Below, piece by piece: positions 1-64,000 of a stretch of DNA of 64,000 bases. The stretch spans positions 350,180 through 414,179 of the forward strand of contig SCTI01000002.1 in NCBI GenBank assembly GCA_004297735.1, in the 5' to 3' direction. Within the stretch, counting starts at the first letter, position 1; every line of letters starts with the position of its first letter. Origin of the DNA: Patescibacteria group bacterium (GTDB lineage Bacteria; Patescibacteriota; Saccharimonadia; UBA4664; SCTI01). The notes under the pieces were generated by a model. It ran no database searches, had not been told where the DNA came from, and saw nothing but the letters and a program-made list of their open reading frames with translations. The position numbers were made by a program, and so were the translations under genes.

Positions 1-423
1 TGGATCAATCCCCATATTCTGAGAGACCATGTCTATCACGTGAAAAACCAGCTCTCCATGTTGGCCCAGGGCTGGTCTAACCGTGATAGCGGCTACATAG
101 TCAGGGGACGAATTGACCTTGAGCCGTGCAATACGACGATAGGCCGCCGCTAGCTCCTCCTTTATGACTGACACCTGAATACGCAGAAGATCTCGATCAG
201 CTTCTACGGAAGCGATCTTTTGCTTGGCGCCATGAAGAGCAGTGGTTGCGCGGGCGGCTTTGAGGGTGGCCTCAGCGGTTCTTCGCTCGGAGGCACCCAG
301 TTCTTTAAGAAGTTGGTTGTCTTCTTTTGCACTGGTTAGCTGATCAAGAGCTTCAGCCATTTTGGCCATCTCGCCCTCAAGCTGCTTCAGTCGTTCGCTA
401 TCGGACAGAGTGTTATTGGCCAT
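1..423 (-). CDS. hypothetical coiled-coil protein (partial, runs off window start)
   Basis: Minus-strand reading frame from ATG (complement of 421-423), MANNTLSDSERLKQLEGEMAKMAEALDQL..., continues to window edge; heptad-like charged coiled-coil. Not in ORF track because it has no stop inside the window. Confidence 0.4.
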   Translation of the reverse strand, partial: MANNTLSDSERLKQLEGEMAKMAEALDQLTSAKEDNQLLKELGASERRTAEATLKAARATTALHGAKQKIASVEADRDLLRIQVSVIKEELAAAYRRIARLKVNSSPDYVAAITVRPALGQHGELVFHVIDMVSQNMGIDP

Positions 424-569
424 CTGAACTCACTTTCAAAGATCGGAGGACTAGAGTTATATTGATGCCGAAATCCGGTTTTTACAAGCATAGGCGGTAT
501 TTTTAATAAAAGGAAGAATGGTAGTATAGGCACTGAAGATCAGCACTAAATATTTATGCAGGAGATTGG

Positions 570-1166
570 TTGATGTCGGGGGAGCGGTTCGGAAGTCCGG
601 GTGGTGAAATAAGGAAGTTTGAAGAAATAACCGAGAAGGATAAGCGTGACTTTAAGGCGCTGATACTAGAGCTAGCGAGCAGCCCCAGTTTGCTCAAAAG
701 CGCAACGATAGAGGTAGTAGAAGGCAATTTGTATGAAGAGATTTCTTACCAAATGAGAGACGGAAGAGTAATAATACTAGATGTTGATAAATCGAGCGAG
801 TTGCATCCAGATCCGCCAAGCTATTTTTCGGTAGGAATCAAGGAATCGGAGGGCATGAAATTGAATGAAGACGGAGAGCGTTATTCAATTACTAAATACT
901 ATGATATTCACGATAGCGTTGACACGATTCAGACTAGTATAGAGAGTAGTACCGACGAAGACTTTCACAATAACATGAGGCAAGAGGAGGGGGACAGTAC
1001 CGCGGTAATAAACCGCAAAGAGCAGCAGGAGGCTGATGTTGAAGATGGAAGGGTGCTTGAAGAAGAAATGGGTTTTTCTGATGCAAATGCAGAAGAGATA
1101 CGCGAGGTAATTCAAACCCTAAGAGCACTTAAGGAAGAGGTTATGGCTCCGCCGCCTTCTGCCTGA
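570..1166 (+). CDS. hypothetical acidic protein (198 aa), low-GC codon usage
   Basis: Long ORF, very Asp/Glu rich, AT-rich relative to neighbours. No recognisable motif. Confidence 0.45.
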   Translation: MMSGERFGSPGGEIRKFEEITEKDKRDFKALILELASSPSLLKSATIEVVEGNLYEEISYQMRDGRVIILDVDKSSELHPDPPSYFSVGIKESEGMKLNEDGERYSITKYYDIHDSVDTIQTSIESSTDEDFHNNMRQEEGDSTAVINRKEQQEADVEDGRVLEEEMGFSDANAEEIREVIQTLRALKEEVMAPPPSA

Positions 1167-1259
1167 GTAGGTATTTGTTATGCTACACTAACGGTGAAGT
1201 GAGCGGCCAAGTAGGCGGCTCGTTTTGTTCTTGTCCTTGTTTCAACCCGGGAGAATACT

Positions 1260-1529
1260 ATGCCGAATCCACCGGAGGCTTCTGACTTGGCGGTTGCTTT
1301 GGTGACTGCCGTTATCGCCCAGGACTCAGATGTTCAAGATGCCATGCTTGCACGCGCAACGGAAGAGCAGACAATTGGTGCCTGTCTGCTCTTGGCGTCG
1401 CTGGTTGCTATAACGGTTAGACAGACAGCCGAAGTTGAGGGCATCTCTCCCGAGGAGGTCTGGCAGTTGATTGCTCCAGCACTCAAGGCAATCGCGTCTC
1501 AAGGCGATGATGAAGTGGCCCCCGAGTAA
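1260..1529 (+). CDS. hypothetical protein (89 aa)
   Basis: ORF in same orientation as neighbours, no motif recognised. Confidence 0.35.
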   Translation: MPNPPEASDLAVALVTAVIAQDSDVQDAMLARATEEQTIGACLLLASLVAITVRQTAEVEGISPEEVWQLIAPALKAIASQGDDEVAPE

Positions 1530-1582
1530 TATCGGGGGCTGTAGTTTTTCGGGTATACTAAACAAGTAACGGGAGCTTTCTC

Positions 1583-2308
1583 ATGACAGAAACTAAAGTT
1601 TATCTCGATTTTTCCGGATTAAAGGCATTATTCATTAACTGCACCTTAAAAAAATCTCCGGAGGTAAGTAATACCGAGGGGCTTCTGAGTGTCAGTCGTG
1701 AAATTATGGAGAAGCACGGAGTTAAGACCGAGCTGATTCGAGCCATAGACCATGATATTGCGCAAGGAGTGTACCCAGACATGACCGAGCACGGCTGGGA
1801 TAGCGATGAGTGGCCGGAGCTTTATAAAAAGGTTCAGGCAGCGGACATTCTGGTGCTGACCGGGCCAATCTGGCTAGGAGATAATAGTTCAGAGATGAAA
1901 AAGGTGATTGAGCGACTGTATGCCTGTTCGTCCGAGCTAAATGATCGGGGACAGTATGCCTATTACGGCAAGGTTGGCGGATGTGTGATTACCGGCAATG
2001 AGGACGGAATTAAGCACTGCGCCATGAATGTTTTGTATAGCCTGCAGCATTTAGGCTACGTGATTCCGCCGCAGGCCGATGCCGGTTGGATTGGCGAGGT
2101 TGGGCCTGGTCCTTCGTATCTAGATAAAGGCTCGGGCGGTCCGGACAATGACTTTACCAACCGCAACACCACCTTTATGACCTGGAACTTGATGCATTTG
2201 GCGCGAATGCTTAAACAGGCTGGCGGCATGCCACCCTATGGCAACCAGCGGGCAGCTTGGGACGATGGCCAGCGCTTTGACTTTGAAAATCCAGAGTATC
2301 GCCGGTAA
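1583..2308 (+). CDS. flavodoxin-like fold NAD(P)H-dependent FMN reductase family protein
   Basis: Start preceded by gggag RBS. Layout KVYLDFSG...ILVLTGPIWLGDNSSEMKKVIERL...GKVGGCVITGNEDG is typical of NADPH-dependent FMN reductase / multimeric flavodoxin family proteins. Confidence 0.6.
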   Translation: MTETKVYLDFSGLKALFINCTLKKSPEVSNTEGLLSVSREIMEKHGVKTELIRAIDHDIAQGVYPDMTEHGWDSDEWPELYKKVQAADILVLTGPIWLGDNSSEMKKVIERLYACSSELNDRGQYAYYGKVGGCVITGNEDGIKHCAMNVLYSLQHLGYVIPPQADAGWIGEVGPGPSYLDKGSGGPDNDFTNRNTTFMTWNLMHLARMLKQAGGMPPYGNQRAAWDDGQRFDFENPEYRR

Positions 2309-2430
2309 TTCATTATTCACATTTTGCTTAAGGTATGAGAGCATCATGCTCTTGTCGGCGGACGTGATAGAATTATCCCAGGTGAGCTACGGCTCACATT
2401 TTTGTTCGCACAAGCGAAAGTGAGATTGAC

Positions 2431-3141
2431 ATGCTGAATGAGCGAAAGCCGCTAACACCCATGCAGATACTGGTATTGAGCTATATAGCTCAGGCAGATA
2501 TGGCGGCATCAAAGGCATCCACTTATAGTCTAACTTTTGAGTGGGCGTTATTCACCTCTGCCCCTTCTGCCCTAGGGGATGGAATAATTACTGCAATCGT
2601 TGCTGACGGGGTTTTTAATAGCCCTCGGGGCGTGCTGTTTCCCAAGTGGGGTAAGGGTGAGGTTGAGCAGTATTTGACCATTAAGCAGGCAGGGGAGCTA
2701 GCCCAGCATTTCAGGACTAAGGCCTCAGAGCTAGATCTAATTACCGAAAAATCGTGGAAGTGGTGGGATGTCTCCTTTTGGAGGGACGACTCACAGGAGT
2801 GGAGTATGGGTCGAAAAGAAGGTGAGGAAATTGCTATCGCCCTTGAAGCCGCCATCGACTTTGTCGTTTATGGGCCTCAGGAATGGCCGATTCCTAAGCC
2901 AACTCCAACTGCCATCGAAGATATACACAAGCCGGTTACCGGCGAGTGTTTCGATGATGAGACCAACGACTTCGTACCGGTAGAGCTGTGCGAGCATTGT
3001 TTTGCTCAGCCCGATTTACCCGATGGTCCGGCCCATGATGAGTTAGGGACATTCGAGGGTTACTACCATCGTCGCTGGCCATGCCCAACGATTCGGGCGC
3101 TGTGTGGAAAAATGTCTGCAGGAGGCGATAATGACGTTTGA
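2431..3141 (+). CDS. hypothetical protein with Cys-rich C-terminus (CEHC...CPTIRALC)
   Basis: 236-aa ORF. C-terminal CxxC...CxxxxxC could be a zinc ribbon. No family recognised. Confidence 0.45.
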   Translation: MLNERKPLTPMQILVLSYIAQADMAASKASTYSLTFEWALFTSAPSALGDGIITAIVADGVFNSPRGVLFPKWGKGEVEQYLTIKQAGELAQHFRTKASELDLITEKSWKWWDVSFWRDDSQEWSMGRKEGEEIAIALEAAIDFVVYGPQEWPIPKPTPTAIEDIHKPVTGECFDDETNDFVPVELCEHCFAQPDLPDGPAHDELGTFEGYYHRRWPCPTIRALCGKMSAGGDNDV

Positions 3142-3262
3142 AGAAAAGGCCGACTTGATTCTGAAGGCGGTCGCAGAGGAGTTCAACGTGTCAAAGTTCA
3201 CGGACCTCACTTTCGGGTGGGGTCCGCTTTGTTTTTACTTCTCTATGTTACTTATAACTTAA
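3131..3262 (+). CDS. small ORF (43 aa) with strong RBS
   Basis: aggagg 6 nt upstream of ATG at 3131, overlapping the stop of the preceding gene (ATGA-type coupling). Encodes MTFEEKADLILKAVAEEFNVSKFTDLTFGWGPLCFYFSMLLIT. Below the ORF-track length cutoff. Confidence 0.25.
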   Translation: MTFEEKADLILKAVAEEFNVSKFTDLTFGWGPLCFYFSMLLIT

Positions 3263-4149
3263 CTTCGTTTTACCTTGTAAACATCCTGGTAGTACCAGCT
3301 GGCTCCGGCGGCAACTAGCAGAATTAGGGCGATAGCGAGCAGGATACTAGATTGGTTGTTAAAGGTTGTAATGAAGGCGTTGTAGACGTTTTCGACCACG
3401 GTACGAACATTGGTGTCGGAGACCTGCGCCAGGATAGGTGGCTTAAACAACGGTCCAATCATGAGGGCGGTGATCCAGAATATACCCACAAAACCGGCTT
3501 GAACCGCCAGGACTACGTGCAGCGCCTTTAGATTTTGGCGTTGACGGTAAATTGGGTAGACCAATAGGCCAAGTGCGGCCAGTAGCGAGATGGGCCCTAG
3601 CCATAGCAACACCGTACCCATTACGTAAATGTTGGGCAGCTTGGTGGCGTCAACCAAGGTAATGGTGTCGGGGAGGTCTTCTGGGTTAAAGCGGTCTTCA
3701 TCAACCGTTTTACCGGTGGTTTGTTCAGCTAAGTCGAGCACCTTGGTGATTGTGTCCTTGATTGGAACCAGGTTGATTTCGATCGACTGGGGATCTTTTG
3801 AGGTGATGATGGTGTGTAATCGGCTGATGCTACGTTCCACCACTGTTTCGGCGACGTTTGAATCAAGTAGTCCTGCGACTAGCTTGGTGGCCGGTTCTTG
3901 AATTGCGCGCTGTGCTACGGGTCGGTTTTGGAGGGCCTTGTCGACCACCGCAGTGGCGAGGGCGGTCCGGCTGGAGTCGCTAAGTAGCGCCTCGGTTGTA
4001 ACATTGGTGAAGTTGGTGGTGTTAAAGATGTAGTTGTTAAACCAGAGCGCCGAGTTGGCAATAAGTAATAGTAGGCTGGCGCCAAAAGCGGTCCCAATTA
4101 AAACTCGCATCCGTACGGTTAGGCTTGAGTTTGTCTGTGTGTTCGCCAT
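3259..4149 (-). CDS. hypothetical membrane protein (N-terminal TM, C-terminal TM cluster)
   Basis: 296-aa ORF with hydrophobic N-terminal anchor and several C-terminal TM helices. Confidence 0.5.
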   Translation of the reverse strand: MANTQTNSSLTVRMRVLIGTAFGASLLLLIANSALWFNNYIFNTTNFTNVTTEALLSDSSRTALATAVVDKALQNRPVAQRAIQEPATKLVAGLLDSNVAETVVERSISRLHTIITSKDPQSIEINLVPIKDTITKVLDLAEQTTGKTVDEDRFNPEDLPDTITLVDATKLPNIYVMGTVLLWLGPISLLAALGLLVYPIYRQRQNLKALHVVLAVQAGFVGIFWITALMIGPLFKPPILAQVSDTNVRTVVENVYNAFITTFNNQSSILLAIALILLVAAGASWYYQDVYKVKRS

Positions 4150-4324
4150 AGTTACAACCCTTTATACAGCCATAATACACCTATGTTGTAAGTAATCAAC
4201 AACAGATCTTACAAAGTGGCAGTTGTAATTGTGGCAATTGCCAAAGCTAGATGATGGCTGCGGGAGTAAGCTAAAAGTGTAAGTTAACATAGCAGCAGAT
4301 CGGGGATGCCGCGGAGGAGGAGTT

Positions 4325-4750
4325 ATGGCAACAACAACAACCAAAACAACCGGCTGGGTTGGCTGGGTAGCATTTGGGGCGGCGATGATGATGCTATCGG
4401 GGGTGTACCAACTAGTCGTTGGCTTTGCCGCCATTTTTAACAGTGACTGGCTAGTATTTGCTAACCAGGGGGTTTACTTGCTGGATTTGACCTCGTGGGG
4501 CTGGGTACATGCCTTGCTGGGTGTCCTGCTGATTGGCTCGGGCATCTCGCTGTTTAGCGGCAGCGCGCTAGGGCGAGCCGTTGGCACCGTGGTGGTGTCT
4601 TTGGCAATTTTGGCAAACCTGCTCTTCTTGTTTGCTCTACCGGTCTGGTCGGTAATGGCCTTGATCGTTGATTCTTTGGTACTTTACGCAATCTTGGCTC
4701 ATGGCGACGAAATGAAGCCGTTGGCTGAAACTAGCGATCACAACTATTAA
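4325..4750 (+). CDS. hypothetical small integral membrane protein
   Basis: 141 aa with 4 predicted TM helices. Preferred over the overlapping antisense 90-aa ORF. Confidence 0.5.
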   Translation: MATTTTKTTGWVGWVAFGAAMMMLSGVYQLVVGFAAIFNSDWLVFANQGVYLLDLTSWGWVHALLGVLLIGSGISLFSGSALGRAVGTVVVSLAILANLLFLFALPVWSVMALIVDSLVLYAILAHGDEMKPLAETSDHNY

Positions 4751-4818
4751 GCGGGTAATGGTTGACGCGGTTAAAACAATGGGTCTAGTATGACCTCAGG
4801 ATTAGACCAAAGGTAAAA

Positions 4819-5946
4819 ATGTCTCAGCTACAGACCGGCATTTCGGCGGCGGCGGCCGACCGCATAGCACTTAGGTGGTATGCGGTTCCGGCCGTTGTTG
4901 TTGGCTTGGTGGCTCTGGCATGGTTCGTAGCCAGTGGCGCCCCAACCATTGGAATCACCGGTGAGCTGTCTATAGCCAGGATAGCAATTTATGGTACTTT
5001 GGTGGCTGGTATTTTGGTGTTTGGTTACGCCTATCGTTACGGTCAGATTAACCGAGGTGCATGGCAAAAACTGAACGGTCCTACCCGGGCTCTAGATATT
5101 ACAACCCTGACCATATCCCATGCCGTGGTTGTGGTGGCGCTGGTGGCCTTACTATGTTTTGTGCTTACCAATGCTTTTAAGGGCTTGATGTTTGACCCAT
5201 ATACAGCCGCCTTATTGGTGTCGGCGATGGTCGGTATGGCTAGCTACGCGTTAATTATTTTGGCGCTGAATATTAATATTGGCCAGATTGTGGCGATGCT
5301 GGCAGTGGTATTAATTGGAGGAGTGTTGTTGGCGATGGTAACAAACCAGCAGGCCAATTGGTGGCAGATCAACTTTAGCTACCTGGGGTCGGCCGACTCA
5401 GCCAACAGCTTAGCTTTCAACCTAACCTTGGTATTTTCTGGCTTGATGATGGTGGCACTATCGCGGTTTGTTTTTGACCAGCCAAAACAGCTTTACGGTA
5501 AATCAGCCCAGCACATCAAAATCCTGGAGGGACTGTTTATAGCTACAGCCTTGGCTTTAGCAGGAGTTGGCCTGTTTCCTTACACGCCAGATACTATTTT
5601 GGTATATCTACATAACTGGTCGGCGACCTTGCTAGTAGTATTTATCTTGGCAATGATAGTCGGCTTACGCTGGTATGTTCCATCCATTTCGCGCGAGTTT
5701 ACCTATACCTCATACATGATCGCTCTAGTGTTAACGATAATGGTTTGGTTATTCCAGGGTATTGGGTATTTGAGTTTAACCGCCTTCGAACTAAGCGCCT
5801 TTGGCGTAAGTTTTGTCTGGCTGGTGCTGCTAATGCGCAACTTGCAGTTATTGCCGAAGCCAGATCCTGCGAGGCAGGAGCAGGTGGTGCCGGCTAAGGT
5901 CCAGGCTAAAAGCCCCGCTCGACGACCCTCGGTTGTCAGTATTTAA
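4819..5946 (+). CDS. hypothetical polytopic membrane protein (about 10 TM)
   Basis: 375 aa, almost entirely hydrophobic helices; RBS-like aaagg upstream. Confidence 0.5.
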   Translation: MSQLQTGISAAAADRIALRWYAVPAVVVGLVALAWFVASGAPTIGITGELSIARIAIYGTLVAGILVFGYAYRYGQINRGAWQKLNGPTRALDITTLTISHAVVVVALVALLCFVLTNAFKGLMFDPYTAALLVSAMVGMASYALIILALNINIGQIVAMLAVVLIGGVLLAMVTNQQANWWQINFSYLGSADSANSLAFNLTLVFSGLMMVALSRFVFDQPKQLYGKSAQHIKILEGLFIATALALAGVGLFPYTPDTILVYLHNWSATLLVVFILAMIVGLRWYVPSISREFTYTSYMIALVLTIMVWLFQGIGYLSLTAFELSAFGVSFVWLVLLMRNLQLLPKPDPARQEQVVPAKVQAKSPARRPSVVSI

Positions 5947-6226
5947 GTAGCTGGTCGGTGTCGCTGGGTGCGGCGGCTTGATCTGTAGATCGCTTGCGCC
6001 GTTTGGCAAAAAAGCGCCAGGCAAAAATACCGACCGCTACCGCTAGCAAGATTGCTCCGCCCCAAAACAGTAGGCCGGGACCGGTGTTTGGTAGAGGCAG
6101 ATTAAAGCCACCGGTGCTATCGGTGCTGCCGTAGCGCAGACCCCCATAAGTACCTTCGCCGTAAGCTTGGGCTCGAAGTACCAAGTGAGATAAAAACTGC
6201 ATAAGCTGACTAAATACTTCCACCAA
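5936..6226 (-). CDS. small hypothetical membrane protein with LPNTG-like motif followed by TM and basic cluster
   Basis: 96-aa ORF; LPNTGPGLLFWGGAILLAVAVGIFAWRFFAKRRKRS resembles a sortase sorting signal, but there is no N-terminal signal peptide and an extra 17-aa tail. Weak call. Confidence 0.3.
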   Translation of the reverse strand: MVEVFSQLMQFLSHLVLRAQAYGEGTYGGLRYGSTDSTGGFNLPLPNTGPGLLFWGGAILLAVAVGIFAWRFFAKRRKRSTDQAAAPSDTDQLLKY

Positions 6227-6282
6227 ATTACCCTTTTACAATGCTTATGCTCATGATATCATAAACTTAACGTGTGATTTAA

Positions 6283-6510
6283 GTGGGGAAGGAAAAAGTA
6301 GTGTTTTTTGGCAAGTTTGAAGAATTGTTAATCATCCTCCTGATCGTTTTGATCTTGTTCGGAGGCAAGAAGATTCCTGAATTGGCTCGCAGCATCGGTA
6401 CTTCGGTACGTGAAGTCCGCAAGGGTGTTCGCGGCGAAGATGACGATAGTCAGGTTAAGACCGCTCAGACTACTCGCAGCAGCAAGACCGCAGCCGCTAA
6501 GAAGAGCTAG
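6283..6510 (+). CDS. tatA: twin-arginine translocase subunit TatA/E
   Basis: N-terminal TM helix then amphipathic helix (LLIILLIVLILFGGKKIPELARSIG). Likely true start is GTG at 6301 after ggaaggaaaaag RBS. Confidence 0.7.
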   Translation: MGKEKVVFFGKFEELLIILLIVLILFGGKKIPELARSIGTSVREVRKGVRGEDDDSQVKTAQTTRSSKTAAAKKS

Positions 6511-6516
6511 ATATCG

Positions 6517-7482
6517 GTGGCGACAACCACTGCTATCCATCATGGCCACCAGCCGTTTCTCGACCATATGTACGAGCTTCGGTCCAGAGTGCTTTGGTCG
6601 GTGGCAGTGGTTTTTGCTGGGGCGGCGATTGGATATTTATTCCGCAACCAGCTGATTAGCGCCTTGGCCCAGCCACTCAATATGCCGCTTTATTACACCT
6701 CGCCCAGCGGTGGTTTTTTGTTTGTCATGCAGGTGTGCATGCTGGCTGGTGGACTGATTGCTCTGCCGGTATTTTTGTATAACGGCATCCGTTTTTTTGA
6801 GCCGGCCTTTGCAAAAAGCCGGCTGAGTCGTCAAAAAATTGGGGTCATTATTGCGGCCTCGGCGGTACTGGCAACCGCCGGAGTGCTATTTGCTTACGTC
6901 GTGGTGCTACCAGCTTCGATTCACTTTTTTAGCATGTTTAATGTTGGGCCAGTAAACGCTTGGATTTCGGCAAAAGAGTATTTAACCTTTGCCACCAGCT
7001 ACCTCATGTTGATGGCCTTTTTGTTTCAGCTCCCGCTGATTTTACTGGTGGCTAACTCGATTCGGCGCTTTCCGCCCGGATCAATTGGTAAGTGGCGCAA
7101 ATGGGTGGTGATTGGCAGTTTTGTGGTAGCGGTCCCGCTAACTTACGACATTATGAGCCAAGTTTTAATGGCGGTGCCAATTATTTTGCTTTATGAAATT
7201 TCCGGCTTAATGGTTTGGTCGTTTAATCGGCGACATCATCAAAGGCAGGCGATGATGAGCCATGGAATAACCGGTCTAGAAGATGTTCAATGGGTGGAGC
7301 CAGACCTGCTGGCCGCTTACTTGCAGAGTCAGTCTAATCAGCAAGAGCCGGCTCCGGTCGTGGCGGCTGCGACCGATCCAGCTCCTATTAACGATCAACC
7401 GTTTATGGAAGCACCCCATGTCGAGCCGACTACTCCAACTAAAACCACTCTTGACCAGTCCGGCCCGCTTCAGTTAGGATAA
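6517..7482 (+). CDS. tatC: twin-arginine translocase subunit TatC
   Basis: GTG start 7 nt after the tatA stop. N-terminal FLDHMYELRSR TatC signature and 6 TM helices. Confidence 0.85.
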   Translation: MATTTAIHHGHQPFLDHMYELRSRVLWSVAVVFAGAAIGYLFRNQLISALAQPLNMPLYYTSPSGGFLFVMQVCMLAGGLIALPVFLYNGIRFFEPAFAKSRLSRQKIGVIIAASAVLATAGVLFAYVVVLPASIHFFSMFNVGPVNAWISAKEYLTFATSYLMLMAFLFQLPLILLVANSIRRFPPGSIGKWRKWVVIGSFVVAVPLTYDIMSQVLMAVPIILLYEISGLMVWSFNRRHHQRQAMMSHGITGLEDVQWVEPDLLAAYLQSQSNQQEPAPVVAAATDPAPINDQPFMEAPHVEPTTPTKTTLDQSGPLQLG

Positions 7483-7513
7483 GCACAAGCATTAAAACAG
7501 ACATAGGAGTTAT

Positions 7514-7732
7514 ATGGCTAAGTTACTTGACGATGTTTTATCGCAAGAGATGGATCGCAAAGAGTTTTTGGTGCGCGTCGGTGCCGGTGCCATGGCACTT
7601 GTTGGCATCTCGGGAATGATCAAGGGTCTTACCGGTACAATGGGCGGCGGCCAGGTTAACGGTTACGGATCGGGTTCCTACGGTGGGGTTGAGCCAAGCC
7701 AGCATCAAGCTGGTTCCACCAAACCTTTCTAG
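7514..7732 (+). CDS. small glycine-rich protein with Tat-like signal peptide (RKEFLV)
   Basis: aggag RBS. N-terminus MDRKEFLVRVGAGAMALVGISG resembles the (S/T)RRxFLK motif with an R-K variant and an h-region. The remainder is Gly-rich. Confidence 0.4.
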   Translation: MAKLLDDVLSQEMDRKEFLVRVGAGAMALVGISGMIKGLTGTMGGGQVNGYGSGSYGGVEPSQHQAGSTKPF

Positions 7733-7749
7733 AAGGTTCAAACTTTAAA

Positions 7750-7775
7750 AAGCCGGCAGTTAGCCGGTTTTTTTG
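7750..7775 (+). terminator. rho-independent terminator after the tat cluster
   Basis: ccggc-agtta-gccgg stem followed by a T7 run. Confidence 0.5.
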
Positions 7776-8002
7776 TGCTTACAAAACCCTTGCGCTTATA
7801 AAAATAAACGCTTATGCTATATATAGAGTTATAAATAATACAAAAGCTCTATATATGGTGTAAAAACACAAGCAAGGGGGATACATGGTTGAGGGGGAAA
7901 ACCAAAAGATACAAAATACAAACAAACAATCACGTGCCATTGGGAGGGCGCACGCGCCACCACAAATAAGCTAATATCGAACGCTAGTCAGATGTCAGAG
8001 CT

Positions 8003-8049
8003 AAAAGCCTCCAAACCTGGAGGCTTTTCATTTATTTTTAGGTCAGTAC
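8003..8049 (+). terminator. rho-independent terminator in the 300-bp AT-rich spacer
   Basis: aagcctcc-aaacct-ggaggctt stem followed by ttcatttattttt; no long ORF upstream of it. Confidence 0.4.
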
Positions 8050-8161
8050 CTTAATTTAATAATTATTTAATATTTGATTGTTATTATCCAAATACGATCA
8101 ATTGCTCTTTGGGCGAAAGATCCGCATAATATCAAATAATTGCGAGGGAAAGGCAAAAACC

Positions 8162-8860
8162 GTGCGCATATTGGTAATTGAAGACGATTCAGCGATGGTA
8201 GCGGCGATCCGGCGCAGTCTACAGTCGAACTACATTATCGATGTAGCGACAAATGGACACGATGGACTGCACTTGGCTGACATCAACCAGTATGACTTGG
8301 TAATGCTAGATCTTAGCTTGCCCGACTGCTCCGGCTTAACGGTTTGCAGTAAGTTGAGGGCAAATGGTTACACCACACCGATTTTGGTGGTAACCGCTCG
8401 TGCTGAGGTCCAGGACAAGGTTTCGCTGCTAGATGTAGGGGCTGATGACTACCTGACCAAGCCCTTTAGCTTAGACGAACTTAAGGCGCGTATTCGAGCG
8501 TTGCTCCGCCGCGAGGGCGGCACCAGCTACAACAGTCAAATTGTGGTGGGTGATCTGGTGGTTGATACCGCGAGTCGTAGCGTTTCGATGCGCGGCCAAT
8601 CGGTTCCGTTGCGTCGCAAAGAGTTTGATTTGCTAGAATATCTGGCTCGCAGTGCCGGCAAGACTCTGACCCGCCAAATGATCCTAGATCATGTTTGGGA
8701 GATGAATGACAACATTTGGACCAATGCAATTGATGTGCATATTAAATACTTGCGCGACAAAATCGACCGTCGGTTTGGTGTGCGGATGATACAGACGGTC
8801 CATGGAATTGGCTACAAGTTGGAATTACCGCAACCAGCAATCGGTGGCAAAAGGAGGTGA
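8162..8860 (+). CDS. OmpR-family response regulator
   Basis: GTG start after gggaaagg RBS. Receiver domain (VRILVIEDD...LVMLDLSLPD...TKPF) plus winged-helix C-terminus. Confidence 0.85.
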   Translation: MRILVIEDDSAMVAAIRRSLQSNYIIDVATNGHDGLHLADINQYDLVMLDLSLPDCSGLTVCSKLRANGYTTPILVVTARAEVQDKVSLLDVGADDYLTKPFSLDELKARIRALLRREGGTSYNSQIVVGDLVVDTASRSVSMRGQSVPLRRKEFDLLEYLARSAGKTLTRQMILDHVWEMNDNIWTNAIDVHIKYLRDKIDRRFGVRMIQTVHGIGYKLELPQPAIGGKRR

Positions 8861-8977
8861 TGAGTATGAGTGAGATCATTGAAGCGGTTTTAACCGATAC
8901 CAGCGTTCGCGACCAAGAAAAGTTAGCGAAGGTGGTAGCCCAACAGGCCGGGGAGTTCATTCCATGGGGGTCATAGG

Positions 8978-10411
8978 ATGATCTATCGGGGAGCGGAGCG
9001 GGGTCGCGCTGTAATAGCGGGGCCTCGCAAGCTCATAAAAATAACAAATTTAGAAAATTTTGGTCGTAAAATTTTGCGCCTAAAGTCATCTGATCCTGAG
9101 CGCCGCCGCAAAGAATTTGTTTTATCGGTGATGTTGGTTGGTTTGATCTGTACGGCTTTGATATCGCTCATTATTACCCTGATCAACTCTCTGGTACTTG
9201 CAAATTATCAGGGAGCTCATCCCTTGGTATTAATGATCTGCCTAACACTTTTCATGTTTCTTTATTGGCTTAGATATTGGTACCTGGAAGCAGCAATTTA
9301 CTTATTTGTTTTAATTCTGGCAATATGCGGGATAGTACCCTTAATGTTATGGGGCGTGGCGCTGCCTCAAGGTTTATTGATCTGCGCCCTAGCGATCACC
9401 GTTTCTGGTATTTTGCTTGATGCTCGCTGGGCAATTACCTTAATGGTTATAACTACCGTAGTAATGGCATTGCTAGCTAGCCTTCAGGAGCAAGGAATTA
9501 TTGCCGCTAGAACAGAGTGGCAGCACATTAATCCAGATACAACTGACGCGATTGTGTTTGCTGTCACGTTTGCGGCTATTGCGATGGTTTCCTGGTTATC
9601 TCATCGGCAGACTATGCACTCACTGCATAGCGCCAGGGTAAGTGAGCGCGCCCTGCAGATTGAGCGTAATTCGCTCGAGCTAAAGGTAAAGCGGCGAACC
9701 CGGCAGTTAGAGTTGAGTCAGCTAGAGCAGATGCTGCAGCTACAGCGATTCGCAGAGTTTGGGCGGGTCAGTTCGGGTCTGGTGCATGACATAATGAATC
9801 CTTTAGCGGCGGCTTCATTGAACTTGGATTTGGCAGGAGAGTCAGACGAGGTTAAGCAGGCCCGTAAGAGTCTCAGTTATATCGAGCGTTATGTAGATAC
9901 GGTTAGCAGACAGTTGCGAGCCAGTAGTTCGCGCCGCCTGTTTGTGGTGGAGGAGGAGATAGGTTCGGTGATGCAGATACTGGAGTATCGTCGTCGTCAA
10001 AAGATGGTTGAAGTTGAGATAGATGTCTCTCCTACCGCTAAGTTGTATGGTGATCCTGTGGCGTTTAGTCAGATTATTGCCAACTTGGTCGTAAACGCAA
10101 TTGATGCATATGACGAAGCGGCCGCTGAAGTGCCGGCTAAGGTGGTGTTGCGAGCGGTTGAAAATGATCGGAGTTGCATAATAACGGTCCAGGATTGGGG
10201 AGTGGGAATTAAGCCGTCCTCTATGAAGCGGATTTTTGATCCGTTTTATACCACTAAAGATAATGGACGTGGCTCAGGTATTGGCTTGGCTTTGGCTAAA
10301 ACGGCGGCCGAAAAAGATTTTGGCGGCAGCCTAGAAGTGATCAGTCGGCCCAAGCTCGGCACCCGTTTTACCGCTACTCTGCCGGTGAAAAGGGCGGGTG
10401 AAAATGATTGA
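8978..10411 (+). CDS. sensor histidine kinase with multi-TM (intramembrane) sensor domain
   Basis: 5-6 TM helices, H-box GLVHDIMNPLAA, HATPase_c motifs DWGVGIK...GSGIGLALAK. Exact start uncertain. Confidence 0.8.
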   Translation: MIYRGAERGRAVIAGPRKLIKITNLENFGRKILRLKSSDPERRRKEFVLSVMLVGLICTALISLIITLINSLVLANYQGAHPLVLMICLTLFMFLYWLRYWYLEAAIYLFVLILAICGIVPLMLWGVALPQGLLICALAITVSGILLDARWAITLMVITTVVMALLASLQEQGIIAARTEWQHINPDTTDAIVFAVTFAAIAMVSWLSHRQTMHSLHSARVSERALQIERNSLELKVKRRTRQLELSQLEQMLQLQRFAEFGRVSSGLVHDIMNPLAAASLNLDLAGESDEVKQARKSLSYIERYVDTVSRQLRASSSRRLFVVEEEIGSVMQILEYRRRQKMVEVEIDVSPTAKLYGDPVAFSQIIANLVVNAIDAYDEAAAEVPAKVVLRAVENDRSCIITVQDWGVGIKPSSMKRIFDPFYTTKDNGRGSGIGLALAKTAAEKDFGGSLEVISRPKLGTRFTATLPVKRAGEND

Positions 10412-12383
10412 TGGCGGTTTGGATCAGAGCTATCGGCGGGCAATAAAGTTTGTTGCCAGTCAGCAAAATAAAAGTGGCAGTTTTGATTGTTTTAGTAGTT
10501 CAAGCGTAGATGATTTTACTGGCGCTGATAGGCATCAGGCAATTTTGCCAATGGCGGTGATATTGAGGGCGCTTAATGGGATGGAGCTTCCGGATGCGAT
10601 TAGGGTTAGGCGAAGTCTAGCTGGTTTTTTGGCGGGGCAGGTTGGGGAGCATGGCAGCTTTAATTACTGGGTGAGAGGTAGTGATAGAGCTAGTCAGCAG
10701 CCGTATCCAGATGACCTGGATGACACTAGCTATGGCTGGTTGGCCCTGACACTCGAGGATCCCAATACGCTTAGCGCTCAGGTGCTAGCCAAGTTGGCTC
10801 AGCTGCTGATGGCCGTTGAGGTTGAGCCCGGTGGACCATATCGAACCTGGCTGGTTGGCAGGGCGGCGGATGCCGAATGGCGGGATGTAGACGTGGCTGT
10901 AAATGCCAATATTTGGTCTTTAATGAGGCGTTTGGGAGTAAACTTGCCGGGCCTTGAAGGATGGCTAACCGTGGCGGTAAAAGAGGGTGAATTAAGGTCG
11001 CGGTATTATCCGGGCGAGGCAGTGATTCTATACTTTTTGGCGGAATGGAGCCGCGGCGAACTTAGGAGTTTGTTGCAGGATCGATGGAGGGCGGAGCTGG
11101 CGCGTAAAGATCATAGCTTGTTAGAGCTAGCTTTGTTGACGGTGGCAGGGGTCTGGCTGGGAGTCGGTCGTTCGACGATTCAGCCGCTCGTGGAAGAGCT
11201 GATAAATAGTCAGGTCATGGACGGTTCGTGGCCGGCTGCAGGATTATGCTATGACCCCGCTAAGGCTGGGCGGTGTTACTACGCGGGGTCGGCGTCGATG
11301 ACAACCGCGTTAGCGGCCCAGGCGTTGTGTTTGGTGCAGGCAATGGACGGTTCGGTCGTGCCCAAGCCGGTTGCGATAGTAAAGTCTGCAAAAGCCGCAC
11401 CAATGTGGCCGGCGGTCAGGCGTCATATTCAAAGGTTGCCGCAGTCCGCCCAAATTTTGGCCGAACCAATTCTCAATAAAGTACACAAACTGGATGCCAG
11501 CCACGGGGTAACGGCGTTGGTGCCGCACATCATGTTACAGATTAAGCCCAAAAATAAAAAACTACCCAAAGGCCATCGGACGGCTCGCAATCACTTAATT
11601 TTAGGGTCACTTTATGGTTGGTTGGCCTACACCGCTTCGGATGACGTTCGGGATGGTGAGGCCGATTACCGGTTGCAGCCACTAATCCAGCTGTGGACTG
11701 GTCAAATGCGCAGCCATTTTTGGCAGGCCAGTGGCAATAGTGAGTACCAGCGATGGACTGACCGACAGCTGCAAATTATGGATATGGCGCACCATTGGGA
11801 GCAGCAAAACACCCGGTTTGAGGGTTCGAGAGTTCGGGTCGATGAGCTGCCGGAATACGGCAGTAGTCGCCGGTTGGCCGAAGGATCAAGTGGTCACTTA
11901 ATTGCGCCGGTTGGGGCGCTAGTGGCTTTGGGGTATGAGTATAATGGCTCGGTTAACCGAAAGTTAAAACTAGCCTTGCGTCATTTAATTGCCGCCCGTC
12001 AGCTACATGATGATGCTCATGATTGGTCGCAGGACTTGGCGGAAGGCCAAATTAATTTTGTGGCGGCTCAAGTACTTCGAGCAGAGTTTAAAAGTCAACG
12101 CGGCAAAACCCTCAACCTGGCCGATCCGCAAACTATGGCTGGTTTAAGACACCGTTTTTGGAGTAATACGGTTGATGACATTTTACCCCTGATTCAGCGG
12201 CATCTGTACGTCGCAGAGCGACAGCTGGCCGACGAGCCATTATTGGGTGGTCTAGAGGATCTAAGTAGGATGATTCAGCAGCTCAAGCAAACCACTCGAG
12301 ACACCTTAGTCCAGCGAAACCAAGCCCGCCGCTTTTTAAGTGAGCTTACTTTTGACCGAGTTGCTGATCGATCAGCTGTTTGA
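10398..12383 (+). CDS. hypothetical 661-aa protein with class II terpene cyclase / prenyltransferase-like alpha/alpha-toroid features (DLDDT motif, QW-like repeats)
   Basis: Overlaps the HK stop by 14 nt. PDDLDDTSYGW matches the DxDDT(A) motif of class II terpene cyclases. QQNKSGSF and QVMDGSW resemble QW / prenyltransferase-squalene oxidase repeats. C-terminal half unassigned. Confidence 0.55.
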   Translation: MKMIDGGLDQSYRRAIKFVASQQNKSGSFDCFSSSSVDDFTGADRHQAILPMAVILRALNGMELPDAIRVRRSLAGFLAGQVGEHGSFNYWVRGSDRASQQPYPDDLDDTSYGWLALTLEDPNTLSAQVLAKLAQLLMAVEVEPGGPYRTWLVGRAADAEWRDVDVAVNANIWSLMRRLGVNLPGLEGWLTVAVKEGELRSRYYPGEAVILYFLAEWSRGELRSLLQDRWRAELARKDHSLLELALLTVAGVWLGVGRSTIQPLVEELINSQVMDGSWPAAGLCYDPAKAGRCYYAGSASMTTALAAQALCLVQAMDGSVVPKPVAIVKSAKAAPMWPAVRRHIQRLPQSAQILAEPILNKVHKLDASHGVTALVPHIMLQIKPKNKKLPKGHRTARNHLILGSLYGWLAYTASDDVRDGEADYRLQPLIQLWTGQMRSHFWQASGNSEYQRWTDRQLQIMDMAHHWEQQNTRFEGSRVRVDELPEYGSSRRLAEGSSGHLIAPVGALVALGYEYNGSVNRKLKLALRHLIAARQLHDDAHDWSQDLAEGQINFVAAQVLRAEFKSQRGKTLNLADPQTMAGLRHRFWSNTVDDILPLIQRHLYVAERQLADEPLLGGLEDLSRMIQQLKQTTRDTLVQRNQARRFLSELTFDRVADRSAV

Positions 12384-12993
12384 GGTTTTGGTAGGTAAAG
12401 CTATCGGATTGTTGACCGTTAATGTAGAAGGTCGGGGTACCTTGTACGCCCAGGGCCTCACCATCGGATTTATCGGCTTCGATGAAGGCGGTATGGGTGT
12501 TGTCGCCAATCTCCTTTTTAAAGCGTTCAATATCGGCCACACCTACTTCGTTGGCGTACTTAATAAAGCTTTCACTTGGGTTTGATAGCTCACTCCACTC
12601 TTGCTGGTTGGCATACAGTTTACTGTTCATCTCCCAGTACTTGTTTTGGGCTCCAGCAGCCTCGGCAGCCTTAGCGGCAGCGATTGCGTTTTGGTGCATT
12701 GGGAGTGGGAAGTTGCGGAAAACAAAGGTGATCTTGTCGCCATACTCCTGTTTGATTCGCTCAACCACCGGCTGGGCCTGTCCGCAAGACGGACACTGGA
12801 AGTCACCAAACTCAACCACGGTTACCGAACCACTACCTTGCTTATGACTGTTGTCCCGAATCAACTTGCTGCTATCGGCTTTTTCGGTGCTGGCTGGCTT
12901 ATCGCTGCCGCTGCCGGTTAAAACAAACAGTCCAACCATGGCGCCAACAACTAGCACTAAGATGGCGGTTAAAATTTTAGCTTCACGACTCAT
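12346..12993 (-). CDS. DsbA-family thiol:disulfide oxidoreductase (membrane-anchored, CPSC active site)
   Basis: N-terminal TM anchor and thioredoxin fold with FGDFQCPSCGQ. Confidence 0.8.
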   Translation of the reverse strand: MSREAKILTAILVLVVGAMVGLFVLTGSGSDKPASTEKADSSKLIRDNSHKQGSGSVTVVEFGDFQCPSCGQAQPVVERIKQEYGDKITFVFRNFPLPMHQNAIAAAKAAEAAGAQNKYWEMNSKLYANQQEWSELSNPSESFIKYANEVGVADIERFKKEIGDNTHTAFIEADKSDGEALGVQGTPTFYINGQQSDSFTYQNLKQLIDQQLGQK

Positions 12994-13429
12994 CTGAACT
13001 CCTCCATTCCACGATCATGCAACCAATAATAACAGTAAAAGCTACTAACGACATAAATGGGATGGTGATGAACCCAAGTAGGTGCACCTGGACGGTGGTG
13101 CAGGATACACCTTGGACACAGGGGGCGAGTGTATCGGGGATGATCTTCCACTGTAACAGGGTGTGGTACAGGGAGATGATCCAGCCGATTAGTGACAGCG
13201 GGAGAACGTACTGCCAAAGTTGGCGCTCGCGGCGAACGATTCCAACCGCCAAAATAATCGCTAACGGGTACATCATGCTGCGCTGGTACCAACACAGCAC
13301 GCAGGGCGGTAGTTTAGCGATCTCGCTGAGGGCGAGGCTCCCCAGGGTGGCAACCAGGGCCTGGGTAAAAGCGATGTAACGACTGTAGATAACCGACTTA
13401 GGCATATTGACCATGATAACCCGCCGCAT
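12983..13429 (-). CDS. disulfide bond formation protein B (DsbB/BdbC family)
   Basis: 4-TM protein with the CVLCWYQR motif typical of BdbC/DsbB. Upstream of, and overlapping, the DsbA-like gene. Confidence 0.7.
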   Translation of the reverse strand: MRRVIMVNMPKSVIYSRYIAFTQALVATLGSLALSEIAKLPPCVLCWYQRSMMYPLAIILAVGIVRRERQLWQYVLPLSLIGWIISLYHTLLQWKIIPDTLAPCVQGVSCTTVQVHLLGFITIPFMSLVAFTVIIGCMIVEWRSSDES

Positions 13430-13506
13430 ACGAGCTGTAAATTGGGGCTGCTAGATATAAGCGTAACTGCTATAATATATGAGATAATTGAGAGCACTGT
13501 ACCGAG

Positions 13507-14349
13507 GTGGGATTACGGCACCATTACAAGTTGTTGACTGGAACCGCTCCAAGGCAAACGCTAGGAGTGGTGGTGGCTGTGGTAGTAACCCTAGCGCTGG
13601 CGGCTCCGGCAGTGGTAGCAGCAGCGATCAGCCAGAGCTACCGTGGCGATCAGCAGATTGCAATTGGGGCCTTGGTCGCGTCCAAGGGTGATAGTAGTGA
13701 TCAGGTTGAGTTGGCCGATAGCTCAAATGCCGATAAGCTGGTTGGCGCGGTGGTTGGTGGCAGTGACACGGCGCTAAATCTGTCTAACCCGGGTGATCAA
13801 GTGCAGGTGGCGAGTAATGGCCTAACCAAGGTAATTGTGACCGATCTGCAGGGCGACATTACCAGCGGCACGCAAATTGCCCCATCTTCGATTAAGGGCG
13901 TGGGCGCCAAGGCGACCTCCGCCACCAAGGTGATTGGAGTGGCCCAGAAGGCGGCCGAATACGGCGGCCAAACCGCTACGGTATCGGATAGTAGTGGCAA
14001 GAGTAAACAGGTAAAAATTGGCACGGCAGAGGTTTTGCTGCAAATTGCCTATTACAGTCCACCGCAGTCGAACACTCAGGTGCCACAGTTTTTGCAGCAG
14101 GTAGCCAACTCGGTGGCTGGCCGCGAGGTAACCACCTGGAGAGTGATTACAAGCTTTATCATTTTGATGGCAGCCATTATTGTAATTACGGTACTGCTGT
14201 TTTCGTCGGTGCACAGCACGCTAACGGCGATTGGTCGTAATCCGATGGCGCAGGTTAAAATTTATCGCGGGTTACTAAGGGTGGTGCTGGCGGCTGTGGC
14301 AATTTTTGCGGTGGCGGTTGGAGCGGCCTTTATAGTATTAAGGTTGTAA
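13507..14349 (+). CDS. atypical first gene of the atp operon: signal-peptide/Ser-Gly-rich protein with C-terminal subunit-c-like hairpin lacking the carboxylate
   Basis: Alternative GTG start at about 13570 after aggag. C-terminal helix-loop-helix (..TAIGRNPMAQVKIYRGLLRVVLAAVAIFAVAVGAAFIVL) resembles the c-subunit ARQPE hairpin, but helix 2 has no Asp/Glu. Confidence 0.45.
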   Translation: MGLRHHYKLLTGTAPRQTLGVVVAVVVTLALAAPAVVAAAISQSYRGDQQIAIGALVASKGDSSDQVELADSSNADKLVGAVVGGSDTALNLSNPGDQVQVASNGLTKVIVTDLQGDITSGTQIAPSSIKGVGAKATSATKVIGVAQKAAEYGGQTATVSDSSGKSKQVKIGTAEVLLQIAYYSPPQSNTQVPQFLQQVANSVAGREVTTWRVITSFIILMAAIIVITVLLFSSVHSTLTAIGRNPMAQVKIYRGLLRVVLAAVAIFAVAVGAAFIVLRL

Positions 14350-14353
14350 TGAG

Positions 14354-14974
14354 GTGAGTATGACAGAAATTCTTTATGCCGTTATTGGTCTTCAAATCCT
14401 ATTAACCGGGCTGGTTGTAGTTGTGTTGTGGCGGGCCCGCCGGCCGGTCAAGCCTGCCGCTAAGCCAGCCGTTTCGGCCGCCAGCGAAGCCGAGCTGCGT
14501 CAGCAGATCGAGGCGCAGCAGCAAGCCATGCTCAAGCGACTACAGGAGGAAACCCAGAGCTCATTTGAGCAATCGGTGAGCGAATCATCAAAACTGTTTC
14601 GATCGGACCTGGCCGAAACATCTAAAAAGCTCAACACCTTGATTGTGCGCTTAACGACCGAGGTGGTTGAACGGGAGCTAGATGAGTACCGTCAGAGCTT
14701 GGTGGCTGCTCGCCAACAAGCCTTAACCAGTTTGCAGCAAATGCAGCAGTCGGTCGAAGAAAAGCAGCGTGCGCTGGAGGCCGACGTTAACAGTGAGCTA
14801 GCTAAACGGCAGCAGTATCTGTTGGAACGCCTGGATCAGCGCCTGGGACAGGCGGTAACCTCTTACCTAGTCGAGGCGCTGGGCCAAGGGGCCGACTTGG
14901 GGGCTCAGCGTGAGTACTTGTTGGCTCAGCTCGAGGCGCATAAGGATGAGTTGAAAAAAGAGGTCAAGCAGTGA
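14354..14974 (+). CDS. atpF: F-type ATPase subunit b-like (N-terminal TM plus long coiled coil)
   Basis: Single TM then charged coiled-coil, positioned before delta. Confidence 0.55.
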   Translation: MSMTEILYAVIGLQILLTGLVVVVLWRARRPVKPAAKPAVSAASEAELRQQIEAQQQAMLKRLQEETQSSFEQSVSESSKLFRSDLAETSKKLNTLIVRLTTEVVERELDEYRQSLVAARQQALTSLQQMQQSVEEKQRALEADVNSELAKRQQYLLERLDQRLGQAVTSYLVEALGQGADLGAQREYLLAQLEAHKDELKKEVKQ

Positions 14975-15444
14975 TAAAGGCGCTTCCTAATCAAGTTTAT
15001 TCGCCCGACCATCTGCATTTTTGCATTGAGGAGCTGACGCTGTACGCGGCAGCGGTGGGTAAGGCGCTGCGAAGTAAAAAACCAATTCCCGAAGCACCAA
15101 CCTCGGCCGAAAGCCAGGCTTTGCTCGAGCTGCTACCGGCCACCAGCAAGCTATCAATCCAGGAACAGCTTCAGCAGCTGGTGAGTGAGCTGGAGTCGTT
15201 GGCCGCTCAGCTACCGGTCGTTCATATTACGCTGGTATCGCCGGCACCCTACAGCTTAAAGCAAGAGCTGGTTGGGTGGATACGCACCAATCTTAACTCG
15301 CTAGCATTGGTAGCCTTCCATGCTAATCCCGATGTGGCGGGTGGTTTGATAGTGAGAGCCGGCAACGCCACGATCGATGAGTCGTTTCGAAGTAGGCTGC
15401 AGCGCAATCCGGCTAGTCTAACGGAGATTTTAGCCAATGTATGA
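14971..15444 (+). CDS. atpH: F-type ATPase subunit delta (OSCP)
   Basis: C-terminal GGLIVRAGNATIDESFRSRLQ matches the delta-subunit signature. Translationally coupled to neighbours. Confidence 0.65.
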   Translation: MIKALPNQVYSPDHLHFCIEELTLYAAAVGKALRSKKPIPEAPTSAESQALLELLPATSKLSIQEQLQQLVSELESLAAQLPVVHITLVSPAPYSLKQELVGWIRTNLNSLALVAFHANPDVAGGLIVRAGNATIDESFRSRLQRNPASLTEILANV

Positions 15445-16854
15445 CAATAAGGCGTTTCAGCGCTTAATGGATGATGGTCGGACCAACGGCGAGGTAATTA
15501 GCCTTAAAGGCTTGGATTTGATGATTAAGGGCCTCGAAGGTGCTAGCGTAAACTCGTTAATACTGTTTGAATGTGGCGAGCGTGGTTTGGTGCGGGCAAT
15601 TCATGATCATTGCGTTGAGGTGCTGGCTTTTTCGGTCAAAAACATACGCATCGGTACGGTTGGCGTATTAGAGCAAGAAACCTACCAGGCTGGCGTAGGC
15701 GACGCTTTGGTTGGTCGAGTGATGAATGTGGCGGGCGAGGCGCTTGACGGCAAAGGCGCGATCACGCCGACCGGTTACGCCGAGGTTTTTGCCACCGCTC
15801 CGGGTGTAGCCGAGCGCCAACTAGTCGATAAGCAGCTGGTTAGTGGTGTGGCGATTGTGGACAGTTTGTTCCCCTTGGTGCTTGGCCAGCGCATGGCGAT
15901 ACTGGGTGATAGCAAGACCGGCAAAAGCACCTTTTTACGCCAACTAACCACCAGTCAAGCCCAGGAAGGCAGGGTGGTTATATACGTTTTAATTGCCAAG
16001 CGACAGATTGAGATTGACGCCTTAATCCAGCACCTTAATACCACGGGAGCAATTAAGCGCAGTATTGTAATTGTCGCGAGCGCCTTTGAGTCGCTCAGCC
16101 TCGCCTATTTAGCTCCTTATGTTGGCTGTACGGTTGGCGAGTATTTTTGGAGACAGGGCAAGGATGTGGTGGTGGTTTATGATGACTTGAGCAGTCACGC
16201 CAAGATTTATCGTGAGCTATCTTTGCTGGCGGAGGTAAGCCCCGGCCGTGACTCATACCCTGGTGACATGTTTTATGCGCACTCCTCACTACTGGAGCGA
16301 GCCGGCAAGCTAGCCAAAGGCGGCGGAACCTTGACGGCGCTGCCGGTGGTGCTCACCCCAAATGACGACATCACCTCTTATCTTTCTACCAGCTTAATGT
16401 CGATTACCGACGGTCAGATCATTTTTGATCAAGATAATTTTAGGCGCGGAGTCAGGCCGGCGGTTAATGTTGGACTGTCGGTCTCGCGCGTCGGTGGGCG
16501 AGTTCAGAGCCCAGAATGGAAAACCTTAACGGTTAATCTGTTCCGCAAACTTGCCGACTACCGGCAGGCGGCTGAGTTTGCTCAGTTCGGGTCGGAGCTG
16601 GCGGCTCAAACTCAGGCCGATCTAGCTTTGGGTCGATCGGTATACGAAATTTACCGCCAAACCCCGCAAGAGCTTCACAGTGTAACGGCTCAGTATTTAA
16701 TGTTGGCGACGGTTTTAGCTGGAGGGGGTAAGGTAACGATTAACATCCCGCTGCTTAAAAAGCTGGCCACCGAGCGCGCCGCCGGTAAGCCGGCCGAGGA
16801 TTGGAGCCAAGAGGTGCAGCAGCTGTTGGCACAGGTTAAGGTTGGGGTGTCGGT

Positions 16855-16858
<4 letters not shown>
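15437..16858 (+). CDS. atpA: F-type ATPase subunit alpha
   Basis: P-loop GDSKTGKS; global match to F1 alpha (AIVDSLFPLVLGQR..., ITDGQIIFD). Confidence 0.85.
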
Positions 16859-19050
<2,192 letters not shown>

Positions 19051-19051
<1 letters not shown>

Positions 19052-19305
19052 TGGCTGAGCAGCCGCGTTTTAAGGTTAAGGTTTTTTCGCCCTACCAAAC
19101 CTTTTACAAGGGTACCGCGTTGTCGCTTTCGGCCCAAAACGCTACCGGCCCGTTTGATGTGCTGTTTAACCACGGCAACTTCTTTACCCTAATATCTCCG
19201 GGGATTGTAAGGGTGGATACCGGTTATGATACGGTCGAAATTGAGGTGACACGTGGCATTATGCGAGTGGCCGACAACAACGTAACGCTGTTCGCTAACG
19301 TATAG
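19051..19305 (+). CDS. atpC: F-type ATPase subunit epsilon (N-terminal beta-sandwich only)
   Basis: 84 aa, at the epsilon position, ATGA-coupled to atpD. Confidence 0.6.
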
Positions 19306-19378
19306 CCGGAGCAAGCTTCTACAGGTTGTTCTCGGTAAGCATAACAGCTATAATGTAAGCATCCACCATTGGTGGAAG

Positions 19379-22300
19379 TTGTTACATTTTGGAGATAATC
19401 GGTTGGACGATAATCGTTTGCAACAATCTGGATTGCAGGCTTCATCTCCGACACCAAACACCCCGCCTGGCGCGGGTCCTTTGGCGTACCAAAATGCGCC
19501 AGCAGCGCCGGCCGTTCCTGCTGCTGCACCAACATCAGCCCCTCGCCCCGCAGCCAAGACCAAGTTTGATCAGTACACCACCCCAAGCGTTAAAACCATT
19601 CCCGAATCAAAGCGCGCCGAACTAGAAAAGCTCAGTCGCCCCCGCCTTAATCGAATTAGATTAATCTTAACTATTCTGGTCATTATACTGGTGCTGGCAA
19701 TGGTCATACCGGTGACCTATATGGTGATTGATGCTATTCGGGCCGGACAGTCTAAGCAGTCGTCCCAAGATAAAAAGGGTGGGGAGTATGTGGTGACATC
19801 GATACCGCTAAGTGATTTGGTTAAAGCCGGGGATATTAGCATAAGCGATAGCCGACAGGTAAATATTAACGGTCAGCTGCGCGTTAATAACTCCTTAATC
19901 ATTGCCCCGAGCCAAGAGCCGGTTAACCCGGTTCAGGGACAACTCTATCTTAACCAGCAGACCAACCAGCTGTACTACTACAACGGTACCCAGTTTGTAG
20001 ATGTGGTGACCGGCGCCCAAATTGCTCAGTTAAATGCCGCAATTACGGCCAATAGCGCCCAAACCATTACCGTCGGAGCCGGTTTGCAACGAGTAGGGAA
20101 TGAGCTGATTAACACCGGCGTACTGGCTTTGCCACAAGCTTTGGACGTGGTCAGCTCCCCGACCTTTGGTGGCTTAAACCTCAGCTCGGCACTGGCGGTT
20201 GGTAACGGGGGAACCGGATCGGCCACTGCGGCGGGCGCACGGGTTAATCTGGGGGCGGCAGCGAGTGGCGCCAACACCGACATCACCAGCTTAGGAGCCC
20301 TAACTGCCGTCAGCCCTACGGCGGGTGTAACCTATAATTTCAACTCAGATCCGGCCGGCACCTACCAGTTCTGTACCACCGCTGGCAACTGCTCGGTCGT
20401 TAACGGTATAACCGGTACCGGCACCGCTGGTAGGCTGGCCAAGTTCTCCGGCTCTCAGGTTGTGGCCGACTCACTGCTCAGCGAAACCGGCACTACCGCG
20501 ACTGTAAACGGTGATCTGGCTGTAACCGGTAACATTTCTGGTAACGGCGCCAACATAACCAGCCTGAGCGCTAGCAATATCAGCACTGGAACGCTTAGCG
20601 ATAGCCGACTCAGCAGTAATGTGGCGCTACTCAATCGCAACAATCAGACCTTTACCGGCACCAACCATGTTTTACGCAATAGCAGCAACACCGGTAACGC
20701 TTTTCAGGTTCAAGATGCTAGCGGCAGCAACGTCTTTAATGTAGATACAATTACGCATGACATCACCACCGATTATGGCAACCTTTACATCAATGCTCTT
20801 GGTACCGTTAGCCCAACACTGTCCTCAAGTGGCAGTGGGGGAACGCTGACGGCTGCAACCTATTACTATCGGGTTTCGGCGTATAGCGCTGGCAGTCAGC
20901 TATCGGGCGCAATCGATACCACGCCCTCTTCGGCAACGACTACGGGGTCAACCAGCAGAAACATGATCAGCTGGTCGGCAGTTAGTGGAGCCGCCGGCTA
21001 CTATATTTATCGCTCAACCGATGGAGGTGCGACTTATCGTCGAATTGACGTTGGCAATGTGACCTCGGCAATCGATAACGGCACAACCTACACCTGGACC
21101 GGAGCGGATTACAGTGGTGACAAGTGGTTCAACTATACCGGCAACATCTACCTTGAGCATGGCGCAGGGGTTAACTTTAATTCTGGTAATGCCCAAATCG
21201 CTGAGGATTTGAGGGGAGAGCTAGAGATTGCCAACTATAATACAGGTGGCCTTTCGGGCGGGGTAGCGGTGTATTCAGATTATTTTGGCGTATACGACAC
21301 AACCGATTATCACACCAATCTGTATATGGATCGTGATGGTAAAACTACATTTTCAAATCGAGTAGATTCGACGGCTGGGTTCTTGGTTCAGGATGCGGCG
21401 GGTGGCAACCTGCTGGTGGTAGATACATTAAATCAGCAGTTGGCGGTGGGCCCGTCAGCAGTGCCAGGCAATAGTGTGCTGACGGTGGGTGGCGATACCA
21501 CGAGTTCTGCTGGCGGCATCACTTTGGGCACCGATACCAACCTTTACCGGAGTGCAGCCAATACTGTTAAAACGGATGGCAATTTACAGGCTACTGGATC
21601 GGCGGCTTTTGGAAGCACCGCAACAATATTAAATACTGGCGCGCAGCGGGCGACTGTAAATATCGATGAAAGTTATGCCGACACAACCGGCGTGTCGACT
21701 GTTAATGGGCTCAATTCCACTGTAACGGTAAATTCACCCTCCGCAAATAACACCGGCTTTCTTGGTCTTGATAGTGTGGTGTTGCTGGACGGAGATAGCA
21801 ATTATACTGGCTCGGCTATCGGGTCGTATAGCTATGTTCAGAAAACTGGGGCAGGCACGGCAAGCTGGCTTAACGGAGCCGAGCACGATGTTTATAACTA
21901 CAGCACCGGGACCGTAGCCAATGGGGTGGGTGTGTTTGGATACCTCAACCAGGCTAGTGATGCAGGCACCATTACTAACGGCAACGGTGTGTGGGGGCAG
22001 TCTGAGATAAGTGGGGCCGGTTCAATTCAGAACGCCAGTGGTTTAATTGGGGCGGTTTATAACTATGGAACCGGCACCATTACGAGTGGCTACGGGTTAC
22101 TGGTTAAGCCTGCCACTAATAGTGGTGGCGGCTCATTTGCCAATAATTATGGTGTTTACATTAATGACCAGTCAGCCGTTGGATCGACGAGTAGCTACAA
22201 CTTGTACTCGGCTGGGGCTAACGCTAAAAACTACCTTGCTGGTAAGTTACAGGTTGGCAGTAGCAATACAGCCTCTCGCGTTAACATTGGCACCGATACC

Positions 22301-22861
22301 GATACCACCTCGGCAGGAGGGATTACCTTTGGCACCGATACCAACCTGTATCGCGGGGCAGCCAATCAATTAAAGACCGACGATACGGTACAGATTAAGA
22401 CGGCCTCCGACTCAACCACCGCCTTCCAGGTTCAAAATGCTAGTGGCACCGCGCTGCTAACTGCCGATACTAGCGGAATGACCATAACGGTACAAGCCCT
22501 GACGGTAACCGCTAACTTAACGGTTAATGGGCATTTAATTACTGGCGGGAGCACGCCATCGGCGGCGGTTAATGCCAATGCTGGTGTTGGGGCAAGCTGT
22601 ACGGTAAGCGGCACCGATACCGCCGGTACGATTACGGTTACGACTGGGTCGAGCGGGGTGGTGGCCGGTACGCAGTGCGCTATTACTTTTGCCACCAACT
22701 TCGGCTCGGCTCCACGAGTGGTGCTAGGGGCTTCGAGCGCCGGCGCTGGTCCACTTGATCCTTATGTCGCGAGTAGCGCAACCAACACGTTTAGTATTGG
22801 AGTGGGTACCGCTGGCGCCACCGGCACGGCCTATAAGTTTGATTATGTGGCGGCCCAGTAA
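19379..22861 (+). CDS. giant (1160 aa) membrane-anchored surface fibre/adhesin-like protein with Gly/Thr/Ser/Asn-rich repeats
   Basis: Own promoter (tataat 19349-19354). Pro/Ala-rich N-terminus, one TM (LILTILVIILVLAMVIPV), then a long low-complexity beta-rich region with internal repeats at about 21.50-21.59 kb and 22.30-22.39 kb. Confidence 0.7.
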   Translation: MLHFGDNRLDDNRLQQSGLQASSPTPNTPPGAGPLAYQNAPAAPAVPAAAPTSAPRPAAKTKFDQYTTPSVKTIPESKRAELEKLSRPRLNRIRLILTILVIILVLAMVIPVTYMVIDAIRAGQSKQSSQDKKGGEYVVTSIPLSDLVKAGDISISDSRQVNINGQLRVNNSLIIAPSQEPVNPVQGQLYLNQQTNQLYYYNGTQFVDVVTGAQIAQLNAAITANSAQTITVGAGLQRVGNELINTGVLALPQALDVVSSPTFGGLNLSSALAVGNGGTGSATAAGARVNLGAAASGANTDITSLGALTAVSPTAGVTYNFNSDPAGTYQFCTTAGNCSVVNGITGTGTAGRLAKFSGSQVVADSLLSETGTTATVNGDLAVTGNISGNGANITSLSASNISTGTLSDSRLSSNVALLNRNNQTFTGTNHVLRNSSNTGNAFQVQDASGSNVFNVDTITHDITTDYGNLYINALGTVSPTLSSSGSGGTLTAATYYYRVSAYSAGSQLSGAIDTTPSSATTTGSTSRNMISWSAVSGAAGYYIYRSTDGGATYRRIDVGNVTSAIDNGTTYTWTGADYSGDKWFNYTGNIYLEHGAGVNFNSGNAQIAEDLRGELEIANYNTGGLSGGVAVYSDYFGVYDTTDYHTNLYMDRDGKTTFSNRVDSTAGFLVQDAAGGNLLVVDTLNQQLAVGPSAVPGNSVLTVGGDTTSSAGGITLGTDTNLYRSAANTVKTDGNLQATGSAAFGSTATILNTGAQRATVNIDESYADTTGVSTVNGLNSTVTVNSPSANNTGFLGLDSVVLLDGDSNYTGSAIGSYSYVQKTGAGTASWLNGAEHDVYNYSTGTVANGVGVFGYLNQASDAGTITNGNGVWGQSEISGAGSIQNASGLIGAVYNYGTGTITSGYGLLVKPATNSGGGSFANNYGVYINDQSAVGSTSSYNLYSAGANAKNYLAGKLQVGSSNTASRVNIGTDTDTTSAGGITFGTDTNLYRGAANQLKTDDTVQIKTASDSTTAFQVQNASGTALLTADTSGMTITVQALTVTANLTVNGHLITGGSTPSAAVNANAGVGASCTVSGTDTAGTITVTTGSSGVVAGTQCAITFATNFGSAPRVVLGASSAGAGPLDPYVASSATNTFSIGVGTAGATGTAYKFDYVAAQ

Positions 22862-22926
22862 GAACAAGCAGCCACTCAGACTCAAAATAGTTGACATGTT
22901 AATTATATCTCCATAGATTAGAGGGT

Positions 22927-23385
22927 ATGAACGGAAATAATCAGCAAGTAAATAAGTCGATGAGCTTTAAGCTACATCAGGTGGTTAAGCTGCTTCACCA
23001 TCAGGCTGATGTTATTTTGCAGCAGGAGCTGGGCATTAGCTTTAGCCAGTATCTGGTGCTTAAGGTGACTACGCAGATGGAGGGTCCGTCACAGCGTGAT
23101 GTCGCTGCTTGTCTCGACATTACTCCGGCGGCCATCAGTCGGCACATTGATGGTTTGTGTGAGCGCGGGCTGATGCACAAAGAGGCACAGCCAGATAATC
23201 GAAGGCAGCACAGCTTGCGGTTAACCAGGGTTGGCGTCAGCAAGGCCGAAAGTGCCCAGCGATTACTGAGCGAGCGATTCGACAACTTGATGGCTACCCA
23301 GCTAAATGAGACGGAGATAGCCCAGCTAGAGGTTTCTTTAGATAAGCTGATTGTTGCCCTGCAAAATGATAAATTTCTACACTAA
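22927..23385 (+). CDS. MarR-family transcriptional regulator
   Basis: Winged HTH region (SQRDVAACLDITPAAISRHIDGLCERGLM...LTRVG). Confidence 0.8.
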   Translation: MNGNNQQVNKSMSFKLHQVVKLLHHQADVILQQELGISFSQYLVLKVTTQMEGPSQRDVAACLDITPAAISRHIDGLCERGLMHKEAQPDNRRQHSLRLTRVGVSKAESAQRLLSERFDNLMATQLNETEIAQLEVSLDKLIVALQNDKFLH

Positions 23386-23397
23386 CGAGGAGAAAAC

Positions 23398-26300
23398 ATG
23401 AGTACCGAAAAACAGCCGCAATATAACTGGGTCGCCCGCTTGACCGGGTTCTTTTTAAGGAACACCCAGATTGCTATTGTGCTGTTTTTGGTAATTGTGG
23501 TGAGCGGGCTGGTTTCGCTATTAAGCTTGCAGCGAGAAGGATTTCCGCAGGTGCCGGTTAAGGTAGCGGTAATTCAGACCGTATATAAAGGGGCTGCCCC
23601 CGCCGAGATTGAGCGAAGTGTCACCAACCCAATCGAGACCGCGCTCAAGGGCAACAACAACATCAAGGAGCTTAGCTCACAGTCGCGTGATAGTGCCTCG
23701 GTAATTACGGCCACAATTGAGCCAAGTGCCGATTTGGACTCGGCGATACAAGAGATTAACGGTAAGGTAGCGGCGGTTCAACTACCGAACGATGCCGAAA
23801 AGCCAAGCGTGTTTCAGCCCGCTACCGGTGGAGCCGCTTTCACCTATGGGCTAACCGGCGGATCAACTCTCGACCTACTTAAGCAGGGCCGCATCTTTGA
23901 GCAAGAGATGAGCCAGGTAAAGGGGGTGAAAGAGGTTAAGGCCGATGTTAACGCTGAGGCTGAGGTTGAGGTAACATTCGATACCGTCAAGCTGGTGGCT
24001 AACGGTGTTGATATTAGTAAGATAAGCGACACAGTGGCGGCGTCTAATGTTAACATTCCGGCCGGACAGGTCACCGCCGGTTCGGTCAACTCAACCGTTA
24101 TTATGGCTGGACGGCTGGAGTCGCTGGAGCAACTACAGGAGGTTCGCTTGCCAACTGCTGGTGGTGGGGTGGTCCGCTTGGGCGACGTGGCAACGGTGAG
24201 TCAGCGGGTGAATAAGGACGATCAGTTGACTCGCTTTGGTTACCAAAAAGAGGGTAAGCCGGTTGGCGTTGAAGGTTTGACCTACAGCATTCAGCTGCGT
24301 GACGACGCCGATATCTTACAGGTTGATGGAGAGCTGCAAAAGGCGGTCGAACGGCTAAAGCAAGACAAGATCATTGCCGAGAACGTAGAGGTGGTACGGC
24401 TGTATGATCAGGCTGAATCAACGCGTCAGCAGATTCACGAGATCGTGGCCGGTGCCTTTGGTGAGCATTGGGAGAATATTGGCTGGTTTGGGCTGGCCGG
24501 ATTCTTGTTTGGTGGTATTTGGCTGCTAGCCATTGCCATGGCGGTGTTTGTAAACGTTCGAGCGGCTTTGGTGGCCGCCATATCGGTGCCATTAAGCTTT
24601 TTTGTGACGGTGACAACGCTGTATGTCGGCGGGGTGACGCTTAATACCCTAACGCTGTTTTCGATGATTCTGGTGCTTGGTTTGGTGGTTGATCCGGTGA
24701 TTGTGGTGCTCGAGGCGCTACAGCGCTATAAAGACCGTGGTTATCAAGGAATTGAGGCGGCCATGCGAGCGGTCGATAGTGTGGGTCTGGGCGTACTGAT
24801 GGCGGTATTAATTTCAACAATCGTGTTCATTCCATTTGGTATTGTATCGGGTGTGTTTGGCGAGATTATCCGCTTTATTCCGATCACGGTGATCCCGGCC
24901 TTAGTGGCATCCTTCTTTGTACCAATTCTGTTTTTAACCGCGATTGGCAATCGAGTACTTAAATCGCATCACAAAGACGGTGAGGATACCAGCGAAGAAG
25001 CTTCGCTGTGGCGAGTTAGTTTGTGGTTCCAGCGGACCAACCGCTCAATCTTAAAGCGTTGGCCGCTACAAGTGGCGATCATCGCCGTGGCGGCGGTTCT
25101 ACCAATCGCAATTGCCGGGTTCCTGTTTGGCACCGGCCGGATTGAAAGCGTTCAGTTTTCGAAGCCGGATGATACCGAAGCCTTAACCGTGACGGTCAGC
25201 TACCCTGCCGCCCGTAGCACGGCGTCGGTTGAGCAGCTGGCTCAAAAAACCGAGCAAGCATTGAGCGATCATGGAGAGATTCGGAGTTACCTGTACCAGC
25301 AGCAATCGCCGGGGAGCTTTACAATCCTGGCCAACCTAACTCCTCCTAGCGAGCGTGAGCGTAAGTCCACCGAGATTGTTGATGATATTCGCGGCGAGCT
25401 ACCCAGTGAGCCGGGACAGGTTTACGCTAGCGCCGAAACGCTGGGAAGCGGCACGCCGGTACCGGAGTTTCCGGTACAGCTTCAGGTTTACGATAACGAC
25501 CAAAAGAAGTTAAAAGACTTTTCGGTTGCTGCCGGCGAGTACTTGCGCGGGGTTGAGGGGGTTAAGCGAGTTTCGGATGGCTACACCGATGGCGATCCAG
25601 CTCAAATCACGGTTACTCCTAATATTGCTTCTTTGGCGGCGGTTGGTTTGACGCCCGCCAGCTTTGGCGGACAGATTGCCGGTGTGATTGGTGAGCAGGA
25701 TCTGACCAAACTCCAGCTTGATAGCGGCGAGGTAGCGGTTATGGGCCATTACAGTAACGGAGCCAAGCCGGCCACCGAAAGCGATATTGCCGCCTTGACC
25801 GTTAGTACGCCAAGTGGTCCGGTTGCGGTTGGCAGTGTGGCTACGGTTACGTCTGCACCAGGTATTGGCTCAATCAACCATTTTAACGGCAATCGTTTTG
25901 CTACGGTTAAGGCCCAGCTGAATGAAGGTGTTGATCAGTTTGCAGTACAGGAAAAGCTAAACACTTGGGCAAAAGATAATCGCGAACGCTTTGGCCTGCT
26001 CGAGGATGCATTTGAGTCAAAGGGCGAAGGTGACGAAATTGTTAAGTCGTTCCAAGAGCTGTTTGTGGCGTTGGGCGCGGCTATCTTGCTTACCTACGTG
26101 GTGCTGGCACTGTTCTTCCGCTCCTTCTTGCAGCCACTAATTATCACCTTTGCGGTGCCGCTCAGCTTTATTGGGGTGTTCCCGGCGCTATATTGGTTTG
26201 GCGGCGGTCAGTTTGGCTTTTTGGAGATCTTGGGCATGATCACCCTGGTCGGAATCGTGGAGAATGTTGGTATCTTTGTGATCGACTATGCCAACCGTCG

Positions 26301-26589
26301 GGTTAAGGAGGGGATGGATCATCGTGATGCAATCGCACTTGCCACCGCGGTCAGGTTCCGGCCAATCTTCCTGACCAAGGTGTGTGCGTTGGGTTCGTTG
26401 TTGCCCCTGGCGATCATTAGCCCATTTTGGCGCGGCTTGGCGGCGGTGATTGTGGCCGGTATCTTAACCTCCGGCATTACATCGCTGTTTACCACACCAA
26501 TTTTGTACCATTGGGTTGAAAGCTTTACCGCTTGGCGCCACCGTTTTGGTTCACGCATATCGGCTCGTTGGCGCCGTCGTAACGCCTAG
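23398..26589 (+). CDS. RND-superfamily efflux transporter permease (AcrB/MMPL-like)
   Basis: 1063 aa, two 6-TM bundles with large extracytoplasmic loops. aggag RBS. Directly after MarR. Confidence 0.8.
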   Translation: MSTEKQPQYNWVARLTGFFLRNTQIAIVLFLVIVVSGLVSLLSLQREGFPQVPVKVAVIQTVYKGAAPAEIERSVTNPIETALKGNNNIKELSSQSRDSASVITATIEPSADLDSAIQEINGKVAAVQLPNDAEKPSVFQPATGGAAFTYGLTGGSTLDLLKQGRIFEQEMSQVKGVKEVKADVNAEAEVEVTFDTVKLVANGVDISKISDTVAASNVNIPAGQVTAGSVNSTVIMAGRLESLEQLQEVRLPTAGGGVVRLGDVATVSQRVNKDDQLTRFGYQKEGKPVGVEGLTYSIQLRDDADILQVDGELQKAVERLKQDKIIAENVEVVRLYDQAESTRQQIHEIVAGAFGEHWENIGWFGLAGFLFGGIWLLAIAMAVFVNVRAALVAAISVPLSFFVTVTTLYVGGVTLNTLTLFSMILVLGLVVDPVIVVLEALQRYKDRGYQGIEAAMRAVDSVGLGVLMAVLISTIVFIPFGIVSGVFGEIIRFIPITVIPALVASFFVPILFLTAIGNRVLKSHHKDGEDTSEEASLWRVSLWFQRTNRSILKRWPLQVAIIAVAAVLPIAIAGFLFGTGRIESVQFSKPDDTEALTVTVSYPAARSTASVEQLAQKTEQALSDHGEIRSYLYQQQSPGSFTILANLTPPSERERKSTEIVDDIRGELPSEPGQVYASAETLGSGTPVPEFPVQLQVYDNDQKKLKDFSVAAGEYLRGVEGVKRVSDGYTDGDPAQITVTPNIASLAAVGLTPASFGGQIAGVIGEQDLTKLQLDSGEVAVMGHYSNGAKPATESDIAALTVSTPSGPVAVGSVATVTSAPGIGSINHFNGNRFATVKAQLNEGVDQFAVQEKLNTWAKDNRERFGLLEDAFESKGEGDEIVKSFQELFVALGAAILLTYVVLALFFRSFLQPLIITFAVPLSFIGVFPALYWFGGGQFGFLEILGMITLVGIVENVGIFVIDYANRRVKEGMDHRDAIALATAVRFRPIFLTKVCALGSLLPLAIISPFWRGLAAVIVAGILTSGITSLFTTPILYHWVESFTAWRHRFGSRISARWRRRNA

Positions 26590-26631
26590 GCTTACTTTAC
26601 AAAGACTTAGCCTGGCTTTAGGCTAATATCA

Positions 26632-27213
26632 ATGAAGGCACGTTACTTTTTTATAGCATCGGCAGTAGCCCTGGTGGTGGCGGTAAATTTTTTAATCCAG
26701 TATCAGCGTTCGATTAATGCTACCGCTCGTCAGGTTAAGGCCGATGATGTGGCCGCTGCGCCAACCGATACGTCAATGCTGGCGCTACAGAAGCGCGTGG
26801 AGTCGCATATGGGCACCTCGGTGGCGATTGTGCTGGAGGGCAGCTACCAGCGGGCGGTTGATGCTGCTCAGGCGGCAGCTAGCCCCCAGGCTAACGCCAG
26901 TGTGTATGCTCAGGCCCAGGCAGCCTGTGCTAAAAGCGGGGATTCGATAAAGCAGTCGAAGTGTGTCACCAATTACGTCAACAGTCATTCGGCGCCGGCG
27001 GCCAACCCTCAGCCAATGGTGATGCCGGATAAAGCGGCTTATACCAAGAGCTTTCATGGATCGAGCTGGACGATGGACGGAACCGGGATCGCGTTGCTAG
27101 TGGCAATGTTGTGTGCCGGTTGGGGACTGTTCTTGCTTGCTCAACCTAAGCGCCATACTCATCCTCAGCGGTATGAGCACCAGGTTTACCGGGGCCCTAA
27201 CCCAAGGTTGTAA
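26632..27213 (+). CDS. hypothetical protein with N- and C-terminal TM segments
   Basis: 193-aa ORF, no motif. Confidence 0.4.
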   Translation: MKARYFFIASAVALVVAVNFLIQYQRSINATARQVKADDVAAAPTDTSMLALQKRVESHMGTSVAIVLEGSYQRAVDAAQAAASPQANASVYAQAQAACAKSGDSIKQSKCVTNYVNSHSAPAANPQPMVMPDKAAYTKSFHGSSWTMDGTGIALLVAMLCAGWGLFLLAQPKRHTHPQRYEHQVYRGPNPRL

Positions 27214-27221
27214 GAGCGCTA

Positions 27222-27722
27222 TTACTTGGTGTAGTCGCGGATTGCCTTGGTGACCTTACCGTCTTCTTTGAGGTTTTCCCAGAACAGTACTTGATCACGA
27301 GAGATGTACATGGCATCTTCGGGGCCGTGCAGCTCATTACCAAGCTTGGCTAGTGATACCTGAGGCTGCTTGCTTTGGTCGTTTTTGGCGGCATCGGGTT
27401 GGACCGACTGCTGTACCTGCAAGTAGTAAATATCGCTCAGGCGGAGGTAGTTGTTGTTGACTTGCTTGAGTTTACCGAAGTAAACCTGTCCGTTAGCCAA
27501 GAAAACGGCTTGGTACTGCTTGCTGTTAACCTGAACGTTGTTGCTCAGGCTCCCGGCCAGGCGGACGCCCAAATAGGTAATCAGGCTGATCGCGGCCACA
27601 ATTAAAACAACGATTAAGGTGTTTTCGAGAAAGCTGCGGCGAACTCGGCCGCCGTTTGAGCTGCGGACATGAGTCGTTGCTTTGGTATTATCTAGATTAT
27701 TACTGTTTCGACGTAGTTCCAT
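27222..27722 (-). CDS. hypothetical membrane-anchored protein
   Basis: 166 aa, single TM after a basic N-terminus. Confidence 0.45.
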   Translation of the reverse strand: MELRRNSNNLDNTKATTHVRSSNGGRVRRSFLENTLIVVLIVAAISLITYLGVRLAGSLSNNVQVNSKQYQAVFLANGQVYFGKLKQVNNNYLRLSDIYYLQVQQSVQPDAAKNDQSKQPQVSLAKLGNELHGPEDAMYISRDQVLFWENLKEDGKVTKAIRDYTK

Positions 27723-27909
27723 ACCACTCCACTCTTTAGCATTAGCACTATATCAAAGTATAGTAAAACAACCGATTTGATGCAAATTAGCCCTTAACGC
27801 TTAAGGTTAATTTTTCTCGGAGAAAACCGGCTTTTTCAGGTGAGTTTTTATTGACAAAGGAGCAACCATTAGCTTAATCTGAAAACCAGGTTAATTAAGT
27901 GAGGAAAAC

Positions 27910-28107
27910 ATGGCTTACAACCATACGAATTCAAAGGGTCAGACCTATTATCTACACCAGCGCGACGTAACCCTAAAGGGTGGCCGCCAGCAACGTATTT
28001 ACTTCTTTGCCCGCGAGGTCAAGGATGGAGCGATTGACGCATTGCCAGAAGGTTACGTGGTAGTTGAAAACCCACGCACCGGTCTGCCGATCCTCAAGAA
28101 GGGCTAA
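27910..28107 (+). CDS. small hypothetical protein (65 aa)
   Basis: aggaaaa RBS, ttgaca -35 at 27853. Followed by terminator. Confidence 0.4.
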   Translation: MAYNHTNSKGQTYYLHQRDVTLKGGRQQRIYFFAREVKDGAIDALPEGYVVVENPRTGLPILKKG

Positions 28108-28128
28108 ACCTTTTAGTCCAACTACCAA

Positions 28129-28156
28129 GACCGCCCAAACGGGCGGTTTTTGGTTT
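28129..28156 (+). terminator. rho-independent terminator
   Basis: ccgccc-aaac-gggcgg stem followed by tttttggttt. Confidence 0.5.
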
Positions 28157-28265
28157 GGGCTAGCTATTATTTGAACGTTACTCAAAAAGCACTAGACAAC
28201 CGTGGGCAACCGGAGCATAATCGCAACCGGTTTAATAACTGTACCTACCATGCCTAGGAGGGAAG

Positions 28266-29303
28266 ATGCGCCAGCTGTTTGTAGCTGTGGTTTTGTTGTG
28301 CGCGTTGGCCTTCCCGGCAAGCGTACAGGCAGCTCCATACTTCGATTTCGGCGTCCATGATGATGGCGCCGTTGTGTTTAATCGCGACCATCAGCGCCAG
28401 CCGGTGCTGAGGCGGGCGCGTGACATCGGCGCCACCTGGCTCCGCACCATCATCTACCGTGATCGCGTTCAAGGCGGTAACTTTCGGGTTTACCGGCGTT
28501 CGATTCGGGATGTCTACCGCCATCATTTTCACGTTCAAGCGGTAATTGAATGTAGCGGTCAGGCCTGGACACCGGATAGCTTTGCGGCCTACGTCAAACG
28601 GGTGGTGCGGCAGCTCCAACCATTAGTGCGACGCTGGAGTATCTGTAACGAGCCCAATCAACCTGGCTGGCTAACCGCTATACCGGGCTACGATCTACCG
28701 ACCACCTACCGCTGGCTGTACCTTGCCGGCTACAGCGCGGTCAAACAGGTTCAGCCTCAGGCGGCGGTGCTGTTTGGCGAGCTTAGTTCCAACTACTACC
28801 CGCTAGAGTTTATGCGGAAGGTGTTTTGCGATCAGGGCGATTTGGATGGTAATTGCACTCAGCTTAAGACCAGCTGTGTGGCTTACCATCCTTACCAGCA
28901 GGAAAGCCCGCTATCACCCAGTAATGTGCCGTTTACGGTTGGCATTGGCTCGCTTAACTTACTGGTTGATGATCTCGATCAGCTCCATGCAAAAAACCTG
29001 TTAACCACCGCCAATGGCGTTGATCGTCCGCCACTGTGCCTAACCGAGTTCGGCTACCAGAGTCGGGCTCGCGGTATACTGAGGGTCCGTAACGTACCGG
29101 ACGAGGTGCGCAAGCAGCGTTGGCGTGAGGCTTTTAACTTGGTTTGCAAGTCGCCGATCATCAAGCAGATCTTTCTGTATCAGATGCAGTCAGAAGCAAG
29201 GGGCCGGTGGGATACCAGCATCATGAGCCGGAGCGGTCAGCCGGATAAGACCTACTTTGGCATTCGCAGCTGGCGTTATGCTCACCCTGAGTGCATGCGT
29301 TAG
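28266..29303 (+). CDS. secreted glycoside hydrolase, clan GH-A (TIM-barrel)-like
   Basis: Signal peptide (AFPASVQA-AP). ICNEPN (acid/base NEP motif) and LTEFGY (nucleophile) spaced as in GH5/GH39-type enzymes. Confidence 0.55.
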   Translation: MRQLFVAVVLLCALAFPASVQAAPYFDFGVHDDGAVVFNRDHQRQPVLRRARDIGATWLRTIIYRDRVQGGNFRVYRRSIRDVYRHHFHVQAVIECSGQAWTPDSFAAYVKRVVRQLQPLVRRWSICNEPNQPGWLTAIPGYDLPTTYRWLYLAGYSAVKQVQPQAAVLFGELSSNYYPLEFMRKVFCDQGDLDGNCTQLKTSCVAYHPYQQESPLSPSNVPFTVGIGSLNLLVDDLDQLHAKNLLTTANGVDRPPLCLTEFGYQSRARGILRVRNVPDEVRKQRWREAFNLVCKSPIIKQIFLYQMQSEARGRWDTSIMSRSGQPDKTYFGIRSWRYAHPECMR

Positions 29304-29364
29304 CTTACGGCCACCCCATCTGGGGTGGCCGTTTAGATTAGGGGTCTTTACAATTAAAAAATAG

Positions 29365-31524
29365 TTGTTACGCTTAGGCCATAGCTACTTAAACCGATGC
29401 GGGATGGCATCAGACATGAAGCACTCAGCAAAGCTGATCGCAAAAAAGAGGCTAAATCGAAAACGGATCTTAATATTTACCGCTCTAGTCGCGTTGGCTG
29501 GAGTCGTGGCGATTATCACTTCCTTTGCCGCAGTTATTACCACTATTCAAGCCGAAAACATCAACTTTAGCCGTAAGGCCATTGGCTACGATCCCGCTAA
29601 AAAGGCCATTGCCTCGCTTTACTGGAACGCAAGTGGTTCTACTCAGGTAACCTTACCGACCAATACCACCAACCTGACCATTGTGGCTAAGGGCACTAGG
29701 TGTAACGGTTCCCCAATTATGACCGTTCAAATCGATGGCGAGCAGGTTGCTAGCATGCCGGTATCGGTTAACGCTTGGCGCAACTACTCGATCCCGCTCA
29801 ACCTTCAACCGGGCACCTATATTGTGTCGGTTAGCTTTAATAATGATTATGTCAGAGGGGGTACCTCTCCCTGTGATCGCAACCTGTTCCTTGATACGCT
29901 TAACTTTACCGGTAACGATCCGACCCCCAAGGTAACCACACCGCTCCAGGGGGAGAGTCTGACGTATGCACCCGGCAAGGCCAGTATTGGCACCGGCCCG
30001 ACGAGAGAAGAAAAAGCTTTATCAATGTGGTCAAATGGTATGGCTCAGGGGCAGCTTAATCTAGCCGGCTCATCTAACCGTCTAACCGCCTACATTAGAG
30101 GTGACCAGTGCGATGGTGCGCCATTTATGACGCTTTACGTTGACGGCAAGCAAGTCGTGGCTAAGCACGTCAGGTTTAATAACTGGGGACAGATATCGGC
30201 ACCGGTTGCGGTTGGCTCCGGCCAGCACACCGTAGCGGTTGGTTTCACCAATGATTATGGCCGCCTTAACAGCACAGGGTCATTTATTTGTGACCGCAAT
30301 CTACATGTCGATAAGTTGGTGTTTGAAGGCCCGATGCCGGTGCAGCCACCGGTGCAGGTACTGCCGACGGCGCCAACTGGACTCAAGGTTCTAAAATATG
30401 AGAATGGTAGCGTTACGCTACAGGCAACGGTTGATGCTAACACCGCTACAGCTGGCGTGGGATACACGGTCAACGGTCAGGCCGGGCCACCGGTTGCCGA
30501 TGCGGTGCGAATGGGTAGTGTAGTAACGATGACCATACCCAACATTCCACCTGGCGCAGCCATGGTTATGAAGATGGCCGGTAAGAACGGTACCGGGACC
30601 GGACCGCAAAGTGCTCCGCTCAACTTTACCGCCCCAGTGGCCGCACCAAACTCGCCCCCAACCGCCTTTACCGGCAGCGTGATCGGCATGCATGGTGGTG
30701 CTCGTGACATTGATTACCGGGCAACCCGAAGTCTTAAGCCAAAGCTGGTTCGCGTAGGTGGCTTGTCGGCGACGATGACTCGATCTCAAATCCAGGCAAT
30801 TGCGAGCGAGTACGCCAAGACTAGCACTCGTATTATTGCCCTGGTTGACTTTAATGAGGCGGCACCGAGTGAGGCCGAAAGCCGCAACATTGGAACCTGG
30901 GCTACCATACCGGGACTCGAGGCAATTGAGTTTGGCAACGAACCCTGGCTGCAAAATGAAAGTTGGGATTACGCTCAGTACGCCCGCAGCTATAAAGCGG
31001 CTTACGATGCGGTTAAAGCGGCCAATCCAAGTATGGTGCTGATTGCCCAGGGTGATTCAGCCAACCGTGGTCACCGTCCGGGCCTGCGGGTGATGCAAGA
31101 GATTAAAAACCTCGGTATTAAACCTAAGGCAATTCAAATCCACCCATATGGCCCCGACTACCTCAACCGACTGGGTGATGCGCGACGTGACCTAAAGGAC
31201 GTTGGCTGGTCCACCGGAGTTGATATTTGGGTGACCGAGGTTGGAGTTTCGACCGATAACGGCCGCACCGTTTACCAGGGTGGTACGCCTAACAACTATG
31301 GCTGGAATGCAGCCATGACCTATGCTGAGGCCGGTAAAACGATTGACCAGGTTACTTCTGACCTGCTGGCACAGGGCGTAACGCGCATCATTGTTTACAT
31401 GGGCACCGACTATCGTGCTCCAGGCACCTCGAACGAGCGTGAGTACTACTTTGGCTTAACCAAGACTGACGGTGGCGATAAGGGCGATTTAAGTACTGTG
31501 ATGCGCCGGCTGTTTAACCGCTAA
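29365..31524 (+). CDS. multidomain membrane-anchored glycoside hydrolase: 2x CBM-like beta-sandwich repeats + FN3-like + clan GH-A catalytic domain
   Basis: Likely start at MKHSAKL (29416) with signal anchor. Two ~130-aa repeats ending ..NDY..G.S.CDRNL.VD.L.F. C-terminal EFGNEPW and IWVTEVG motifs. Confidence 0.55.
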   Translation: MLRLGHSYLNRCGMASDMKHSAKLIAKKRLNRKRILIFTALVALAGVVAIITSFAAVITTIQAENINFSRKAIGYDPAKKAIASLYWNASGSTQVTLPTNTTNLTIVAKGTRCNGSPIMTVQIDGEQVASMPVSVNAWRNYSIPLNLQPGTYIVSVSFNNDYVRGGTSPCDRNLFLDTLNFTGNDPTPKVTTPLQGESLTYAPGKASIGTGPTREEKALSMWSNGMAQGQLNLAGSSNRLTAYIRGDQCDGAPFMTLYVDGKQVVAKHVRFNNWGQISAPVAVGSGQHTVAVGFTNDYGRLNSTGSFICDRNLHVDKLVFEGPMPVQPPVQVLPTAPTGLKVLKYENGSVTLQATVDANTATAGVGYTVNGQAGPPVADAVRMGSVVTMTIPNIPPGAAMVMKMAGKNGTGTGPQSAPLNFTAPVAAPNSPPTAFTGSVIGMHGGARDIDYRATRSLKPKLVRVGGLSATMTRSQIQAIASEYAKTSTRIIALVDFNEAAPSEAESRNIGTWATIPGLEAIEFGNEPWLQNESWDYAQYARSYKAAYDAVKAANPSMVLIAQGDSANRGHRPGLRVMQEIKNLGIKPKAIQIHPYGPDYLNRLGDARRDLKDVGWSTGVDIWVTEVGVSTDNGRTVYQGGTPNNYGWNAAMTYAEAGKTIDQVTSDLLAQGVTRIIVYMGTDYRAPGTSNEREYYFGLTKTDGGDKGDLSTVMRRLFNR

Positions 31525-31593
31525 TAAAAGCAAAACGCCCCACCGACCCAAGGCCGGTAAGGGCGCTTGCGCGGTAGGGCGCGGTGAGCGGGG

Positions 31594-31761
31594 CTAGTAG
31601 CCGGGCTCGAACTCGAAACCTTCGAGGTTTTGGGCTGCCTCGCTGACGCGGGCATCATCCTGATCGCGACAGGCCTTGGAGCAGGGCTGGCCGTCGCCGC
31701 TCGAGCGCAGGCAGGTCGGGCAGATCTCCTGGTCGACTGTGAACTCGTCTTCGTCCATCAT
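31594..31761 (-). CDS. small Cys-rich protein (55 aa; CPTC...C..C), high-GC islet
   Basis: aggagg RBS, ATGA overlap with the upstream gene. MMDEDEFTVDQEICPTCLRSSGDGQPCSKACRDQDD... Below the ORF-track cutoff. Confidence 0.3.
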   Translation of the reverse strand: MMDEDEFTVDQEICPTCLRSSGDGQPCSKACRDQDDARVSEAAQNLEGFEFEPGY

Positions 31762-32021
31762 CGCCTCCTAAAGCTGTCGGCTGTGAAAAAGAACCTGATG
31801 AGCTTGCCTTCCGTCACCCAGAACCCTCGGCGCCCGAAGCTTCGAAGAACGAAGTGGAGCGGAACCCAGATCGGCGCCAGTATGATGGCAAGGGCTAGGG
31901 CGAGGATGAACATGAAGGTGCCAACGCACAGCATGACCGCTGCGATCACGGCAGCAAGCATTCTCCGGAAGGGGCTTGTAACCTCAGTCCCCTTGCGCTC
32001 GACGCTCAACTTGGTTTTCAT
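31758..32021 (-). CDS. small membrane protein (87 aa), high-GC islet
   Basis: Two TM helices, GC3-rich codons. Overlapping plus-strand 143-aa ORF judged spurious. Confidence 0.35.
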   Translation of the reverse strand: MKTKLSVERKGTEVTSPFRRMLAAVIAAVMLCVGTFMFILALALAIILAPIWVPLHFVLRSFGRRGFWVTEGKLIRFFFTADSFRRR

Positions 32022-32133
32022 ATTACTCCCAGGTACTCTTCGGTTGAAGAAATGTCGCTAGTCGTCATATGGACAACCCACCTTCAAGTGAAGGAATTTA
32101 GCTTTATAATAACATAAGTTCTCTTAAAATCAA

Positions 32134-32209
32134 TGGTGGGCCCGGCTGGACTTGAACCAGCGACCAATCGGTTATGAGCCGACTGCTCTAACCACTGAGC
32201 TACGGGCCC
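32134..32209 (-). tRNA. tRNA with CAU anticodon, probably tRNA-Ile2 (lysidine)
   Basis: Cloverleaf GGGCCCGTAGCTCAGTGGTTAGAGCAGTCGGCTCATAACCGATTGGTCGCTGGTTCAAGTCCAGCCGGGCCCACCA. From memory it closely resembles enterobacterial ileX. tilS is encoded 750 bp away. Confidence 0.7.
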
Positions 32210-32300
32210 GTGATAATACTCCATGATTGTACCAGGTTGCTAACCGCTTGCAATCACCCGCTACCTGTTAATGCGTCGTCATTTGTATTACGCTTAAGGT

Positions 32301-32684
32301 ATGCAACGCGTTCGAGACCAGCTTCGTAAACTACACGTAGGCACCATTATTGGCGTGATAGTGGCGCTGTATATTGGTGTATATCTGGTTCAAACTATTC
32401 AAAAGAATTATGAGCTGCAAAAGCAAATTGATGGCTTACAGCAGGATGTGGCCGGCCTCGAGGTTGAGCAGGATCAGTTAAAGTATAAGATTCAGTACTA
32501 CCAAACCGAGGCTTTTAAAGAAAAAGAGGCGAGGGAGAAGCTGGGCCTGCAGCAGCCCGGGGAGAGCGTACTGATTCTGCCAAAAGACAATGCTCCAGCC
32601 GAAGATGAACAGCAGCAAAAGCCGGCAGCAACCCAAAAATCAAACCTACAACAATGGATTGATTTCCTGATGGGCCGTTCTTGA
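32301..32684 (+). CDS. septum formation initiator family protein (FtsB/DivIC-like)
   Basis: N-terminal TM then coiled coil (LQKQIDGLQQDVAGLEVEQDQLKYKIQYYQT). Confidence 0.55.
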   Translation: MQRVRDQLRKLHVGTIIGVIVALYIGVYLVQTIQKNYELQKQIDGLQQDVAGLEVEQDQLKYKIQYYQTEAFKEKEAREKLGLQQPGESVLILPKDNAPAEDEQQQKPAATQKSNLQQWIDFLMGRS

Positions 32685-32720
32685 CTGTAGGGGTAAAAGT
32701 TGGTAATATGCTGGGTACGT

Positions 32721-32797
<77 letters not shown>

Positions 32798-32866
32798 AGA
32801 AATTATGGACGGACTCGATCAGCGATTGCTGGTCGTTTTGTTTGTCGGTACAATTGTTTGGTACAT

Positions 32867-32941
<75 letters not shown>

Positions 32942-32966
32942 GGAATTATTTTGTTATAGTGTCAGC

Positions 32967-33890
32967 ATGAGTTTAACCGAGAAAATTATCTGGCCAGAGC
33001 CGGGGCATTACCTTGTGGCGGTGTCCGGAGGCGTTGATTCAATCAGTCTTTTGTATGCTCTAGCAAAGAAAGGCGACTATAAACTCGATGTGGCATTTAT
33101 TGATCACGGTTGGCGCGAGGTTGAGGGGGAACGCGAGCTGGTTCATGAACTGGCGGGTGCGCTCGGAGTGGAGGTTCATGAGCGGAGCTTAGACCTCAAA
33201 GGCGATGGAGAAGAGGAGGCCAGAGTAGCTCGCTATGGTGCGCTCAAGGAGATTCGAACCCAGGTTGGCGCCCGAGCGTCTGTTACGGCGCACCATCTAG
33301 ACGATCGGATCGAGACGGTGCTAATGCAGGTAATGCGAGGATCTGGTCGGCAGGGGCTTAGCGTACTACGTTCGACCGATGAAATTATCCGCCCGTTATT
33401 GGGTGTTAAAAAGCCAGAGATCGTAGAGTATGCTCAGAAACACGATTTAAAGTGGGTTGAGGATCCAACAAATAAAGATCTTAAGTATCGCCGGAACTAT
33501 GTTCGGCATGAGCTGATTCCGCAGTTGCAGCAGGAGGATCCGGATTTTGAAGATTGGATCATGAGCTTGATCCAGGAGGCGGAAGGCTTGAATCATGAGG
33601 TCGATCTTGGTTTGGCCAAGTTGATTCATGAGCTGACGCTGTCTTCTGGTGATGGGGCTCATGAACTCAGCCGTGAAGCCTTGCGCCGTTTGCCGGTCGA
33701 GGTGTTGCAGGAAGTTTTGGTTTCGGTGTTACGCAAACTCGATCCTTTGGTGCAGCTTGATCGGCGTACGGTTGAGTCGTTAACGATTGACATCAAAACC
33801 GGGCACATTTATCGACCGCGACAGCTGACAAAGCAGTTGTTTGTGGATGCTCAGCGTGATAAAGTAACAGTTGCATTTAAGGCTCACTAA
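32967..33890 (+). CDS. tilS: tRNA(Ile)-lysidine synthetase TilS (short form)
   Basis: PP-loop VAVSGGVDS and the expected downstream layout. Confidence 0.85.
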   Translation: MSLTEKIIWPEPGHYLVAVSGGVDSISLLYALAKKGDYKLDVAFIDHGWREVEGERELVHELAGALGVEVHERSLDLKGDGEEEARVARYGALKEIRTQVGARASVTAHHLDDRIETVLMQVMRGSGRQGLSVLRSTDEIIRPLLGVKKPEIVEYAQKHDLKWVEDPTNKDLKYRRNYVRHELIPQLQQEDPDFEDWIMSLIQEAEGLNHEVDLGLAKLIHELTLSSGDGAHELSREALRRLPVEVLQEVLVSVLRKLDPLVQLDRRTVESLTIDIKTGHIYRPRQLTKQLFVDAQRDKVTVAFKAH

Positions 33891-33955
33891 AGCTGTAAAC
33901 GGTTATGGTAAGAGCGGCTGGTGATCTAGGTGCGCAACTGCAGAAAAGAGGATGA

Positions 33956-35887
33956 ATGAAACCACGATCACGAAGCTTTATTATACTCATAGCCATTGTT
34001 ACTCTACTGTCAATCGTGGCGGTAATGTCGGCACCACAGCAAAAGGCTGAACAGGTAAGTCTTTCTAAGATTATTGACGAGGCTCAAAACGGCAAGATCG
34101 ACAAGATAGTGGTGGACGGCGACAAGCTGACCGCTACCGTTAAAAATGATGCTAACGCGCCTAAGCAGGTGGCCAACAAAGAGTCGGGGGCAACTTTGGC
34201 TGATTATGGCATCGATTATCGCAAGGTGACGGTTGAAACCAAGAGCGATAGCAGCACCACGCAGTACATTGTGGCCGGTATTTTTAGCATTTTGCCATTC
34301 TTGCTGATTGGAGCATTTTTGTTCTTTATGATGCGTCAGGCACAGGGTTCAAGCAACCAGGCGCTTAGCTTTGGCAAGAGTCGAGCCCGCCTGTTTGGTG
34401 GCGATAAAAAGAAGGTGTTATTTAAGGATGTGGCTGGCGCCGAAGAGGCCAAGCAAGAGCTGACCGAGGTGGTAGAGTTCTTAAAGTATCCAACCAAGTT
34501 TGAGGCGCTCGGGGCCAAGATTCCAAAGGGCGTACTGTTGTTTGGCCCTCCTGGAACCGGTAAGACCTTGCTGGCTCGAGCGGTAGCCGGAGAGGCTGGC
34601 GTACCATTCTTTAGTATTTCGGGTTCGGATTTTGTGGAGATGTTTGTCGGTGTTGGTGCATCGCGAGTGCGCGATCTTTTTGCCAAGGCCAAAAAGAATG
34701 CCCCGTGCATCATCTTTATTGATGAGATTGATGCGGTGGGCCGCCAGCGTGGAACCGGTATGGGTGGTGGTCACGACGAGCGCGAGCAGACGCTCAACCA
34801 GATTTTGGTAGAGATGGACGGTTTTGAGCAGGGCGCTAACGTAATCGTGATTGCTGCCACCAACCGACCGGATGTACTGGATCCGGCCTTGCTCCGCCCG
34901 GGCCGTTTTGATCGCCGTGTAACCCTGGAATCGCCAGATGTTCATAACCGCAAGGCAATCCTTGAGGTGCATTCTGGCAACAAGCCGTTTGAGAGCAAGG
35001 TTGATTTGGGTAAGATCGCTAAAAAGACCCCCGGGTTTAGCGGTGCCGACCTGGCTAACTTGGTGAACGAGGCGGCAATTCTAGCGGCTCGCAACAATCG
35101 CAAAAAGATTTCGCAGCGCGATTTGGATATTTCGGTCGAAAAGGTGCTACTTGGGCCTGAGCGCAAGAGCCACATCATGAACGCTCGCGAAAAAGAGATT
35201 ACCGCTTATCATGAGGCCGGTCACGCCATCGTTGGTCACTACATGACTCACGCTCACCCGGTTCATAAAATCACGGTGGTACCGCGCGGTTCGGCTGGAG
35301 GATTTACTTGGAGCTTGCCGGTAGAGGATCGCCATCTTTCGAGCGTGCAGGACTTTAAGGACGACTTAGCCATGATGCTGGGTGGTCGCTTAGCTGAGCA
35401 GCTGGTGTACGGCGAGATCACCACTGGTGCTCAAAATGACCTACAGAACGCTAACAATCTGGCTCGCCGGATGGTGATGGACTTTGGTATGAGCGATAAG
35501 CTGCCTAACCAGGTGTTTGGCAGCCAGCGCGACGCCATCTTTTTGGGCCGTGAGCTAGGCGAGGGCAAGAACTACTCTAACGATATTGCCAAGGTGATTG
35601 ATGATGAGGTGGCGGTACTGATTAGCGAGGCGGCTCAGCGGGCCGAGGATACAATCAAGAAATACCGCAAACAGTTAAACGCGGTGGCTGAGTTCTTGGT
35701 TAAAGAAGAGACCATGGAGGAGGACGACTTCTTGAAGGTTGTTGGCGGTCCCAACAAAAAGAAGAAGTATACCACCCCAATTGATATTGGTGGCGACACC
35801 GGCACCACCCCTCCACCGGCCGCAACTGCCGATAGTGGTGACACCAAAACACCAGAAAAGGCTCCCGACACCGCACCAGCCACCTAG
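33956..35887 (+). CDS. ftsH: ATP-dependent zinc metalloprotease FtsH
   Basis: Walker A GPPGTGKT, second region of homology, HEAGHA zinc motif. Confidence 0.95.
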
Positions 35888-35930
35888 GCCGGTGCTGTTT
35901 CGGTTATAGCATAAGCGGTATAATACAAAC

Positions 35931-37505
35931 GTGAGACGTTTCCTGTCATTTCTTAATCGCGGCTCATCGGTGTCGGGCGCGGCCGTAATCATATCTGGCT
36001 CCTACCTTTTGAGCCGGCTACTAGGTTTATTGCGCGATCGCTTACTGGTCTCGCATTTTGGTATTGGGCCAGAAACCGATGCCTACACCGCGGCCTTTCG
36101 CCTGCCTGAACTGCTGTTCACTCTGTTGGTTTCCGGGGCGTTTGCGGTAGCCTTTATCCCGGTATTTACCGAGTTCTATCAAAACAACAAAGCCAAAGCC
36201 TGGGAGCTAGCTTCGACCCTGCTCAACCTGCTAACGGCGGTGACTTTGGTGGTGGCGGTAATCACCTTTGTTTTTGCCGACCCGATTACCAGCCTGATTG
36301 CGCCGGGGTTTGATCCGGCTCGCCATGCGCTAACGGTTGATCTGACGCGCATCATGTTGATCACACCGTTCTTGTTTGCGATCTCAAGTTTATGGGGCAG
36401 CATTGCTCAGTCGTTCCATCGCTTTACCATTTTTGCGCTAGCCAGCGTGTTTTATAACCTGGGTATTATTTTTGGTATTGTCTTTTTGTCGCCGGAAAAC
36501 TCAATCTACGGAGTGGCCTACGGCGTGGTTATTGGTGCGGCTCTACAAGCCGCTTTACAGGTACTGGGGCTATGGGGCTTGGGCTATCGTCACAAGCTGT
36601 CGTTTAAGTTTTGGAGCCGCGACGTACGTAAGGTGGTTGTATTGATGATACCGCGATCAATCGACCAGGGCATTGATCAGCTCAGCTACATGATTGAAAC
36701 AATTATTGGTTCACGTCTGGCTACCGGTAGTCTGACCTCGCTGTATTATGCCAACAACCTTAAAAACGTCCCGTTAGTGCTGATTGGTAATTCAATTGCG
36801 ACGGCGGCATTCCCAACGATGGCGGCGCGGGCGGCTAAGGGGGCGATTCAGCGATTGATCCGTGAGTTCGCGCTATACACGAGGTTAATCTTATTTTTGG
36901 TGATTCCGGCCGCCATCATCACCGTACTAATGCGCGGCTACATTGTGCGCTTGCTGTACGGTTTTGGCGACGTGGTAACCGCCAACACCCTGGGCTGGTT
37001 TGCCGGTGTGATTGTGTTTCAGGCCCTGTTCTTCTTGGTGGTACGAATGTTTTATGCCATGCAAGACACCAAAACGCCGCTGTATGCTAGTCTGGTGGCC
37101 CTCAACTTTACAGTGTTATTAAGCTTTTTGCTATCCGAAATGTACGGAGTGGTTGGTCTGGCTATGGCGCAGTCAATCGTGGCCGCTGGTGAGACGCTGG
37201 TGTTAATTTACTTGCTCCGGCGTCGTTTAGGTCATCTCGGCCTTAGTACTATTTGGTCGGGGCTGTCGCGGATGCTGATTGCCGGGGCGATCATGTCGGG
37301 GGTGGTTTACATTATGGTGGCTCGAGTGTTCCCGCTGTACAAAGCCGATGTTGGCTTTGCGGTGGTTGGGCCTAAGTTTTTGATTATTTTAGCGGTTGGT
37401 AGCCTGGCCTACCTCATCCCTTGCTATTTACTTGATTTGAATGAAGCACACAAGTTTGCCTCCAAGCTCAAAGAGCAGTTGTTGCGCCCGCTGAACTTGA
37501 CCTAA
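35931..37505 (+). CDS. murJ: lipid II flippase MurJ (MviN)
   Basis: 14-TM protein; N-terminal LSR..GLLRD..LA..FG and overall MurJ pattern. Confidence 0.85.
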   Translation: MRRFLSFLNRGSSVSGAAVIISGSYLLSRLLGLLRDRLLVSHFGIGPETDAYTAAFRLPELLFTLLVSGAFAVAFIPVFTEFYQNNKAKAWELASTLLNLLTAVTLVVAVITFVFADPITSLIAPGFDPARHALTVDLTRIMLITPFLFAISSLWGSIAQSFHRFTIFALASVFYNLGIIFGIVFLSPENSIYGVAYGVVIGAALQAALQVLGLWGLGYRHKLSFKFWSRDVRKVVVLMIPRSIDQGIDQLSYMIETIIGSRLATGSLTSLYYANNLKNVPLVLIGNSIATAAFPTMAARAAKGAIQRLIREFALYTRLILFLVIPAAIITVLMRGYIVRLLYGFGDVVTANTLGWFAGVIVFQALFFLVVRMFYAMQDTKTPLYASLVALNFTVLLSFLLSEMYGVVGLAMAQSIVAAGETLVLIYLLRRRLGHLGLSTIWSGLSRMLIAGAIMSGVVYIMVARVFPLYKADVGFAVVGPKFLIILAVGSLAYLIPCYLLDLNEAHKFASKLKEQLLRPLNLT

Positions 37506-37617
37506 ATAACAGGAGTTTGCATAATACAAGCCACCGTTTAATACAGGTCAGCTTGCTGCGTTGATCTACGCGTAGACACCAAGTCAGCCTGGCGGTGCAC
37601 CAAGAAAGGTCAGTCGC

Positions 37618-38421
37618 ATGTCGACAAGCCTGTATGATATCACCATTGGTCAGCAGACCGAGCTTACCCGCATTTTAGCGGGTGCCGGGCTCGATGCTGA
37701 CATGGTTAAGCGGATTATCCGCAACCCTGATCTCGCTAAGAAGATGATCGGCGAGATCCGACAGACGATTCCGACAAACACCGACCTTTTCGCTTCGGCC
37801 GAGGACATCCTCACTAGGTTTCGCGAGCGGGCAGAGTTGCGGGGGTGGCCAATCACCGCCAAGCCAGGCGGACACCTAGCGCGCAACATGCCGAGGTTCC
37901 CGACCGACAGCCTCGCCGCGCTCTGTCTCAAGATCTGGCTCGGTTCGGCCGAGAAGACCGCCGAGGAGCTGTGGGCGTGGGTCGTCGATTCGCACCCCAA
38001 CTCGTGGCAGTATGGGGGTCTGAAGTTTGACCCCGAGTACTTCGAGCTCCTCGATCCCTCCCGCTACGGCGACGAGCCCAGTGTGGAGTGGGAGGTCATC
38101 GACCTCGGCGCTTACTGGGAGCCGGAGAGTGGCCGGACGGTCCTTGAGGTCCGTGAGCAGGCCGCTGCAAGGAGCGACGTTCTGGCCGATTTTGAAGTCC
38201 TGACGGTCGCGGCCCTACACCCGAACTATATCCAGGCCCAAGACGGGGAGAGCGTCCCTTACCTGGATGTGGCAGGTGTCAAAACCACGCTTCCCGGGGG
38301 TGAGCCCTGCGCACCGTACATCAGCTGGAACCAGTATCGCCGCGGGGTTGGGTTGCTCATGTCCACGGTGGACTACCGCAACGATGAGTGGGCCGCTCCA
38401 GTCATCCTGCAGGGGTCGTAA
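37618..38421 (+). CDS. hypothetical protein, high-GC / GC3-rich codon usage (probable horizontally acquired gene)
   Basis: 267-aa ORF with markedly higher GC than its flanks (ctc/gac/gag/gcc codons). No motif. Confidence 0.5.
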   Translation: MSTSLYDITIGQQTELTRILAGAGLDADMVKRIIRNPDLAKKMIGEIRQTIPTNTDLFASAEDILTRFRERAELRGWPITAKPGGHLARNMPRFPTDSLAALCLKIWLGSAEKTAEELWAWVVDSHPNSWQYGGLKFDPEYFELLDPSRYGDEPSVEWEVIDLGAYWEPESGRTVLEVREQAAARSDVLADFEVLTVAALHPNYIQAQDGESVPYLDVAGVKTTLPGGEPCAPYISWNQYRRGVGLLMSTVDYRNDEWAAPVILQGS

Positions 38422-38498
38422 CTCACATAACTTTTCGCGGCGGGGGCGAATTTGGGATAGATGTCCTGAGTTCGCCCCCCATTTTCGTTCTTATGAGG

Positions 38499-38504
38499 TA
38501 TAAT
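38499..38504 (+). promoter_or_regulatory. candidate -10 box (tataat) for lepA
   Basis: Perfect tataat 10 nt upstream of the lepA ATG region; -35 not obvious. Confidence 0.3.
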
Positions 38505-38513
38505 GCAACAGAT

Positions 38514-40298
38514 ATGAACCAGTCCACCATTCGAAATTTTTGTATTATTGCGCATATTGATCACGGCAAGTCGACGCTGGCTGACCGCATGCTCGAGCTC
38601 ACCGGTACCGTAACCAAGCGTGACATGCAGGCGCAGCTGCTCGACACTATGGAGTTGGAGCGGGAGAAGGGTATTACGATTAAGCTGCAGCCGGTACAGA
38701 TGAGCTGGAAGGAGCATCAGCTCAACCTGATCGATACGCCAGGGCACGTTGACTTTAGTTATGAGGTATCACGGAGTTTGGCGGCCTGCGAGGGTGCGAT
38801 TTTAGTGGTGGATGCTTCGCAGGGAATCCAGGCGCAAACGCTTGCTAATGTGTACTTAGCGATTGAGGCTGGGCTAGAGATTATACCAGTATTAAATAAG
38901 ATTGATCTGCCGGCGGCCGACCCGGAGCGGGTATCGGGCGAGGTGGCCAAACTGCTGGGTTGCAAGCCGGAGGACGTTTTGCGGGTGTCGGCCAAAGAGG
39001 GTCACGGTGTACCCGAGCTGCTGGACGAGGTGGTAGCCAAGGTCCCCGCGCCTAAAGGCGACCCAGACGCGCCATTGCGCGGTTTGGTGTTTGATTCGAT
39101 CTACGACGAGTATCGTGGAGTGTTGCTGTATTTGCGCATCGTTGATGGCAAACTGGGCAAGGGTGATGTGGTTCAGCTAATGGCGAGCAAGCAAACCGGT
39201 AACATTATTGAAAGCGGGGTGTTTAAGCCCAAGCAGGTAGCCGCCCCGCACTTAGCTACCGGTCAAATTGGTTACGTGGTGACCAACCTCAAGTCGATTG
39301 AGGAGGCGCGGGTGGGTGACACTGTAACGCTCGCCAAGGAGTCCGCCAGCGAACCATTGCCAGGCTACCGGGCGGTGCAGCCGTTTGTGTTCGCCGGCTT
39401 CTTTACTAGCAGTGCCGAGCAGTATCCCGACCTCAAAGACGCCCTCGATAAGCTCAAGATGAATGATGCGGCGTTGGTGTTTGAGCCCGAAAGTTCTCAG
39501 GTTCTAGGCTTTGGCTATCGCGTTGGATTCCTGGGATTGCTCCATATGGAAATCATTAAAGAGCGCCTTGAGCGTGAGTATGGCCTGGACATGGTTGTTA
39601 CCAGTCCTTCAACCGACTACGTCGTGAGGACCACCGATGGCCAGAAGTTCAGCGTGCGTTCGGCCAGTGAACTACCCGAAACCAGCCGGATCGAAAGCAT
39701 CAGCGAGCCCTGGATTAAGGGCGAGGTGGTGGTGCCAGGCGATTACGTTGGCGCGGTGATCCAGCTCATCAACAAGATCCGCGGTCTGCAGAATAATATG
39801 AGCTATCTGGACGACTCGTTGGCGCTCATTACCTTTGAGGCGCCGCTGGCCAACGTTCTAACCAATTTTTACGATTCGCTTAAGTCGATCACCAGTGGCT
39901 ACGGTTCCTTTAACTATGAGCTGGGTGACTATAAGGAAGAAAAGCTGGTTCGCCTTGATATTCTGGTCGGTGGCGAGGTGGTTGATAGCCTCAGCTCAAT
40001 TGTCCACCAGGATGAGGCCTACGCTCGTGGTAAGTCGGTGGTCGAAAAGCTTAAAGATGTTATTCCGCGCCAGCTGTTTGAGGTGAGTTTGCAGGCGGCC
40101 ATTGGCGGCAAGATCATTGCTCGCGAAAATGTTCGTTCAATGGGCAAGAATGTGACGGCTAAGCTGTACGGCGGCGACGTTACCCGTAAGCGCAAACTGA
40201 TTGAAAAGCAAAAAGCTGGCAAAAAACGGATGAAGAAGATCGGTAAAGTCGATATTCCACCCGAAGCCTTTATGGTATTGGTTAAGCAGGATAGCTAG
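38514..40298 (+). CDS. lepA: elongation factor 4 (LepA)
   Basis: MNQSTIRNFCIIAHIDHGKSTLADR G1 motif. The ORF-track start at 38388 is an upstream in-frame extension; ATG at 38514 fits LepA N-termini. Confidence 0.9.
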   Translation: MNQSTIRNFCIIAHIDHGKSTLADRMLELTGTVTKRDMQAQLLDTMELEREKGITIKLQPVQMSWKEHQLNLIDTPGHVDFSYEVSRSLAACEGAILVVDASQGIQAQTLANVYLAIEAGLEIIPVLNKIDLPAADPERVSGEVAKLLGCKPEDVLRVSAKEGHGVPELLDEVVAKVPAPKGDPDAPLRGLVFDSIYDEYRGVLLYLRIVDGKLGKGDVVQLMASKQTGNIIESGVFKPKQVAAPHLATGQIGYVVTNLKSIEEARVGDTVTLAKESASEPLPGYRAVQPFVFAGFFTSSAEQYPDLKDALDKLKMNDAALVFEPESSQVLGFGYRVGFLGLLHMEIIKERLEREYGLDMVVTSPSTDYVVRTTDGQKFSVRSASELPETSRIESISEPWIKGEVVVPGDYVGAVIQLINKIRGLQNNMSYLDDSLALITFEAPLANVLTNFYDSLKSITSGYGSFNYELGDYKEEKLVRLDILVGGEVVDSLSSIVHQDEAYARGKSVVEKLKDVIPRQLFEVSLQAAIGGKIIARENVRSMGKNVTAKLYGGDVTRKRKLIEKQKAGKKRMKKIGKVDIPPEAFMVLVKQDS

Positions 40299-40302
40299 GC
40301 TA

Positions 40303-40803
40303 TCACACCTGTAGCACAACGCCAACGAGCAGTCCGAGCATGGTGGCAAGACCACCCATAATTAACACTTCAAGAGCGCTACGGTTGGGTGGGCGGTGGA
40401 CGATTTTACCCTTAATGTAGCCAACAATATAGAGGGCAATTAGAGCGGAGCTAACTCCGACTACGAGAGAGGTTGGGTAGGATAAAACGGCCATTGGCAG
40501 AACCGGAATTACGCCGGCAGCGGCGTAGGCCAGGAACATAACCAGTCCGGTCCCGGCCGGGCTGGTTCGGTCTCCGTCCATTTCGTCAACCGCCTTTTGG
40601 CTGAGGTACTGGCCGACTCCCATACTAAGCGCCTCAACTGAAACGCCAACCAACCCTGCTAGTAAAACGACTTGTGGATCTTGACTACCGGCGGCAATAC
40701 CGGCAACTAGACCGGTGGTTGAAACCAAGCTGTCTTCAATGCCGAAGAAAGCGCTACGAAGGTAGTCGCTGGCACCTTGATTATGGCGGGCAATTTTAAA
40801 CAT
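40303..40803 (-). CDS. VIT1/CCC1-family (DUF125) membrane protein
   Basis: Characteristic glycine-rich TM pattern (GLVAGIAAGS...VGVSVEALSMGVGQY). Confidence 0.65.
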   Translation of the reverse strand: MFKIARHNQGASDYLRSAFFGIEDSLVSTTGLVAGIAAGSQDPQVVLLAGLVGVSVEALSMGVGQYLSQKAVDEMDGDRTSPAGTGLVMFLAYAAAGVIPVLPMAVLSYPTSLVVGVSSALIALYIVGYIKGKIVHRPPNRSALEVLIMGGLATMLGLLVGVVLQV

Positions 40804-41254
40804 GTTGTATCTCCTGTATGTCTTTCAATATTTTTATGGCTTGGTCTTGGGGTTTTACGTCATGGTATTCTTTTACGATAATACCCTCTGGGTCAACTAT
40901 GTAAGTATTTCGGTGAATACCTAAGAATTCCCGCCCCATAAATTTTTTTGGGCCCCAAGCTCCAAAAGCTTGAATCACCTTTTTGTCCGGATCACTCAGA
41001 AGAGTAAATTTTAGGTTGTGGTTTTCGGCAAATTTTTTGTGCTTGGCAACCGTATCCGCCGAAATGCCCAGAACAGTGACATTGTGGCGTTCAAGCTCTT
41101 CTCGCCCATCACGAAAACTACACGCTTGCTTTGTGCATCCAGGGGTGTCGTCCTTGGGGTAAAAATAAACAACCACCCATTTGCCGCGGTAGTCGTGAAG
41201 ACTATGATCTGCACCGTTTTGGTCTGGAAGGGTAAAGTCGGGAGCCGGTCTCAT
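40796..41254 (-). CDS. bcp: thiol peroxidase, Bcp-type peroxiredoxin
   Basis: APDFTLPDQNG...VVYFYPKDDTPGCTKQAC. Confidence 0.85.
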   Translation of the reverse strand: MRPAPDFTLPDQNGADHSLHDYRGKWVVVYFYPKDDTPGCTKQACSFRDGREELERHNVTVLGISADTVAKHKKFAENHNLKFTLLSDPDKKVIQAFGAWGPKKFMGREFLGIHRNTYIVDPEGIIVKEYHDVKPQDQAIKILKDIQEIQHV

Positions 41255-41274
41255 GTAGTAATTATACCTTAGAA

Positions 41275-41344
41275 TGGTGGAGCAGTGGGGATTTGAACCC
41301 CAGGTAGGTAAGGTCTGAATTTACCACCAGACCAACTCTGCCCC
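41275..41344 (-). other. tRNA-like element (acceptor stem, T-arm, CCA) without a canonical D/anticodon arm; possible pseudo-tRNA or tRNA-like fragment
   Basis: Minus strand GGGGCAGAG...CCTGGGGTTCAAATCCCCACTGCTCCACCA: 7-bp acceptor pairing and a perfect T-arm, but only 67 nt before CCA and no cloverleaf fold. Confidence 0.3.
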
Positions 41345-41519
41345 GCTTGCGGCTGCGCCACCGTTTAAAACGATATCGAACTTACATTAAATAAATCTTA
41401 AGGATTGGACCTTATTGAGGGTTTTAGTTATAGTGGGGTCTAGGTAAGGTCTGAATCACTACCAGCCAAATAGCGCTCCGGCGCTATTTCTGCTTTTATA
41501 CTAACCAGCCATAATTCAA

Positions 41520-41546
41520 TTAGCACTCTTGACATGAGACTGCTAA
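41520..41546 (+). promoter_or_regulatory. CIRCE operator 1 (TTAGCACTC-N9-GACTGCTAA), overlapping the -35 of the hrcA promoter
   Basis: Left half 9/9, right half 8/9 versus TTAGCACTC-N9-GAGTGCTAA. Confidence 0.7.
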
Positions 41547-41558
41547 ATTACCTACTAT
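41529..41558 (+). promoter_or_regulatory. sigma70-type promoter of the hrcA-grpE-dnaK-dnaJ operon
   Basis: ttgaca -35, 18-nt spacer, tactat -10. Confidence 0.55.
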
Positions 41559-41566
41559 ATAAGGTA

Positions 41567-41593
41567 TCAGCACTGTATTAAACTGAGTGCTAA
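41567..41593 (+). promoter_or_regulatory. CIRCE operator 2 (TCAGCACTG-N9-GAGTGCTAA) in the 5' UTR
   Basis: Right half perfect, left half 7/9. Confidence 0.6.
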
Positions 41594-41607
41594 ATTAATG
41601 GTAAAAG

Positions 41608-42309
41608 GTGGTTATGACTCCACGACAACAGTATGTGCTCAGCGCCATTATTGAGGCCTACGCTAAAACGGCCGAACCGATCAGTTCGATGCAGCTGACC
41701 GATACCATTGAGGTGTCGTCGGCTACCATTCGCGCCGAGATGGCTGAGCTGGAGCGTCTGGGTTATATTCACCAGCCACACACCTCGGCTGGGCGCGTGC
41801 CAACCGACAAGGGCTACCGTTTGTACGTCAACAATATTGAGCAGCTGCAGGCCGATAGTCGAACCAGCCAGGCCATTGCTAAACGGGTGGCTAGCGCCGG
41901 TGAGGCCGAGCGAGCGGTCAAGACAGCGGTCAACTCTCTGGTTGAGCTGACGCACAACATGGGCTGGGCCAAGTTGAGTGACGGACTTTACTTGCGGGGC
42001 ATGGCCAGCTTGTTTGCTCAACCCGAGTTAGCCCAGAGCGGTCAGGCCTTTGAGGTTGCCCGATTAGTGGACAGCTTGGATGAGTGGATGAGCGAGGTGC
42101 GACATGATGACAATCGCGTAACCGTGTTTATTGGCCACGAAAACCCAATTGGCAAGAACAGCGGTTGTAGTTTGATCATCGCTCGCTTTGCTTCGCCCTA
42201 CAGCGATGAAAGTTACTTGGGGATGATTGGTCCGACTCGACAAAATTATCCTCGCGTAATTGGCTTGATGGATTACACCAGTAGAATGCTCGAGGAGGTG
42301 CTAGCATGA
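41608..42309 (+). CDS. hrcA: heat-inducible transcription repressor HrcA (short form)
   Basis: N-terminal winged HTH (RQQYVLSAIIEAY...SSATIRAEMAELERLGYI), operon context and CIRCE sites. Confidence 0.8.
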   Translation: MVMTPRQQYVLSAIIEAYAKTAEPISSMQLTDTIEVSSATIRAEMAELERLGYIHQPHTSAGRVPTDKGYRLYVNNIEQLQADSRTSQAIAKRVASAGEAERAVKTAVNSLVELTHNMGWAKLSDGLYLRGMASLFAQPELAQSGQAFEVARLVDSLDEWMSEVRHDDNRVTVFIGHENPIGKNSGCSLIIARFASPYSDESYLGMIGPTRQNYPRVIGLMDYTSRMLEEVLA

Positions 42310-42794
42310 GCAAGAAAGAAACCGCTAAAAAGCCGACCAAGCAGGATGCTCGAATTGCTGAGCTCGAGGCGCAAATCGCCGAGCTAACCAGCGATGCGCA
42401 GCGAGTGCAGGCTGAGTTTCTCAACTATAAGCGGCGAGAGACGGAGGCCAAGGCTGAACTAACCGATATGGTTAAACAAAGCGTCATCATCGAGTTGCTG
42501 CCTTTGCTCGACAACATCGATCGAGCACTCGCTCATCAGCCGGAAGATCTCAAGGATCACCCCTGGGCCAATGGCGTGGTGGCGGTTGGTAAGCAGGTTC
42601 AGGATTCGCTCAAGTCGCTGGGCGTGGAGCGGATTGAGTCGGTTGGGCAGCCTTTTGATCACAATCTGCACGAGGCCATCAGTATGGACGATGGCGACGG
42701 TGATGAAGAGGTGGTGACTGAGGAATTGCAGCCAGGTTATAAAATCGGCGATCGGGTAATCCGACACGCCATGGTTAAGGTGGGGAGAAAGTAA
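42306..42794 (+). CDS. grpE: nucleotide exchange factor GrpE
   Basis: Coiled-coil N-terminus, RLKADFENYRKR-like FLNYKRR motif, C-terminal beta domain. Confidence 0.85.
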   Translation: MSKKETAKKPTKQDARIAELEAQIAELTSDAQRVQAEFLNYKRRETEAKAELTDMVKQSVIIELLPLLDNIDRALAHQPEDLKDHPWANGVVAVGKQVQDSLKSLGVERIESVGQPFDHNLHEAISMDDGDGDEEVVTEELQPGYKIGDRVIRHAMVKVGRK

Positions 42795-42795
42795 T

Positions 42796-43203
42796 ATGGA
42801 GCATCAACCAATGCCAGATCCAACACCAGATGGCCTCCTAGATCAAAAGGCCGTAGAGGCTTCGCTTATGGCGCTGGACGAAAGGGCCAAGGCTGAGCAG
42901 CAATACATGCACGAACAGTTAGAGGCTGGCATAAGGCCGAGTCAACTACTGGAGCAACTTGGAGGCAAGGAAGAGGCGGCGCGGATTATTGGCGAGTATT
43001 ACGCCGATGAGCTTGCGTCGAATCCGGAGGATAGAGAGTTTAATGAATGGGTGAACATACTTGAATTGCATAATAATGGCGCTACCGCCCAGCAGATCAT
43101 TGATCGGTATGGCGGACGCGAAGAGCTGGAGCGAGTACTTGGAACAAAAGCGGCTCAAGGATTTGTAGAAGATGCCAGACAAGAACTGAAAGGAGATAAC
43201 TAA
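42796..43203 (+). CDS. hypothetical 135-aa acidic protein embedded between grpE and dnaK
   Basis: Start 2 nt after the grpE stop; stop overlaps the dnaK start (TAATG). No motif. Confidence 0.5.
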
Positions 43204-45110
43204 TGGGTAAAATTATTGGAATCGATTTAGGAACTACCAACTCCGCGATGGCGGTTATGGAGGGTGGTCAGGCAACGATTATTGCCAACGCTGAGGGCGG
43301 ACGCACCACTCCGTCAATTGTGGCGGTTAACAAGAATGGTGAGCGTTTGGTTGGCCAGACCGCTAAGCGCCAGGCGGTTATTAACTCCGAAAACACAGTG
43401 TTTGAGGTTAAGCGTCTGATTGGCCGCAAGTTTGAGGACGAAGAGGTCCAGCGCGACATTAAGCTAGTGCCGTACAAGATTGAAAAGGCCGGTACCGCGG
43501 TTAAGGTGAAGATGGGTGACAAGTCGCACACTCCCGAAGAGGTTTCGGCGATGATTCTAGCCAAGCTGAAGGCCGACGCCGAGGCTTACGTGGGCGGCCC
43601 GGTGACCGAGGCAGTGATTACCGTACCGGCTTACTTTAACGACGCGCAGCGCCAGGCGACCAAGGACGCCGGTAAGATTGCCGGCCTAGAGGTAAAGCGC
43701 ATCATCAACGAGCCTACCGCGGCGGCGTTGGCCTACGGTCTCGACAAGAAGAAAGAAGAGAAGATCGTGGTCTATGACCTCGGTGGTGGTACCTTTGACG
43801 TTTCCGTACTCGAGCTTGGCGACGGCGTGTTCGAGGTAAAAAGCACCAACGGTGACACCCACCTGGGTGGTGCCGACTTTGATAACGTGATTATGCATCA
43901 CTTAATTGACCAGTTCCAAAGCCAAGAGGGAATTGATCTAAAGGACGACAAGGCGGCGGTACAGCGTTTGAAGGAAGCTGCAGAGAAGGCCAAGATTGAG
44001 TTGTCGAGCGCCCAGGAAACCGAGATTAACCTGCCGTTTATTACCGCCGATGCTAATGGTCCAAAGCACTTTGTGTACAACTTAACGCGCAGCAAGCTCG
44101 AGCAGCTGGTAAAGGAACTGGTCGACAAGACCGCGATTCCGTGTGAAGCGGCACTTAAGGACGCCGGCTTGAAGGCCAGCGATATCGACGAGATCATCCT
44201 GGTTGGCGGTATGACTCGTATGCCAGCGGTGGCTGCCAAGGTCCAAGAAATCTTTGGCAAGGAGCCGCTCAAGGGTGTGAATCCCGATGAGGTGGTGGCG
44301 ATTGGTGCCGCGGTTCAGGGCGGTGTGTTGGCCGGTGACGTTAAGGATGTTCTTTTGCTCGACGTTACTCCCCTGTCGCTGGGTATCGAGACCATGGGTG
44401 GTGTTTCGACAAAGCTAATTGAGCGCAACACGACCATCCCAACCAGCAAGAGCCAGGTGTTTAGTACGGCCGAGGACAATCAGCCCCAGGTTGAGATTAA
44501 CGTGCTCCAAGGCGAACGCGAGATGGCGGCCGATAACAAGAGCCTGGGCCGATTCCAGCTGACCGATATCCCGGCCGCTCCGCGTGGTGTGCCTCAGATT
44601 GAGGTAACCTTTAACATTGACGCCAACGGCATTGTGCATGTTAGCGCTAAGGATAAGGGCACCGGTAAGGAAAACAGTATTCAGATTACCGGCAGCGGCA
44701 ACATGAGTGATGAGGACATCAAGAAGGCTCAGGCCGAAGCTGAAGCTCACGCCGATGAGGACAAGAAGAAGAAAGAGCTGGTTGAGGCCCGCAACACCTT
44801 GGATAACATGATCTACCAGGGCGAAAAGACGCTCAAGGATGCTGGCGATAAGGCCAAGCCAGAGGACAAGACCGCGCTCGAGGAAGCTCTCAAGGAGGCC
44901 AAGAGCAAGGTGGAGTCTGATACTAAGGATGAACTCGAAGCGGCCGGTAAGGCACTGAGCGAAAAGATGCAGACCGTTGGTGCTGCTGCCTACGAGGCTG
45001 CCAGCGATGAAGCCAAGAAGGACGAGGGCGCCGCAGGCTCAACCGATGAAGCTAAAAAGGATGACGAGCCAGTAGAGGGCGAAGTTGTCGACAAGAAAGA
45101 CGACAAGTAA
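43203..45110 (+). CDS. dnaK: molecular chaperone DnaK (Hsp70)
   Basis: [18 protein letters not shown], full-length Hsp70. Confidence 0.95.
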
Positions 45111-45136
45111 TATAACTAAAAGCTGAAAGCAGGCAC

Positions 45137-46240
45137 GTGGCTAAACGTGATTACTACGACATTTTAGGAGTTTCGAAGTCGGCCAGTGCCGATGAGATTA
45201 AGCGTGCCTACCGTAAGCTCGCCATGAAGCATCACCCCGATAAGCATGGTGGCGACGACAAGGAGTTCAAAGAGGTTGCCGAGGCTTATGAGGTCTTAAA
45301 AGATGACCAAAAGCGAGCTCAGTATGATCAGTTTGGCCACAATGGCCCATTTGGCGGTGGAAGAGCTGGTGGCCCGGGCGCCGGTGGCTTTAATGGTCAG
45401 CAGTTTGACTTTAGTCAGTTTGGCGGCGGCTTTGGCGACATTTTCGACATGTTTATGGGCGGCCAACAGGGCGGTCGCAGTCAGGGCCCGCGTCGTGGGG
45501 CAGATTTAGAGACCGCGGTGACAGTTGAGTTTAAGGACGCTATTTTTGGCACCGAAGAAACGCTCAACTTTAACGCCGAGGACCAGTGTGACCGTTGTCG
45601 CGGTAAGGGCGCCGAGCCGGGCAGCAAGATCAAGACCTGCGATACCTGTAAGGGCCAGGGCCAGGTAACCCGGATGCAGCAGACGATTTTGGGTTCAATT
45701 CGTCAAAACATGGTTTGCCCAACCTGCCACGGTGAAGGCGAGATTCCGGAGCAAAAATGTTCGCACTGTCACGGTAAGGGAACGGTTAAAAAGGCGCGCA
45801 AGGTTAAGGTGAAGATCCCGGCTGGAGTTGATAACGGTACCACTATTCGCCTGGCTGAACAGGGTGGCGCCGACCGCAAGGGGCCCAATGGCGATCTTTA
45901 CGTGCATATTCGCGTAAAGCCGCATAAGGAGCTGGTGCGCGAAGGCCAAAATATTACCTCAACCACGACCATTCCCATGACCCTAGCGACTCTAGGTGGC
46001 GAGATTGAGGTGTTAACCGTTGATGGCGATATTACGCTCAAGATTCCGGCGGGTACTCAGGGCGGCAAAAAGTTTAAGCTCAGCGAGCACGGCGTGCCTA
46101 GCCTTAGCCGCAGCGGGCGCCGCGGTGATCATATTGTTACCGTTACGGTTGAGACTCCAACCAAGTTGAGCGCCAAGCAAAAGCAGCTGCTGGAAGAGTT
46201 TGAGGAAGCCAGCGGCAAAAAGCCTTTCTGGAAAAAATAG
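45137..46240 (+). CDS. dnaJ: co-chaperone DnaJ
   Basis: J-domain with HPD; four CxxCxGxG zinc-finger repeats. GTG start. Confidence 0.9.
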
Positions 46241-46276
46241 CCAACCGGCGCTACAATTAAGCCAGGTAAAACGCTT

Positions 46277-46786
46277 ATGCAAATCCCGGCTTTCAGCATC
46301 GATCTTTTTATTATCCTCGGCACCGCCCTGGTCTGCCTGTATGGCGCCATGGCGGGTCAAGGCGCCTTGATTCGAGAGACCATCAGCGTCTACGTTGGCA
46401 TTGTGCTGGCCAGCACCTTTGCGGAGCCGCTTTACAACTACAGCCAGCAGCAGGCAGGTGGTAACTACGGCGTGAGCAAAACCATCATCGGCCTACTGTT
46501 GCTGATCCTGCCAATCTTGATTCTACTCTTGGCCAACCGCCATCATCATATTCGTCGCCACAGCAGCTTGATTGTAACTTTGATTTTGGCGGTGCTGGCC
46601 GCGATGTTGCTAATTTCGAGCATAATTGCTCAGTTTGATTCGGCGGCAGTTCAAACCATTACCAATGAATCAAACCTGGCCTCCCAGATAAACAGCTTCC
46701 ATTTGGCCTGGCTGGGGTTGGTGCCTTTGGCAATTGGCGCTTCAATGTTGTTTCATCGATCCGAAGAGAAGCGACGTCGTCATTAA
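46277..46786 (+). CDS. hypothetical membrane protein, CvpA-like
   Basis: 4 TM; N-terminal IDLFIILGTALVCLYGAMAG resembles the CvpA family. Confidence 0.4.
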   Translation: MQIPAFSIDLFIILGTALVCLYGAMAGQGALIRETISVYVGIVLASTFAEPLYNYSQQQAGGNYGVSKTIIGLLLLILPILILLLANRHHHIRRHSSLIVTLILAVLAAMLLISSIIAQFDSAAVQTITNESNLASQINSFHLAWLGLVPLAIGASMLFHRSEEKRRRH

Positions 46787-46831
46787 ATATTATGATCACA
46801 AAGGCAGTTTGTAGCTGGTAGAATAACAACC

Positions 46832-47311
46832 ATGGAACAACAAAGTGTAGCGCCACCCGGCAATGAAATAAGTAGCTCAAATATCGAGCCGACCCCAGTA
46901 AAAGATAAGGAGATGTATGCCAATGAGCTGAGGGAGCTTTCTGACAAAGCATTAGCCGACCAGCTTAGCATTTTGGTTGATGGGTTTAATCGAATCCAAG
47001 ACTTTGATCCGGGCAAAAGTGAGCACATGGACTTGCGCAACCGGATGCTGGCAGCCCAGCAAGTGACTGGTGAGCGTGGCCTACTGGATGGCCTACCGCC
47101 AGCTTCACCGGATAAAGACACCGATGATGACCCGGGTATGTCGGGCAGTTACGCCCTCCGGGTTGGTGGCGGGGTGGATGTAGTTTCGGCAAAAGGTGAC
47201 ATACTTTCTAGTCGGCCCGCATCTACGGTTCATTCAAAAGAGGCTAGTACTCCCAAGCCCCTTGATTTACCGGATATCGATAACCGCGCTAGACCTCAGC
47301 AGAATGGATAG
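46832..47311 (+). CDS. hypothetical acidic protein (159 aa)
   Basis: ORF with RBS, no motif. Confidence 0.4.
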   Translation: MEQQSVAPPGNEISSSNIEPTPVKDKEMYANELRELSDKALADQLSILVDGFNRIQDFDPGKSEHMDLRNRMLAAQQVTGERGLLDGLPPASPDKDTDDDPGMSGSYALRVGGGVDVVSAKGDILSSRPASTVHSKEASTPKPLDLPDIDNRARPQQNG

Positions 47312-47378
47312 AGCCGATCGGCTGCAGATTGACCAAAGCCCCTATTTTAGGTATAGTAAGTCAGTTATTTACAGGTGT

Positions 47379-47455
47379 GGGCCCATAGCTCAGTTGGTTA
47401 GAGCGAGAGCCTTTTAAGCTCTGCGTCCTGGGTTCGAATCCCAGTGGGCCCTCCA
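47379..47455 (+). tRNA. tRNA-Lys (UUU)
   Basis: GGGCCCATAGCTCAGTTGGTTAGAGCGAGAGCCTTTTAAGCTCTGCGTCCTGGGTTCGAATCCCAGTGGGCCCTCCA. Confidence 0.85.
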
Positions 47456-47474
47456 GGAATTATAGGTCTAATAC

Positions 47475-47520
47475 ATAAAAGAGAAATGTCGCCTCCGCAG
47501 AACCACGGTGGCGACATTTC
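47475..47520 (-). terminator. rho-independent terminator for the minus-strand nuclease gene (possibly bidirectional)
   Basis: gaaatgtcgcc...ggcgacatttc 10-bp stem followed (minus strand) by a tctttt run. Confidence 0.5.
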
Positions 47521-47537
47521 AGTATCTATATTGTAAT

Positions 47538-47921
47538 CTACCGCTTACGAAAATCAAGTACTCCATGTGATTTAGTAATGACTTTGAGGTTTTTCGCACT
47601 TTTAATATCTGTGAACTCTTTTTCTAGTCTCACGATATTTACCTTGTCCGGCATTTTAGAATTACGTAGATCAAATATTATATTCTTTGATTGCCCCAGA
47701 GCTACTTTAAACGCGCGCTTTATTGTATGAGTGCTCTTGCCGGTCGGGCACTTTATTTCCCAGTCGATACCAGCCATTCTAATATCTGGAGTTCTCGCAC
47801 CTTTGCGCTGAACGGGTGGGAGTAGTTCAATATCGAAACCTTGATCTGTCAGGAATACGACCGTAGCATTTTCGTGCGTATGAAGAACGACGCCGTTTGG
47901 TGTTATTTTACCCTTTTTCAT
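47538..47921 (-). CDS. small PD-(D/E)xK nuclease-fold protein, Hjc/Mrr-like (127 aa), low-GC
   Basis: HENATVVFLTDQGFDIELLP...TPDIRMAGIDWEIKCPTGKST parallels the E...PD...(D/E)xK arrangement of archaeal Hjc-type resolvases and restriction-endonuclease-like nucleases. AT-rich codons. Confidence 0.45.
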   Translation of the reverse strand: MKKGKITPNGVVLHTHENATVVFLTDQGFDIELLPPVQRKGARTPDIRMAGIDWEIKCPTGKSTHTIKRAFKVALGQSKNIIFDLRNSKMPDKVNIVRLEKEFTDIKSAKNLKVITKSHGVLDFRKR

Positions 47922-48077
47922 AGCGGTCAGTATAACAGTTTGCCAAAATATTTCTTGAGTTGGAGTTAATAAAATGGCTATTTTGGTATGATTGTATAAA
48001 TAGCGTTGTATTGCGGCGAAAGGAATTAAGATGATGAGCGTAACAATTCAGCGGAAACTCATAGAGGTGTTTAGGGC

Positions 48078-48398
48078 ATGAGTTATAAAGTTGTCCGGTC
48101 AGAAGAAGCGGTGGCGCGAGAAATAGTACCGACCTATCATGCTCATAATTTCATCACCAAAGAAATTAGCCCAAATTTTTCATTAGCGGTTAATGAAGCG
48201 AAGGATCACCAAGAGACCGAGACCACCGAGTACGATCGGATTTATTATGTGATTGAGGGCATAATTGTGTTTGATTTTGATGGGGATCACGCTGAGGTAA
48301 AAGCCGGCGATAGCTGCTTTATTTCTAAAGGGACTACATACGATTTCGGTGGCACATTTAAGGCGGTGGTTGTGAACCAGCCGGCGTTTGGGGTTTAA
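48078..48398 (+). CDS. cupin-domain protein (106 aa)
   Basis: Cupin_2-like motifs (YYVIEG..., GDSCFISKGTTYDF). Confidence 0.5.
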   Translation: MSYKVVRSEEAVAREIVPTYHAHNFITKEISPNFSLAVNEAKDHQETETTEYDRIYYVIEGIIVFDFDGDHAEVKAGDSCFISKGTTYDFGGTFKAVVVNQPAFGV

Positions 48399-48480
48399 TT
48401 GCCAACTTGCCCTCCCTTCGCGTAGGGCGTAAGATGTTCTTCAGTTGCAGTGCAACCGTACACCTACCAAGGAGATGTAC

Positions 48481-48768
48481 ATGGAAGCGACTCTTGACGA
48501 TCTGGCCTCCGCGCTTTTGAGCGAGCGGCCGGATAGGCTCACCCCTGAGCTTGTCGATCTGGTTTGCCGCAGTCATCCCGAATCCGAGGACTTGTGCCTC
48601 AAGGGCGTTCGCCGCCAGCATGTCTTCCACTTGCTCGAGCGCATTCCGCGTTGGAACAAGAACTGGGAGGACGGGTACAAGAGGATGCACACCGACCTCC
48701 TCAAGTGGCTGCAGCAGCTGCGTGATGACCTGGCCATTCTCGAGGAGCCGGCTCCCGCCAAGGCCTGA
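48481..48768 (+). CDS. hypothetical protein (95 aa), high-GC islet
   Basis: aaggag RBS before MEATLDDL. The ORF-track entry starts at an upstream ATG (48445). GC3-rich codons. Confidence 0.4.
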   Translation: MEATLDDLASALLSERPDRLTPELVDLVCRSHPESEDLCLKGVRRQHVFHLLERIPRWNKNWEDGYKRMHTDLLKWLQQLRDDLAILEEPAPAKA

Positions 48769-48820
48769 TCGGGCCGTAGACTTGGGTCGAGGGGCGCACG
48801 ATGCTACCCCTCGATACCGA

Positions 48821-48845
48821 ACCGCCTATTGGGCGGTTTTTGCTT
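48821..48845 (+). terminator. rho-independent terminator
   Basis: ccgcc-tattg-ggcgg stem followed by tttttgctt. Confidence 0.45.
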
Positions 48846-48879
48846 ATGTTAGACTTTATTTAAGTATAAGGGTTGAGGT

Positions 48880-49146
48880 ATGTCTCCAGAAAAAGGTCCA
48901 GGGCCAGAGGATCGAGATTTAATTCCTGGTAGTGAAGAGGTAGAGCTTGAGGACAAAGCGAGAGAGGAGGGGCGCCTCCAGCGCATAGCTGGGTTAGAGG
49001 AGCGCTTAGAAGAGGCTTATGCTGGTATAGAGGAGGTCAGGGGGAGTGAATTACCGGATGCGGAGAAGAGCAAAAGAATACTCCAGTTTGAGGATGAGAT
49101 AAGGAACCTCGAGCGCCAACTAGATGAATTGGAGAGGACCGATTAG
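48880..49146 (+). CDS. hypothetical charged coiled-coil protein (88 aa)
   Basis: ggttgagg RBS; Glu/Arg-rich heptads. Confidence 0.4.
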   Translation: MSPEKGPGPEDRDLIPGSEEVELEDKAREEGRLQRIAGLEERLEEAYAGIEEVRGSELPDAEKSKRILQFEDEIRNLERQLDELERTD

Positions 49147-49152
49147 CCGTCA

Positions 49153-49749
49153 ATGAAAACTATATGTATTTTTGGCGATAGTATAACCTGGGGGCGCGGA
49201 TTGGAGTCCCGAGTCGGATGGGCCAATTTATTAAGAAACGAGCTCGAGGCCCAGGATGACTCAATTCACGTGTACGATCTTGGTATCGATGGCAACACTA
49301 CCCACGATTTGCTTGAACGGGTTCCTGGTGAGGCCAAGGTTCGCAAGCCAGACATTATTATTTGGGCGATTGGCGTGAACGATTCAGCCTATCGCAAGAC
49401 ACCTAATTATCCGTTAATAAAGGCTGAGCAGTTTGAGGATAATTTGGACACTTTATTTGAACTTGGGGCAGAAATGGCTCAAAAACAACTTTGTGTTGGC
49501 ATAGCCAAAGGTAGTGACGCCAATACAACGCCGCTTCCGGGCAGTACAACCGGTAAGTGTTACGTTAAGCAAAGAGTACGCGAGTATGACGAAATTATTA
49601 AGAGCGTCGCAATGGACACCGGCATTGAATATGTGAGCATTAGCTCGGTGCTAAGCGATAACGATTTTTATGATGGCTTGCATCCGAACGAAAAGGGCCA
49701 CAAAAAGATCTTTGAGCGGGTTTTACCGGCCGTCGAAGAGCTTTTATAG
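49153..49749 (+). CDS. SGNH/GDSL-family hydrolase
   Basis: Block I GDSITWG, block III GVNDS, block V DGLHPN. Confidence 0.75.
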   Translation: MKTICIFGDSITWGRGLESRVGWANLLRNELEAQDDSIHVYDLGIDGNTTHDLLERVPGEAKVRKPDIIIWAIGVNDSAYRKTPNYPLIKAEQFEDNLDTLFELGAEMAQKQLCVGIAKGSDANTTPLPGSTTGKCYVKQRVREYDEIIKSVAMDTGIEYVSISSVLSDNDFYDGLHPNEKGHKKIFERVLPAVEELL

Positions 49750-50001
49750 ATGTCAGACTTTAACTGGCTGATTGCAGCCGGCCTGCTTGTAGGGTATGCG
49801 GTAGTAGATGGTTTGTATGCCTACTACACGCTGGCGGTTGTGAAGCGGCAGGCGATGGCGGCGGCTTCAACTAGCTTTATTATGCATTTTATTTTGGCAG
49901 CCGGAGTATTTAGTTATACTCAAAACTTTTTATACACTATCCCTTTGGCGATAGGCTCATTTGTTGGAACTTACTTGGTTACAAAGTATATCCGACAGTA
50001 A
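49750..50001 (+). CDS. small membrane protein (83 aa)
   Basis: Start immediately after the stop of the SGNH hydrolase gene (TAGATG). Two TM helices. Confidence 0.4.
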   Translation: MSDFNWLIAAGLLVGYAVVDGLYAYYTLAVVKRQAMAAASTSFIMHFILAAGVFSYTQNFLYTIPLAIGSFVGTYLVTKYIRQ

Positions 50002-50062
50002 GCGTAATCTAGATTGTAAACCGGATCAGAAATCGTTAATCTCGGTTCGCTAATGTGTTGGT

Positions 50063-51505
50063 GTGGGTTTGAGTCGTCCGGTTCAGTTCGTGGTTTTGTT
50101 TGTGGCGCTAGTGGTCGGCATTATGGTCGGTCGAAGCGGCTACGCTGTTGAATTGATTTGGGTGGTGGGGTTGACGGGCGCGTGGTTATGTTTGGTGTTG
50201 GTGGGTTCACGCTTGGCCTTTGGTTTTTTGACGATGGCGTTTTTGCTATTTGGAGTTTGGCGGGGGTATCAAACGGACTTACCACGAACTTGGCTGGGCC
50301 AGCACTTGAATCAGAAGGCGGTTGTTGTGGGTACGATTGCCGATGATCCGGCCATGAATCAATATGGCAACGTCGAGTTTACCCTGAGCGGGGTTCAGCT
50401 TGACGGTGTCCGGGTGGCGCAGTCGATTAAGGTGAGACTGGCGAGCTATAAATCATTGCGGCGAGGCTATCGGGTGGTTGTGACCGGCAAGCTGGCCGAG
50501 ACTTTGGGTGCTGCGCCAGTACGGATCAGCTTTGCGCAAATTCAAGTTGTTTCAACCGAGATTGGCTGGCTGGAGCGATTGCGGGGCCGGTTCTTTATTG
50601 CCCTAAAGGAGGCGGTTCCCGAACCAATGTCGGGTTTTGCAGTCGGCATATTGGTGGGCGCACGGGCGGTGATGACCGACGAGCTGCAGCGGGCCCTATC
50701 GGTGGCGGGCCTAACTCATTTGGTGGCGGTTTCTGGATATAATTTAACCATTTTGGCGCAGGCCGCTCAGCGAATATGCGGTCGGTTTTCTTTGTTTGTA
50801 GCCACCGCCGTAACACTGTGGTTGGTGGCCGGCTTTGTTGGTATTGCCGGCTTTAGCGCCAGCATAATTCGAGCTTCGATGGTGGCGGGCTTGGGTCTGC
50901 TCATAACCTATTACGGCTATGAGGCGCGGCCAGCTACAATTTTGGCTGTGCCTGGGATATTAACTCTTGCCTGGAATCCCGACTATTTAATTAGAGACAT
51001 GGGCTGGCAGTTATCGTTTTTGGCCTTTTTTGGCGTCTTGGTTTTTGCCCCTTTACTTGAGCAGCGCTTAATTAAAAATCCAACCATGCTCAAATCATTA
51101 TTTATTGAATCTACGTCCGCTCACATAATTACCCTACCTTTAATTATGTGGCGTTTCGAAACGGTGTCGGTAGTGGCACCGTTGGTCAATGTGATCATCC
51201 TGCCACTGGTACCGCTGGCCATGCTGTTGAGTTTTATTACTGGACTACTTGGTATGGCTCATACCGGGTTAACGGCGGTGGCGGCCTGGCCCACCACCGG
51301 TTTGCTGTCGCTAATTATTGCGGCAGCGATGACCGCCAAGCAGCTACCGTTTGCGAGCGTTAGTCTTGGTGCGTCACCGTGGCAGGTTGCGGCGGCTTAT
51401 GGGTTGATAGCGGCAGTTACGTGGTTTCTTTACCGTGGCAGCCAGGGGGTGCCGCAGGTGGATAGTAATCGCTTGGCGGGGACGGTGGTGGCGAAAGGTA
51501 GGTAG
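50063..51505 (+). CDS. comEC: ComEC/Rec2-family DNA uptake channel (no metallo-beta-lactamase domain)
   Basis: GTG start. DUF4131-like N-terminal region and competence domain (LTHLVAVSGYNLTILA), polytopic. Confidence 0.75.
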   Translation: MGLSRPVQFVVLFVALVVGIMVGRSGYAVELIWVVGLTGAWLCLVLVGSRLAFGFLTMAFLLFGVWRGYQTDLPRTWLGQHLNQKAVVVGTIADDPAMNQYGNVEFTLSGVQLDGVRVAQSIKVRLASYKSLRRGYRVVVTGKLAETLGAAPVRISFAQIQVVSTEIGWLERLRGRFFIALKEAVPEPMSGFAVGILVGARAVMTDELQRALSVAGLTHLVAVSGYNLTILAQAAQRICGRFSLFVATAVTLWLVAGFVGIAGFSASIIRASMVAGLGLLITYYGYEARPATILAVPGILTLAWNPDYLIRDMGWQLSFLAFFGVLVFAPLLEQRLIKNPTMLKSLFIESTSAHIITLPLIMWRFETVSVVAPLVNVIILPLVPLAMLLSFITGLLGMAHTGLTAVAAWPTTGLLSLIIAAAMTAKQLPFASVSLGASPWQVAAAYGLIAAVTWFLYRGSQGVPQVDSNRLAGTVVAKGR

Positions 51506-51595
51506 TTCGCCTTTTGTACGTTTTAACAGGTGAGTGGTATAATTATAGTATTCAGTTATCCACAACTCAAACGACGGCAGAAGGAGTAAACAAAC

Positions 51596-52339
51596 ATGTC
51601 CGGACACTCAAAATGGCACTCAATTAAACATCAAAAAGCGGCCGCTGACGCCAAGCGCGGAGCAGCGTTTACTAAGTTGGCTAACGCCATTGCGCTGGCT
51701 ACTAAAAAGGGCGGTAGCGATCCGGAGACTAATTTTTCGTTGCGCCTGGCAATTCAAAAAGCCAAAGCCTCTAACATGCCGGCCGCTAACATTGAGCGCT
51801 CAATTAAGCGTGGCTCGGGTCAGTTGGGCGGAGATCAGATTGAAGAGATTACTTATGAGGGCTACGGCCCGGGCGGGGTGGCGCTCATTATTGAGGTGGC
51901 GACCGATAATCGCAATCGCACCGGCCCTGAGGTCCGCACCGCCTTAAGTAAGTCGGGTGGTCGCATGGCCGATGCCGGCTCGGTGGCGTACCAGTTTGAC
52001 TACCGTGGAACTCTTCGCCTAAAGCCAAGTGACATCGAGGCTGCCACGTTGGACGCGATTGAGGCCGGGGCGGTTGATGTGGATGAGGATGAGGACGAGC
52101 TGATCGTATATACCAACCCCAAGGAACTCAATGCGGTTCAGACCAAGTTGACCGAAATGGGTTACACGCCAGAGTCGGCCGAGCTGGCTTACATTCCTAA
52201 AAACACCATCGTAATCAGCGATCAAAAAACCGCCCAACAGATTATTAAGCTGATGGACACGCTTGACGATATGGATGACGTTACTGCAACTCATGCAAAC
52301 TTTGATTTCGATGAAGAGACGGCCAAGGCTTTGGCATGA
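51596..52339 (+). CDS. YebC/PmpR-family DNA-binding regulatory protein
   Basis: MSGHSKWHSIKHQKAAADAKRG N-terminus. Confidence 0.9.
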   Translation: MSGHSKWHSIKHQKAAADAKRGAAFTKLANAIALATKKGGSDPETNFSLRLAIQKAKASNMPAANIERSIKRGSGQLGGDQIEEITYEGYGPGGVALIIEVATDNRNRTGPEVRTALSKSGGRMADAGSVAYQFDYRGTLRLKPSDIEAATLDAIEAGAVDVDEDEDELIVYTNPKELNAVQTKLTEMGYTPESAELAYIPKNTIVISDQKTAQQIIKLMDTLDDMDDVTATHANFDFDEETAKALA

Positions 52340-52818
52340 AAATTCTTGGCATCGACCCCGGAACCGCTACGACCGGGTTTGGTGTGATTGAAAAGCAGGG
52401 TGATAAACTTAGATTTGTTGATGCCGGGGTGATTTCAACCACACCGGACGAGGAGATGCACCGCCGGCTGGTTAGAATTGATGAGTGCCTGGAGCAGCTG
52501 ATCACCGAGCACAACCCGGATATGGTAGCGGTGGAGCAGCTTTACTTTGCGACCAATGTTACCACCGCCATCACGGTTGGCCAGGCTCGTGGCGTGGTTT
52601 TGCTGGCGGCTGGCCGGCATGCTCTGCCGCTTCACGAATATACCCCGCTGCAGGTTAAACAGGCGGTAACTGGGTACGGCAAGGCCGATAAAAAACAGGT
52701 TCAAGAGATGGTTAAGATGATTTTACAGCTAGATGGCATACCAAAACCGGATGATGCGGCCGATGGACTGGCAATTGCAATCACGCACGCCAACCAGGGC
52801 GTGGGAGTTAGAGCATGA
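52336..52818 (+). CDS. ruvC: crossover junction endodeoxyribonuclease RuvC
   Basis: ILGIDPGTATTGFGVI...MVAVEQLYF motifs. Confidence 0.9.
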   Translation: MKILGIDPGTATTGFGVIEKQGDKLRFVDAGVISTTPDEEMHRRLVRIDECLEQLITEHNPDMVAVEQLYFATNVTTAITVGQARGVVLLAAGRHALPLHEYTPLQVKQAVTGYGKADKKQVQEMVKMILQLDGIPKPDDAADGLAIAITHANQGVGVRA

Positions 52819-53390
52819 TCGCAACGATTGAGGGAGCGGTGGCCGAAAAGCTGGCCGGCAGCGTTGTGGTTGAGCTAGGTGGCATTGGGTACGAGGTAGT
52901 GGTATCGGTGGCCGACTGGGGTGCCGCGGCAATTGGCTCTACAACCAAGTTTTATGTTTACGAGCACATTCGCGAGGACTCACATCAGTTATTCGGCTTT
53001 AATAGTCGCTCCGATAAAGAGTTATTTATTTTGCTGTTAAGTGTTAACGGTGTGGGCCCCAAGGTCGCGATGCAGGTTATGAGCGCGGCCACTGGCGAGC
53101 GACTACGCGCCGCAATCGCTTCGGGTGACTCCAGCTTGTTTAAAAATGTGTCGGGGGTTGGTAAAAAAACGGCTGAGCGCATAATGGTTGAATTAAAGAA
53201 CAAGGTTGAGGCTGGCGGAGAGATTGGGGTTGAGCTTACGGGCGGCGGGGTCGGTAGCGAAGATCCTGCCTACCAGGCACTAATTGGCTTAGGCTATAAG
53301 CCGGCCCAGGCGGCGGCGGCGGTTTCATCTCTACCCAGCGAGGTGACCGACGAGCAAGAGCGAGTAAGATTGGCTCTCAGGAATCTTTAA
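52815..53390 (+). CDS. ruvA: Holliday junction DNA helicase RuvA
   Basis: Domain I OB fold, HhH motifs (VNGVGPKVAMQV, VSGVGKKTAERI). Confidence 0.9.
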   Translation: MIATIEGAVAEKLAGSVVVELGGIGYEVVVSVADWGAAAIGSTTKFYVYEHIREDSHQLFGFNSRSDKELFILLLSVNGVGPKVAMQVMSAATGERLRAAIASGDSSLFKNVSGVGKKTAERIMVELKNKVEAGGEIGVELTGGGVGSEDPAYQALIGLGYKPAQAAAAVSSLPSEVTDEQERVRLALRNL

Positions 53391-53433
53391 GCTTAATATG
53401 GCTAAATATAAAAATAACTAAGAAAGAATTAAC

Positions 53434-53925
53434 ATGAGCCAACTCGCCTCAGCTCCAAAAACTAAATATGCGGTGCCGGTAGCGGTGATAGCGCTGCTAC
53501 TGTTTGGCATTTTAAGCGCCTATATTATCAAGTCCAGTTCACCTGTCAATAATCAGGCCGGCATTTCCTCAACCGCGACCGAAGCATCCACTTCTTCGAC
53601 CGGTGCCTCAGCCACTAGTTCAAGCACGCAGTTTAAAGACGGCACCTATTCGGCGGAGGGAGATTATGCGACACCGGGTGGAACCGAAGCGATTGACGTT
53701 ACTTTAACGGTAAAGGGCGGAGTGGTAACCGATAGTTCGGTTTCGCAGCAGCCGGCCGATCATGACTCCCGGGCTTACCAGATGGAGTTTGCTAAAAGCT
53801 ACAAGAGCAGCGTGGTTGGCCGTAGCTTATCCGAACTTAAACTTGATGTGGTGGCCGGCTCATCGCTCACCTCCGGCGGCTTTAACGAGGCGGTGGACAG
53901 TATTCGGACTCAAGCGAGCTCCTAG
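53434..53925 (+). CDS. membrane-anchored FMN-binding domain protein (FMN_bind)
   Basis: Signal anchor, Ser/Thr linker, then FMN_bind pattern (DGTYSAEGDYATPGGTEAIDVTLTVKGGVVTD...VVAGSSLTSGGFNEAVDSI). Confidence 0.6.
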   Translation: MSQLASAPKTKYAVPVAVIALLLFGILSAYIIKSSSPVNNQAGISSTATEASTSSTGASATSSSTQFKDGTYSAEGDYATPGGTEAIDVTLTVKGGVVTDSSVSQQPADHDSRAYQMEFAKSYKSSVVGRSLSELKLDVVAGSSLTSGGFNEAVDSIRTQASS

Positions 53926-53926
53926 G

Positions 53927-54811
53927 ATGGGCTCGACCGGCTTTGAGTTTAAGGCGATTGGCACCAGCTGGAAGATTGAGATTTACGATGATTTATCGCC
54001 GAGCGGCCATAAAGAAATTAAGCTTGCAATCGATCGGCGCATAGATCAATTCGACCAAATCTATTCGCGCTTTCGGCCCGATTCGCTGGTTTCGCAAATC
54101 GCTAAATCTCCTGGTAAGTATCAATTCCCTGATGACTCGGTCGAGCTGTTTAAACTATATCGAACGGCTTATGAGCTGACCGTAGGCTTGGTTACACCGC
54201 TGATTGGCGGCATGATGGCTGACGCCGGTTACGACCGGGATTATAGCTTTAAGCAGCGCCCAATTCGCACGGTTCCAGATTGGGATGAGGTGATGAGTTT
54301 TAGTGGCACCACCTTAACCACCAGGCAGCCGGTACAGCTTGATTTTGGCGCCGCCGGCAAGGGTTACCTGGTTGACTTGGTTGGCGAGGTGCTTGAGCGG
54401 CATGGCTACAGGCAGTACCTGGTTAATGCTGGAGGGGACATGCGTCACCGGGGCCGCTCGCCGTTAAGGGTTGGCTTGGAGGACCCGACCGACAGCACCA
54501 AGGCGATTGGGGTGTTTGAGCTGCGTAATAAAAGTCTTTGCGCTTCGGCAACCAACCGGCGGCGGTGGGGCGATTATCATCACGTTATGGATCCAGCCGC
54601 CCAAAAATCTACCGATCGTGTGGTGGCAACTTGGGCGGTGGCCGATACTACCGCTCTGGCCGACATGGCCGCAACAGCGCTCTTTTTTAGCACTCCCGAT
54701 CAGCTGCACCAGCTTGGCAGTTTTGAGTACGCGCTAATAGATAAGGGCGGCCATATGGTTGCTTCGTCCGCCTTGGAGCCGGCAATTTTTAAGCCAAAGG
54801 GTATACAATAG
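53927..54811 (+). CDS. apbE: FAD:protein FMN transferase ApbE
   Basis: ATG 2 nt after the upstream stop. ApbE family motifs (LDFGAAGKGYLVDL..., VNAGGDMR). Confidence 0.8.
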   Translation: MGSTGFEFKAIGTSWKIEIYDDLSPSGHKEIKLAIDRRIDQFDQIYSRFRPDSLVSQIAKSPGKYQFPDDSVELFKLYRTAYELTVGLVTPLIGGMMADAGYDRDYSFKQRPIRTVPDWDEVMSFSGTTLTTRQPVQLDFGAAGKGYLVDLVGEVLERHGYRQYLVNAGGDMRHRGRSPLRVGLEDPTDSTKAIGVFELRNKSLCASATNRRRWGDYHHVMDPAAQKSTDRVVATWAVADTTALADMAATALFFSTPDQLHQLGSFEYALIDKGGHMVASSALEPAIFKPKGIQ

Positions 54812-54815
54812 AGTT

Positions 54816-56327
54816 ATGAAGCCAATCATCGATTACGTTGACGCCGTCTTAAACTCAATCACGATGTACAGATTGGTTTTGTATGTGCTACTAACAATTA
54901 GTAGCTTAGCTCTAATTTTATCTTTGCTAGGGCTGATGAGTTACGACCCGGTAGCGTTGGTGCTATCGGCGGCGGTCCTGGTTGGCGTAAGCTGGAGTGT
55001 TAACCAAATCCTGGCACTGCTGTTTAAGGCCCAGACCAGCGTTGAGGCATCGCTGATAACCGGGCTAATTTTATTCCTTATCCTTAAGCCAACCTCCGAT
55101 CCACTAGGGTTGCTAGTGTTGGTGGCGGCTGGCGTGGTGGCGGTGGCTCCCAAGTACTTTTTTGGGCCACTGCGGAGCGTGTTCAACCCGGCCGCAATTG
55201 CAGCATTAACGGTAAGCTTCTTGGGCTTAACCAGTGCAACTTGGTGGGTGGGCAGTAAGGTCTTGCTACCAGTCGTTTTTGTGGCGGGTGTGTTGCTTAT
55301 TCGCAAGCTGCATAAATTCCAGCTTGTTGGCCTGTTTTGGCTAACGGTACTGGCGGTGGTGGTAGTGACGGCATTTATTGATGGTAGCGATAAAGGTGCT
55401 GCCATAAAAATTGCGGTTCTGTCCGGGCCATTGGTGTTTATGGGTACGGTGATGCTAACCGAACCGACTACGCTGCCACCAACCAGAAAATGGCAATGGG
55501 TTTATGCGGTGGTGGTGGGATTATTGTTTAGCGTGCAGTTTCAACTGGGGCCGCTTGACTCCAGCCCGGAGCTAGCTTTGGTGGCGGGTAACCTGTTGGG
55601 TTACGCGGTTAGTGGAAAACGCCGAATTACGCTGCGCTGGGTCAAAACCACTCAACTCGCGCCTTCTCTGTATGAGTTTATTTTTACATCGAACTATTGG
55701 TTAAAGTATCAGCCGGGCCAGTACTCTGAGTGGACACTGTCGCATCATCGCCCAGATGATCGTGGCACTCGCCGCTTCTTTACGGTTGCCTCTGCTCCTA
55801 ACGGCCAGACGGTTCGCCTGATGGCCCGCATTAATCCCGAATCAATGAGTTCGTACAAGCGGGCGATGTTGCAGCTTAAGGCTGGTTCGGTGGTGGGCGG
55901 AGGCAAAATGGAGGGTGATTTTACACTGCCTCGGTCGCCTGATCAAAAGCTAGGCTGGATTGCTGGTGGTATTGGTGTAACGCCGTTTGTAGCAATGGCG
56001 GAATGGCTCGGACAGTCTCAGCAACAGCGCGATGTGGCCATGTTGTATACGGCGGCTAAGCCAACCGAGTTCTTGGTTGATGAGCTGTGGACTAACACTC
56101 CTGGTCTGCGGTTAACCAAGGTTGTAACCGACCAAAAATCCGAGGGCTGGCAGGGCGAAACCGGCTTTATTGATGCGGCAATGTTACGGCGAAACGTCCC
56201 TGATTTTAAGGAGCGGCGGTGGTATATCTCTGGCCCTAATGCGATGGTGGTAAATTATCGCTGGATGCTGATTAAGGCGGGAGTGCCATTCAACCAAATT
56301 GTGACCGACTACTTTTCGGGTTATTAA
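54816..56327 (+). CDS. membrane flavoprotein: N-terminal polytopic domain fused to ferredoxin-NADP reductase-like FAD/NAD(P)-binding domain
   Basis: The ORF-track start (54759) is an upstream extension; ATG at 54816 follows the apbE stop. RRFFTVAS (RxYS FAD motif) and GGIGVTP (NAD motif). Confidence 0.6.
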   Translation: MKPIIDYVDAVLNSITMYRLVLYVLLTISSLALILSLLGLMSYDPVALVLSAAVLVGVSWSVNQILALLFKAQTSVEASLITGLILFLILKPTSDPLGLLVLVAAGVVAVAPKYFFGPLRSVFNPAAIAALTVSFLGLTSATWWVGSKVLLPVVFVAGVLLIRKLHKFQLVGLFWLTVLAVVVVTAFIDGSDKGAAIKIAVLSGPLVFMGTVMLTEPTTLPPTRKWQWVYAVVVGLLFSVQFQLGPLDSSPELALVAGNLLGYAVSGKRRITLRWVKTTQLAPSLYEFIFTSNYWLKYQPGQYSEWTLSHHRPDDRGTRRFFTVASAPNGQTVRLMARINPESMSSYKRAMLQLKAGSVVGGGKMEGDFTLPRSPDQKLGWIAGGIGVTPFVAMAEWLGQSQQQRDVAMLYTAAKPTEFLVDELWTNTPGLRLTKVVTDQKSEGWQGETGFIDAAMLRRNVPDFKERRWYISGPNAMVVNYRWMLIKAGVPFNQIVTDYFSGY

Positions 56328-56370
56328 GCTACTTTCGTCTTTTGTACGGTCAATTTGCTATACTTAAGCC

Positions 56371-57399
56371 ATGATTGAGCGCGTTACGGTAGCGGCCGAA
56401 CAGACCGACGATCCAGTTGAGCAGCAGCTGGAAGAGACTTTGCGCCCCAAAACTTTTGATAGCTACATTGGGCAGCAACTACTTAAAGATACTTTGCAGC
56501 TTGCGATCGAAGCCGCTAAAGGACGATCCGAATCGGTAGACCACATCTTGCTTTATGGCCCTCCCGGTCTAGGTAAGACCACCATGGCTGGTGTGATCGC
56601 GGCCGAGATGGGTTCAAGCTTGCGGGTTACTTCTGGGCCAGCCATTGAGCGGGCCGGTGATTTAGCCTCAATCTTAACCAACTTGCAGGATGGCGATATT
56701 TTGTTTGTTGATGAGATTCACCGTTTACCCAAAACGGTCGAAGAGGTGTTGTACCCGGCGATGGAGGATTTTGGCATCGACATTATGCTGGGTAAAGGCC
56801 CGTCGGCCAAGTCGATGCGGCTGGACCTGCCCAAGTTCACCATTATTGGAGCGACCACTAGGGTAGGTACGCTGGGAGCGCCGTTCCGTGATCGCTTTGG
56901 CATGGTGCAGCGCCTGGAATATTACACCGAGGCTGAAATGGTAAAAATTCTTAAGCGGTCGGCCCGGATATTAGATATTAAGCTAGAGGATGCGGCGGCG
57001 ATAGAGATTGCCCGTCGTTCTCGCTTGACGCCCCGAATTGCCAACCGCTTACTTAAGCGGGTGCGCGACTTTGCTCAGGTGCGCCATGGCGGGGTAATTA
57101 CCGCCGAGGTGGCGCATGAAGCGTTGGGCATGCTCGAAATTGATGACTTGGGTTTGGATGCCAGCGATCGCCGCTTGCTCAAGGCAATCATCGATAATTA
57201 TGATGGTGGACCGGTTGGTCTGCAGACAATCGCGGCGTTGACTTCGGAAGATCAGTCGACGATTGAGGATGTTCATGAGCCATACTTGATGCAGCTAGGG
57301 TTGCTAGAGCGAACCAACCGAGGAAGAAAGGTTACTAAAAAAGCTTACTTACATTTAGGGGTTGAGCCGCCGGCCGACGCTCAAGCCAGCTTGCTATGA
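56371..57399 (+). CDS. ruvB: Holliday junction branch migration helicase RuvB
   Basis: Walker [10 protein letters not shown], Walker B DEIH, sensor 2. Confidence 0.95.
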
Positions 57400-57548
57400 A
57401 GCGGTCATCCGAGCCAATTAAGGCCCCAGATTCAAGCGACGTTGTAACGGTAACCCCCGCTTCAGCGCTGCAGGCAAAGCTTAGGCGCCTGCAACAACTC
57501 CATCGACAGCTGCGCCGCCGACTAGATCAAGCTAAGTAGCCGCTTAAG

Positions 57549-57854
57549 CTAAAACGAGAACGGGTTGGATTTACCAACGTTCACCGGTGTGGTGCTGCCG
57601 GCGGAGGAGTCGAGCTTGGTAACTTGATCAAGCGTTTGCTTATTGATCTTAAGTCCAGCGGTCTTAGCCTCCTTTTCTTTAGCCTGGAGGTAGACTGGGT
57701 CCGGCTCAACCGAGGTGATCTGGCTGATTTGATAGGCGGTAAAGCCAAACAGCGCCACCACTACTAGGGTGGTAAGCAGTGTTTTATAGCGCAATGCTAG
57801 TGGCAATAGCTTTTTAGGGTTGAGGTCGGCGATGGTGATTTGTTGATTTATCAT
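57549..57854 (-). CDS. small membrane protein at the end of the pilMNO operon (PilP-like position)
   Basis: 101 aa, single TM, 4-nt overlap with pilO. Confidence 0.4.
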   Translation of the reverse strand: MINQQITIADLNPKKLLPLALRYKTLLTTLVVVALFGFTAYQISQITSVEPDPVYLQAKEKEAKTAGLKINKQTLDQVTKLDSSAGSTTPVNVGKSNPFSF

Positions 57855-58396
57855 GGCTTTAAAAAGGCGTTTAAGGTTACATCAAAGGTCAGCGATTTAC
57901 TGGTACCGGAGCTAATGTTAAGCGAGGTGACATTGGTGTAGCGACCGAGGTTTTCTTGAAGCTGTAAAAAGCGCTGCAGTTGATCGTAGGTGCCAATTAG
58001 CTGGAAGGTAACCGGTACGGCCAGAATATCGCCAACCTTAACGGTCTGGCTGGTTGGGCCAGGAACGGTTGAGGGGGAGAAGGTAAGTGAATCAAGGGTC
58101 ATACCACTAACCCCGGCAATCTCGCGAAGCTGCAAGGCTAAACGTGACTGCTGCTTTTCGACCGGCAGAGCGTCATAGACCTTGGTGATGGTGGGCTCAA
58201 GCTGGCGGTACTGCTGCTGCAGCTGAGTAAGTGTATCTAGCTTTTTGTCGACAATTTGCTCGTCTGCTAGGCGCTGACTAAGGGTGGCGGTGTCGCGGTA
58301 CAGCTCTTGGCTGACATAGTAGTAGCCATAAGCCCCGGCGGCAATAATAACAACCAGTAGCCCGCAGAGTGCATAAAATAGTTTTTTAGCCGACAT
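57851..58396 (-). CDS. pilO: type IV pilus assembly protein PilO
   Basis: N-terminal TM, coiled coil, position after PilN with an overlapping stop/start. Confidence 0.6.
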   Translation of the reverse strand: MSAKKLFYALCGLLVVIIAAGAYGYYYVSQELYRDTATLSQRLADEQIVDKKLDTLTQLQQQYRQLEPTITKVYDALPVEKQQSRLALQLREIAGVSGMTLDSLTFSPSTVPGPTSQTVKVGDILAVPVTFQLIGTYDQLQRFLQLQENLGRYTNVTSLNISSGTSKSLTFDVTLNAFLKP

Positions 58397-58941
58397 CAGC
58401 GTGCCTTCCCCGGGTTAAAACTAAAGGTCACCGTTACGACGTAGAAGTTACTTTCGGTATCTTTTTTAATACTTTCGATATCGGCGGCGCTAACTCGGCT
58501 AGACTTGGTGATGCTGTCACGGAAGGCTAAAGCGGTTTTATAGTCGGCGGCTTTTACCGTTAGGCGAACCGGCTTTTTGTCATCGCCAGTCAAGGTGATG
58601 GTTGAGATAGAACTGCCTTGAGGCATGTACTGGGCTAGGTCGGTTAAAAGAACCGAAAACTTAGCCTGGCTTTTTTGAATGGTTTGGATTGAGTTAAGTC
58701 GCTGGTTGAGGGCGGCCCCTTTGGTCTCAACCTCCTTGTACTTCTTGATAGAGTCTTGCTTTTGGGCGACTCTTTGTTCAACCGCCGCGGTTTGTTGGCC
58801 GAGATACCAGCGCCCACCATACAGCATAGCCGCCAAGCCCAGGCAGACTAGGATGGTTAATTTAAGGTAGCGCAGTAGGCTGGCATTGTAACGAGAGTAG
58901 CGCAGCTCACTTTTAAACGCGGGTGGTAGTAGATTGATCAT
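58396..58941 (-). CDS. pilN: type IV pilus assembly protein PilN
   Basis: MINLLPP...LRYSRYNASLL N-terminus typical of PilN. 4-nt overlap with pilM. Confidence 0.7.
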   Translation of the reverse strand: MINLLPPAFKSELRYSRYNASLLRYLKLTILVCLGLAAMLYGGRWYLGQQTAAVEQRVAQKQDSIKKYKEVETKGAALNQRLNSIQTIQKSQAKFSVLLTDLAQYMPQGSSISTITLTGDDKKPVRLTVKAADYKTALAFRDSITKSSRVSAADIESIKKDTESNFYVVTVTFSFNPGKAR

Positions 58942-60002
58942 AGTAGCCCTCGCAGAGCCAGGCCAACAGCGGTGGTGTATAAGGGGGCTTCGTGGTTGGT
59001 ATCAAGGTGAGCCTTTTTGGTGTTGATGTTGCGCCAGGGGTCAGATACGCGCAGAGGCAGACCGAGCTTGGCCTGCAGATAATCTCCCAGCCCCGGCATG
59101 CTGGCGCTACCACCCGATATGGCAATCGAGGTGACCTTTTGTTTGCCATCGCCACGCTCTTCGTAGTACTTAATGACGCGTTTTACTTCTTTAATAATGG
59201 TTTGAAGGTTGGGCTCGATAGCGGGTAGAATTTTATCGTGCAAGCCACTGCCGCCAATACCAAACTTAACCTTAATCTCGTTGGCTTGATCGCGCTTTAA
59301 GCTTAATTTGGAGGTAATAGTATCGGTAAAGCTATCGCCTCCTACCGGTATGCTGGCGGTGAGAGGGGTGTACTTTTCGTAAATGGTTAAATCGGTCTCT
59401 AGTGAGCCAATATCCATCACCAAGGTGCTTCCGCCGGCATCGCCGCTGTGCAACAGCGCTCTAACCACCGCCGTCATACCTGATTCTAAGGCCCCGATCT
59501 CCAAGCCAAGTAGGTCGAATAATTGAATGTACGAATCAACAATCGCTCTAGGGGCGGCGATGGTTAAGATCTGACTTTGACCATCCTTGCCGCTAGCGGG
59601 GTGGATGACCTCGTAGTCGATATATAGATCATTTAACGGAACCGGCACATACTGCTCAATCTCGTAGCTGATCGCTTGATCAAGCTCGGCAGGGCTCATG
59701 GCTGGCAGGTTGAGGGTGCGCGTAAACAGCTTAGCGGTTGGCAGCCCGGTGACAACCCGCTTGGCGGTGAGCTTGCCGTAACTAAGTTTACGCAGCATTG
59801 GCCTGACTACCTCAGCAATTTGCTCTGGTTCGGCAATAATGCCCTCAACAATTGCCTCGCGCGGAAAGTAAGCATAGCCAAAACCTTGGACGGCCGTACT
59901 GTTACCCGACCGGCGCAACTGAACCACCTTGATGGTATGGGTACCGATATCAAAGCCAAAACGCGGCGCTTCTCGATAAATTAGGGGAACTCGCACACTC
60001 AC
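58938..60002 (-). CDS. pilM: type IV pilus assembly ATPase-fold protein PilM
   Basis: Actin-like FGFDIGTHTIKVV and DIGSLETDLTI motifs. Confidence 0.85.
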   Translation of the reverse strand: MSVRVPLIYREAPRFGFDIGTHTIKVVQLRRSGNSTAVQGFGYAYFPREAIVEGIIAEPEQIAEVVRPMLRKLSYGKLTAKRVVTGLPTAKLFTRTLNLPAMSPAELDQAISYEIEQYVPVPLNDLYIDYEVIHPASGKDGQSQILTIAAPRAIVDSYIQLFDLLGLEIGALESGMTAVVRALLHSGDAGGSTLVMDIGSLETDLTIYEKYTPLTASIPVGGDSFTDTITSKLSLKRDQANEIKVKFGIGGSGLHDKILPAIEPNLQTIIKEVKRVIKYYEERGDGKQKVTSIAISGGSASMPGLGDYLQAKLGLPLRVSDPWRNINTKKAHLDTNHEAPLYTTAVGLALRGLL

Positions 60003-60051
60003 CTCGTTACAATCTCTCTAATCCTATTATACCAAAAAGCTTATGTTTCGG

Positions 60052-61398
60052 TTAGGGTTGATAAAGAACCTCGCGCCAGCTGAGAATACTAAAAGCGTTG
60101 GTGTTGGGATAGCAAGGCGGAGGGGAGTAGGTTAGATTGGTGTCAAAGGAGGTGGTATTACTACCGTAACCCGAGGTTATATGGTTGCCGCTAACCCAGC
60201 TCCAAGTCCAGTAGTCGTAGCTGCTAATTGACCCGTAGAAACTGAGATTGCTCTTAACGGGACCATTGTTGGGGTACCAAACATGTCCTTTTTGGGCTAG
60301 AAGGGCGCCATTTATCTCAATATTGTTTGGGGCATAGCCGGCTACCTCAACATTCTTTTGAGCAATTAGGCCAAGTGCGGTACTGCCGTTTTTGGCGGCG
60401 TAGCGCAAATTATTGGTAATTTTAATGGTGGTATTTGTAGCCGGTACATCGGGCAGGCGGCCGCTACCGATGGTTAGACGACCGGTAAAACCGTCTCCAT
60501 CAACCCAAACGTTGTCGGCGGCGTACAGGCAGCCGTTGGCAGGCGCGGCTTGATTGCGGACAAAGGTGGTTTGGATGCCGCTACCGGTTTCGTTACGAAC
60601 GGTGTATATGTCGATGGTGCCGTTGGCTTTGAGCTTAAGGTAATACCCTTGTCGGTTGGTGGTGGGTAGGTATACGCCACCACTTTGCGACTGGGTGATC
60701 ATGTCCTGGATGTCGGCGGTAACCCCGTTGAAGTCAACGCTGGGTACCGGGTACTGCCACTGCGACTTGGGCCCACCATTACCCCATACGCCCGCCTTAG
60801 TGCTGCCGTCACCGCCAAACTGCGGGTTGGGCTTATAGGTTTCGCGGGCGGCTGTCACCGCTCCATCATTCTGACCATCCATATGGACGCCAACATTGGA
60901 GTGAATAGGCCCAGAGGTGTTTTCGTTTTGGCCAAACCAAACCTCGGTGCCGGTTAGCAGGCCGTAACTAGCAAAGGACGGAATACCCAGCTTAGCTTCG
61001 ATTGAGCGAGTACTCTTAAGCCCGTTAACCTGGCCGGTCGACTTAACGGTCACCACGGTCGATCCGGTTGGGGGTGGAGTGATGTACAGAGTGTAGGTGC
61101 CAATAACCTTGCCGGAGCTGTCGGTGTAGTTGTGAACATAGGGGCCGTATGGTGCGGTCGCCGGTGCGCCGGTGCCGTCCTGGTAGTCGGCGGCATCGTG
61201 AGCCAGGTGCCAAAGGTAGTAGTTGATGCCAGCCTCGGCAATTTGTAGCGCCGACTCAGCCCGCTGCTCATGGGTTGAAAAGCGAAGATTGGCGACCGCC
61301 ACTCCAGCTAAAGCAATGCCGATGGCGCTTAGCATCATAGCAAGACCCAGGATCATTGGAATGGAAAAGCCGGCTTGGTTGCGAAGGTAGTGTTTCAT
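60052..61398 (-). CDS. PilX-N-terminal-domain pilus protein with large beta-rich C-terminal domain
   Basis: N-terminal RNQAGFSIPMILGLAMMLSAIGIALAGVAV resembles the PilX N-terminal domain. 4-nt overlap with the upstream pilin gene. Confidence 0.55.
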   Translation of the reverse strand: MKHYLRNQAGFSIPMILGLAMMLSAIGIALAGVAVANLRFSTHEQRAESALQIAEAGINYYLWHLAHDAADYQDGTGAPATAPYGPYVHNYTDSSGKVIGTYTLYITPPPTGSTVVTVKSTGQVNGLKSTRSIEAKLGIPSFASYGLLTGTEVWFGQNENTSGPIHSNVGVHMDGQNDGAVTAARETYKPNPQFGGDGSTKAGVWGNGGPKSQWQYPVPSVDFNGVTADIQDMITQSQSGGVYLPTTNRQGYYLKLKANGTIDIYTVRNETGSGIQTTFVRNQAAPANGCLYAADNVWVDGDGFTGRLTIGSGRLPDVPATNTTIKITNNLRYAAKNGSTALGLIAQKNVEVAGYAPNNIEINGALLAQKGHVWYPNNGPVKSNLSFYGSISSYDYWTWSWVSGNHITSGYGSNTTSFDTNLTYSPPPCYPNTNAFSILSWREVLYQP

Positions 61399-61982
61399 AG
61401 GTTGGTCTTCTTGTTACGCAGGGTCACAATGGTCTGGGCCGACATTGGTTTGCGCAGCACCTTGGGATTAGGGTTGATTATCACCGTAATGCCAACTTGC
61501 TTAATCTGAGTAGTAGTAAAGCTGCCGCTCAACTGGGCGCCGGTGTCGTTAAAATAACTAAACACCATGCCACCACCGTTAAGGTTGCGAGCCAGAGTGT
61601 AGGTTTTACCGTCGGCGGCGTTATAGGTGTAGTTAGGGCCACTGCCACTTGGGGGGATAACGGTTGCTTTAAGGTCGCTACCATCAACAAAATAGGTAAT
61701 TTGTTTAACCACCGTATCTTGTGGCGAAAAGTAGGCAAAGACGGTAAGTCGATTCGACTGAGCTTCGGTTACGCTAGTTGAACCGCGAACCACTTTGGCA
61801 ACACGATTTAAGGTGTTTGATAGATCAACCGACGCATCGCTTTGGGTTTGGAGGTAGCGATAGCCTCGAGCACTACCGATTGTAACGTTAACCAAGGAGG
61901 TGACCAGAATAGCAATAATAGCCATAGTTATAACTAGCTCCAGCAAGGAGTAGCCCGACTGTCGGTTACGGAGTAGCGACAT
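61395..61982 (-). CDS. minor (pseudo)pilin with prepilin-type N-terminal cleavage/methylation domain
   Basis: QSGYSLLELVITMAIIAIL class III signal. Confidence 0.7.
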   Translation of the reverse strand: MSLLRNRQSGYSLLELVITMAIIAILVTSLVNVTIGSARGYRYLQTQSDASVDLSNTLNRVAKVVRGSTSVTEAQSNRLTVFAYFSPQDTVVKQITYFVDGSDLKATVIPPSGSGPNYTYNAADGKTYTLARNLNGGGMVFSYFNDTGAQLSGSFTTTQIKQVGITVIINPNPKVLRKPMSAQTIVTLRNKKTNL

Positions 61983-63336
61983 TAAATCCCCCGGTCTGTG
62001 TTACCTGTTTGCCGTCTGGCTTGGTTATCACCACGTCCCAGTCTCCGGTGGCCGCACCCGACAGGTTAAGGTCGGCGGTTAGGCTGGCCCCGCTACCAAC
62101 CACATTGGTGGCATTGATATCGGTTGAGCCGGATCGCTTGAGCACCACCGAACTACCGCTGGCTAGATTAGCCCCGGAAATGGTAACGGCGACGGTTGAC
62201 CCAGTTGTGTCGGACACCGGCGAGATGGCGGTGATTCTAGGCCAAGCCGCGTCGGTGGTGACTACCAGCTTAATAGAGGTTGTATCTTGTGGCGGTACCA
62301 CCACCGACTGGTACGGAATGGTGGCGACAATGTAGTAACCGTTAGGTACGGCAAAGCTGTAGCTATCCCATTCAAGGCCGCCAACCGAAGCCAACCCGCT
62401 GGCATCGGTAAGATGCGCTTGAGAGTATTTGTAAACGGTTGGGTTGGCATAAATGGTTTTGTTGCCGGTAACCGTAATGCTGAGGTTTGGCACCGGTGCA
62501 CCGGCAGTATCGACGGCTTGGATCGATAAGGTGGCCAGACGATCGATAGAAAAGCTGACATCGGCAATCTGCTGCACTAAAATATTGGGATTAACTAAGG
62601 TAGCGGTTTGGCTACCAGCGGGATCGGCGTAGGTTTGCTCGGTGCTATAACCGCTTTTGGTTACCACAATATTGTAGCGGTTGCTGCTATCGGGCGGCAG
62701 CTTGGGGATTACGACTAAACCGCCGGAATCGGTGGTGGTGGTAATGTCAACCGCCGGGCTAACCGATGGGTTGGTGATGTGAACGGTAGCGTCGGCCACC
62801 GGCTGACCGTTGGCGTCCTGCACCTTGGTGCGTAAGATACCGGTGCTAGAGGAGGTTTCGGCAGCTTTGGCGGCAACGTTAGTAGTGAGCGTGGCCACCT
62901 TAACGTTGGTTTTAGCAGTATAAACCTTGATTTCGGCTTGCTTGTAATCGTAAGGGTAAAGGTCTTGCGGCTTGCCGTTAATGGTGCCGTCAAGATTGCC
63001 ATCAAAGGGATCATCAACATAGCGGATGCTGGTTTCAACCCGGTAGGAGGCATTATTACGGGTTACCGTTTCGGTATCCAAAATGTTGCCGGCGGGGTAA
63101 ATGGCGCCGTGTTGGGTGGCCAGCGAGTCATAAGGCAGATCGCGCAGGTACTCCATCTTTTCGTTCGCCAGAGCTAAACCGGTGCTCCGGCTTTGGCTGA
63201 GGTTCATGGTGACGATGTTGGTCGCGAACACGCTAACCACGGCCGTTGCCATAATCGCGACAATAGCTACGCCAACCAGTGACTCCAATAAGGTAAAACC
63301 GTCTGAGCGCTGTATGAATGCCCACCTACTTCTCAT
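61966..63336 (-). CDS. large (456 aa) prepilin-type minor pilin / pilus adhesin-like protein
   Basis: SDGFTLLESLVGVAIVAIMA class III signal followed by multiple beta-sandwich-like segments. Confidence 0.7.
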   Translation of the reverse strand: MRSRWAFIQRSDGFTLLESLVGVAIVAIMATAVVSVFATNIVTMNLSQSRSTGLALANEKMEYLRDLPYDSLATQHGAIYPAGNILDTETVTRNNASYRVETSIRYVDDPFDGNLDGTINGKPQDLYPYDYKQAEIKVYTAKTNVKVATLTTNVAAKAAETSSSTGILRTKVQDANGQPVADATVHITNPSVSPAVDITTTTDSGGLVVIPKLPPDSSNRYNIVVTKSGYSTEQTYADPAGSQTATLVNPNILVQQIADVSFSIDRLATLSIQAVDTAGAPVPNLSITVTGNKTIYANPTVYKYSQAHLTDASGLASVGGLEWDSYSFAVPNGYYIVATIPYQSVVVPPQDTTSIKLVVTTDAAWPRITAISPVSDTTGSTVAVTISGANLASGSSVVLKRSGSTDINATNVVGSGASLTADLNLSGAATGDWDVVITKPDGKQVTQTGGFNVATP

Positions 63337-63419
63337 ATCAATATTATAGCGTAACCGTTATGGATAGCCGACACCAAAAACCCGCCAAGGGGGCGGGCTA
63401 GTGGTAAGCTCAAGCTATC

Positions 63420-63857
63420 TTAGTTAGCTGAGTTGACGGTGTAGGTGCCGCCGGGAGCTTCTTTGTCGTTCTTGTTCTCGAGAGTGGTAGTCAGGGTGTA
63501 GGAGGTACAAGCACCGGCTGCACAGCCACTTGGGCTTGGTGTGTAGGTGTAGTCAGCTCCACCCTTTGGATCTGCCGGAACGGTCTTCATGTAGGGAGTG
63601 GTCCCCGAGCTCAGATCGGTCTTCCAGGTGCCAGAAGTTGGATAGCTGTTGCTGTCGTTGTAGTAGGTTTCGAGCGCGGTCTTAATGTTACGCAAGTCAC
63701 TCTTACGCTGTGAATCACGGGCTCGCTGTGGTCCGCTGACCAAGTTAGGTACGATTAGAACCACCAAAATGGCAATAATCACGATGACGATCAAAAGCTC
63801 GAGTAGCGTGAAACCGCCCTGTTTTTTAAGTAATGATGCTCGCATGTGAGTGCTCAC
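63420..63857 (-). CDS. type IV pilin (major pilin candidate)
   Basis: aggagg RBS; KKQGGFTLLELLIVIVIIAILVV prepilin cleavage/methylation motif; 145 aa with a C-terminal Cys pair. Confidence 0.8.
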   Translation of the reverse strand: MSTHMRASLLKKQGGFTLLELLIVIVIIAILVVLIVPNLVSGPQRARDSQRKSDLRNIKTALETYYNDSNSYPTSGTWKTDLSSGTTPYMKTVPADPKGGADYTYTPSPSGCAAGACTSYTLTTTLENKNDKEAPGGTYTVNSAN

Positions 63858-64000
63858 CTCCTATGTAATTGCGATTAGTCTTAGTTTGTTTAACAAAGCA
63901 TAAGCTCTATTAACTAGATTATAAAACCTCGCTTCCAGCGGTGTCAAGTAAATGTCAGATGGCGTTGCCCAGCTCGGAGAGCGGACCGAACACCGATATA

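Follow-up and report, generated by a model that had tools for sequence, protein, structure and literature searches.

Genes and signals at the locus

The window analysed here, a 64-kb stretch of a Patescibacteria chromosome, carries on its minus strand a complete micro-operon of two small genes that lie 3' of a tRNA gene and are followed by an intrinsic terminator (Table 1). The first gene encodes a membrane micro-protein and the second an acidic protein with four cysteines. Genes for a CBM60 protein, tRNAs, DivIC, TilS and FtsH are found nearby, and the surroundings are devoid of phage genes. The 719-aa CBM60 protein was also considered as a paralogue of the adjoining 345-aa gene, a relationship that was rejected because blastp gave no match at E below 1e-3.

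Table 1. Features of the tRNA-Ile2 locus, in window coordinates and ordered from right to left
Feature	Position	Strand	Basis
Promoter-like site, TTGCAA-16-TACAAT with TG, 5' of tRNA-Ile2	32226..32253	-	Consensus match only
tRNA-Ile2, anticodon CAU, right border of the variable slot	32134..32209	-	ARAGORN; Rfam tRNA, 75.4 bits
Promoter-like site, TTGATT-16-TATTAT with TG, directly 3' of the tRNA	32106..32133	-	Consensus match only
Plus-strand 143-aa ORF, judged spurious	31630..32061	+	TTG start, no Shine-Dalgarno sequence
Shine-Dalgarno sequence GGGAG, 4 nt 5' of the ATG of the 87-aa gene	32026..32030	-	Read from sequence
87-aa membrane micro-protein, member of phrog_22794	31758..32021	-	ORF list; NCBI hypothetical protein EPO04_03670
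Shine-Dalgarno sequence AGGAGG of the second gene	31764..31769	-	Read from sequence
55-aa (probably 54-aa) acidic Cys4 protein, start overlapping the stop of the 87-aa gene	31594..31761	-	ORF list
41-nt conserved element with intrinsic terminator, left border of the slot	31528..31568	-	Terminator scan

The tRNA on the right carries a CAU anticodon and, compared along its whole length with the E. coli genes annotated as tRNA-Ile, shows 89.5-90.7% identity. It is therefore assigned to tRNA-Ile2, as the preliminary description of this DNA had done for the same-strand CAU tRNA. tRNA-Ile2 (CAU) is a substrate of TilS. Two further CAU tRNAs, at 32721 and 32867, appear on inspection of their sequences to be the initiator tRNA-Met and the elongator tRNA-Met. 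Promoter-like sites are found on both sides of tRNA-Ile2, and the 5' leader that follows the tRNA (32022-32133) has a GC content of 0.37.

The overlapping pair of minus-strand ORFs behind an AGGAGG, which had been described before, is indeed present, with one detail to amend. In the string ATGATGA, two candidate ATGs of the second gene overlap with the TGA that ends the 87-aa ORF. The distance from the AGGAGG is 2 nt for the first of these ATGs and 5 nt for the second (31758), so that the 54-aa form is the likelier product. An independent Logan assembly (SRR8426595) is 100% identical to the window over positions 21758-32191, its contig ending within the tRNA. Gene calling on this contig listed both ORFs, the second in its 54-aa form. 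The NCBI annotation omits the second ORF.

On the left, the unit ends in a terminator hairpin (31562..31538) followed by UUUUGCUUUUAUU on the minus strand. The 81-nt stretch 31520-31600 folds as RNA at -35.9 kcal/mol (z -2.7), and the 41-nt element that contains the terminator is present as a single copy in the window.

The longest ORF of the region lies on the plus strand, with a weak hairpin and T-rich stretch behind it (32081-32094). Furthermore, codon log-likelihoods trained on host genes do not separate the minus-strand ORFs from it, the scores being about equal. One may thus ask whether the genuine element of the locus is this 143-aa ORF, or else a structured non-coding RNA, a reading that we consider extremely improbable. 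The ORF has no family match in addition to its TTG start and its lack of a Shine-Dalgarno sequence, and the phage-family profile described below matches the minus frame only, which settles the strand question in favour of that frame. Since the plus-strand ORF shares its third codon positions with the 87-aa ORF, it is best understood as a shadow frame, and the earlier suspicion that it is spurious was borne out. As for a structured RNA, a search with Rfam over the region yielded tRNAs alone, and the folding of the full unit as minus-strand RNA is not stronger than that of shuffled sequences (z -1.36).

Composition and coding signal

The GC content is 0.611 at 31569-32021 and 0.60 at 31550-32060, compared with a window mean of 0.517 (sd 0.035, 500-nt windows), and GC3 reaches 0.739 in the 87-aa ORF and 0.821 in the 55-aa ORF, compared with 0.569 ± 0.061 in the 57 long ORFs of the window. 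The GC- and GC3-rich stretch of about 500 bp that had been noted at first sight is therefore real. The highest GC peak of the window is found at 37.6-38.0 kb, and the micro-gene region ranks second. When codon usage was compared with that of host genes, the pooled GC3 of the two ORFs (0.775) was attained by none of 5000 contiguous 143-codon chunks, and the synonymous codon use of the pair fell at the 1.7th percentile of fit to the host. Both ORFs show a coding-like periodicity of GC along codon positions (chi-square p = 2.7e-4 for the 87-aa ORF and 1.6e-4 for the 55-aa ORF), and neither contains a frameshift or an internal stop.

The 87-aa protein and its phage family

The 87-aa protein is composed of a basic N-tail, a hydrophobic hairpin of about 39-45 residues and a basic C-tail with the motif APIWVPLHFVLRSFGRRGF, and contains 14 K+R against 4 D+E. 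A single-sequence AlphaFold model of this protein consists of one long helix and is uninformative. A weak tblastn match (E 0.9) to gp84 of Mycobacterium phage Llij and a scan of PHROG profiles pointed to one family. In the PHROG scan, the protein matched phrog_22794 at E 5.7e-6 over residues 42-71, and at E 1.1e-6 when the C-terminal half was used alone; Llij gp84 matches the same positions of this profile at E 2.3e-6. The link to Llij is thus significant via profile searches only, and not by tblastn.

Further members of the family were taken from phage records, namely Wildcat gp139 with its homologues in Cosmo, MaryV, EniyanLRS and Azrael100, and the protein WPH57672 of WXIN. As a control for transmembrane and composition bias, a profile made from the Llij, WXIN and Wildcat proteins only was run against 2500 six-frame segments of the window and of all related loci. 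The 87-aa ORF scored 41.3 bits with this phage-only profile (E 1.5e-11), while the best other segment scored 13.5 bits. An alignment of five sequences has eight invariant columns (P50, W52, P54, L59, G63, R64, G66 and F67), and that with the WXIN protein covers residues 20-86 of the 87-aa protein. The motif APxWxPxDxxLRxxGRRGF lies where the last transmembrane helix leaves the membrane and is followed by a short tail with alternating aromatics and an F-[RK]-[RK] end.

By these profile matches, the first gene of the micro-operon is a member of a tiny family that we otherwise encountered in GC-rich mycobacteriophages only. In a collection of 50,697 phage records, strongly skewed towards phages of M. 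smegmatis, the family is confined to mycobacteriophages and represented by three lineages, and a motif-pattern search of IMG/VR returned Llij and Wildcat only. The 87-aa protein clusters alone in a collection of 5.8 billion proteins (5.8e9), where cellular members of the family could have been overlooked, as the word-index search needs by our estimate about 45 bits at that database size.

The phage members resemble the 87-aa protein in several respects. They are 49-87 aa long, have one or two N-terminal transmembrane helices, and share with it the invariant P-x-W-x-P…L…G-R-x-G-F at the membrane exit and the aromatic tail ending in F-[RK]-[RK]. Their genes also match in composition, having a GC content of about 0.6 (0.56-0.63) and a GC3 of 0.72-0.76, compared with 0.57 and 0.74 in the 87-aa gene. 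Pairwise identity between the 87-aa protein and the phage proteins is just 32-44%, and the sampled phages are therefore not the donors. Unlike the phage members, the 87-aa gene is chromosomal with phage genes absent nearby, and its product has an additional basic N-tail of 19 residues. Translational coupling to an acidic Cys4 gene is likewise seen in the 87-aa gene only; the neighbours of its phage homologues are unrelated to the 55-aa gene. The gene does not qualify as phage- or prophage-encoded in its present location, since its surroundings are cellular and its partner gene has no PHROG match.

A variable slot between tRNA-Ile2 and a conserved terminator

Relatives of the locus were found through TilS homologues. 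A TilS scan of genome contigs revealed no close relative, and the nearest usable locus, L003, is JGI contig Ga0098074_1000067, whose TilS is 77% identical. L003 is syntenic with the window on the left (MarR, AcrB and four more genes) and on the right (tRNA, DivIC, two tRNAs, TilS, FtsH, MurJ and LepA). The left flank aligns window positions 22886-29336 with L003 119-6593, and the right flank, beginning with the tRNA, aligns 32134-32950 with L003 8493-9304 at 83% identity. The coding flanks of the two loci are 73-83% identical, below the 40 of 41 identical positions in the terminator element (L003 6604-6644). A scan of metagenomes with the terminator core returned only the contig of L003 itself and two chance matches in a CoA-transferase-like gene. 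Upstream of its tRNA, at the equivalent place (8609..8582), L003 has promoter-like hexamers identical to those of the window. Because these hexamers are common to both loci, and because the first terminator met on the minus strand beyond the tRNA is the 41-nt element in each of them, the variable DNA appears to lie between the tRNA and the terminator of the tRNA's own transcription unit.

The interval between terminator and tRNA spans 565 nt in the window, where it holds the two micro-genes, versus 1848 nt in L003, where it holds three minus-strand genes unrelated to these. They encode 272, 146/122 and 143 aa, and none of them matches a family. At greater distance, L006 (TilS 49% identical) and L019 (TilS 41% identical) each have yet another gene downstream of the tRNA and co-oriented with it, encoding 132 aa in L006 and 151/228 aa in L019. 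tRNA-Ile2 is conserved in all three relatives, and in L019 a comparable promoter-like site comes straight after the tRNA. The content of the slot is thus strain-specific, with different genes in exactly this place in the closest relative, and compositionally foreign (GC 0.61, GC3 0.78). The proposal of a small acquired module beside tRNA-Ile2 agrees with this comparison, and the presence/absence check suggested along with it gave a positive result.

Could the two genes nevertheless be native and vertically inherited, their richness in GC and their orphan state being due to the fast evolution of small proteins and to local composition? Both genomes are somewhat richer in GC around the locus; in L003 the last slot gene, L003_143, has a GC3 of 0.715 and a 348-aa gene one of 0.70, and the terminator and a C-terminal motif discussed below are common to both loci. 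We nonetheless judge this explanation to be highly unlikely. The 87-aa gene is missing from the slot of the closest as well as of the more distant relatives, phages supply the only relatives detected for it, genes whose GC and GC3 agree with its own, and the GC3 of the pair is outside the range of the host chunks.

The location suggests comparison with tRNA-associated islets and islands. tRNA genes are well-known targets of islands (PMC2704930), and orphan genes are commonly seen adjacent to them (PMC2704930, PMC1285063). Like such elements, the module adjoins the 3' end of a tRNA, has an atypical composition and shows presence/absence polymorphism, its orphan genes being replaced in relatives (PMC2704930, PMC1285063). 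These features, together with a gene of a phage family, would fit a classical tRNA-targeted phage or island, or its remnant, integrated at the tRNA-Ile2 3' end through a tyrosine or serine integrase. Yet a search of all 64 kb that allowed up to 3 mismatches in 25 nt detected no second copy of the tRNA 3' end, such as an att direct repeat would provide; an additional 16-nt match to the tRNA end, at 45814, is no more than expected by chance. No integrase or recombinase domain was seen in Pfam scans of the genes around the slot, from 26.6 to 33.9 kb. Moreover, the left border is a terminator conserved in a relative rather than an att half-site, which places the variable part inside the apparent transcription unit of the tRNA, and the module measures only 565 nt. 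Insertion by a tRNA-targeting integrase is therefore very improbable.

The acidic Cys4 protein and its possible relative

The 55-aa protein is strongly acidic, with 14 D+E against 4 K+R, and has four cysteines in the pattern C14-x2-C17-x9-C27-x3-C31. It had been called zinc-ribbon-like, with a CPTC...C..C arrangement. The four cysteines are there, although the second pair is CxxxC where the canonical spacing is CxxC, and searches for a zinc-binding fold in Pfam, among PDB sequences and with zinc-ribbon profiles gave no match, so the label rests on spacing only. A single-sequence AlphaFold model comprises two helices at low confidence (pLDDT 66), too weak for a fold search.

No homologue of this protein was found among 5.8e9 clustered proteins, where it forms a singleton cluster, or among 1.84e9 representatives. 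Two long proteins matched in the latter search are spurious, being repetitive and lacking a matched stretch to the 55-aa protein. A tblastn match on an Agrobacterium plasmid (E 0.7) falls in the N-terminal part of a 246-aa membrane protein that is unrelated and has no CxxC motif, and was rejected. Llij gp92 (phrog_1694), which belongs to the same phage as gp84 and bears a resemblance in the motif IC.TC.R…PC.KACR, was likewise put down to chance, as a profile of six members gave 5.8 bits, below several decoys.

Searches covering both proteins were also negative. Pfam, NCBIfam and PADLOC gave no match to a toxin, antitoxin or defence family for either protein at E below 0.01, and no DNA-binding domain was detected in the pair. 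Searches with tblastn against plasmids and phages returned nothing significant for either protein, and IMG/VR scans returned nothing for the two, for the 272-aa and 143-aa proteins of L003, or for the other high-GC ORF. The pair was not found to recur in other genomes, and the 55-aa gene was found nowhere else. The 87-aa gene, in contrast, has genuine relatives, all encountered in mycobacteriophages, which goes beyond the preliminary description.

One weak similarity, the only one with support, merits attention. A stretch of 22 residues (CPTC…G.PCSK) of the 55-aa protein is identical at 9 of 22 positions to the C-terminus of L003_143 (pairwise E 2e-4), which is also the best tblastn match of the 55-aa protein over all fetched loci (E 0.012). 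L003_143 has no assigned family and, like the 55-aa gene, is located directly upstream of the shared terminator. In both genomes the stretch CP[ST]C-x8/9-PCSK is in frame just 5' of this terminator, with the TAG stop in the same context, GGGGCTA, and there are three synonymous differences at conserved residues. L003_143 differs in having an N-terminal domain of 110 residues and a histidine in place of the fourth Cys. Homology between the 55-aa protein and the C-terminus of L003_143 is probable, though the similarity is weak. Judged by this similarity, the slot appears to be older at its distal end, comprising the gene tail and the terminator, than in its proximal part. As L003_143 is also rich in GC3 and shares terminator and motif, part of the module possibly predates the divergence of the two lineages. 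The picture of an inserted cassette is thus too simple at the left end, where L003 shares the terminator and may also share the end of the 55-aa ORF.

These data also bear on the idea that the locus is a decaying relic, either leftover foreign DNA or what a deletion left of a three-gene operon like that of L003, in which the ORFs are intact by chance, or because the event was recent, and have no function. Both genes are orphans among close relatives and score low as coding sequence under the host codon model, and the 55-aa ORF, which shares only the C-terminal motif and the terminator with L003_143, looks like a shortened derivative. Against this stand the strong Shine-Dalgarno sequences, the coupling overlap and the marked codon-position periodicity retained in both ORFs, the lack of any disrupting mutation, and the first ORF, which is full length and retains all eight residues invariant in its family. 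We consider a relic unlikely.

Discussion

The explanation that we favour, with a probability of about 0.55, is that the micro-operon is a horizontally acquired, phage-family-linked module, residing in a hypervariable slot that extends from the 3' end of tRNA-Ile2 to a terminator in the chromosome of a Saccharimonadia-like member of the Patescibacteria. Horizontal acquisition is indicated by the first gene, whose family was otherwise found here in mycobacteriophages only. The module, or at least this gene, may have been acquired from an actinobacteriophage-like or actinobacterial gene pool, with transfer occurring by recombination that did not involve a tRNA-targeting integrase. Such a source is ecologically plausible, since Saccharibacteria are epibionts or parasites of Actinobacteria; they live on hosts that include the mycolic-acid-producing Gordonia (PMC11880426), and spacers of Actinobacteria target some Saccharibacteria phages (PMC10746230).

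Once in the slot, the genes could be transcribed from their own promoter-like site, by read-through from the tRNA promoter, or by both, with transcription ending at the conserved terminator. What the two proteins do can only be guessed at. The 87-aa protein might insert into the membrane as an N-in/C-in helical hairpin, which would place the conserved juxtamembrane motif (PxWxP…LRxxGRRGF, with the short tail in a beta-hairpin-like form) on the cytoplasmic side of the membrane. The acidic Cys4 protein, whose translation is coupled to it and whose net charge is about -10, might then bind or neutralise the basic tail of the 87-aa protein, of net charge about +6, possibly through a small metal-binding knuckle. 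By analogy, the pair might serve an accessory function at the membrane rather than core metabolism, for instance in exclusion or interference, or as toxin and antidote. The analogy is with other small membrane genes in the early regions of phages.

Small toxin-antitoxin and toxin-immunity modules offer a further comparison. Like these, the pair consists of two small co-directional genes with a stop/start overlap in an accessory location, one product being basic and embedded in the membrane and the other strongly acidic. In contrast to them, the pair matches no such family, has no detected DNA-binding domain and does not recur. The preliminary suggestion of a toxin- or immunity-like function accordingly found no support by homology in Pfam, NCBIfam or PADLOC.

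A more far-reaching reading is that, in this Saccharimonadia lineage, the stretch from tRNA-Ile2 to the terminator is a dedicated expression slot, which captures and expresses small foreign genes without an integrase, partly from phages of the Actinobacteria on which the epibiont lives, and that the present pair is a new membrane-level device for interference or exclusion. We regard this as quite unlikely. If true, the slot would be a channel by which genes of host-associated viruses reach the epibiont.

The module opens no long-standing question, and in most respects it is an ordinary islet. What it adds is a sharply bounded slot with a conserved terminator as one border, together with the link of one gene to a rare mycobacteriophage family. 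If the favoured reading is right, the locus would be a clean, small example of the acquisition of accessory micro-genes by an epibiont with a reduced genome, in a slot whose borders are conserved, whose content is lineage-specific, and from which one gene can be traced to a family encountered here only in phages of mycolic-acid Actinobacteria, in keeping with the known association of Saccharibacteria with Actinobacteria. It would also provide the first cellular context for an uncharacterised family of phage micro-proteins.

Strain-specific genes around the slot

In the window, the GC maximum (GC 0.616, GC3 0.765) coincides with a 267-aa ORF. MurJ and LepA are immediate neighbours in four related loci (L003, L004, L006 and L018), and the 267-aa ORF is therefore, judged by gene order, a second strain-specific GC-rich insertion in the window. 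It had no match in Pfam, PHROG, PADLOC, NCBIfam or IMG/VR. A further gene borders the slot, the stretch between tRNA-Ile2 and a 41-nt terminator element that holds the 87-aa and 55-aa gene pair. This gene, encoding a CBM60 protein of host-like composition, is missing from L003, the locus of the closest relative (JGI contig Ga0098074_1000067, TilS 77% identical), in which the conserved terminator element comes immediately after a 348-aa gene. By this comparison, the CBM60 gene is a second difference between the window and L003 at the slot locus. No similarity was found between its product and the adjoining 345-aa gene.

Features in the window and in related loci
Feature	Locus	Position	Strand	Setting
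719-aa protein, two CBM60 modules	window	29365-31524	+	left of slot
41-nt terminator element	window	31528-31568		end of slot
41-nt terminator element	L003	6604-6644
Three CAU tRNAs with tilS	window	32134-33890
267-aa ORF	window	37618-38421	+	between MurJ and LepA; 3' end overlaps start of LepA ORF as listed
HEPN_Cthe2314 gene	L003	9319-10047		CAU tRNAs-tilS gap
Three small ORFs	L006	9006-9964		CAU tRNAs-tilS gap
601-aa gene	L008	2-1807		CAU tRNAs-tilS gap
3102-aa Kelch-repeat giant gene	L016, also L017	1-5843 (L016)		CAU tRNAs-tilS gap
gp84	Llij (L021/L026)	49.5-49.8 kb

The CAU tRNA cluster

The three CAU tRNAs, namely tRNA-Ile2 together with, by sequence inspection, initiator and elongator tRNA-Met, are grouped with the gene for TilS, the enzyme that modifies tRNA-Ile2. 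The order tRNA-Ile2 (minus strand), DivIC, CAU tRNAs, TilS, FtsH is preserved in L003 and in the more distant L006 (TilS 49% identical); L019 (41%) also retains it, but with rearrangement. A second variable spot separates the CAU tRNAs from tilS; it is empty in the window and occupied by different genes in L003, L006, L008 and L016/L017. In many related assemblies (L001, L004, L005, L009, L011, L020) contigs end at or beside these CAU tRNAs, which limits comparison of the slot across relatives. These breaks are probably an effect of shared tRNA k-mers rather than true structural variation.

In Mycobacterium phage Llij, the annotated GTG start of gp84, a homologue of the 87-aa slot protein (phrog_22794), excludes its transmembrane segment. 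Since the reading frame is open further upstream (…LAASLFVGVWF…) and the transposase gene gp83 immediately precedes gp84, this start may be mis-annotated or disrupted.

The terminator element is identical at 40 of 41 positions between the window and L003, whereas the flanking genes are just 73-83% identical. In this comparison of two genomes, such near-identity could mean either that the tRNA-Ile2 unit's terminator is under constraint or that recombination took place recently.

What the first reader, a model, noticed from the sequence alone, without database searches (positions are those of the whole stretch)
41255..41510. tRNA-like fragment, 27-nt partial direct repeat and hairpin in the bcp/hrcA intergenic region
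Minus strand 41275-41344 carries a 7-bp acceptor helix (GGGGCAG/CTGCTCC), a perfect T-arm (CTGGGG-TTCAAAT-CCCCA) and CCA. Only about 30 nt separate them, so no D/anticodon cloverleaf forms. About 100 bp away (41440-41470) the segment ATTCAGACCTTACCTA...CCCCACT recurs with the T-loop deleted. Then comes a perfect 9-bp palindrome (aaatagcgc-tccg-gcgctattt, 41469-41490) followed by ctgctttta. Duplicated 3' tRNA/tmRNA ends are footprints of site-specific integration and excision. Alternatively this is a degenerate tRNA-like or tmRNA-like ncRNA.
Basis: seen in the sequence. Interest (0 to 1): 0.5.

Follow-up and report, generated by a model that had tools for sequence, protein, structure and literature searches.

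The report
Tag-less mini-tmRNA relic in an intergenic insertion
The "tRNA-like fragment" is real: it is a 70-base copy of only the tRNA-like end of the ribosome-rescue RNA tmRNA, a kind otherwise seen mainly in phages, and it sits with a decayed second copy in a short stretch of DNA that related bacteria lack at this spot.

Summary
On the minus strand, 41344..41275 is a 70-nt RNA-like element. It has a 7-bp acceptor stem with a G3:U70 wobble, a perfect T-arm, discriminator A and an encoded CCA, but no D or anticodon arm. It is not a tRNA for ARAGORN or Rfam. Rfam's tmRNA model matches it end to end, with about 310 nt of the model's middle replaced by 13 nt (40.9 bits, below the curated 47).

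Searching with its 3' end and related patterns found many 62-83-nt "tRNA-like-domain-only" (TLD-only) tmRNAs in phage contigs. They show compensatory base changes, several head phage tRNA arrays, and the one published case (mycobacteriophage DS6A) matches the same model.

The window copy is a divergent member. It lacks the conserved UUCGAC...GGAC motif and has no promoter of its own, unlike the real tRNA genes nearby. The whole block (about 220-250 bp: element, decayed partial copy, hairpin) is absent from the compact bcp-hrcA spacer of four related Saccharimonadales loci.

Best reading: horizontally acquired DNA, probably from a phage or mobile element, and now probably a relic. The integration-footprint idea is not supported; the "tmRNA-like ncRNA" alternative is. 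The finding is a new member of a known kind, of moderate interest.

The parts
41275..41344 (-). 70-nt tmRNA tRNA-like-domain (TLD)-only element. Acceptor 5' strand 41344-41338; connector AGUU; central hairpin 41333-41312 (minimum-energy fold); 9-nt connector; T-arm 41302-41286 (loop UUCAAAU); acceptor 3' strand 41285-41279; ACCA 41278-41275.
   Evidence: Sequence. Fold -28.6 kcal/mol, z -2.2. Rfam tmRNA global match 40.9 bits. TLD-only model R1 48.3 bits against tRNA-Ala model R2 38.3 bits. No ARAGORN call.
41432..41467 (-). Decayed partial second copy (copy B) of the element's interior: GGCTGGTAGTGATTCAGACCTTACCTA-GA-CCCCACT. It has no acceptor strands, and the 5' half of the T-stem and the T-loop are deleted.
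   Evidence: 16-nt exact repeat 41441-41456 = 41305-41320. Extended local alignment score 44 against 19.4 +/- 3.5 for shuffles.
41468..41499 (+). Perfect 9-bp hairpin with 4-nt loop (41468-41489) plus a T-rich tail. Terminator-like on the + strand; part of the inserted block.
   Evidence: one terminator-like site found, 0.4 expected; fold.
41273..41519 (.). Lineage-specific block (net about 217 nt extra) between the bcp -10 box and the first CIRCE operator of hrcA. The left edge is sharp, just after TATACCTTA. The right edge is undefined between about 41490 and 41519.
   Evidence: Alignment with the bcp/VIT1-hrcA spacers of L082, L083, L084 and L085, which are 88-142 nt long against 359 nt here.
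41261..41266 (-). TATAAT box 6 nt before the bcp ATG (41254). It is conserved in the relatives and the insertion abuts it.
   Evidence: read directly from the sequences.
41520..41594 (+). hrcA control region: CIRCE 41520-41546 overlapping the TTGACA-18-TACTAT promoter, and a second CIRCE at about 41566-41594. This is flanking context and is conserved in relatives.
   Evidence: (inverted repeat I2).

Best explanation
The element is a tag-less, TLD-only derivative of tmRNA: acceptor stem, T-arm and ACCA joined by a short hairpin. This kind is otherwise found mainly in phages and mobile elements; the published prototype is in mycobacteriophage DS6A. It arrived in the bcp-hrcA spacer of this Saccharimonadales lineage as part of a block of about 220-250 bp. 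The block also holds a decayed partial tandem copy and a terminator-like hairpin.

What is shown: its identity as a tRNA-like RNA with alanine-type features and no D or anticodon arm; its kinship with phage TLD-only tmRNAs; and the absence of the block from related genomes.

What is inferred:
- Origin. Horizontal acquisition from a phage or mobile element, followed by partial tandem duplication and decay.
- Status. Most likely a relic, or at most a passenger co-transcribed upstream of bcp.
- Mechanism if transcribed. Based on established tRNA and tmRNA biology, RNase P would cut at G41344 and AlaRS would charge it through G3:U70, A73 and CCA. The Ala-RNA could then compete with the host tmRNA for EF-Tu, SmpB or stalled ribosomes, as reported for a TLD-only molecule expressed in E. 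coli (Mao 2009, cited in PMC4131195 and PMC11915505). Because the conserved UUCGAC...GGAC motif is lost, efficient SmpB-dependent action is doubtful.
For: - Identity. The Rfam tmRNA model matches positions 1-374 end to end, with about 310 nt replaced by 13 nt.
- Family. All 5 metagenome contigs sharing its 3' 24-mer carry the same architecture at 73-82 nt, and 4 of the 5 exceed the tmRNA gathering score. L091 is a phage contig encoding an internal virion protein, an endolysin and a ribonucleotide reductase.
- More members. 16 IMG/VR contigs match a strict TLD-only pattern. Several head arrays of 10-28 tRNAs. 9 of 17 pairs show compensatory changes and G3:U70 is invariant.
- Link to the published case. 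DS6A's TLD-only gene scores 60.5 bits with the same model. Pontimonas phage phiPsal1 scores 63.2 bits.
- Window element. It scores 48.3 bits with the TLD-only model and 38.3 bits with a phage tRNA-Ala model. The real tRNAs of the window score 20-26 and 44-58 bits respectively. It has A8 where all 17 tRNA-Ala sequences have T8.
- Insertion. The block is absent from L082 (HrcA 91% identical), L083, L084 and L085-L087.
- Relic status. There is no sigma70-like promoter within 200 nt upstream on its strand, whereas the three tRNA genes examined have one 12-22 nt upstream (the fourth, tRNA-Met at 32867, had no such site in the scan). The second copy is clearly broken. The motif conserved in the family is missing.
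Against: - No donor was found. The 35-nt middle of the element and the rest of the block match nothing in phage isolates, IMG/VR or the fetched loci beyond chance.
- The context is housekeeping, not phage.
- The intact stems, G3:U70 and CCA could reflect selection. A rough estimate from the 12% divergence between copies A and B puts the chance of no hit in 35 critical bases at about 0.12, so this is not decisive either way.
- The nearest relative is distant (hrcA 81.5% nt identity, third positions near saturation), so the age of the block is unknown. Loss in the relatives is less parsimonious but not excluded.
- Model R1 also gives 36-52 bits to phage tRNA-Ala genes with the same ends. The family assignment therefore rests on a 10-bit margin, on Rfam keeping tmRNA over lower-scoring matches from the same clan, and on the missing arms.
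Confidence: 0.55

Rival explanations
1. It is a functional chromosomal mini-tmRNA: a domesticated TLD-only RNA that is transcribed (from the promoter-like site 210 nt upstream, or together with bcp), processed, alanylated, and used for tag-less ribosome rescue or to modulate SmpB and trans-translation.
For: All determinants for RNase P, AlaRS and EF-Tu are intact: 12 of 12 stem pairs, G3:U70, A73 and encoded CCA. Phage relatives are clearly under selection. Some phage members also lack UUCGAC/GGAC, for example L204 at 48.2 bits. Tag-less tmRNAs that appear to be retained exist in jakobid mitochondria and Mallomonadaceae plastids (PMC11915505).
Against: It was found in one species only, so no covariation test is possible. 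It has no promoter of its own, unlike the host tRNA genes examined. A broken copy lies next to it. The tandem G.A-forming motif conserved across tmRNAs is absent (alignment). The minimum-energy fold uses a helix different from the family's P2 helix (-28.8 against -21.5 kcal/mol).
Confidence: 0.2
2. It is a tRNA-Ala pseudogene that lost its anticodon arm and part of its D arm by internal deletion. On this view it is not tmRNA-derived and its resemblance to the tmRNA TLD is convergent.
For: Most of the model scores come from the acceptor stem, T-arm and ACCA, which tRNA-Ala shares. Phage tRNA-Ala genes score 36-52 bits with the TLD-only model. GGUC...GACC could be read as a D-stem (by eye).
Against: Rfam's clan filter kept tmRNA and dropped two lower-scoring overlapping matches from the same clan, which includes the tRNA model. 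The score is 10 bits higher with the TLD-only model than with the tRNA-Ala model. It has A8 where all 17 tRNA-Ala sequences have T8. The 5' connector AGUUGGU resembles the AAUUGGU and ACUUGGU of phage TLD-only members with the same acceptor stem. Relatives have no tRNA gene at this site.
Confidence: 0.13
3. It is an integration/excision footprint. The two repeat copies would be attL/attR remnants of an element that integrated into a tRNA or tmRNA-like gene and was later lost.
For: The block is an insertion. tmRNA and tRNA 3' ends are common att sites; for example, Gordonia phage Yeezy carries a tmRNA-type 3' fragment next to its tyrosine integrase. The repeat core is exact over 16 nt.
Against: There is no target gene at the empty site in relatives. 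The fragment lies 5' of the intact copy and lacks the 3' end. Precise excision leaves no duplication. No integrase was found among the ORFs scanned within about 5 kb. Phage mini-tmRNAs are not flanked by partial repeats in the loci held.
Confidence: 0.07
4. It is a cis- or antisense-acting regulatory arrangement. The tRNA-like structure would be a processing or stability signal in a long bcp leader. A roughly 55-nt + strand RNA (promoter-like site 41406-41434, terminator 41468-41499) carrying the antisense of copy B would pair with it.
For: The element ends 20 nt before the bcp ATG. In L088 and L089 a gene also starts 23-26 nt after the CCA. There are + strand promoter-like and terminator-like sites. 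The predicted duplex is -51.9 kcal/mol.
Against: The consensus promoter hits are weak (4 found against 1.0 expected). The bcp TATAAT box lies downstream of the element and is conserved in relatives that lack the block. There is no conservation data for the arrangement.
Confidence: 0.05

Closest known systems
TLD-only tmRNA of mycobacteriophage DS6A (tmRNA Website tmID 11587; PMC4131195 Table 2, PMC11915505)
   Same: Both have an acceptor stem with G3:U70, a T-arm and a short connecting hairpin, and no tag reading frame or pseudoknots. Sizes are similar (DS6A 83 nt, window 70 nt). Both are recognised by the same model built from metagenomic phage members (60.5 and 48.3 bits).
   Different: DS6A keeps UGGU..UCGAC and a family-like P2 helix; the window copy has UCUGGU...CUAC instead. 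DS6A is in a phage genome. The window copy is in a housekeeping spacer of a bacterial chromosome, next to a broken second copy, and encodes CCA (DS6A ends CUA).
Standard one-piece bacterial tmRNA (Rfam RF00023)
   Same: Both ends of the model align: GGGGCAGAGUUGG... and ...UGGGGUUCAAAUCCCCACUGCUCCACCA. G3:U70 and A8 are also shared.
   Different: There is no mRNA-like domain, resume codon, tag ORF, stop codon or pseudoknots; about 310 model positions are replaced by 13 nt. The UUCGAC...GGAC motif is missing. The score of 40.9 bits is below the gathering score of 47.
Tag-less organellar tmRNAs (jakobid mitochondrial mt-tmRNA; ~65-bp Mallomonadaceae plastid genes; PMC11915505)
   Same: They are also reduced to little more than the tRNA-like domain, with no tag reading frame.
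   Different: The organellar genes are the only tmRNA of their genome and co-occur with SmpB. Here the element is a lineage-specific extra, and the host's own ssrA and smpB status is unknown. No sequence comparison with them was made here.
tRNA-Ala and alanine-accepting minihelices
   Same: G3:U70, A73, CCA and a canonical T-arm. These are the AlaRS identity set, as established knowledge.
   Different: There is no D-stem or anticodon arm, and position 8 is A rather than U. The tRNA models score lower than the tmRNA-type models.
att-site duplications of tRNA/tmRNA 3' ends made by integrases (e.g. Gordonia phage Yeezy attP, L112)
   Same: A direct repeat of part of a tRNA-like gene within foreign-looking DNA.
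   Different: The repeat covers the interior of the gene, not its 3' end. The fragment lies upstream of the intact copy. There is no integrase nearby and no target gene in relatives.

Membership tests
tmRNA, standard form (RF00023) | Acceptor stem with G3:U70, discriminator A, CCA | tested here: met
   7 of 7 pairs including G.U at position 3; ACCA encoded.
tmRNA, standard form (RF00023) | T-arm with a UUCRANU-type loop | tested here: met
   UGGGG-UUCAAAU-CCCCA.
tmRNA, standard form (RF00023) | mRNA-like domain with resume codon, tag ORF and stop codon, plus pseudoknots | tested here: not met
   About 310 model positions are replaced by 13 nt. ARAGORN finds no tag peptide.
tmRNA, standard form (RF00023) | D-loop analogue UGG.UUCGAC pairing with GGAC (tandem G.A) at the base of P2 | tested here: not met
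   The GG is present (AGUUGGU), but UUCGAC and GGAC are replaced by UCUGGU and CUAC (alignments).
tmRNA, standard form (RF00023) | Score at or above Rfam's gathering threshold | tested here: not met
   40.9 bits against 47.
TLD-only tmRNA (DS6A type, phage-borne) | Both tmRNA ends joined by a short hairpin, total 62-83 nt, no tag ORF | tested here: met
   70 nt; global matches to RF00023 and to model R1.
TLD-only tmRNA (DS6A type, phage-borne) | Conserved 5' connector (UGGU.UCGAC) and GGA(C) before the T-arm | tested here: not met
   The GGA before the T-arm was not forced by the search pattern: its A is invariant, the G next to it is present in at least 90% and the first G in 13 of the 15 members. 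The window has CUAC. A few phage members also lack the motif (L204, L219, L088).
TLD-only tmRNA (DS6A type, phage-borne) | Family-like P2 helix | tested here: inconclusive
   GGUAA/UUACC can form at -21.5 kcal/mol, but the minimum-energy fold uses GGUCUGG/UCAGACC at -28.8 kcal/mol.
TLD-only tmRNA (DS6A type, phage-borne) | Scores better as TLD-only than as tRNA-Ala | tested here: met
   R1 48.3 against R2 38.3 bits. DS6A scores 60.5 against 34.6. The window's tRNAs score 20-26 against 44-58. The margin is small, and tRNA-Ala genes can reach 52 bits with R1.
TLD-only tmRNA (DS6A type, phage-borne) | Phage or mobile-element context | tested here: not met
   The neighbours are murJ, lepA, VIT1, bcp, hrcA, grpE and dnaK. 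The block itself is nonetheless a lineage-specific insertion.
TLD-only tmRNA (DS6A type, phage-borne) | Alanylation, SmpB binding, inhibition of or participation in trans-translation | not testable with these tools
   This needs biochemistry or expression data.
Canonical tRNA (RF00005) | Cloverleaf with D arm and anticodon arm; U8 | tested here: not met
   No ARAGORN call and no Rfam gathering hit. Position 8 is A. Only 35 nt lie between the acceptor stem and the T-arm.
attL/attR footprint at a tRNA/tmRNA gene | The duplicated segment is the 3' end of the target gene, the displaced fragment lies downstream, and the target gene is present at the empty site in relatives | tested here: not met
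   The fragment is upstream and internal. Relatives have no such gene at the site. No integrase is nearby.

The most novel reading that the evidence does not exclude
A candidate-phyla-radiation bacterium has domesticated a phage-type, tag-less mini-tmRNA. On this reading it is an alanine-accepting 70-nt RNA made from the bcp leader region. It would act on stalled ribosomes or on SmpB without tagging, or donate alanine off the ribosome. A short antisense RNA from the decayed copy (41441-41497, + strand) might hold it in check. It would be the first chromosomal bacterial TLD-only tmRNA kept alongside, or instead of, a normal ssrA.
Probability: 0.12. Interest if true: 0.65.

Novelty: new member of a known kind. 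Interest (0 to 1): 0.4.

Why it matters
For this locus the interest is modest. The element is an odd but explicable piece of acquired DNA, and it shows that neither ARAGORN nor Rfam at its curated threshold flags such elements.

If the copy proved to be expressed and charged, it would be a bacterial example of tag-less tmRNA. It would then offer a way to ask what the tRNA-like domain does alone, whether rescue without tagging or inhibition of SmpB.

The by-product may matter more. TLD-only tmRNAs, which the papers read here report for a single phage (DS6A), turn up in dozens of viral contigs, several at the head of tRNA arrays. They are unannotated even in the DS6A RefSeq record and in Pontimonas phage phiPsal1. 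This suggests that manipulating host ribosome rescue is a common phage strategy that current annotation misses.

Tried and rejected
- Canonical tRNA or tmRNA call. ARAGORN and Rfam at gathering thresholds found none.
- Orthologous loci through Bcp in GTDB genomes. The best hits are only about 59% identical and none carries the element. HrcA proved the better handle.
- Other copies in the window, and smpB in the window. None were found; the smpB search was a tblastn with E. coli SmpB only, which could miss a divergent smpB.
- A donor for the block. The exact 27-mer in viral contigs gave 0 hits. The 264-nt block against phage isolates matched only the 26-nt T-arm/acceptor end. The 5' 18-mer in viral contigs gave 0 hits. 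The 16-nt core occurs in 10 viral contigs, but with no flanking similarity, so these are chance hits. The middle of the element compared with all collected mini-tmRNAs scores within the null range.
- Partial repeats flanking phage mini-tmRNAs, as an att-like signature. None were found.
- Small ORFs in the spacer. Only 21-31-aa frames overlap the RNA features; nothing is credible. A tag-like frame running into the acceptor stem (..AAASGAELVWW*) was judged coincidental.
- Reading the copy B - spacer - copy A region as an intron-split or permuted tmRNA. Rejected because copy B has no acceptor strand and no T-loop.
- More strains of the same species. Only one Logan contig exists. The contig for P0001 is too short upstream.
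- Mao et al. 2009 could not be read. It is cited only through the two Williams-lab papers.
- A 10-nt match (AAATTCAGAC) between the repeat core and the L082 spacer, next to CIRCE, was noted. Its position differs and chance probability is about 0.03, so it is left unexplained.

Full report
**What is in the sequence**

Read on the minus strand, 41344..41275 is GGGGCAG AGUUGGUCUGGUGGUAAAUUCAGACCUUACCUACC UGGGG UUCAAAU CCCCA CUGCUCC A CCA.
- The 7-bp acceptor stem carries a G.U wobble at its third pair.
- The T-arm is perfect, the discriminator base is A, and CCA is encoded.
- Only 35 nt separate the acceptor stem from the T-arm. They form a single hairpin in the minimum-energy fold (-28.6 kcal/mol, z = -2.2).

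ARAGORN finds four ordinary tRNAs in the window and nothing here. Rfam at curated thresholds agrees.

The exact 16-nt repeat (41305-41320 and 41441-41456) is real and non-random. Aligned by hand and by local alignment, the upstream copy matches the element's interior from position 8 to about 64. It has a 13-nt deletion that removes the 5' half of the T-stem and the T-loop, and it has no acceptor strands (score 44 against 19.4 +/- 3.5 for shuffles).

The 9-bp hairpin lies at 41468-41489 and is terminator-like on the + strand. A separately assembled Logan contig is identical across the whole spacer.

**What kind of RNA it resembles**

A sensitive Rfam scan of the spacer aligns the standard tmRNA model end to end (positions 1-374). 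About 310 positions, covering the pseudoknots and the tag reading frame, are replaced by 13 nt. The score is 40.9 bits, E 6e-15 for that search, under the curated 47. Two lower-scoring overlapping matches from the same Rfam clan, which includes the tRNA model, were left out. The element is thus the tRNA-like domain (TLD) of tmRNA without its messenger part.

**Relatives elsewhere**

One metagenome scan with the 3' 24-mer (T-loop degenerate) returned five contigs.
- All five carry 73-82-nt elements of the same build.
- Four of the five exceed Rfam's tmRNA threshold, at 49.9-72.6 bits.
- None is seen by ARAGORN.
- One contig is clearly phage, encoding an internal virion protein, an endolysin and a ribonucleotide reductase. 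Another encodes a protein that by eye resembles a primase-polymerase.

A strict TLD-only pattern found 16 IMG/VR contigs. In several, the mini-tmRNA is the first gene of an array of 10-28 tRNAs. Fifteen distinct sequences align with 9 of 17 base pairs showing compensatory changes and an invariant G3:U70. This is a functional RNA family.

After tRNA-Ala genes were removed, about 30 further distinct 62-75-nt minis with varied middles remained.

The papers I could read name one phage case, mycobacteriophage DS6A ("TLD only"). They report that such a molecule inhibits tmRNA in E. coli, perhaps by titrating SmpB, and they describe tag-less organellar tmRNAs (PMC4131195; PMC11915505). The model I built from the metagenomic members (R1) finds the unannotated DS6A gene at 28478-28560 with 60.5 bits. 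It also finds an unannotated one in Pontimonas phage phiPsal1 with 63.2 bits. This ties the family to the published case.

**Where the window copy stands**

R1 gives the window element 48.3 bits (E 6e-10 over 64 kb). The window's true tRNAs get 20-26 bits.

There is a caveat. Phage tRNA-Ala genes with the same ends get 36-52 bits with R1, so I built a competitor model from 17 phage tRNA-Ala genes. Scores with the two models compare as follows:

| Sequence | TLD-only model R1 (bits) | tRNA-Ala model R2 (bits) |
|---|---|---|
| Window element | 48.3 | 38.3 |
| DS6A TLD-only gene | 60.5 | 34.6 |
| Window's real tRNAs | 20-26 | 44-58 |

Position 8 is A here, as in the tmRNA consensus. It is T in all 17 tRNA-Ala sequences.

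The element is nonetheless a divergent member.
- The conserved UGGU.UCGAC ... GGAC motif is replaced by UGGUCUGGU ... CUAC. In tmRNA this motif forms the tandem G.A pairs at the base of helix 2, at the SmpB side of the TLD (established knowledge).
- The family-like P2 helix (GGUAA/UUACC) is 7 kcal/mol worse than the alternative helix GGUCUGG/UCAGACC.
- A few phage members also lack the motif (L088, L204, L219), so this alone does not prove decay.

**The locus**

The organism is a Saccharimonadales (Patescibacteria), judged from HrcA and Bcp relatives. I fetched the loci of HrcA relatives at 91, 85, 80 and 69% identity. Their bcp-hrcA or VIT1-hrcA spacers are 88-142 nt long, against 359 nt here.

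Those spacers keep both CIRCE operators, the hrcA promoter, and a TATAAT box 5-7 nt before the divergent gene's ATG. They lack everything from just upstream of that box to about 41490-41519. The element, the partial copy and the hairpin are therefore one lineage-specific block. Insertion in this lineage is the parsimonious polarity.

The nearest relative is far away (hrcA 81.5% and bcp 68.7% nt identity), so the age of the block is open. The ORFs scanned nearby are housekeeping genes and none matched an integrase. There is no second copy of the block in the 64 kb, and a tblastn with E. coli SmpB found no smpB.

**Expression clues**

Three of the window's four real tRNA genes have a sigma70-like promoter ending 12-22 nt upstream; the fourth, tRNA-Met at 32867, sits downstream of another tRNA-Met and had no such site in the scan. 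The element has none within 200 nt on its strand. The only candidate lies 210 nt upstream, inside the hrcA operator region. No terminator follows the element; the bcp -10 box follows 8 nt after the CCA.

This argues against an independent gene. It leaves co-transcription with bcp, or silence.

**Verdict on the interpretations**

The att-footprint idea fails on the position and content of the repeat, on the absence of a target gene in relatives, and on the absence of recombinase genes. What survives is that the DNA looks acquired.

I could not identify a donor. Neither the middle of the element nor the rest of the block matches anything beyond chance.

My best account is a horizontally acquired, phage-type TLD-only tmRNA that underwent a partial tandem duplication and is decaying (confidence 0.55). 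The rivals are:
- a domesticated functional mini-tmRNA (0.20);
- a deleted tRNA-Ala pseudogene (0.13);
- an att footprint (0.07);
- a leader or antisense regulatory arrangement (0.05).

**Limits**

Only one species carries the block, so no covariation or purifying-selection test is possible for the window copy. The host's own ssrA and smpB could not be examined. No expression data are available. The E-values of my two models are rough by construction.

Noticed in passing
L093-L108, L088-L092, L122, L125, L129, L130, L153, L158, L169, L184, L204 and others; L234 28478-28560 (DS6A); L111 1501-1582 (phiPsal1): TLD-only mini-tmRNAs of 62-83 nt are widespread in viral contigs and several head phage tRNA arrays of 10-28 genes. 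ARAGORN misses them. They are unannotated in the DS6A RefSeq record and in Pontimonas phage phiPsal1. The papers I read name only DS6A as a phage case.
   Followed up: partly
window 41406-41499 (+ strand): A promoter-like site (TGGACC-17-TATAGT) is followed by the antisense of copy B and then the terminator-like hairpin. The resulting roughly 55-nt + strand RNA would be complementary to the TLD element (predicted duplex -51.9 kcal/mol). This is untested and may be coincidence.
   Followed up: partly
window 41254-41266 (-); the same position in L082, L083, L084, L085: bcp (VIT1 in L083) has a conserved TATAAT box only 5-7 nt before its ATG in the relatives fetched (less clear in L084). This suggests leaderless or near-leaderless mRNAs from promoters dominated by the -10 box.
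   Followed up: no
window 32134-32941: Three tRNA-Met (CAT) genes cluster within 800 bp, one on the minus strand and two on the plus strand. The divergent pair each has its own sigma70-like promoter and one of the pair has a terminator. They probably include initiator, elongator and tRNA-Ile2-type species; this was not resolved.
   Followed up: no
window 42796-43203 (+); L082 5205-5831, L083 3018-3665, L085 5279-5893: An ORF with no Pfam match lies between grpE and dnaK. It is 135 aa here and 204-215 aa in relatives, one of which has a faint DUF433 hit. It is an unusual insert in the hrcA-grpE-dnaK operon.
   Followed up: no
L082 spacer (minus strand), immediately after the first CIRCE: The 10-mer AAATTCAGAC matches the start of the window's repeat core (AAATTCAGACC) but sits at a different position in the spacer. 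Chance probability is roughly 0.03. It could be a microhomology used during insertion; this is unexplained.
   Followed up: no
L123 9104-9202: This phage sequence was not in the non-tRNA list from ARAGORN, so I took it for a tRNA. It nevertheless scores higher with the TLD-only model (52.6 bits) than with the tRNA-Ala model (43.9 bits). It lies at the head of a large tRNA array and may be an intermediate form.
   Followed up: no
L112 1482-1535 (Gordonia phage Yeezy) and related Gordonia phages: A tmRNA-type 3' fragment (T-arm, acceptor 3' strand and CCA) lies directly beside the tyrosine integrase gene, which suggests it is the attP. In phage Madeline the same site is annotated as tRNA-Ser.
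   Followed up: no

Follow-up and report, generated by a model that had tools for sequence, protein, structure and literature searches.

The DNA between a tRNA-Lys gene and comEC raises two questions: how its patchwork of low- and high-GC genes came about, and what part is played by the small nuclease gene at its left end. The interval was analysed within a 64-kb window (the whole stretch of DNA under study). Its left anchor is tRNA-Lys(ttt) (47379..47455, + strand; found by ARAGORN and, with 70.8 bits, by the Rfam tRNA model), and its right anchor is ComEC (50063..51505, +; Competence and DUF4131 domains), with which the core backbone resumes. Between them lie the six ORFs listed in the initial annotation, in the order described there: a stand-alone PD-(D/E)xK nuclease ORF of 127 aa on the minus strand (47538..47921), belonging to Pfam CdiA_C (PF18451); a divergent cupin of 106 aa (48078..48398, +; Cupin_2 and EutQ matches); a GC3-rich 95-aa ORF (48481..48768, +), which starts with ATG at 48481 after the ribosome-binding site AAGGAG and would be 107 aa long from an alternative TTG at 48445; a charged, coiled-coil-like 88-aa ORF (48880..49146, +), here called cc88; an SGNH/GDSL hydrolase of 198 aa (49153..49749, +; Lipase_GDSL_2, E = 4e-25); and a hydrophobic 83-aa ORF (49750..50001, +). 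The hairpin/terminator reported 3′ of the nuclease gene (47483-47520) and the terminator reported after the GC-rich ORF (48819-48839) are both present.

The alternation of low- and high-GC genes was borne out, GC3 running through 0.38, 0.45, 0.77 and about 0.48 along the interval, as compared to about 0.58 in the backbone. The GC/GC3 values were 0.41/0.38 for the nuclease, 0.44/0.45 for the cupin, 0.61/0.77 for the 95-aa ORF, 0.51/0.49 for cc88, 0.46/0.49 for the SGNH hydrolase and 0.44/0.48 for the 83-aa ORF, with respect to 0.53-0.54/0.57-0.59 in the backbone genes (DnaJ, ComEC, YebC, RuvC and RuvA). GC was below 0.42 in just 11 of the approximately 425 300-nt segments of the 64-kb stretch, those at 47401-47851 included. 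The 95-aa ORF matched only itself among 5.8e9 proteins and gave no Pfam, NCBIfam, PADLOC or PHROG match; profile searches returned no significant family for cc88 (PADLOC included) and none for the 83-aa ORF. With PADLOC, the proteins of the island had no matches except noise-level coiled-coil ones, and with Rfam nothing was found in the remainder of the island beyond the tRNA and the hairpin.

When the interval was compared among relatives, as the initial annotation had proposed, its gene order proved not to be conserved between flanks that are. The tRNA-Lys and comEC genes are syntenic down to 50% ComEC identity, with an unchanged backbone location of tRNA-Lys in L002-4, L095, L096 and L097, and ComEC syntenic with YebC-RuvC-RuvA in all relatives. 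The distance between the two anchors ranges from 446 bp to 5.8 kb, and the genes enclosed differ. The nuclease and the cupin (79% identical and syntenic) are common to the window and L002-4, whereas the 95-aa ORF, cc88 and the SGNH hydrolase are common to the window and L095. Homologs of cc88 (49-58% identity) lie directly 5′ of the SGNH gene or comEC in L002/3 and L095; the SGNH hydrolase is present in L003 (86%) and L095 (82%) and absent in L002/L004, L096 and L097; the 83-aa ORF has no homolog in L002-4 or L095-97 and is unique to the window genome among the relatives examined. In relatives the interval holds the housekeeping lipid genes plsY, cdsA and UbiA, a block that was not found relocated within the 64-kb window. 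The L095 homolog of the 95-aa ORF is 37% identical, equally GC3-rich and located at the same position, which weakens the view of this ORF as a recent high-GC import.

We are confident that the tRNA-Lys-comEC interval is a recombination/indel hotspot in this Saccharibacteria-like lineage. The interval is composed of one- to six-gene modules gained and lost independently, and its compositional mosaicism reflects traits of the gene families rather than recent import. Small self-contained modules come and go at the hotspot without an integrase, and a plausible route for their turnover is natural competence followed by recombination between the conserved homologous flanks; the interval offers a clean case, in a small genome with natural competence, of plasticity that needs no integrase. 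In the initial annotation the hotspot had been tentatively coupled to a decayed island next to tRNA-Lys; the variable gene content between conserved flanks stands, the island is unlikely. The absence of an integrase and of an attachment repeat, also noted there, was confirmed: no integrase domain was detected either in the ORFs of the interval or among those from DnaK to RuvB, a search of the 64-kb window for the 3′-terminal 26 nt of tRNA-Lys (up to 3 mismatches) gave no further copy, and positions 47300-52000 contain no suitable direct repeat. On these repeat searches, an att site within the window was rejected.

The 127-aa protein shows the PD-(D/E)xK arrangement previously recognised in it (E17...P45-D46...D53-W-E55-I-K57); the catalytic residues are conserved and the ExK lysine is canonical. 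It matches PF18451 with 44.3 bits (cutoff 26.6; E = 2.1e-11) over profile positions 1-80 of 81, its nearest relatives are the CdiA-CT tRNase toxins of Burkholderia, and there is little doubt that it is a CdiA_C-type PD-(D/E)xK nuclease. These similarities replace the Hjc/Mrr label that it had received and exclude an Hjc-type resolvase; among the roles once considered (toxin, restriction-like effector or resolvase), the first is favoured by the toxin-like relatives and the last is dropped. By homology, the protein would be an active nuclease, perhaps a tRNase, with RNA or DNA as its substrate. The family comprises 664 clusters at 50% identity, and in the best 150 of these 664 representatives the length is nearly always 125-135 aa.

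The closest known systems are CdiA-CT(II) of Burkholderia pseudomallei 1026b with its CdiI (PDB 4G6V), CdiA-CT E479 (5J4A) and the PF18451 family. CdiA-CT is the C-terminal tip of the giant CdiA in Gram-negative CDI loci, whereas the protein described here is free-standing, 127 aa long with its own start, retains the canonical ExK lysine and occurs in Saccharibacteria and Actinomyces without CdiB, an entry domain or a cdiI-like gene. In fact, no cdiB or cdiI adjoins the nuclease gene here or in the 26 other contexts, and what is conserved beside it is an RNA hairpin, not a gene for an immunity protein. Stand-alone cassettes of polymorphic toxins (Tox-REase; Zhang et al., 2012), which are spares for recombination located, along with immunity genes, downstream of a full-length polymorphic toxin, resemble it in being small free-standing domains of restriction-endonuclease fold with E, D, ExK and Q motifs (PMC3482391); they differ in that neither a parent toxin nor an immunity gene accompanies our nuclease in the 27 contexts, and that its gene has a putative promoter to itself. 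The neighbours are tRNA-Lys and the cupin in the window, and unrelated genes in the 26 other contexts. The cupin is absent from every other nuclease context and from L095-97 and is therefore not a conserved partner; as an immunity protein it was rejected, since it accompanies the nuclease solely in the window/L002-4 lineage.

Each intact nuclease copy carries a hairpin 3′ of the gene. In the window this element (47477..47520, - strand, found as an inverted repeat) consists of a 38-nt hairpin (47483-47520) and a T-run (47477-47482), and in gene orientation the hairpin reads GAAATGTCGCCACCG-TGGTTCTG-CGGAGGCGACATTTC, with a 15-bp stem, one A.A mismatch and a fold energy of -31 kcal/mol (z = -4.1). 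We distinguish three hairpin types, one per protein clade, the one in the window being type A; a U-run follows the hairpin in all of them. The stem covaries at 9 of 15 pairs, a value reached in 0 of 500 shuffles, and wobble pairs fall on one strand (10 G.U on the sense strand vs. 0 on the other). In clade A, the 8-nt loop is invariant (100%) and the inner 22 nt are 94.5% identical, as compared to 36% identity at third positions of the coding sequence, where synonymous sites are saturated. The hairpin is in all likelihood a selected sense-strand RNA element. It has no matching family in Rfam (E up to 10), and the region contains no tandem repeats, just this one hairpin 3′ of the nuclease gene. 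An overlapping ORF or small peptide concealed in the hairpin was rejected, as no alternative frame is open across all 54 modules; the ATG inside the hairpin of the window occurs in only 12 of 41 type-A copies.

Two promoter-like elements belong to the module. The putative -10 box of the nuclease gene, TATACT (47929..47934, -, read from the sequence), lies 7 nt before the ATG, and a TATACT/TATAAT box is found 7-9 nt 5′ of the start codon in many unrelated contexts; this spacing implies that the nuclease mRNA would be leaderless. An internal promoter, P2 (TTGATT-16 nt-TACAAT, 47530..47557, -), was detected by a promoter scan across the last codons and the stop of the nuclease gene, with its -10 box ending 9 nt before the 5′ G of the hairpin. 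When promoters were counted at positions anchored on the hairpin motif, the sigma-70-like geometry TTGnnn-N16-18-TAnnnT preceded the hairpin in 47 of 51 distinct loci, as compared to 5.1% of control intervals; the spacer was 17 nt in 41, and the distance from the -10 box to the hairpin was 8-10 nt in all. Part of the conservation of the -35 box may represent coding constraint, because this box overlaps the conserved L-D-F codons. Transcription from P2 and a free small RNA are predicted.

Modules of this kind, about 0.5 kb long, are found across phyla, in Saccharibacteria and in Actinomyces, bacteria on which such epibionts live; the Actinomyces carriers include A. naeslundii/massiliensis strains. 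Their distribution is patchy and some copies are decayed; hairpin remnants persist where the nuclease gene has decayed. No relatives were present in plasmid or IMG/VR collections, and among phages the sole match was a C-terminal domain, 29.5% identical, of Streptococcus phage Javan573; therefore, these searches provide no evidence of a phage- or plasmid-borne module.

We favour a two-layer explanation, to which we assign a probability of roughly 0.45: a hotspot, and in it a mobile nuclease/hairpin-RNA cassette whose RNA would be the antidote. The cassette of about 0.5 kb, made of a leaderless-mRNA promoter, the nuclease gene, a second promoter in its last codons and the 38-nt hairpin with its U-run, moves from one genome to another, across phyla as well. 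Its layout suggests that the hairpin would end the nuclease mRNA and would also be made alone, as an RNA of about 45 nt. The nuclease would act as a toxin, its most likely activity being that of an RNase or tRNase, and the cognate hairpin RNA would bind it and keep it inactive, doing for it what the CdiI protein does for CdiA-CT; together they would form a toxin/RNA-antitoxin pair akin to type III, or an abortive-infection module. Toxicity, an RNA substrate, transcription from P2 and an inhibitory RNA-protein interaction are what we infer from sequence comparisons. We lean slightly towards the hairpin RNA being a specific ligand of the nuclease, and suggest more tentatively that it may act as an antitoxin. 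It is a still more tentative proposal that the modules represent an unrecognised TA/defence class, in which a CdiA-CT-like (t)RNase would be neutralised by a single ~45-nt hairpin RNA made from a promoter in the final codons of the toxin gene, with at least three co-diversified protein-RNA types, in a 0.5-kb cassette that spreads preferentially beside tRNA genes and occurs both in epibiotic Saccharibacteria and in the Actinomyces that they colonise.

With type III TA systems (ToxIN, CptIN, TenpIN, and AbiF-like RNA-regulated systems) the module would share a nuclease toxin with a cis-encoded structured RNA, abundant in its own right, that would bind the toxin directly and neutralise it, a terminator between or after the units, and a compact, mobile and patchy occurrence. 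Type III antitoxins are non-coding RNAs encoded beside the toxin; the candidate here would be the conserved, covarying sense-strand hairpin with a promoter-like element that always adjoins the nuclease gene. The differences also weigh against an antitoxin. Type III antitoxins are upstream tandem repeats processed by the toxin and their toxins have the ToxN/AbiQ-type fold (ToxN/CptN/TenpN), whereas here a single downstream hairpin with its own internal promoter accompanies a PD-(D/E)xK protein, an architecture unlike every known type III system. Moreover, no PADLOC model matches, TA or Abi modules are not usually so scarce in phage, plasmid and IMG/VR collections, and the copy in the window has kept its syntenic place ever since its lineage parted from L002-4, with no sign of being active.

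This stable inheritance, together with the lack of an immunity gene and of any defence-library match, would suit a non-toxic housekeeping or repair nuclease, in no need of an antidote, whose hairpin is a cis element only, i.e., an intrinsic terminator and 3′ stabiliser, to which the nuclease may bind in autoregulation. The position at the mRNA 3′ end and the U-run in all types agree with it, much of the selection could stem from a strong terminator with a further role in mRNA stability or autoregulation, and the tracking of protein clade by hairpin type is also expected from plain co-inheritance of adjacent DNA. We consider this reading unlikely, although it deserves serious weight: in terminators one rarely sees an 8-nt loop that never varies, a retained A.A mismatch and an inner stem 94.5% identical, all against saturated synonymous sites, a conserved promoter aimed at the hairpin alone would have no role, a patchy, mobile distribution with decayed copies misfits a housekeeping gene, and the nearest relatives are toxins.

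A selfish mobile element, in which the protein would be a DNA-acting homing or site-specific endonuclease and the hairpin its DNA recognition or recombination site, would account for insertion near tRNA genes: in 10 of 27 distinct contexts a tRNA is found no more than 400 nt away from the module, vs. 3.4% of other positions. The unit of 560 bp common to different phyla is sharply bounded, the internally deleted copy L019:730 has kept the end of the unit, and DNases occur elsewhere in the PD-(D/E)xK fold (PMC9086364). Nevertheless, this reading is improbable: the strand bias of the wobble pairs favours RNA over duplex or either-strand DNA, no matching element was found at the 5′ end of the module and no target-site duplication or repeat around it, nearly all genomes contain a single copy, and the adjoining tRNAs, of nine different kinds, may lie on either side, which fits tRNA flanks that are simply permissive or recombinogenic.

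Slightly less probable again is that the RNA activates the nuclease or gives it specificity, as a cofactor or subunit and not as an inhibitor, for instance by pairing its loop, in a defence system, with a target RNA such as a tRNA 3′ end. Strict gene-RNA linkage, a dedicated promoter and hairpins that differ by clade are compatible with any obligate partnership of RNA and protein, and the clade-A loop contains UGGU (read from the sequence), complementary to ACCA, which might allow such pairing; a tRNA T-arm or CCA-pairing reading of this loop is a tentative lead. Types B and C lack the UGGU motif, though, a nearly fully paired 38-nt hairpin leaves little guide sequence, and hairpin-only remnants fit an antidote more easily than a cofactor. 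Least probable of all is that an integrase once inserted the entire 2.6 kb at tRNA-Lys as an island that has since decayed: like tRNA-linked islands and hotspots the stretch lies at the 3′ end of a tRNA, is atypical in composition and varies in presence between close relatives, but it has neither an integrase or remnant among the genes from DnaK to RuvB nor, within the 64 kb searched, bounding attL/attR repeats of the tRNA 3′ end, its components differ in history (nuclease and cupin; 95-aa ORF, cc88 and SGNH; 83-aa ORF) and do not form one element, its composition is intrinsic to the gene families, and housekeeping lipid genes occupy the same interval in relatives.

If the hairpin is an antidote, type III-like systems would gain a new toxin fold and a minimal architecture, and control of a CDI toxin domain would pass from an immunity protein to RNA. 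The large, unannotated family is found in the little-understood Patescibacteria, in which few defence or addiction systems are recognised, and its three natural protein-RNA pairs would offer a compact model in which to study RNA-protein recognition. The 24-nt core of the type-A hairpin is invariant across five unrelated contexts, Actinomyces included, and its identity in oral Actinomyces points to gene flow between the epibiont phylum and its hosts.

The window comes from a Saccharibacteria-like (Patescibacteria) MAG, and the 127-aa protein encoded next to tRNA-Lys (47538-47921, minus strand) is present at NCBI as EPO04_03770, 'Patescibacteria group bacterium'. This protein passes the gathering threshold of Pfam CdiA_C PF18451 (44.3 bits as compared to 26.6), and its only PDB sequence match is 4g6v_A. 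In an alignment of 29 homologs, residues H16, D46, W54, E55, K57, Q77, S78 and D84 were invariant, and E17 was kept in at least 90%. Judged by its residues, the nuclease is catalytically intact and CdiA-CT-like, and its sequence carries the features of both the CdiA_C family and the PD-(D/E)xK superfamily. The initial annotation had proposed an Hjc/Mrr-like PD-(D/E)xK protein; the PD-(D/E)xK part was right, while the specific kinship is instead with CDI tRNase toxins. An exhaustive HMMER scan yielded 664 cluster representatives of the family (203 at E<=1e-10), and almost all of the best 150 of these 664 are 125-135 aa long. Since the protein is free-standing, without a larger CdiA, and no cdiB- or cdiI-like neighbour was found in any genomic context examined, the locus is not a CDI system, both a CdiA C-terminal toxin and cdiB/cdiI neighbours being defining features of such systems. 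A distant copy of the nuclease domain (29.5% identity) forms the C-terminus of a 490-aa protein encoded beside the portal gene of Streptococcus phage Javan573 (gene 0034, L091:1430-2902), and PHROG 13257, annotated as 'head maturation protease', aligns with the window protein at profile positions 286-372 (E=3.5e-9). In many contexts, a TATACT/TATAAT box is located only 7-9 nt 5' of the nuclease ATG (window 47929-47934, minus strand; also in loci L005, L013, L017, L082 and L083), with no Shine-Dalgarno sequence, which suggests a leaderless mRNA.

The gene is followed by a 38-nt hairpin (47483-47520, minus strand), to which no Rfam family corresponds. Its 24-nt core, TCGCCACCGTGGTTCTGCGGAGGC, occurs once in the window and is invariant over five contexts, Actinomyces included, with unrelated flanks and coding DNA at 68-83% identity. 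When the 22-nt core was scanned against 185,579 species genomes, 10 loci were obtained, nine in Saccharibacteria and one in Nakamurella. The latter is an exact match (L011:2818-2839, contig CBDFHS010000010.1 of a Nakamurella sp. MAG) that falls within a CDS for a histidine-kinase-like protein, with no nuclease gene nearby; it is probably fortuitous and favoured by the GC content of this high-GC actinobacterium, although the expected number of such matches was about 0.1. Six of the 10 copies lie 3' of an intact nuclease gene, and the other Saccharibacteria copies lie 3' of remnants. In three Nanosynbacter species representatives (L016:344-365, L018:3372-3393 and L020:1841-1862), beside RhuM-like gene fragments, nothing is left of the module but its last codons, the -10-like (promoter-like) box and the hairpin. 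One Saccharibacteria contig (L019:730-751 and 2619-2640) contains both an intact module and a second copy, in which an internal deletion joins 'IELVPPSQLKG' to the 3' region. These remnants fit an orphan RNA element retained after loss of the nuclease.

A metagenome scan by protein added 70 further loci, and each intact nuclease gene has one of three hairpin types after it: type A, GAAATGTCGCCACCG-TGGTTCTG-CGGAGGCGACATTTC; type B, GAAATGCGACCT-CT-GCT-GTAT-AGC-TC-AGGTCGCATTTC; and type C, which is bulged and longer. Hairpin-only remnants exist, and intact genes without a hairpin were absent among the loci examined, so that in these sequences the linkage is obligate for the gene. With zero exceptions, each of the three types belongs to its own monophyletic clade of the protein, the clades counting 36, 7 and 6 distinct proteins.

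The hairpin appears to be under strong selection as RNA in the sense direction. Covariation bears out the stem: type A has both sides altered in 9 of its 15 pairs, a level reached by 0 of 500 shuffles, and 92.8% of its cells pair, with slid controls pairing at 34-60%; type B has 4 of its 15 pairs altered in this way, with pairing in 100% of cells. All wobbles (10/10) are G.U on the sense strand of the gene and A.C pairs are zero, which indicates that the sense RNA is the selected structure. Over the 601 clade-A pairs whose amino-acid identity is 80% or less, nucleotide identity is 36% at third codon positions and 26-27% in the flanks, as compared to 81% for the hairpin, 94.5% for its inner 22 nt and 100% for the loop. 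Hidden coding as the cause of this conservation was ruled out by an overlapping-frame check. Computationally, there is a strong case that this RNA is selected and linked to the protein.

A sigma-70-like element (TTGnnn-N16-18-TAnnnT) overlies the last codons and stop codon of the gene in 47 of 51 distinct loci, as compared to 5.1% of control intervals. A spacer of 17 nt is found in 41 loci, and the -10 box ends 8-10 nt ahead of the 5' G of the hairpin wherever the element is present; distances of 17, 20, 23 or 35 nt between the stop codon and the -35 box leave this geometry unchanged. In the window, the promoter scan gave TTGATT-16-TACAAT (47557-47530), and the sole possible product of this predicted promoter is the hairpin with its U-run, about 45 nt.

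The nuclease has no protein partner in the contexts examined. By analogy with its relatives it would be toxic, probably an RNase or tRNase, and the hairpin RNA would bind and inhibit it, following a type III-like toxin/RNA-antitoxin logic with RNA in place of CdiI. The invariant clade-A loop, UGGUUCUG (47498-47505, minus strand), holds GGUUC, a motif of tRNA T-arms, and UGGU, which could pair with the ACCA at tRNA 3' ends; the nearest structural relatives of the nuclease cleave tRNA in the acceptor stem or T-loop. A possible tie between these motifs and tRNA cleavage is suggestive, but the motifs are absent from types B and C. The chief alternative gives the hairpin a role only as terminator, stabiliser or autoregulatory site for an enzyme that is not toxic; against it stand the dedicated promoter, the invariance of the loop and a patchy distribution that includes decayed copies. 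Action at the DNA level in a mobile element is disfavoured, considering that G.U pairs occur on the sense strand only and that there is no 5' counterpart and no target duplication. The cassette may work like a type III TA system, although it falls outside the known type III families, whose toxin fold and repeat architecture do not match. No description of the nuclease-hairpin pairing was found in the literature and no PADLOC model matched it. This cassette is the interesting part of the locus, and its functional reading is directly testable.

Sequence comparison also points to mobility of the cassette. At 86% identity (relatives L002 to L004) the nuclease gene is still syntenic with the window, whereas at 78-79% it is already relocated, lying between tRNA-Tyr and tRNA-Thr in L092 and between RibD_C and ASCH genes in L094. 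In Actinomyces (proteins under the NCBI names A. naeslundii and A. massiliensis) the module occupies a 48-49% GC trough in a locus otherwise mostly at about 60-74%, and is about 81% identical in nucleotides to Saccharibacteria copies across a bounded 560-bp unit. There (L008:5833-8545) the setting is defence-island-like, with a RhuM gene at a distance of about 1.1 kb and an ApeA-HEPN gene also in the vicinity. RhuM-like fragments accompany the Nanosynbacter remnants as well, a hint that a larger block may have passed between epibiont and host (L008 vs. L012, L014 and L018). A tRNA gene lies within 400 nt of the module in 10 of 27 distinct contexts, as compared to 3.4% of other positions (p=1.6e-7, computed with 9 contexts, leaving out the window, where tRNA-Lys begins 86 nt beyond the gene); as the true intergenic background is above 3.4%, this p overstates an enrichment that is nonetheless real. 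Nine different tRNAs adjoin the module, on either side.

In the window, all ORFs listed in the initial annotation were recovered at the same coordinates, family assignment upheld the cupin, SGNH hydrolase and ComEC, and the alternating composition was borne out. GC3 by gene goes from 0.38 (nuclease) through 0.45 (cupin) and 0.48-0.49 (the charged 88-aa ORF, SGNH and the 83-aa ORF) to 0.77 (95-aa ORF), as compared to 0.57-0.59 in the backbone (DnaJ, ComEC, YebC, RuvC and RuvA). This oddity does not date recent import. Across hosts, the nuclease gene exceeds its flanks in AT content at 52 of 55 loci (mean difference 8.2 points). The 95-aa ORF (48481-48768) matched only itself among 5.8 billion proteins, and tblastn revealed a homolog (37% identity) in the same position in relative L095 (7231-7539), both having GC3 of about 0.77-0.78 where genes of these genomes average about 0.58. 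This small, fast-evolving protein keeps a stable anomaly, for which codon selection, overlapping RNA structure and repeated import are possibilities.

The interval was compared by anchoring on the core genes that flank tRNA-Lys(ttt) (47379-47455) and comEC. The backbone HrcA-GrpE-DnaK-DnaJ-169aa ... ComEC-YebC-RuvC-RuvA-(RuvB) and the position of the tRNA are kept in L002 to L004, L095, L096 and L097, whose ComEC is 78, 77, 57 and 50% identical to that of the window, respectively. Between them, the window has 2,607 bp (nuclease, cupin, 95aa, cc88, SGNH, 83aa); L002 and L004 have 5,254 bp (nuclease, cupin, cdsA, plsY, 224, 146, UbiA, 230, cc86); L003 has 5,823 bp, with SGNH in addition; L095 has 4,737 bp (239, 142, hydrolase 187, 102, cc89, SGNH, 114 and two minus-strand ORFs), without nuclease or cupin; and L096 and L097 have 446 and 832 bp, with single ORFs of 103 and 218 aa. 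Gene content thus differs in every relative lineage compared and no gene order conserved in distant relatives was found, so that the proposed hotspot stands, as ordinary biology that is now well documented. The contents are not one single element, since components differ in which relatives carry them: nuclease and cupin are common to the window and L002 to L004, 95aa, cc88 and SGNH to the window and L095, SGNH alone is the indel separating L002 from L003, and the 83-aa ORF is in the window only. No integrase domain occurs among interval or flank genes, the tRNA-Lys 3' end has no second copy in the 64-kb window, and 47300-52000 has no suitable direct repeat, in agreement with the initial annotation; a classical decayed integrase island lacks positive evidence of any kind.

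The plsY, cdsA and UbiA-family genes of the close relatives, with three ORFs of no known function (L002:3554-7600), were not found within the 64-kb window, and are either elsewhere in its genome or lost from its lineage. Two further strong composition outliers are seen in the window, at about 7.7-8.2 kb (7651-8250, GC 0.35-0.42) and about 37.7-38.4 kb (37651-38400, GC 0.61-0.65), and three tRNA-Met genes are clustered at 32134-32941, on both strands.

Follow-up and report, generated by a model that had tools for sequence, protein, structure and literature searches.

Three tightly packed genes on the + strand of a patescibacterial genome, at positions 53434-56327 of the 64,000-nucleotide stretch analysed here (the window), probably encode a flavin-only, Nqr/Rnf-like transmembrane oxidoreductase together with its own maturation enzyme, in which electrons would pass one way, from the inside of the cell to the outside. 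The cassette is not new in kind; it is a member of the published "NQR/RNF-like system", a type known from genomes alone, which Méheust et al. (2021, eLife) described from 127 clusters, mainly in Actinobacteria and CPR (PMC8238504). That study defined the system by an N-terminal PF03116 domain fused to a C-terminal PF00175 domain, with ApbE and/or FMN_bind encoded within five genes, and the window cassette has both the fusion architecture and the neighbouring ApbE and FMN_bind genes. The published architecture is identical to that of the cassette, and for it too a one-way path from NAD(P)H to an extracytosolic flavin was proposed. What belongs to the window case is the position between ruvA and ruvB, and the combination of a GSS (Ser) acceptor subtype with an ApbE of ~290 aa. 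The initial annotation called such a module notable for an organism of this apparent lifestyle; the system is indeed present, but its presence in CPR had already been published.

Gene organization and the ruv context

The first gene, p1 (53434..53925), encodes a 163-aa NqrC/RnfG-like, membrane-anchored FMN_bind protein. The second, p2 (53927..54811), encodes an ApbE-type FAD:protein FMN transferase of 294 aa, soluble and without a signal peptide or lipobox. The third, p3 (54816-56327, 503 aa), joins in one polypeptide a 10-helix RnfD/NqrB-fold membrane domain (aa 1-270, 54816..55625) and an FNR-like FAD/NAD(P)H module predicted to be cytoplasmic (aa 271-503, 55626..56327). Only 1-4 nt separate the genes, with p1 and p2 immediately upstream of p3. 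The longest p2 ORF, from 53762, would share 164 nt with the p1 gene; the start that fits the homologues is the ATG at 53927, two bases past the p1 stop. For p3 the longest ORF begins at the TTG at 54759, and the homologues begin MK(A/P)IIDY, which corresponds to the ATG at 54816.

Upstream of the cassette are yebC (51596-52339, matching the Pfam YebC domains), ruvC (52336-52818; Pfam RuvC, 193 bits) and, on the + strand, ruvA (52815..53390; Pfam RuvA_N, HHH_5 and RuvA_C). Downstream, also on the + strand, is ruvB (56371..57399; Pfam RuvB_N at 255.7 bits, AAA_lid_4 and RuvB_C), and the gaps from ruvA to the cassette and from the cassette to ruvB are 43 nt each. Because the Pfam matches of its neighbours identify ruvA and ruvB as its flanks, the cassette interrupts ruvA-ruvB, as the initial annotation had it. 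Comparison of synteny places this layout in 3 of 82 loci, the window and two relatives, whose fusion proteins are only 70% and 59% identical to that of the window; in a Saccharimonadales relative, the cassette lies upstream of an intact ruvCAB. A functional link between the cassette and Holliday-junction resolution was rejected, given the rarity of the position and the intact ruvCAB of that relative. The position between ruvA and ruvB reflects a lineage-specific rearrangement of a local block within a compact genome.

Might the cassette instead be a passenger within the ruv operon, newly acquired or in decay, and no functional unit in the window genome? None of the three ORFs is disrupted and their motifs are conserved, their GC content does not differ from that of the flanks, the ruvA-cassette-ruvB layout has been retained in relatives with such divergent fusion proteins, and no terminator-like site was found between the cassette and ruvA or ruvB (in a promoter/terminator scan that was itself uninformative). 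We therefore consider a passenger very unlikely, although the genomic context of the cassette varies widely across lineages and, in a neighbour-joining tree, the fusion protein of the Saccharimonadales relative groups with actinobacterial copies, a hint of horizontal transfer.

The fusion protein combines an RnfD/NqrB fold with an FNR-like module

Pfam upheld the domain assignments of the initial annotation (FMN_bind, ApbE, and a membrane domain fused to an FNR-like module), with p1 itself below the FMN_bind gathering score. The p3 protein matches NQR2_RnfD_RnfE (PF03116) at 33.6 bits and NAD_binding_1 (PF00175) at 47.7 bits, and its FNR-like module contains the motifs RRFFTVAS (319), GDF (367), AGGIGVTP (383) and SGPNAM (472), and a C-terminal YFSGY. 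A phmmer search of the PDB with p3 gave no RnfD or NqrB match; the family profile matched RnfD/NqrB over the C-terminal half of the membrane domain only. AlphaFold run on the single p3 sequence was unusable (pLDDT 39) and was redone with a 120-sequence alignment; the membrane domain shows the full RnfD/NqrB fold, and thus does not match an unrelated transporter family. Loops rich and poor in K+R alternate strictly in the 120 homologues, a pattern by which the 10-helix domain starts and ends in the cytoplasm, where the FNR-like module lies too.

In RNF and NQR, the RnfD/NqrB subunit holds riboflavin and a covalent FMN. The profile of the p3 family leaves out RnfD residues 143-222, and the outer loop 136-150, which bears an invariant W143-W144, has a length of 15 residues in 105 of 109 sequences. 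Just 41 of 120 family members (34%) have S/T immediately ahead of WW, too few for the TSAT of p3 residues 139-142, weighed as a possible remnant of a flavinylation site, to be a family feature. Judged by its alignment, the family of this RnfD-like domain is one without the conserved flavinylation Thr of NqrB/RnfD, as is the NQR/RNF-like system described by Huang et al. (2024). In the window protein a Thr, T142 (LTSAT), does occupy this position and may be flavinylated.

The probable FMN acceptor is a serine

The p1 protein consists of an N-terminal hydrophobic anchor (aa 13-32, nt 53470-53529), a Ser/Thr/Pro-rich linker and a C-terminal FMN_bind domain. Its score against Pfam FMN_bind (PF04205) is 17.6 bits, where the gathering score is 22; among 23 close homologues, 14 match FMN_bind at E <= 0.01, the best with an E-value of 1.6e-6, and the family profile matches the solved FMN-binding domain of PDB 8p2a (E = 0.008).

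Where would FMN be attached? The ApbE acceptor motif tested was D-x-x-[ST]-G-[AS]-[ST], expected close to the C-terminal end of the FMN_bind domain. In p1 it takes the form DVVAGSS, with Ala at the -3 position where S/T is usual, and the shorter x-G-[AS]-[ST] is found in 75 of 76 p1 homologues. The AGSS of p1 aligns over the SGAT of 8p2a, with S144 over its Thr, and S144 is invariant across the 23 homologues of the window subtype. For these two reasons the predicted flavinylation site is Ser144 (codon 53863-53865; motif DVVAGSSLTSGGF). This residue, the latter of the two serines in AGSS, is most likely the FMN acceptor rather than a Thr in SLTSGG as first proposed.

An ApbE without an export signal

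The p2 protein scores 152.4 bits against Pfam ApbE (PF02424; cutoff 25.6), its best PDB matches are ApbE structures from E. coli and others, and its catalytic motifs of the FAD/Mg site are intact, with GKGY at 144, GGD at 169 and HHVMDP at 218 aligning to E. coli ApbE; it falls below the E. coli-type NCBIfam equivalog (60.3 bits, cutoff 498). Residue 5 of p2 aligns with residue 17 of a crystal construct truncated to remove the signal peptide. The mature fold begins, with its first strand, right at the N-terminus of p2. No hydrophobic segment was found in p2, and an N-terminal hydrophobic stretch was found in none of the cassette ApbEs at 73 loci, even on maximal ORFs. The cassette ApbE is thus, unexpectedly, predicted to be cytoplasmic. 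A secretion or lipoprotein signal at the N-terminus is typical, although not universal, for ApbEs serving NQR, RNF or extracellular electron transfer. The characterised NQR/RNF-type ApbEs are exported lipoproteins, one of which could not be replaced by a cytosolic copy, and in Klebsiella pneumoniae, cytosolic ApbEs modify cytosolic targets (PMC12052999). The Klebsiella enzyme likewise has no N-terminal secretion signal, but its substrate, a soluble fumarate reductase, is cytosolic, whereas the sole evident substrate of the cassette enzyme is predicted to be extracytoplasmic. Of the initial view that ApbE FMNylates an outward-facing domain, the catalytic part agrees with the motifs, but the enzyme is not predicted to be exported. 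The searchable text of Méheust et al. 2021 and Huang et al. 2024 contains no discussion of a cassette ApbE without a signal.

Could all the flavin chemistry then be cytoplasmic, with p1 facing inward, flavinylated there, and shuttling between the FNR-like module and the membrane domain as part of a tethered intracellular NAD(P)H reductase? The signal-less ApbEs at all 73 loci and the cytosolic enzyme-target pairs of Klebsiella would suit such an arrangement, and the window p1 anchor shows a weak charge bias (2 K on its N-terminal side, 1 on the other). Across the loci, however, the N-terminal flank has the higher K/R count in 43 and the lower in 18, and p1 homologues in actinobacteria and one from Peribacteria carry lipoboxes, and are therefore exported. 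The Ser/Thr/Pro-rich linker after the anchor in the window subtype, the extracytoplasmic location of the homologous NqrC and RnfG, and the published AlphaFold-multimer model, with the NqrC/RnfG-like subunit at the outer face (Huang et al. 2024; PMC10979944), also argue against an inward p1, which we consider improbable. The FMN_bind domain of p1 is predicted to be membrane-anchored and outward-facing. The sidedness anticipated by the initial annotation, with FNR inside and FMN_bind outside, is thus supported by loop charge in the one case and by anchor charge and lipoboxes in the other, and not all flavin domains are predicted to be cytoplasmic.

An outward-facing p1 and a signal-less ApbE would place substrate and enzyme on opposite sides of the membrane, a topological paradox for flavinylation. 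Tat export of pre-flavinylated p1 was considered and found no support: p1 has no twin-arginine motif, and only ~3 of 76 homologues have one. Although tatA and tatC are encoded within the window, no tat genes were found as cassette neighbours in the surveyed loci. The subtypes co-vary, the GAT acceptor occurring with an ApbE of ~247 aa and the GSS acceptor with one of ~290 aa, but this was rejected as independent proof of enzyme-substrate pairing. The tree of the fusion protein splits broadly alike, so the whole cassette is co-inherited. As a speculative proposal, to which we give a rather low probability, the cytosolic ApbE, apparently translationally coupled to the p1 gene, might flavinylate p1 before or during export (or act on p3 from inside), and the resulting haem- and quinone-free conduit might be the sole membrane redox device in many CPR, delivering reducing power to iron or the surface of the host cell. 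If true, this would be a flavinylation route without earlier description.

Proposed electron path and comparison with known systems

In the reading that we favour, the flavin-only oxidoreductase, NAD(P)H would reduce FAD in the FNR-like module of p3, for which the fold and motifs are in place. The electrons would then traverse the RnfD/NqrB-fold domain, probably through a non-covalent flavin, to reach FMN linked by a putative phosphoester bond to Ser144 of outward-facing p1, to which p2 would have attached it using FAD. Electrons would move outward only, against the direction taken in the second half of the RNF path. The overall logic, from NAD(P)H through the membrane to an extracytoplasmic flavoprotein, is that of the initial annotation, and agrees both with our tests and with the independently published model (PMC8238504; PMC10979944).

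Compared with RNF and Na+-NQR, clear differences can be discerned. Those complexes have six or seven subunits, the cassette oxidoreductase only two. The Pfam scan of the window, run on a non-overlapping set of longer ORFs, found none of the other core subunits (RnfA/E/B/C, NqrA/D/E/F) in the cassette or the scanned ORFs, and thus none of the Fe-S subunits of RNF/NQR (RnfB, RnfC and the 2Fe-2S domain of NqrF). Nor can a quinone or ferredoxin partner be recognised. The path through RNF/NQR is U-shaped, whereas that proposed for the cassette is linear, with the FNR-like module fused directly to the RnfD-like domain.

These differences bear on whether the module conserves energy, its RnfD/NqrB-fold domain coupling electron transfer to Na+/H+ translocation or running in reverse on the gradient of the F-type ATPase. 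The full fold is that of ion-translocating complexes (PMC10979944; PMC12052999), five polar residues in or near the membrane (K113, N124, E216, T219 and N259) are invariant over the 120 homologues, and the window also encodes an F-type ATP synthase (operon at 13507-19305). However, the NqrD/E or RnfA/E pair, which provides the outward carriers of the published U-shaped path, is among the subunits not found in the cassette or scanned window ORFs, and a one-way path offers no obvious redox loop; energy coupling is therefore unlikely in our judgement.

The Listeria-type extracellular electron transfer system (Ndh2, EetA/B, DmkA, FmnB and PplA) shares the logic of the cassette, with electrons from cytoplasmic NADH delivered to an ApbE-flavinylated surface FMN_bind protein, in a cell with probably a single membrane. 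The analogy drawn at the outset with PplA/FmnB holds to this extent, but the closest kin lie in the NqrC/RnfG, NqrB/RnfD and NqrF lineage: p1 scores 25.6 bits against the PplA model NF041941 (cutoff 325) and is not a PplA orthologue. Unlike in Listeria, Ndh2, a quinone and EetA/B are not seen here, the RnfD-fold domain would perform the transmembrane step, and the ApbE has no signal whereas FmnB is a lipoprotein. The NOX/FRE ferric reductases and NADPH oxidases (such as SpNOX) use a six-helix, two-haem domain. As the RnfD-fold membrane domain is unrelated to theirs and is presumed to use flavin, the cassette is a haem-free analogue of NOX/FRE, not a homologue.

Distribution, electron acceptors and biological implications

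At 50% identity the survey gave about 564 clusters of proteins, and the cassette is found in CPR, Chloroflexota, Actinomycetota, Alphaproteobacteria and Spirochaetota. Of 82 independent loci, 68 have the genes in the order FMN_bind, ApbE, fusion, and so the cassette is not a chance adjacency. Its commonest neighbours across the 82 loci are two-component systems and MacAB-like ABC exporters. Metal-related genes are neighbours in only about 10 of the 82: NRAMP is directly downstream of the cassette in L013, L023 and L033, VIT1 adjoins it in L047, L048, L055 and L064, and Fur is directly upstream in L003 and L004. No metal gene adjoins the window cassette; Méheust et al. 2021 reported six clusters with VIT1 (PMC8238504). 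The best lead for the final acceptor is extracellular Fe(III), which would be reduced for iron uptake; the next option would be a general sink that re-oxidises NAD(P)H in a quinone-free fermentative organism. In Southlakia epibionticum, a genetically tractable Saccharibacterium, the gene table and annotation supplements list no ApbE/FMN transferase, and this species is probably without the cassette.

CPR/Patescibacteria have been described as fermenters that lack electron-transport chains. With a conserved two-subunit conduit that relies on flavin alone, they could move electrons from NAD(P)H to the exterior to reduce extracellular iron or shed reducing power, and the same haem- and quinone-free route would serve many Actinomycetota, Chloroflexota and rhizobia. 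The window locus is a clean and compact example of a system predicted from genomes only, and the survey sharpens two testable points, the Ser acceptor subtype and an ApbE apparently separated by the membrane from the protein that it modifies. Some carriers can be cultivated, among them Agreia, Herbiconiux, Mesorhizobium and Dictyobacter, and bring experiments within reach.

Organization of the cassette

Between ruvA (positions 52815-53390) and ruvB (56371-57399) lie three genes that run in the same direction with intergenic gaps of 1-4 nt, an arrangement noted in the initial annotation and confirmed here by ORF coordinates and Pfam domains. The first, p1 (53434-53925, 163 aa), encodes a protein with a weak FMN_bind match; the second, p2, encodes a 294 aa ApbE from an ATG at 53927 that agrees with its homologues; and the third, p3, encodes a 503 aa fusion of NQR2_RnfD_RnfE (33.6 bits) and NAD_binding_1 (47.7 bits) domains, from an ATG at 54816 at the same start as its homologues. 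The Pfam identities of YebC, RuvC, RuvA and RuvB are unambiguous, GC content is even throughout the cassette region, and a sequence scan found no terminator-like site between the cassette and the ruv genes. The longest ORF in the ApbE frame reaches 164 nt further upstream (53762-53926), overlapping the FMN_bind gene at its 3' end, so that automatic ORF calling would yield a 349 aa ApbE with a spurious N-terminus. The start at 53762, which overlaps p1, was rejected as an ORF artefact because homologues support the ATG at 53927. A TTG start at 54759 would likewise make a 522 aa fusion protein.

The FMN acceptor protein

In p1, a single hydrophobic segment near the N-terminus (aa 13-32) and a linker rich in Ser and Thr precede a C-terminal domain whose match to Pfam FMN_bind is weak (17.6 bits against a gathering score of 22); 14 of the 23 members of its family match that Pfam model. 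Alignment with the solved FMN-binding domain of PDB entry 8p2a places DVVAGSSLTS over DAVSGATYTS, and a profile of the 23-sequence family gives the same alignment (E = 0.008). Ser144, which is aligned with the flavinylated Thr and is invariant throughout the alignment, is the predicted FMN acceptor; the Thr first proposed, T146, lies two residues further along the chain and is disfavoured by the alignment with 8p2a. The motif x-G-[AS]-[ST] is present in 75 of 76 p1 homologues and an N-terminal anchor in all of them. In the actinobacterial homologues and one from Peribacteria, the anchor carries a lipobox (L-[AS]-[GA]-C), which marks these proteins as exported. The N-terminal flank of the anchor is the richer in K/R in 43 loci vs 18. 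A Tat route for p1 was considered and is not supported: p1 lacks a twin-arginine motif, and in other loci the cassettes have no tat genes alongside. The window does encode a minimal Tat translocase (6283-7732), with TatA (75 aa, PF02416, 56 bits) and TatC (321 aa, PF00902, 145.5 bits), which is surprising for a small CPR genome. A 72 aa ORF follows these genes directly, and its N-terminus, DRKEFLVRVGAGAMALVG, looks like a Tat signal in which RK replaces RR.

Topology and flavinylation of the fusion protein

The AlphaFold model of p3, built from a 120-sequence alignment (pLDDT 94.1, pTM 0.90), has ten membrane helices followed from about residue 271 by a beta-barrel plus Rossmann module, and aa 279-500 align with complete FAD/NAD(P)H reductase modules in NCBIfam. 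The FNR motifs RRFFTVAS, GDF, AGGIGVTP, SGPNAM and the C-terminal YFSGY are intact. Across 120 homologues the K+R content of the loops alternates sharply: summed K+R averages 10.95 for the segment before helix 1 (the N-terminus), loops 2-3, 4-5, 6-7 and 8-9, and the segment after helix 10, but 0.81 for loops 1-2, 3-4, 5-6, 7-8 and 9-10. By the positive-inside rule, both ends of the membrane domain and, in agreement with the initial annotation, the FNR module would be cytoplasmic, and the loop with the invariant W143-W144 would lie outside.

Judged from its sequences, the RnfD-like domain of the p3 family is not a conserved flavinylation target. The membrane-domain profile aligns with RnfD residues 223-329 and weakly with the FNPA motif near residue 120, skipping the stretch between; the FNPAA-to-WW segment is 15 residues long in 105/109 family sequences, and S/T just before WW occurs in 41/120. 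Loss of the NqrB/RnfD flavinylation Thr was also found by Huang et al. (PMC10979944). The window p3 reads LTSAT-WW, so flavinylation of this copy itself is possible.

Where does ApbE act?

The p2 protein is a clear ApbE (Pfam, 152.4 bits), and a hydrophobic N-terminus is absent from the cassette ApbE in 73 of 73 loci, also with the ORF read back as far as the stop codon before it. In an alignment with the E. coli ApbE crystal construct, which was truncated to remove the signal peptide, residue 5 of p2 falls on residue 17, leaving no room for a leader sequence. Where ApbEs that work for NQR, RNF or extracellular electron transfer have been characterised, they are lipoproteins that are exported; cytosolically expressed ApbE did not complement an apbE knockout, and the Klebsiella cytosolic ApbE acts on a cytosolic substrate (PMC12052999). 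The searchable text of PMC8238504 and PMC10979944 does not address ApbE localisation in Nqr/Rnf-like systems. FMN could be attached to p1 before its export or in the course of it; another ApbE, this one exported, could be encoded elsewhere in the genome; or the cassette ApbE could have another role.

Distribution and genomic context

The p3 sequence matches, without a difference, a protein that NCBI assigns to a Patescibacteria group bacterium. Of the candidates scored, >1,900 are related to the fusion protein at E <= 1e-5, and an exhaustive search gave 564 clusters at 50% identity (E <= 1e-30). With one genome surveyed per species, 80 cassette loci were obtained, from many CPR classes, Chloroflexota (Dictyobacter, Ktedonospora, Anaerolineae), Actinomycetota (Agreia, Herbiconiux, Salinibacterium, Arthrobacter, Cellulomonas), Alphaproteobacteria (Mesorhizobium, Kaistia) and Spirochaetota, with Saccharibacteria and Saccharimonadales genomes among the nearest relatives. 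The order FMN_bind, ApbE, fusion protein holds in 68 of 82 loci. Insertion between ruvA and ruvB is found only in the window and two relatives (fusion proteins 70% and 59% identical), the surrounding synteny being otherwise identical. In a Saccharimonadales locus, L062, the order is ComEC-YebC-x-cassette-RuvC-RuvA-RuvB, which makes the window layout a simple block swap.

Among loci L001-L084, the p1 and ApbE genes form two co-inherited subtypes, one pairing a V-S-G-A-T acceptor with an ApbE of ~247 aa starting MKxTRxLMGMP, the other pairing [SA]-G-S-S-L-T with an ApbE of ~290 aa starting ..FEAIGTxW; the window cassette belongs to the second, and the split in the fusion-protein tree broadly matches the two. 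The L062 fusion protein clusters by neighbour-joining with Microbacteriaceae, Arthrobacter and Cellulomonas copies (L070-L078), a grouping that, in a distance tree with long branches, is a weak hint that genes have passed between Saccharibacteria and their actinobacterial hosts.

Outside the ruv layout the cassette neighbours vary, and include two-component systems (15-21 loci) and MacAB-like exporters (9-22 loci). Metal genes adjoin a minority of loci: NRAMP immediately 3' (L013, L023, L033), VIT1 (L047, L048, L055, L064), Fur immediately 5' (L003, L004), and P-type ATPases nearby in five loci. An NAD(P)H-producing malic enzyme lies beside the cassette in L019 and L038. Beyond these metal genes and the malic enzyme, the context offers no clue to the physiological acceptor and donor.

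The window also holds ComEC, type IV pilus genes, an F-type ATPase and a DnaK operon. On the minus strand at 40303-41254, some 13 kb upstream from the cassette, the gene for a short iron transporter of the VIT1 family (166 aa, 98 bits over two separate stretches) shares a few bases with an AhpC/TSA peroxiredoxin gene (148.8 bits), an arrangement that puts iron handling together with a peroxidase. A second flavin-dependent redox enzyme in the window is a member of the NADPH-dependent FMN reductase family (1583-2308; PF03358, 53 bits), and a DsbA-like thioredoxin (215 aa) and DsbB (148 aa) are paired at 12346-13429 (minus strand). DsbB normally hands electrons to quinones; no quinone system was seen in the window ORFs scanned. 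A stand-alone 127 aa protein with a CdiA_C toxin domain (47538-47921, minus strand; PF18451, 44.3 bits) adjoins a tRNA gene (47379-47452) and has no visible CdiA delivery region.

Relation to published systems

Méheust et al. (2021) took a flavinylation cluster with a PF03116 + PF00175 fusion as the definition of NQR/RNF-like systems (PMC8238504), and p3 is exactly this fusion. From a model of the Ktedonobacter complex, Huang et al. (2024) proposed that the NqrC/RnfG-like subunit brings its covalent flavin as far as the site at which the membrane subunit binds a non-covalent flavin (PMC10979944). We found no experimental study of any Nqr/Rnf-like cassette member in the literature, and the locus is therefore of a known but uncharacterised kind, which the initial annotation read correctly; its interpretation as a conduit from NAD(P)H through the membrane to an outward flavoprotein is, with the corrections made here, supported. 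The significance of the locus would grow only if the ApbE location puzzle proves to reflect a new maturation route.
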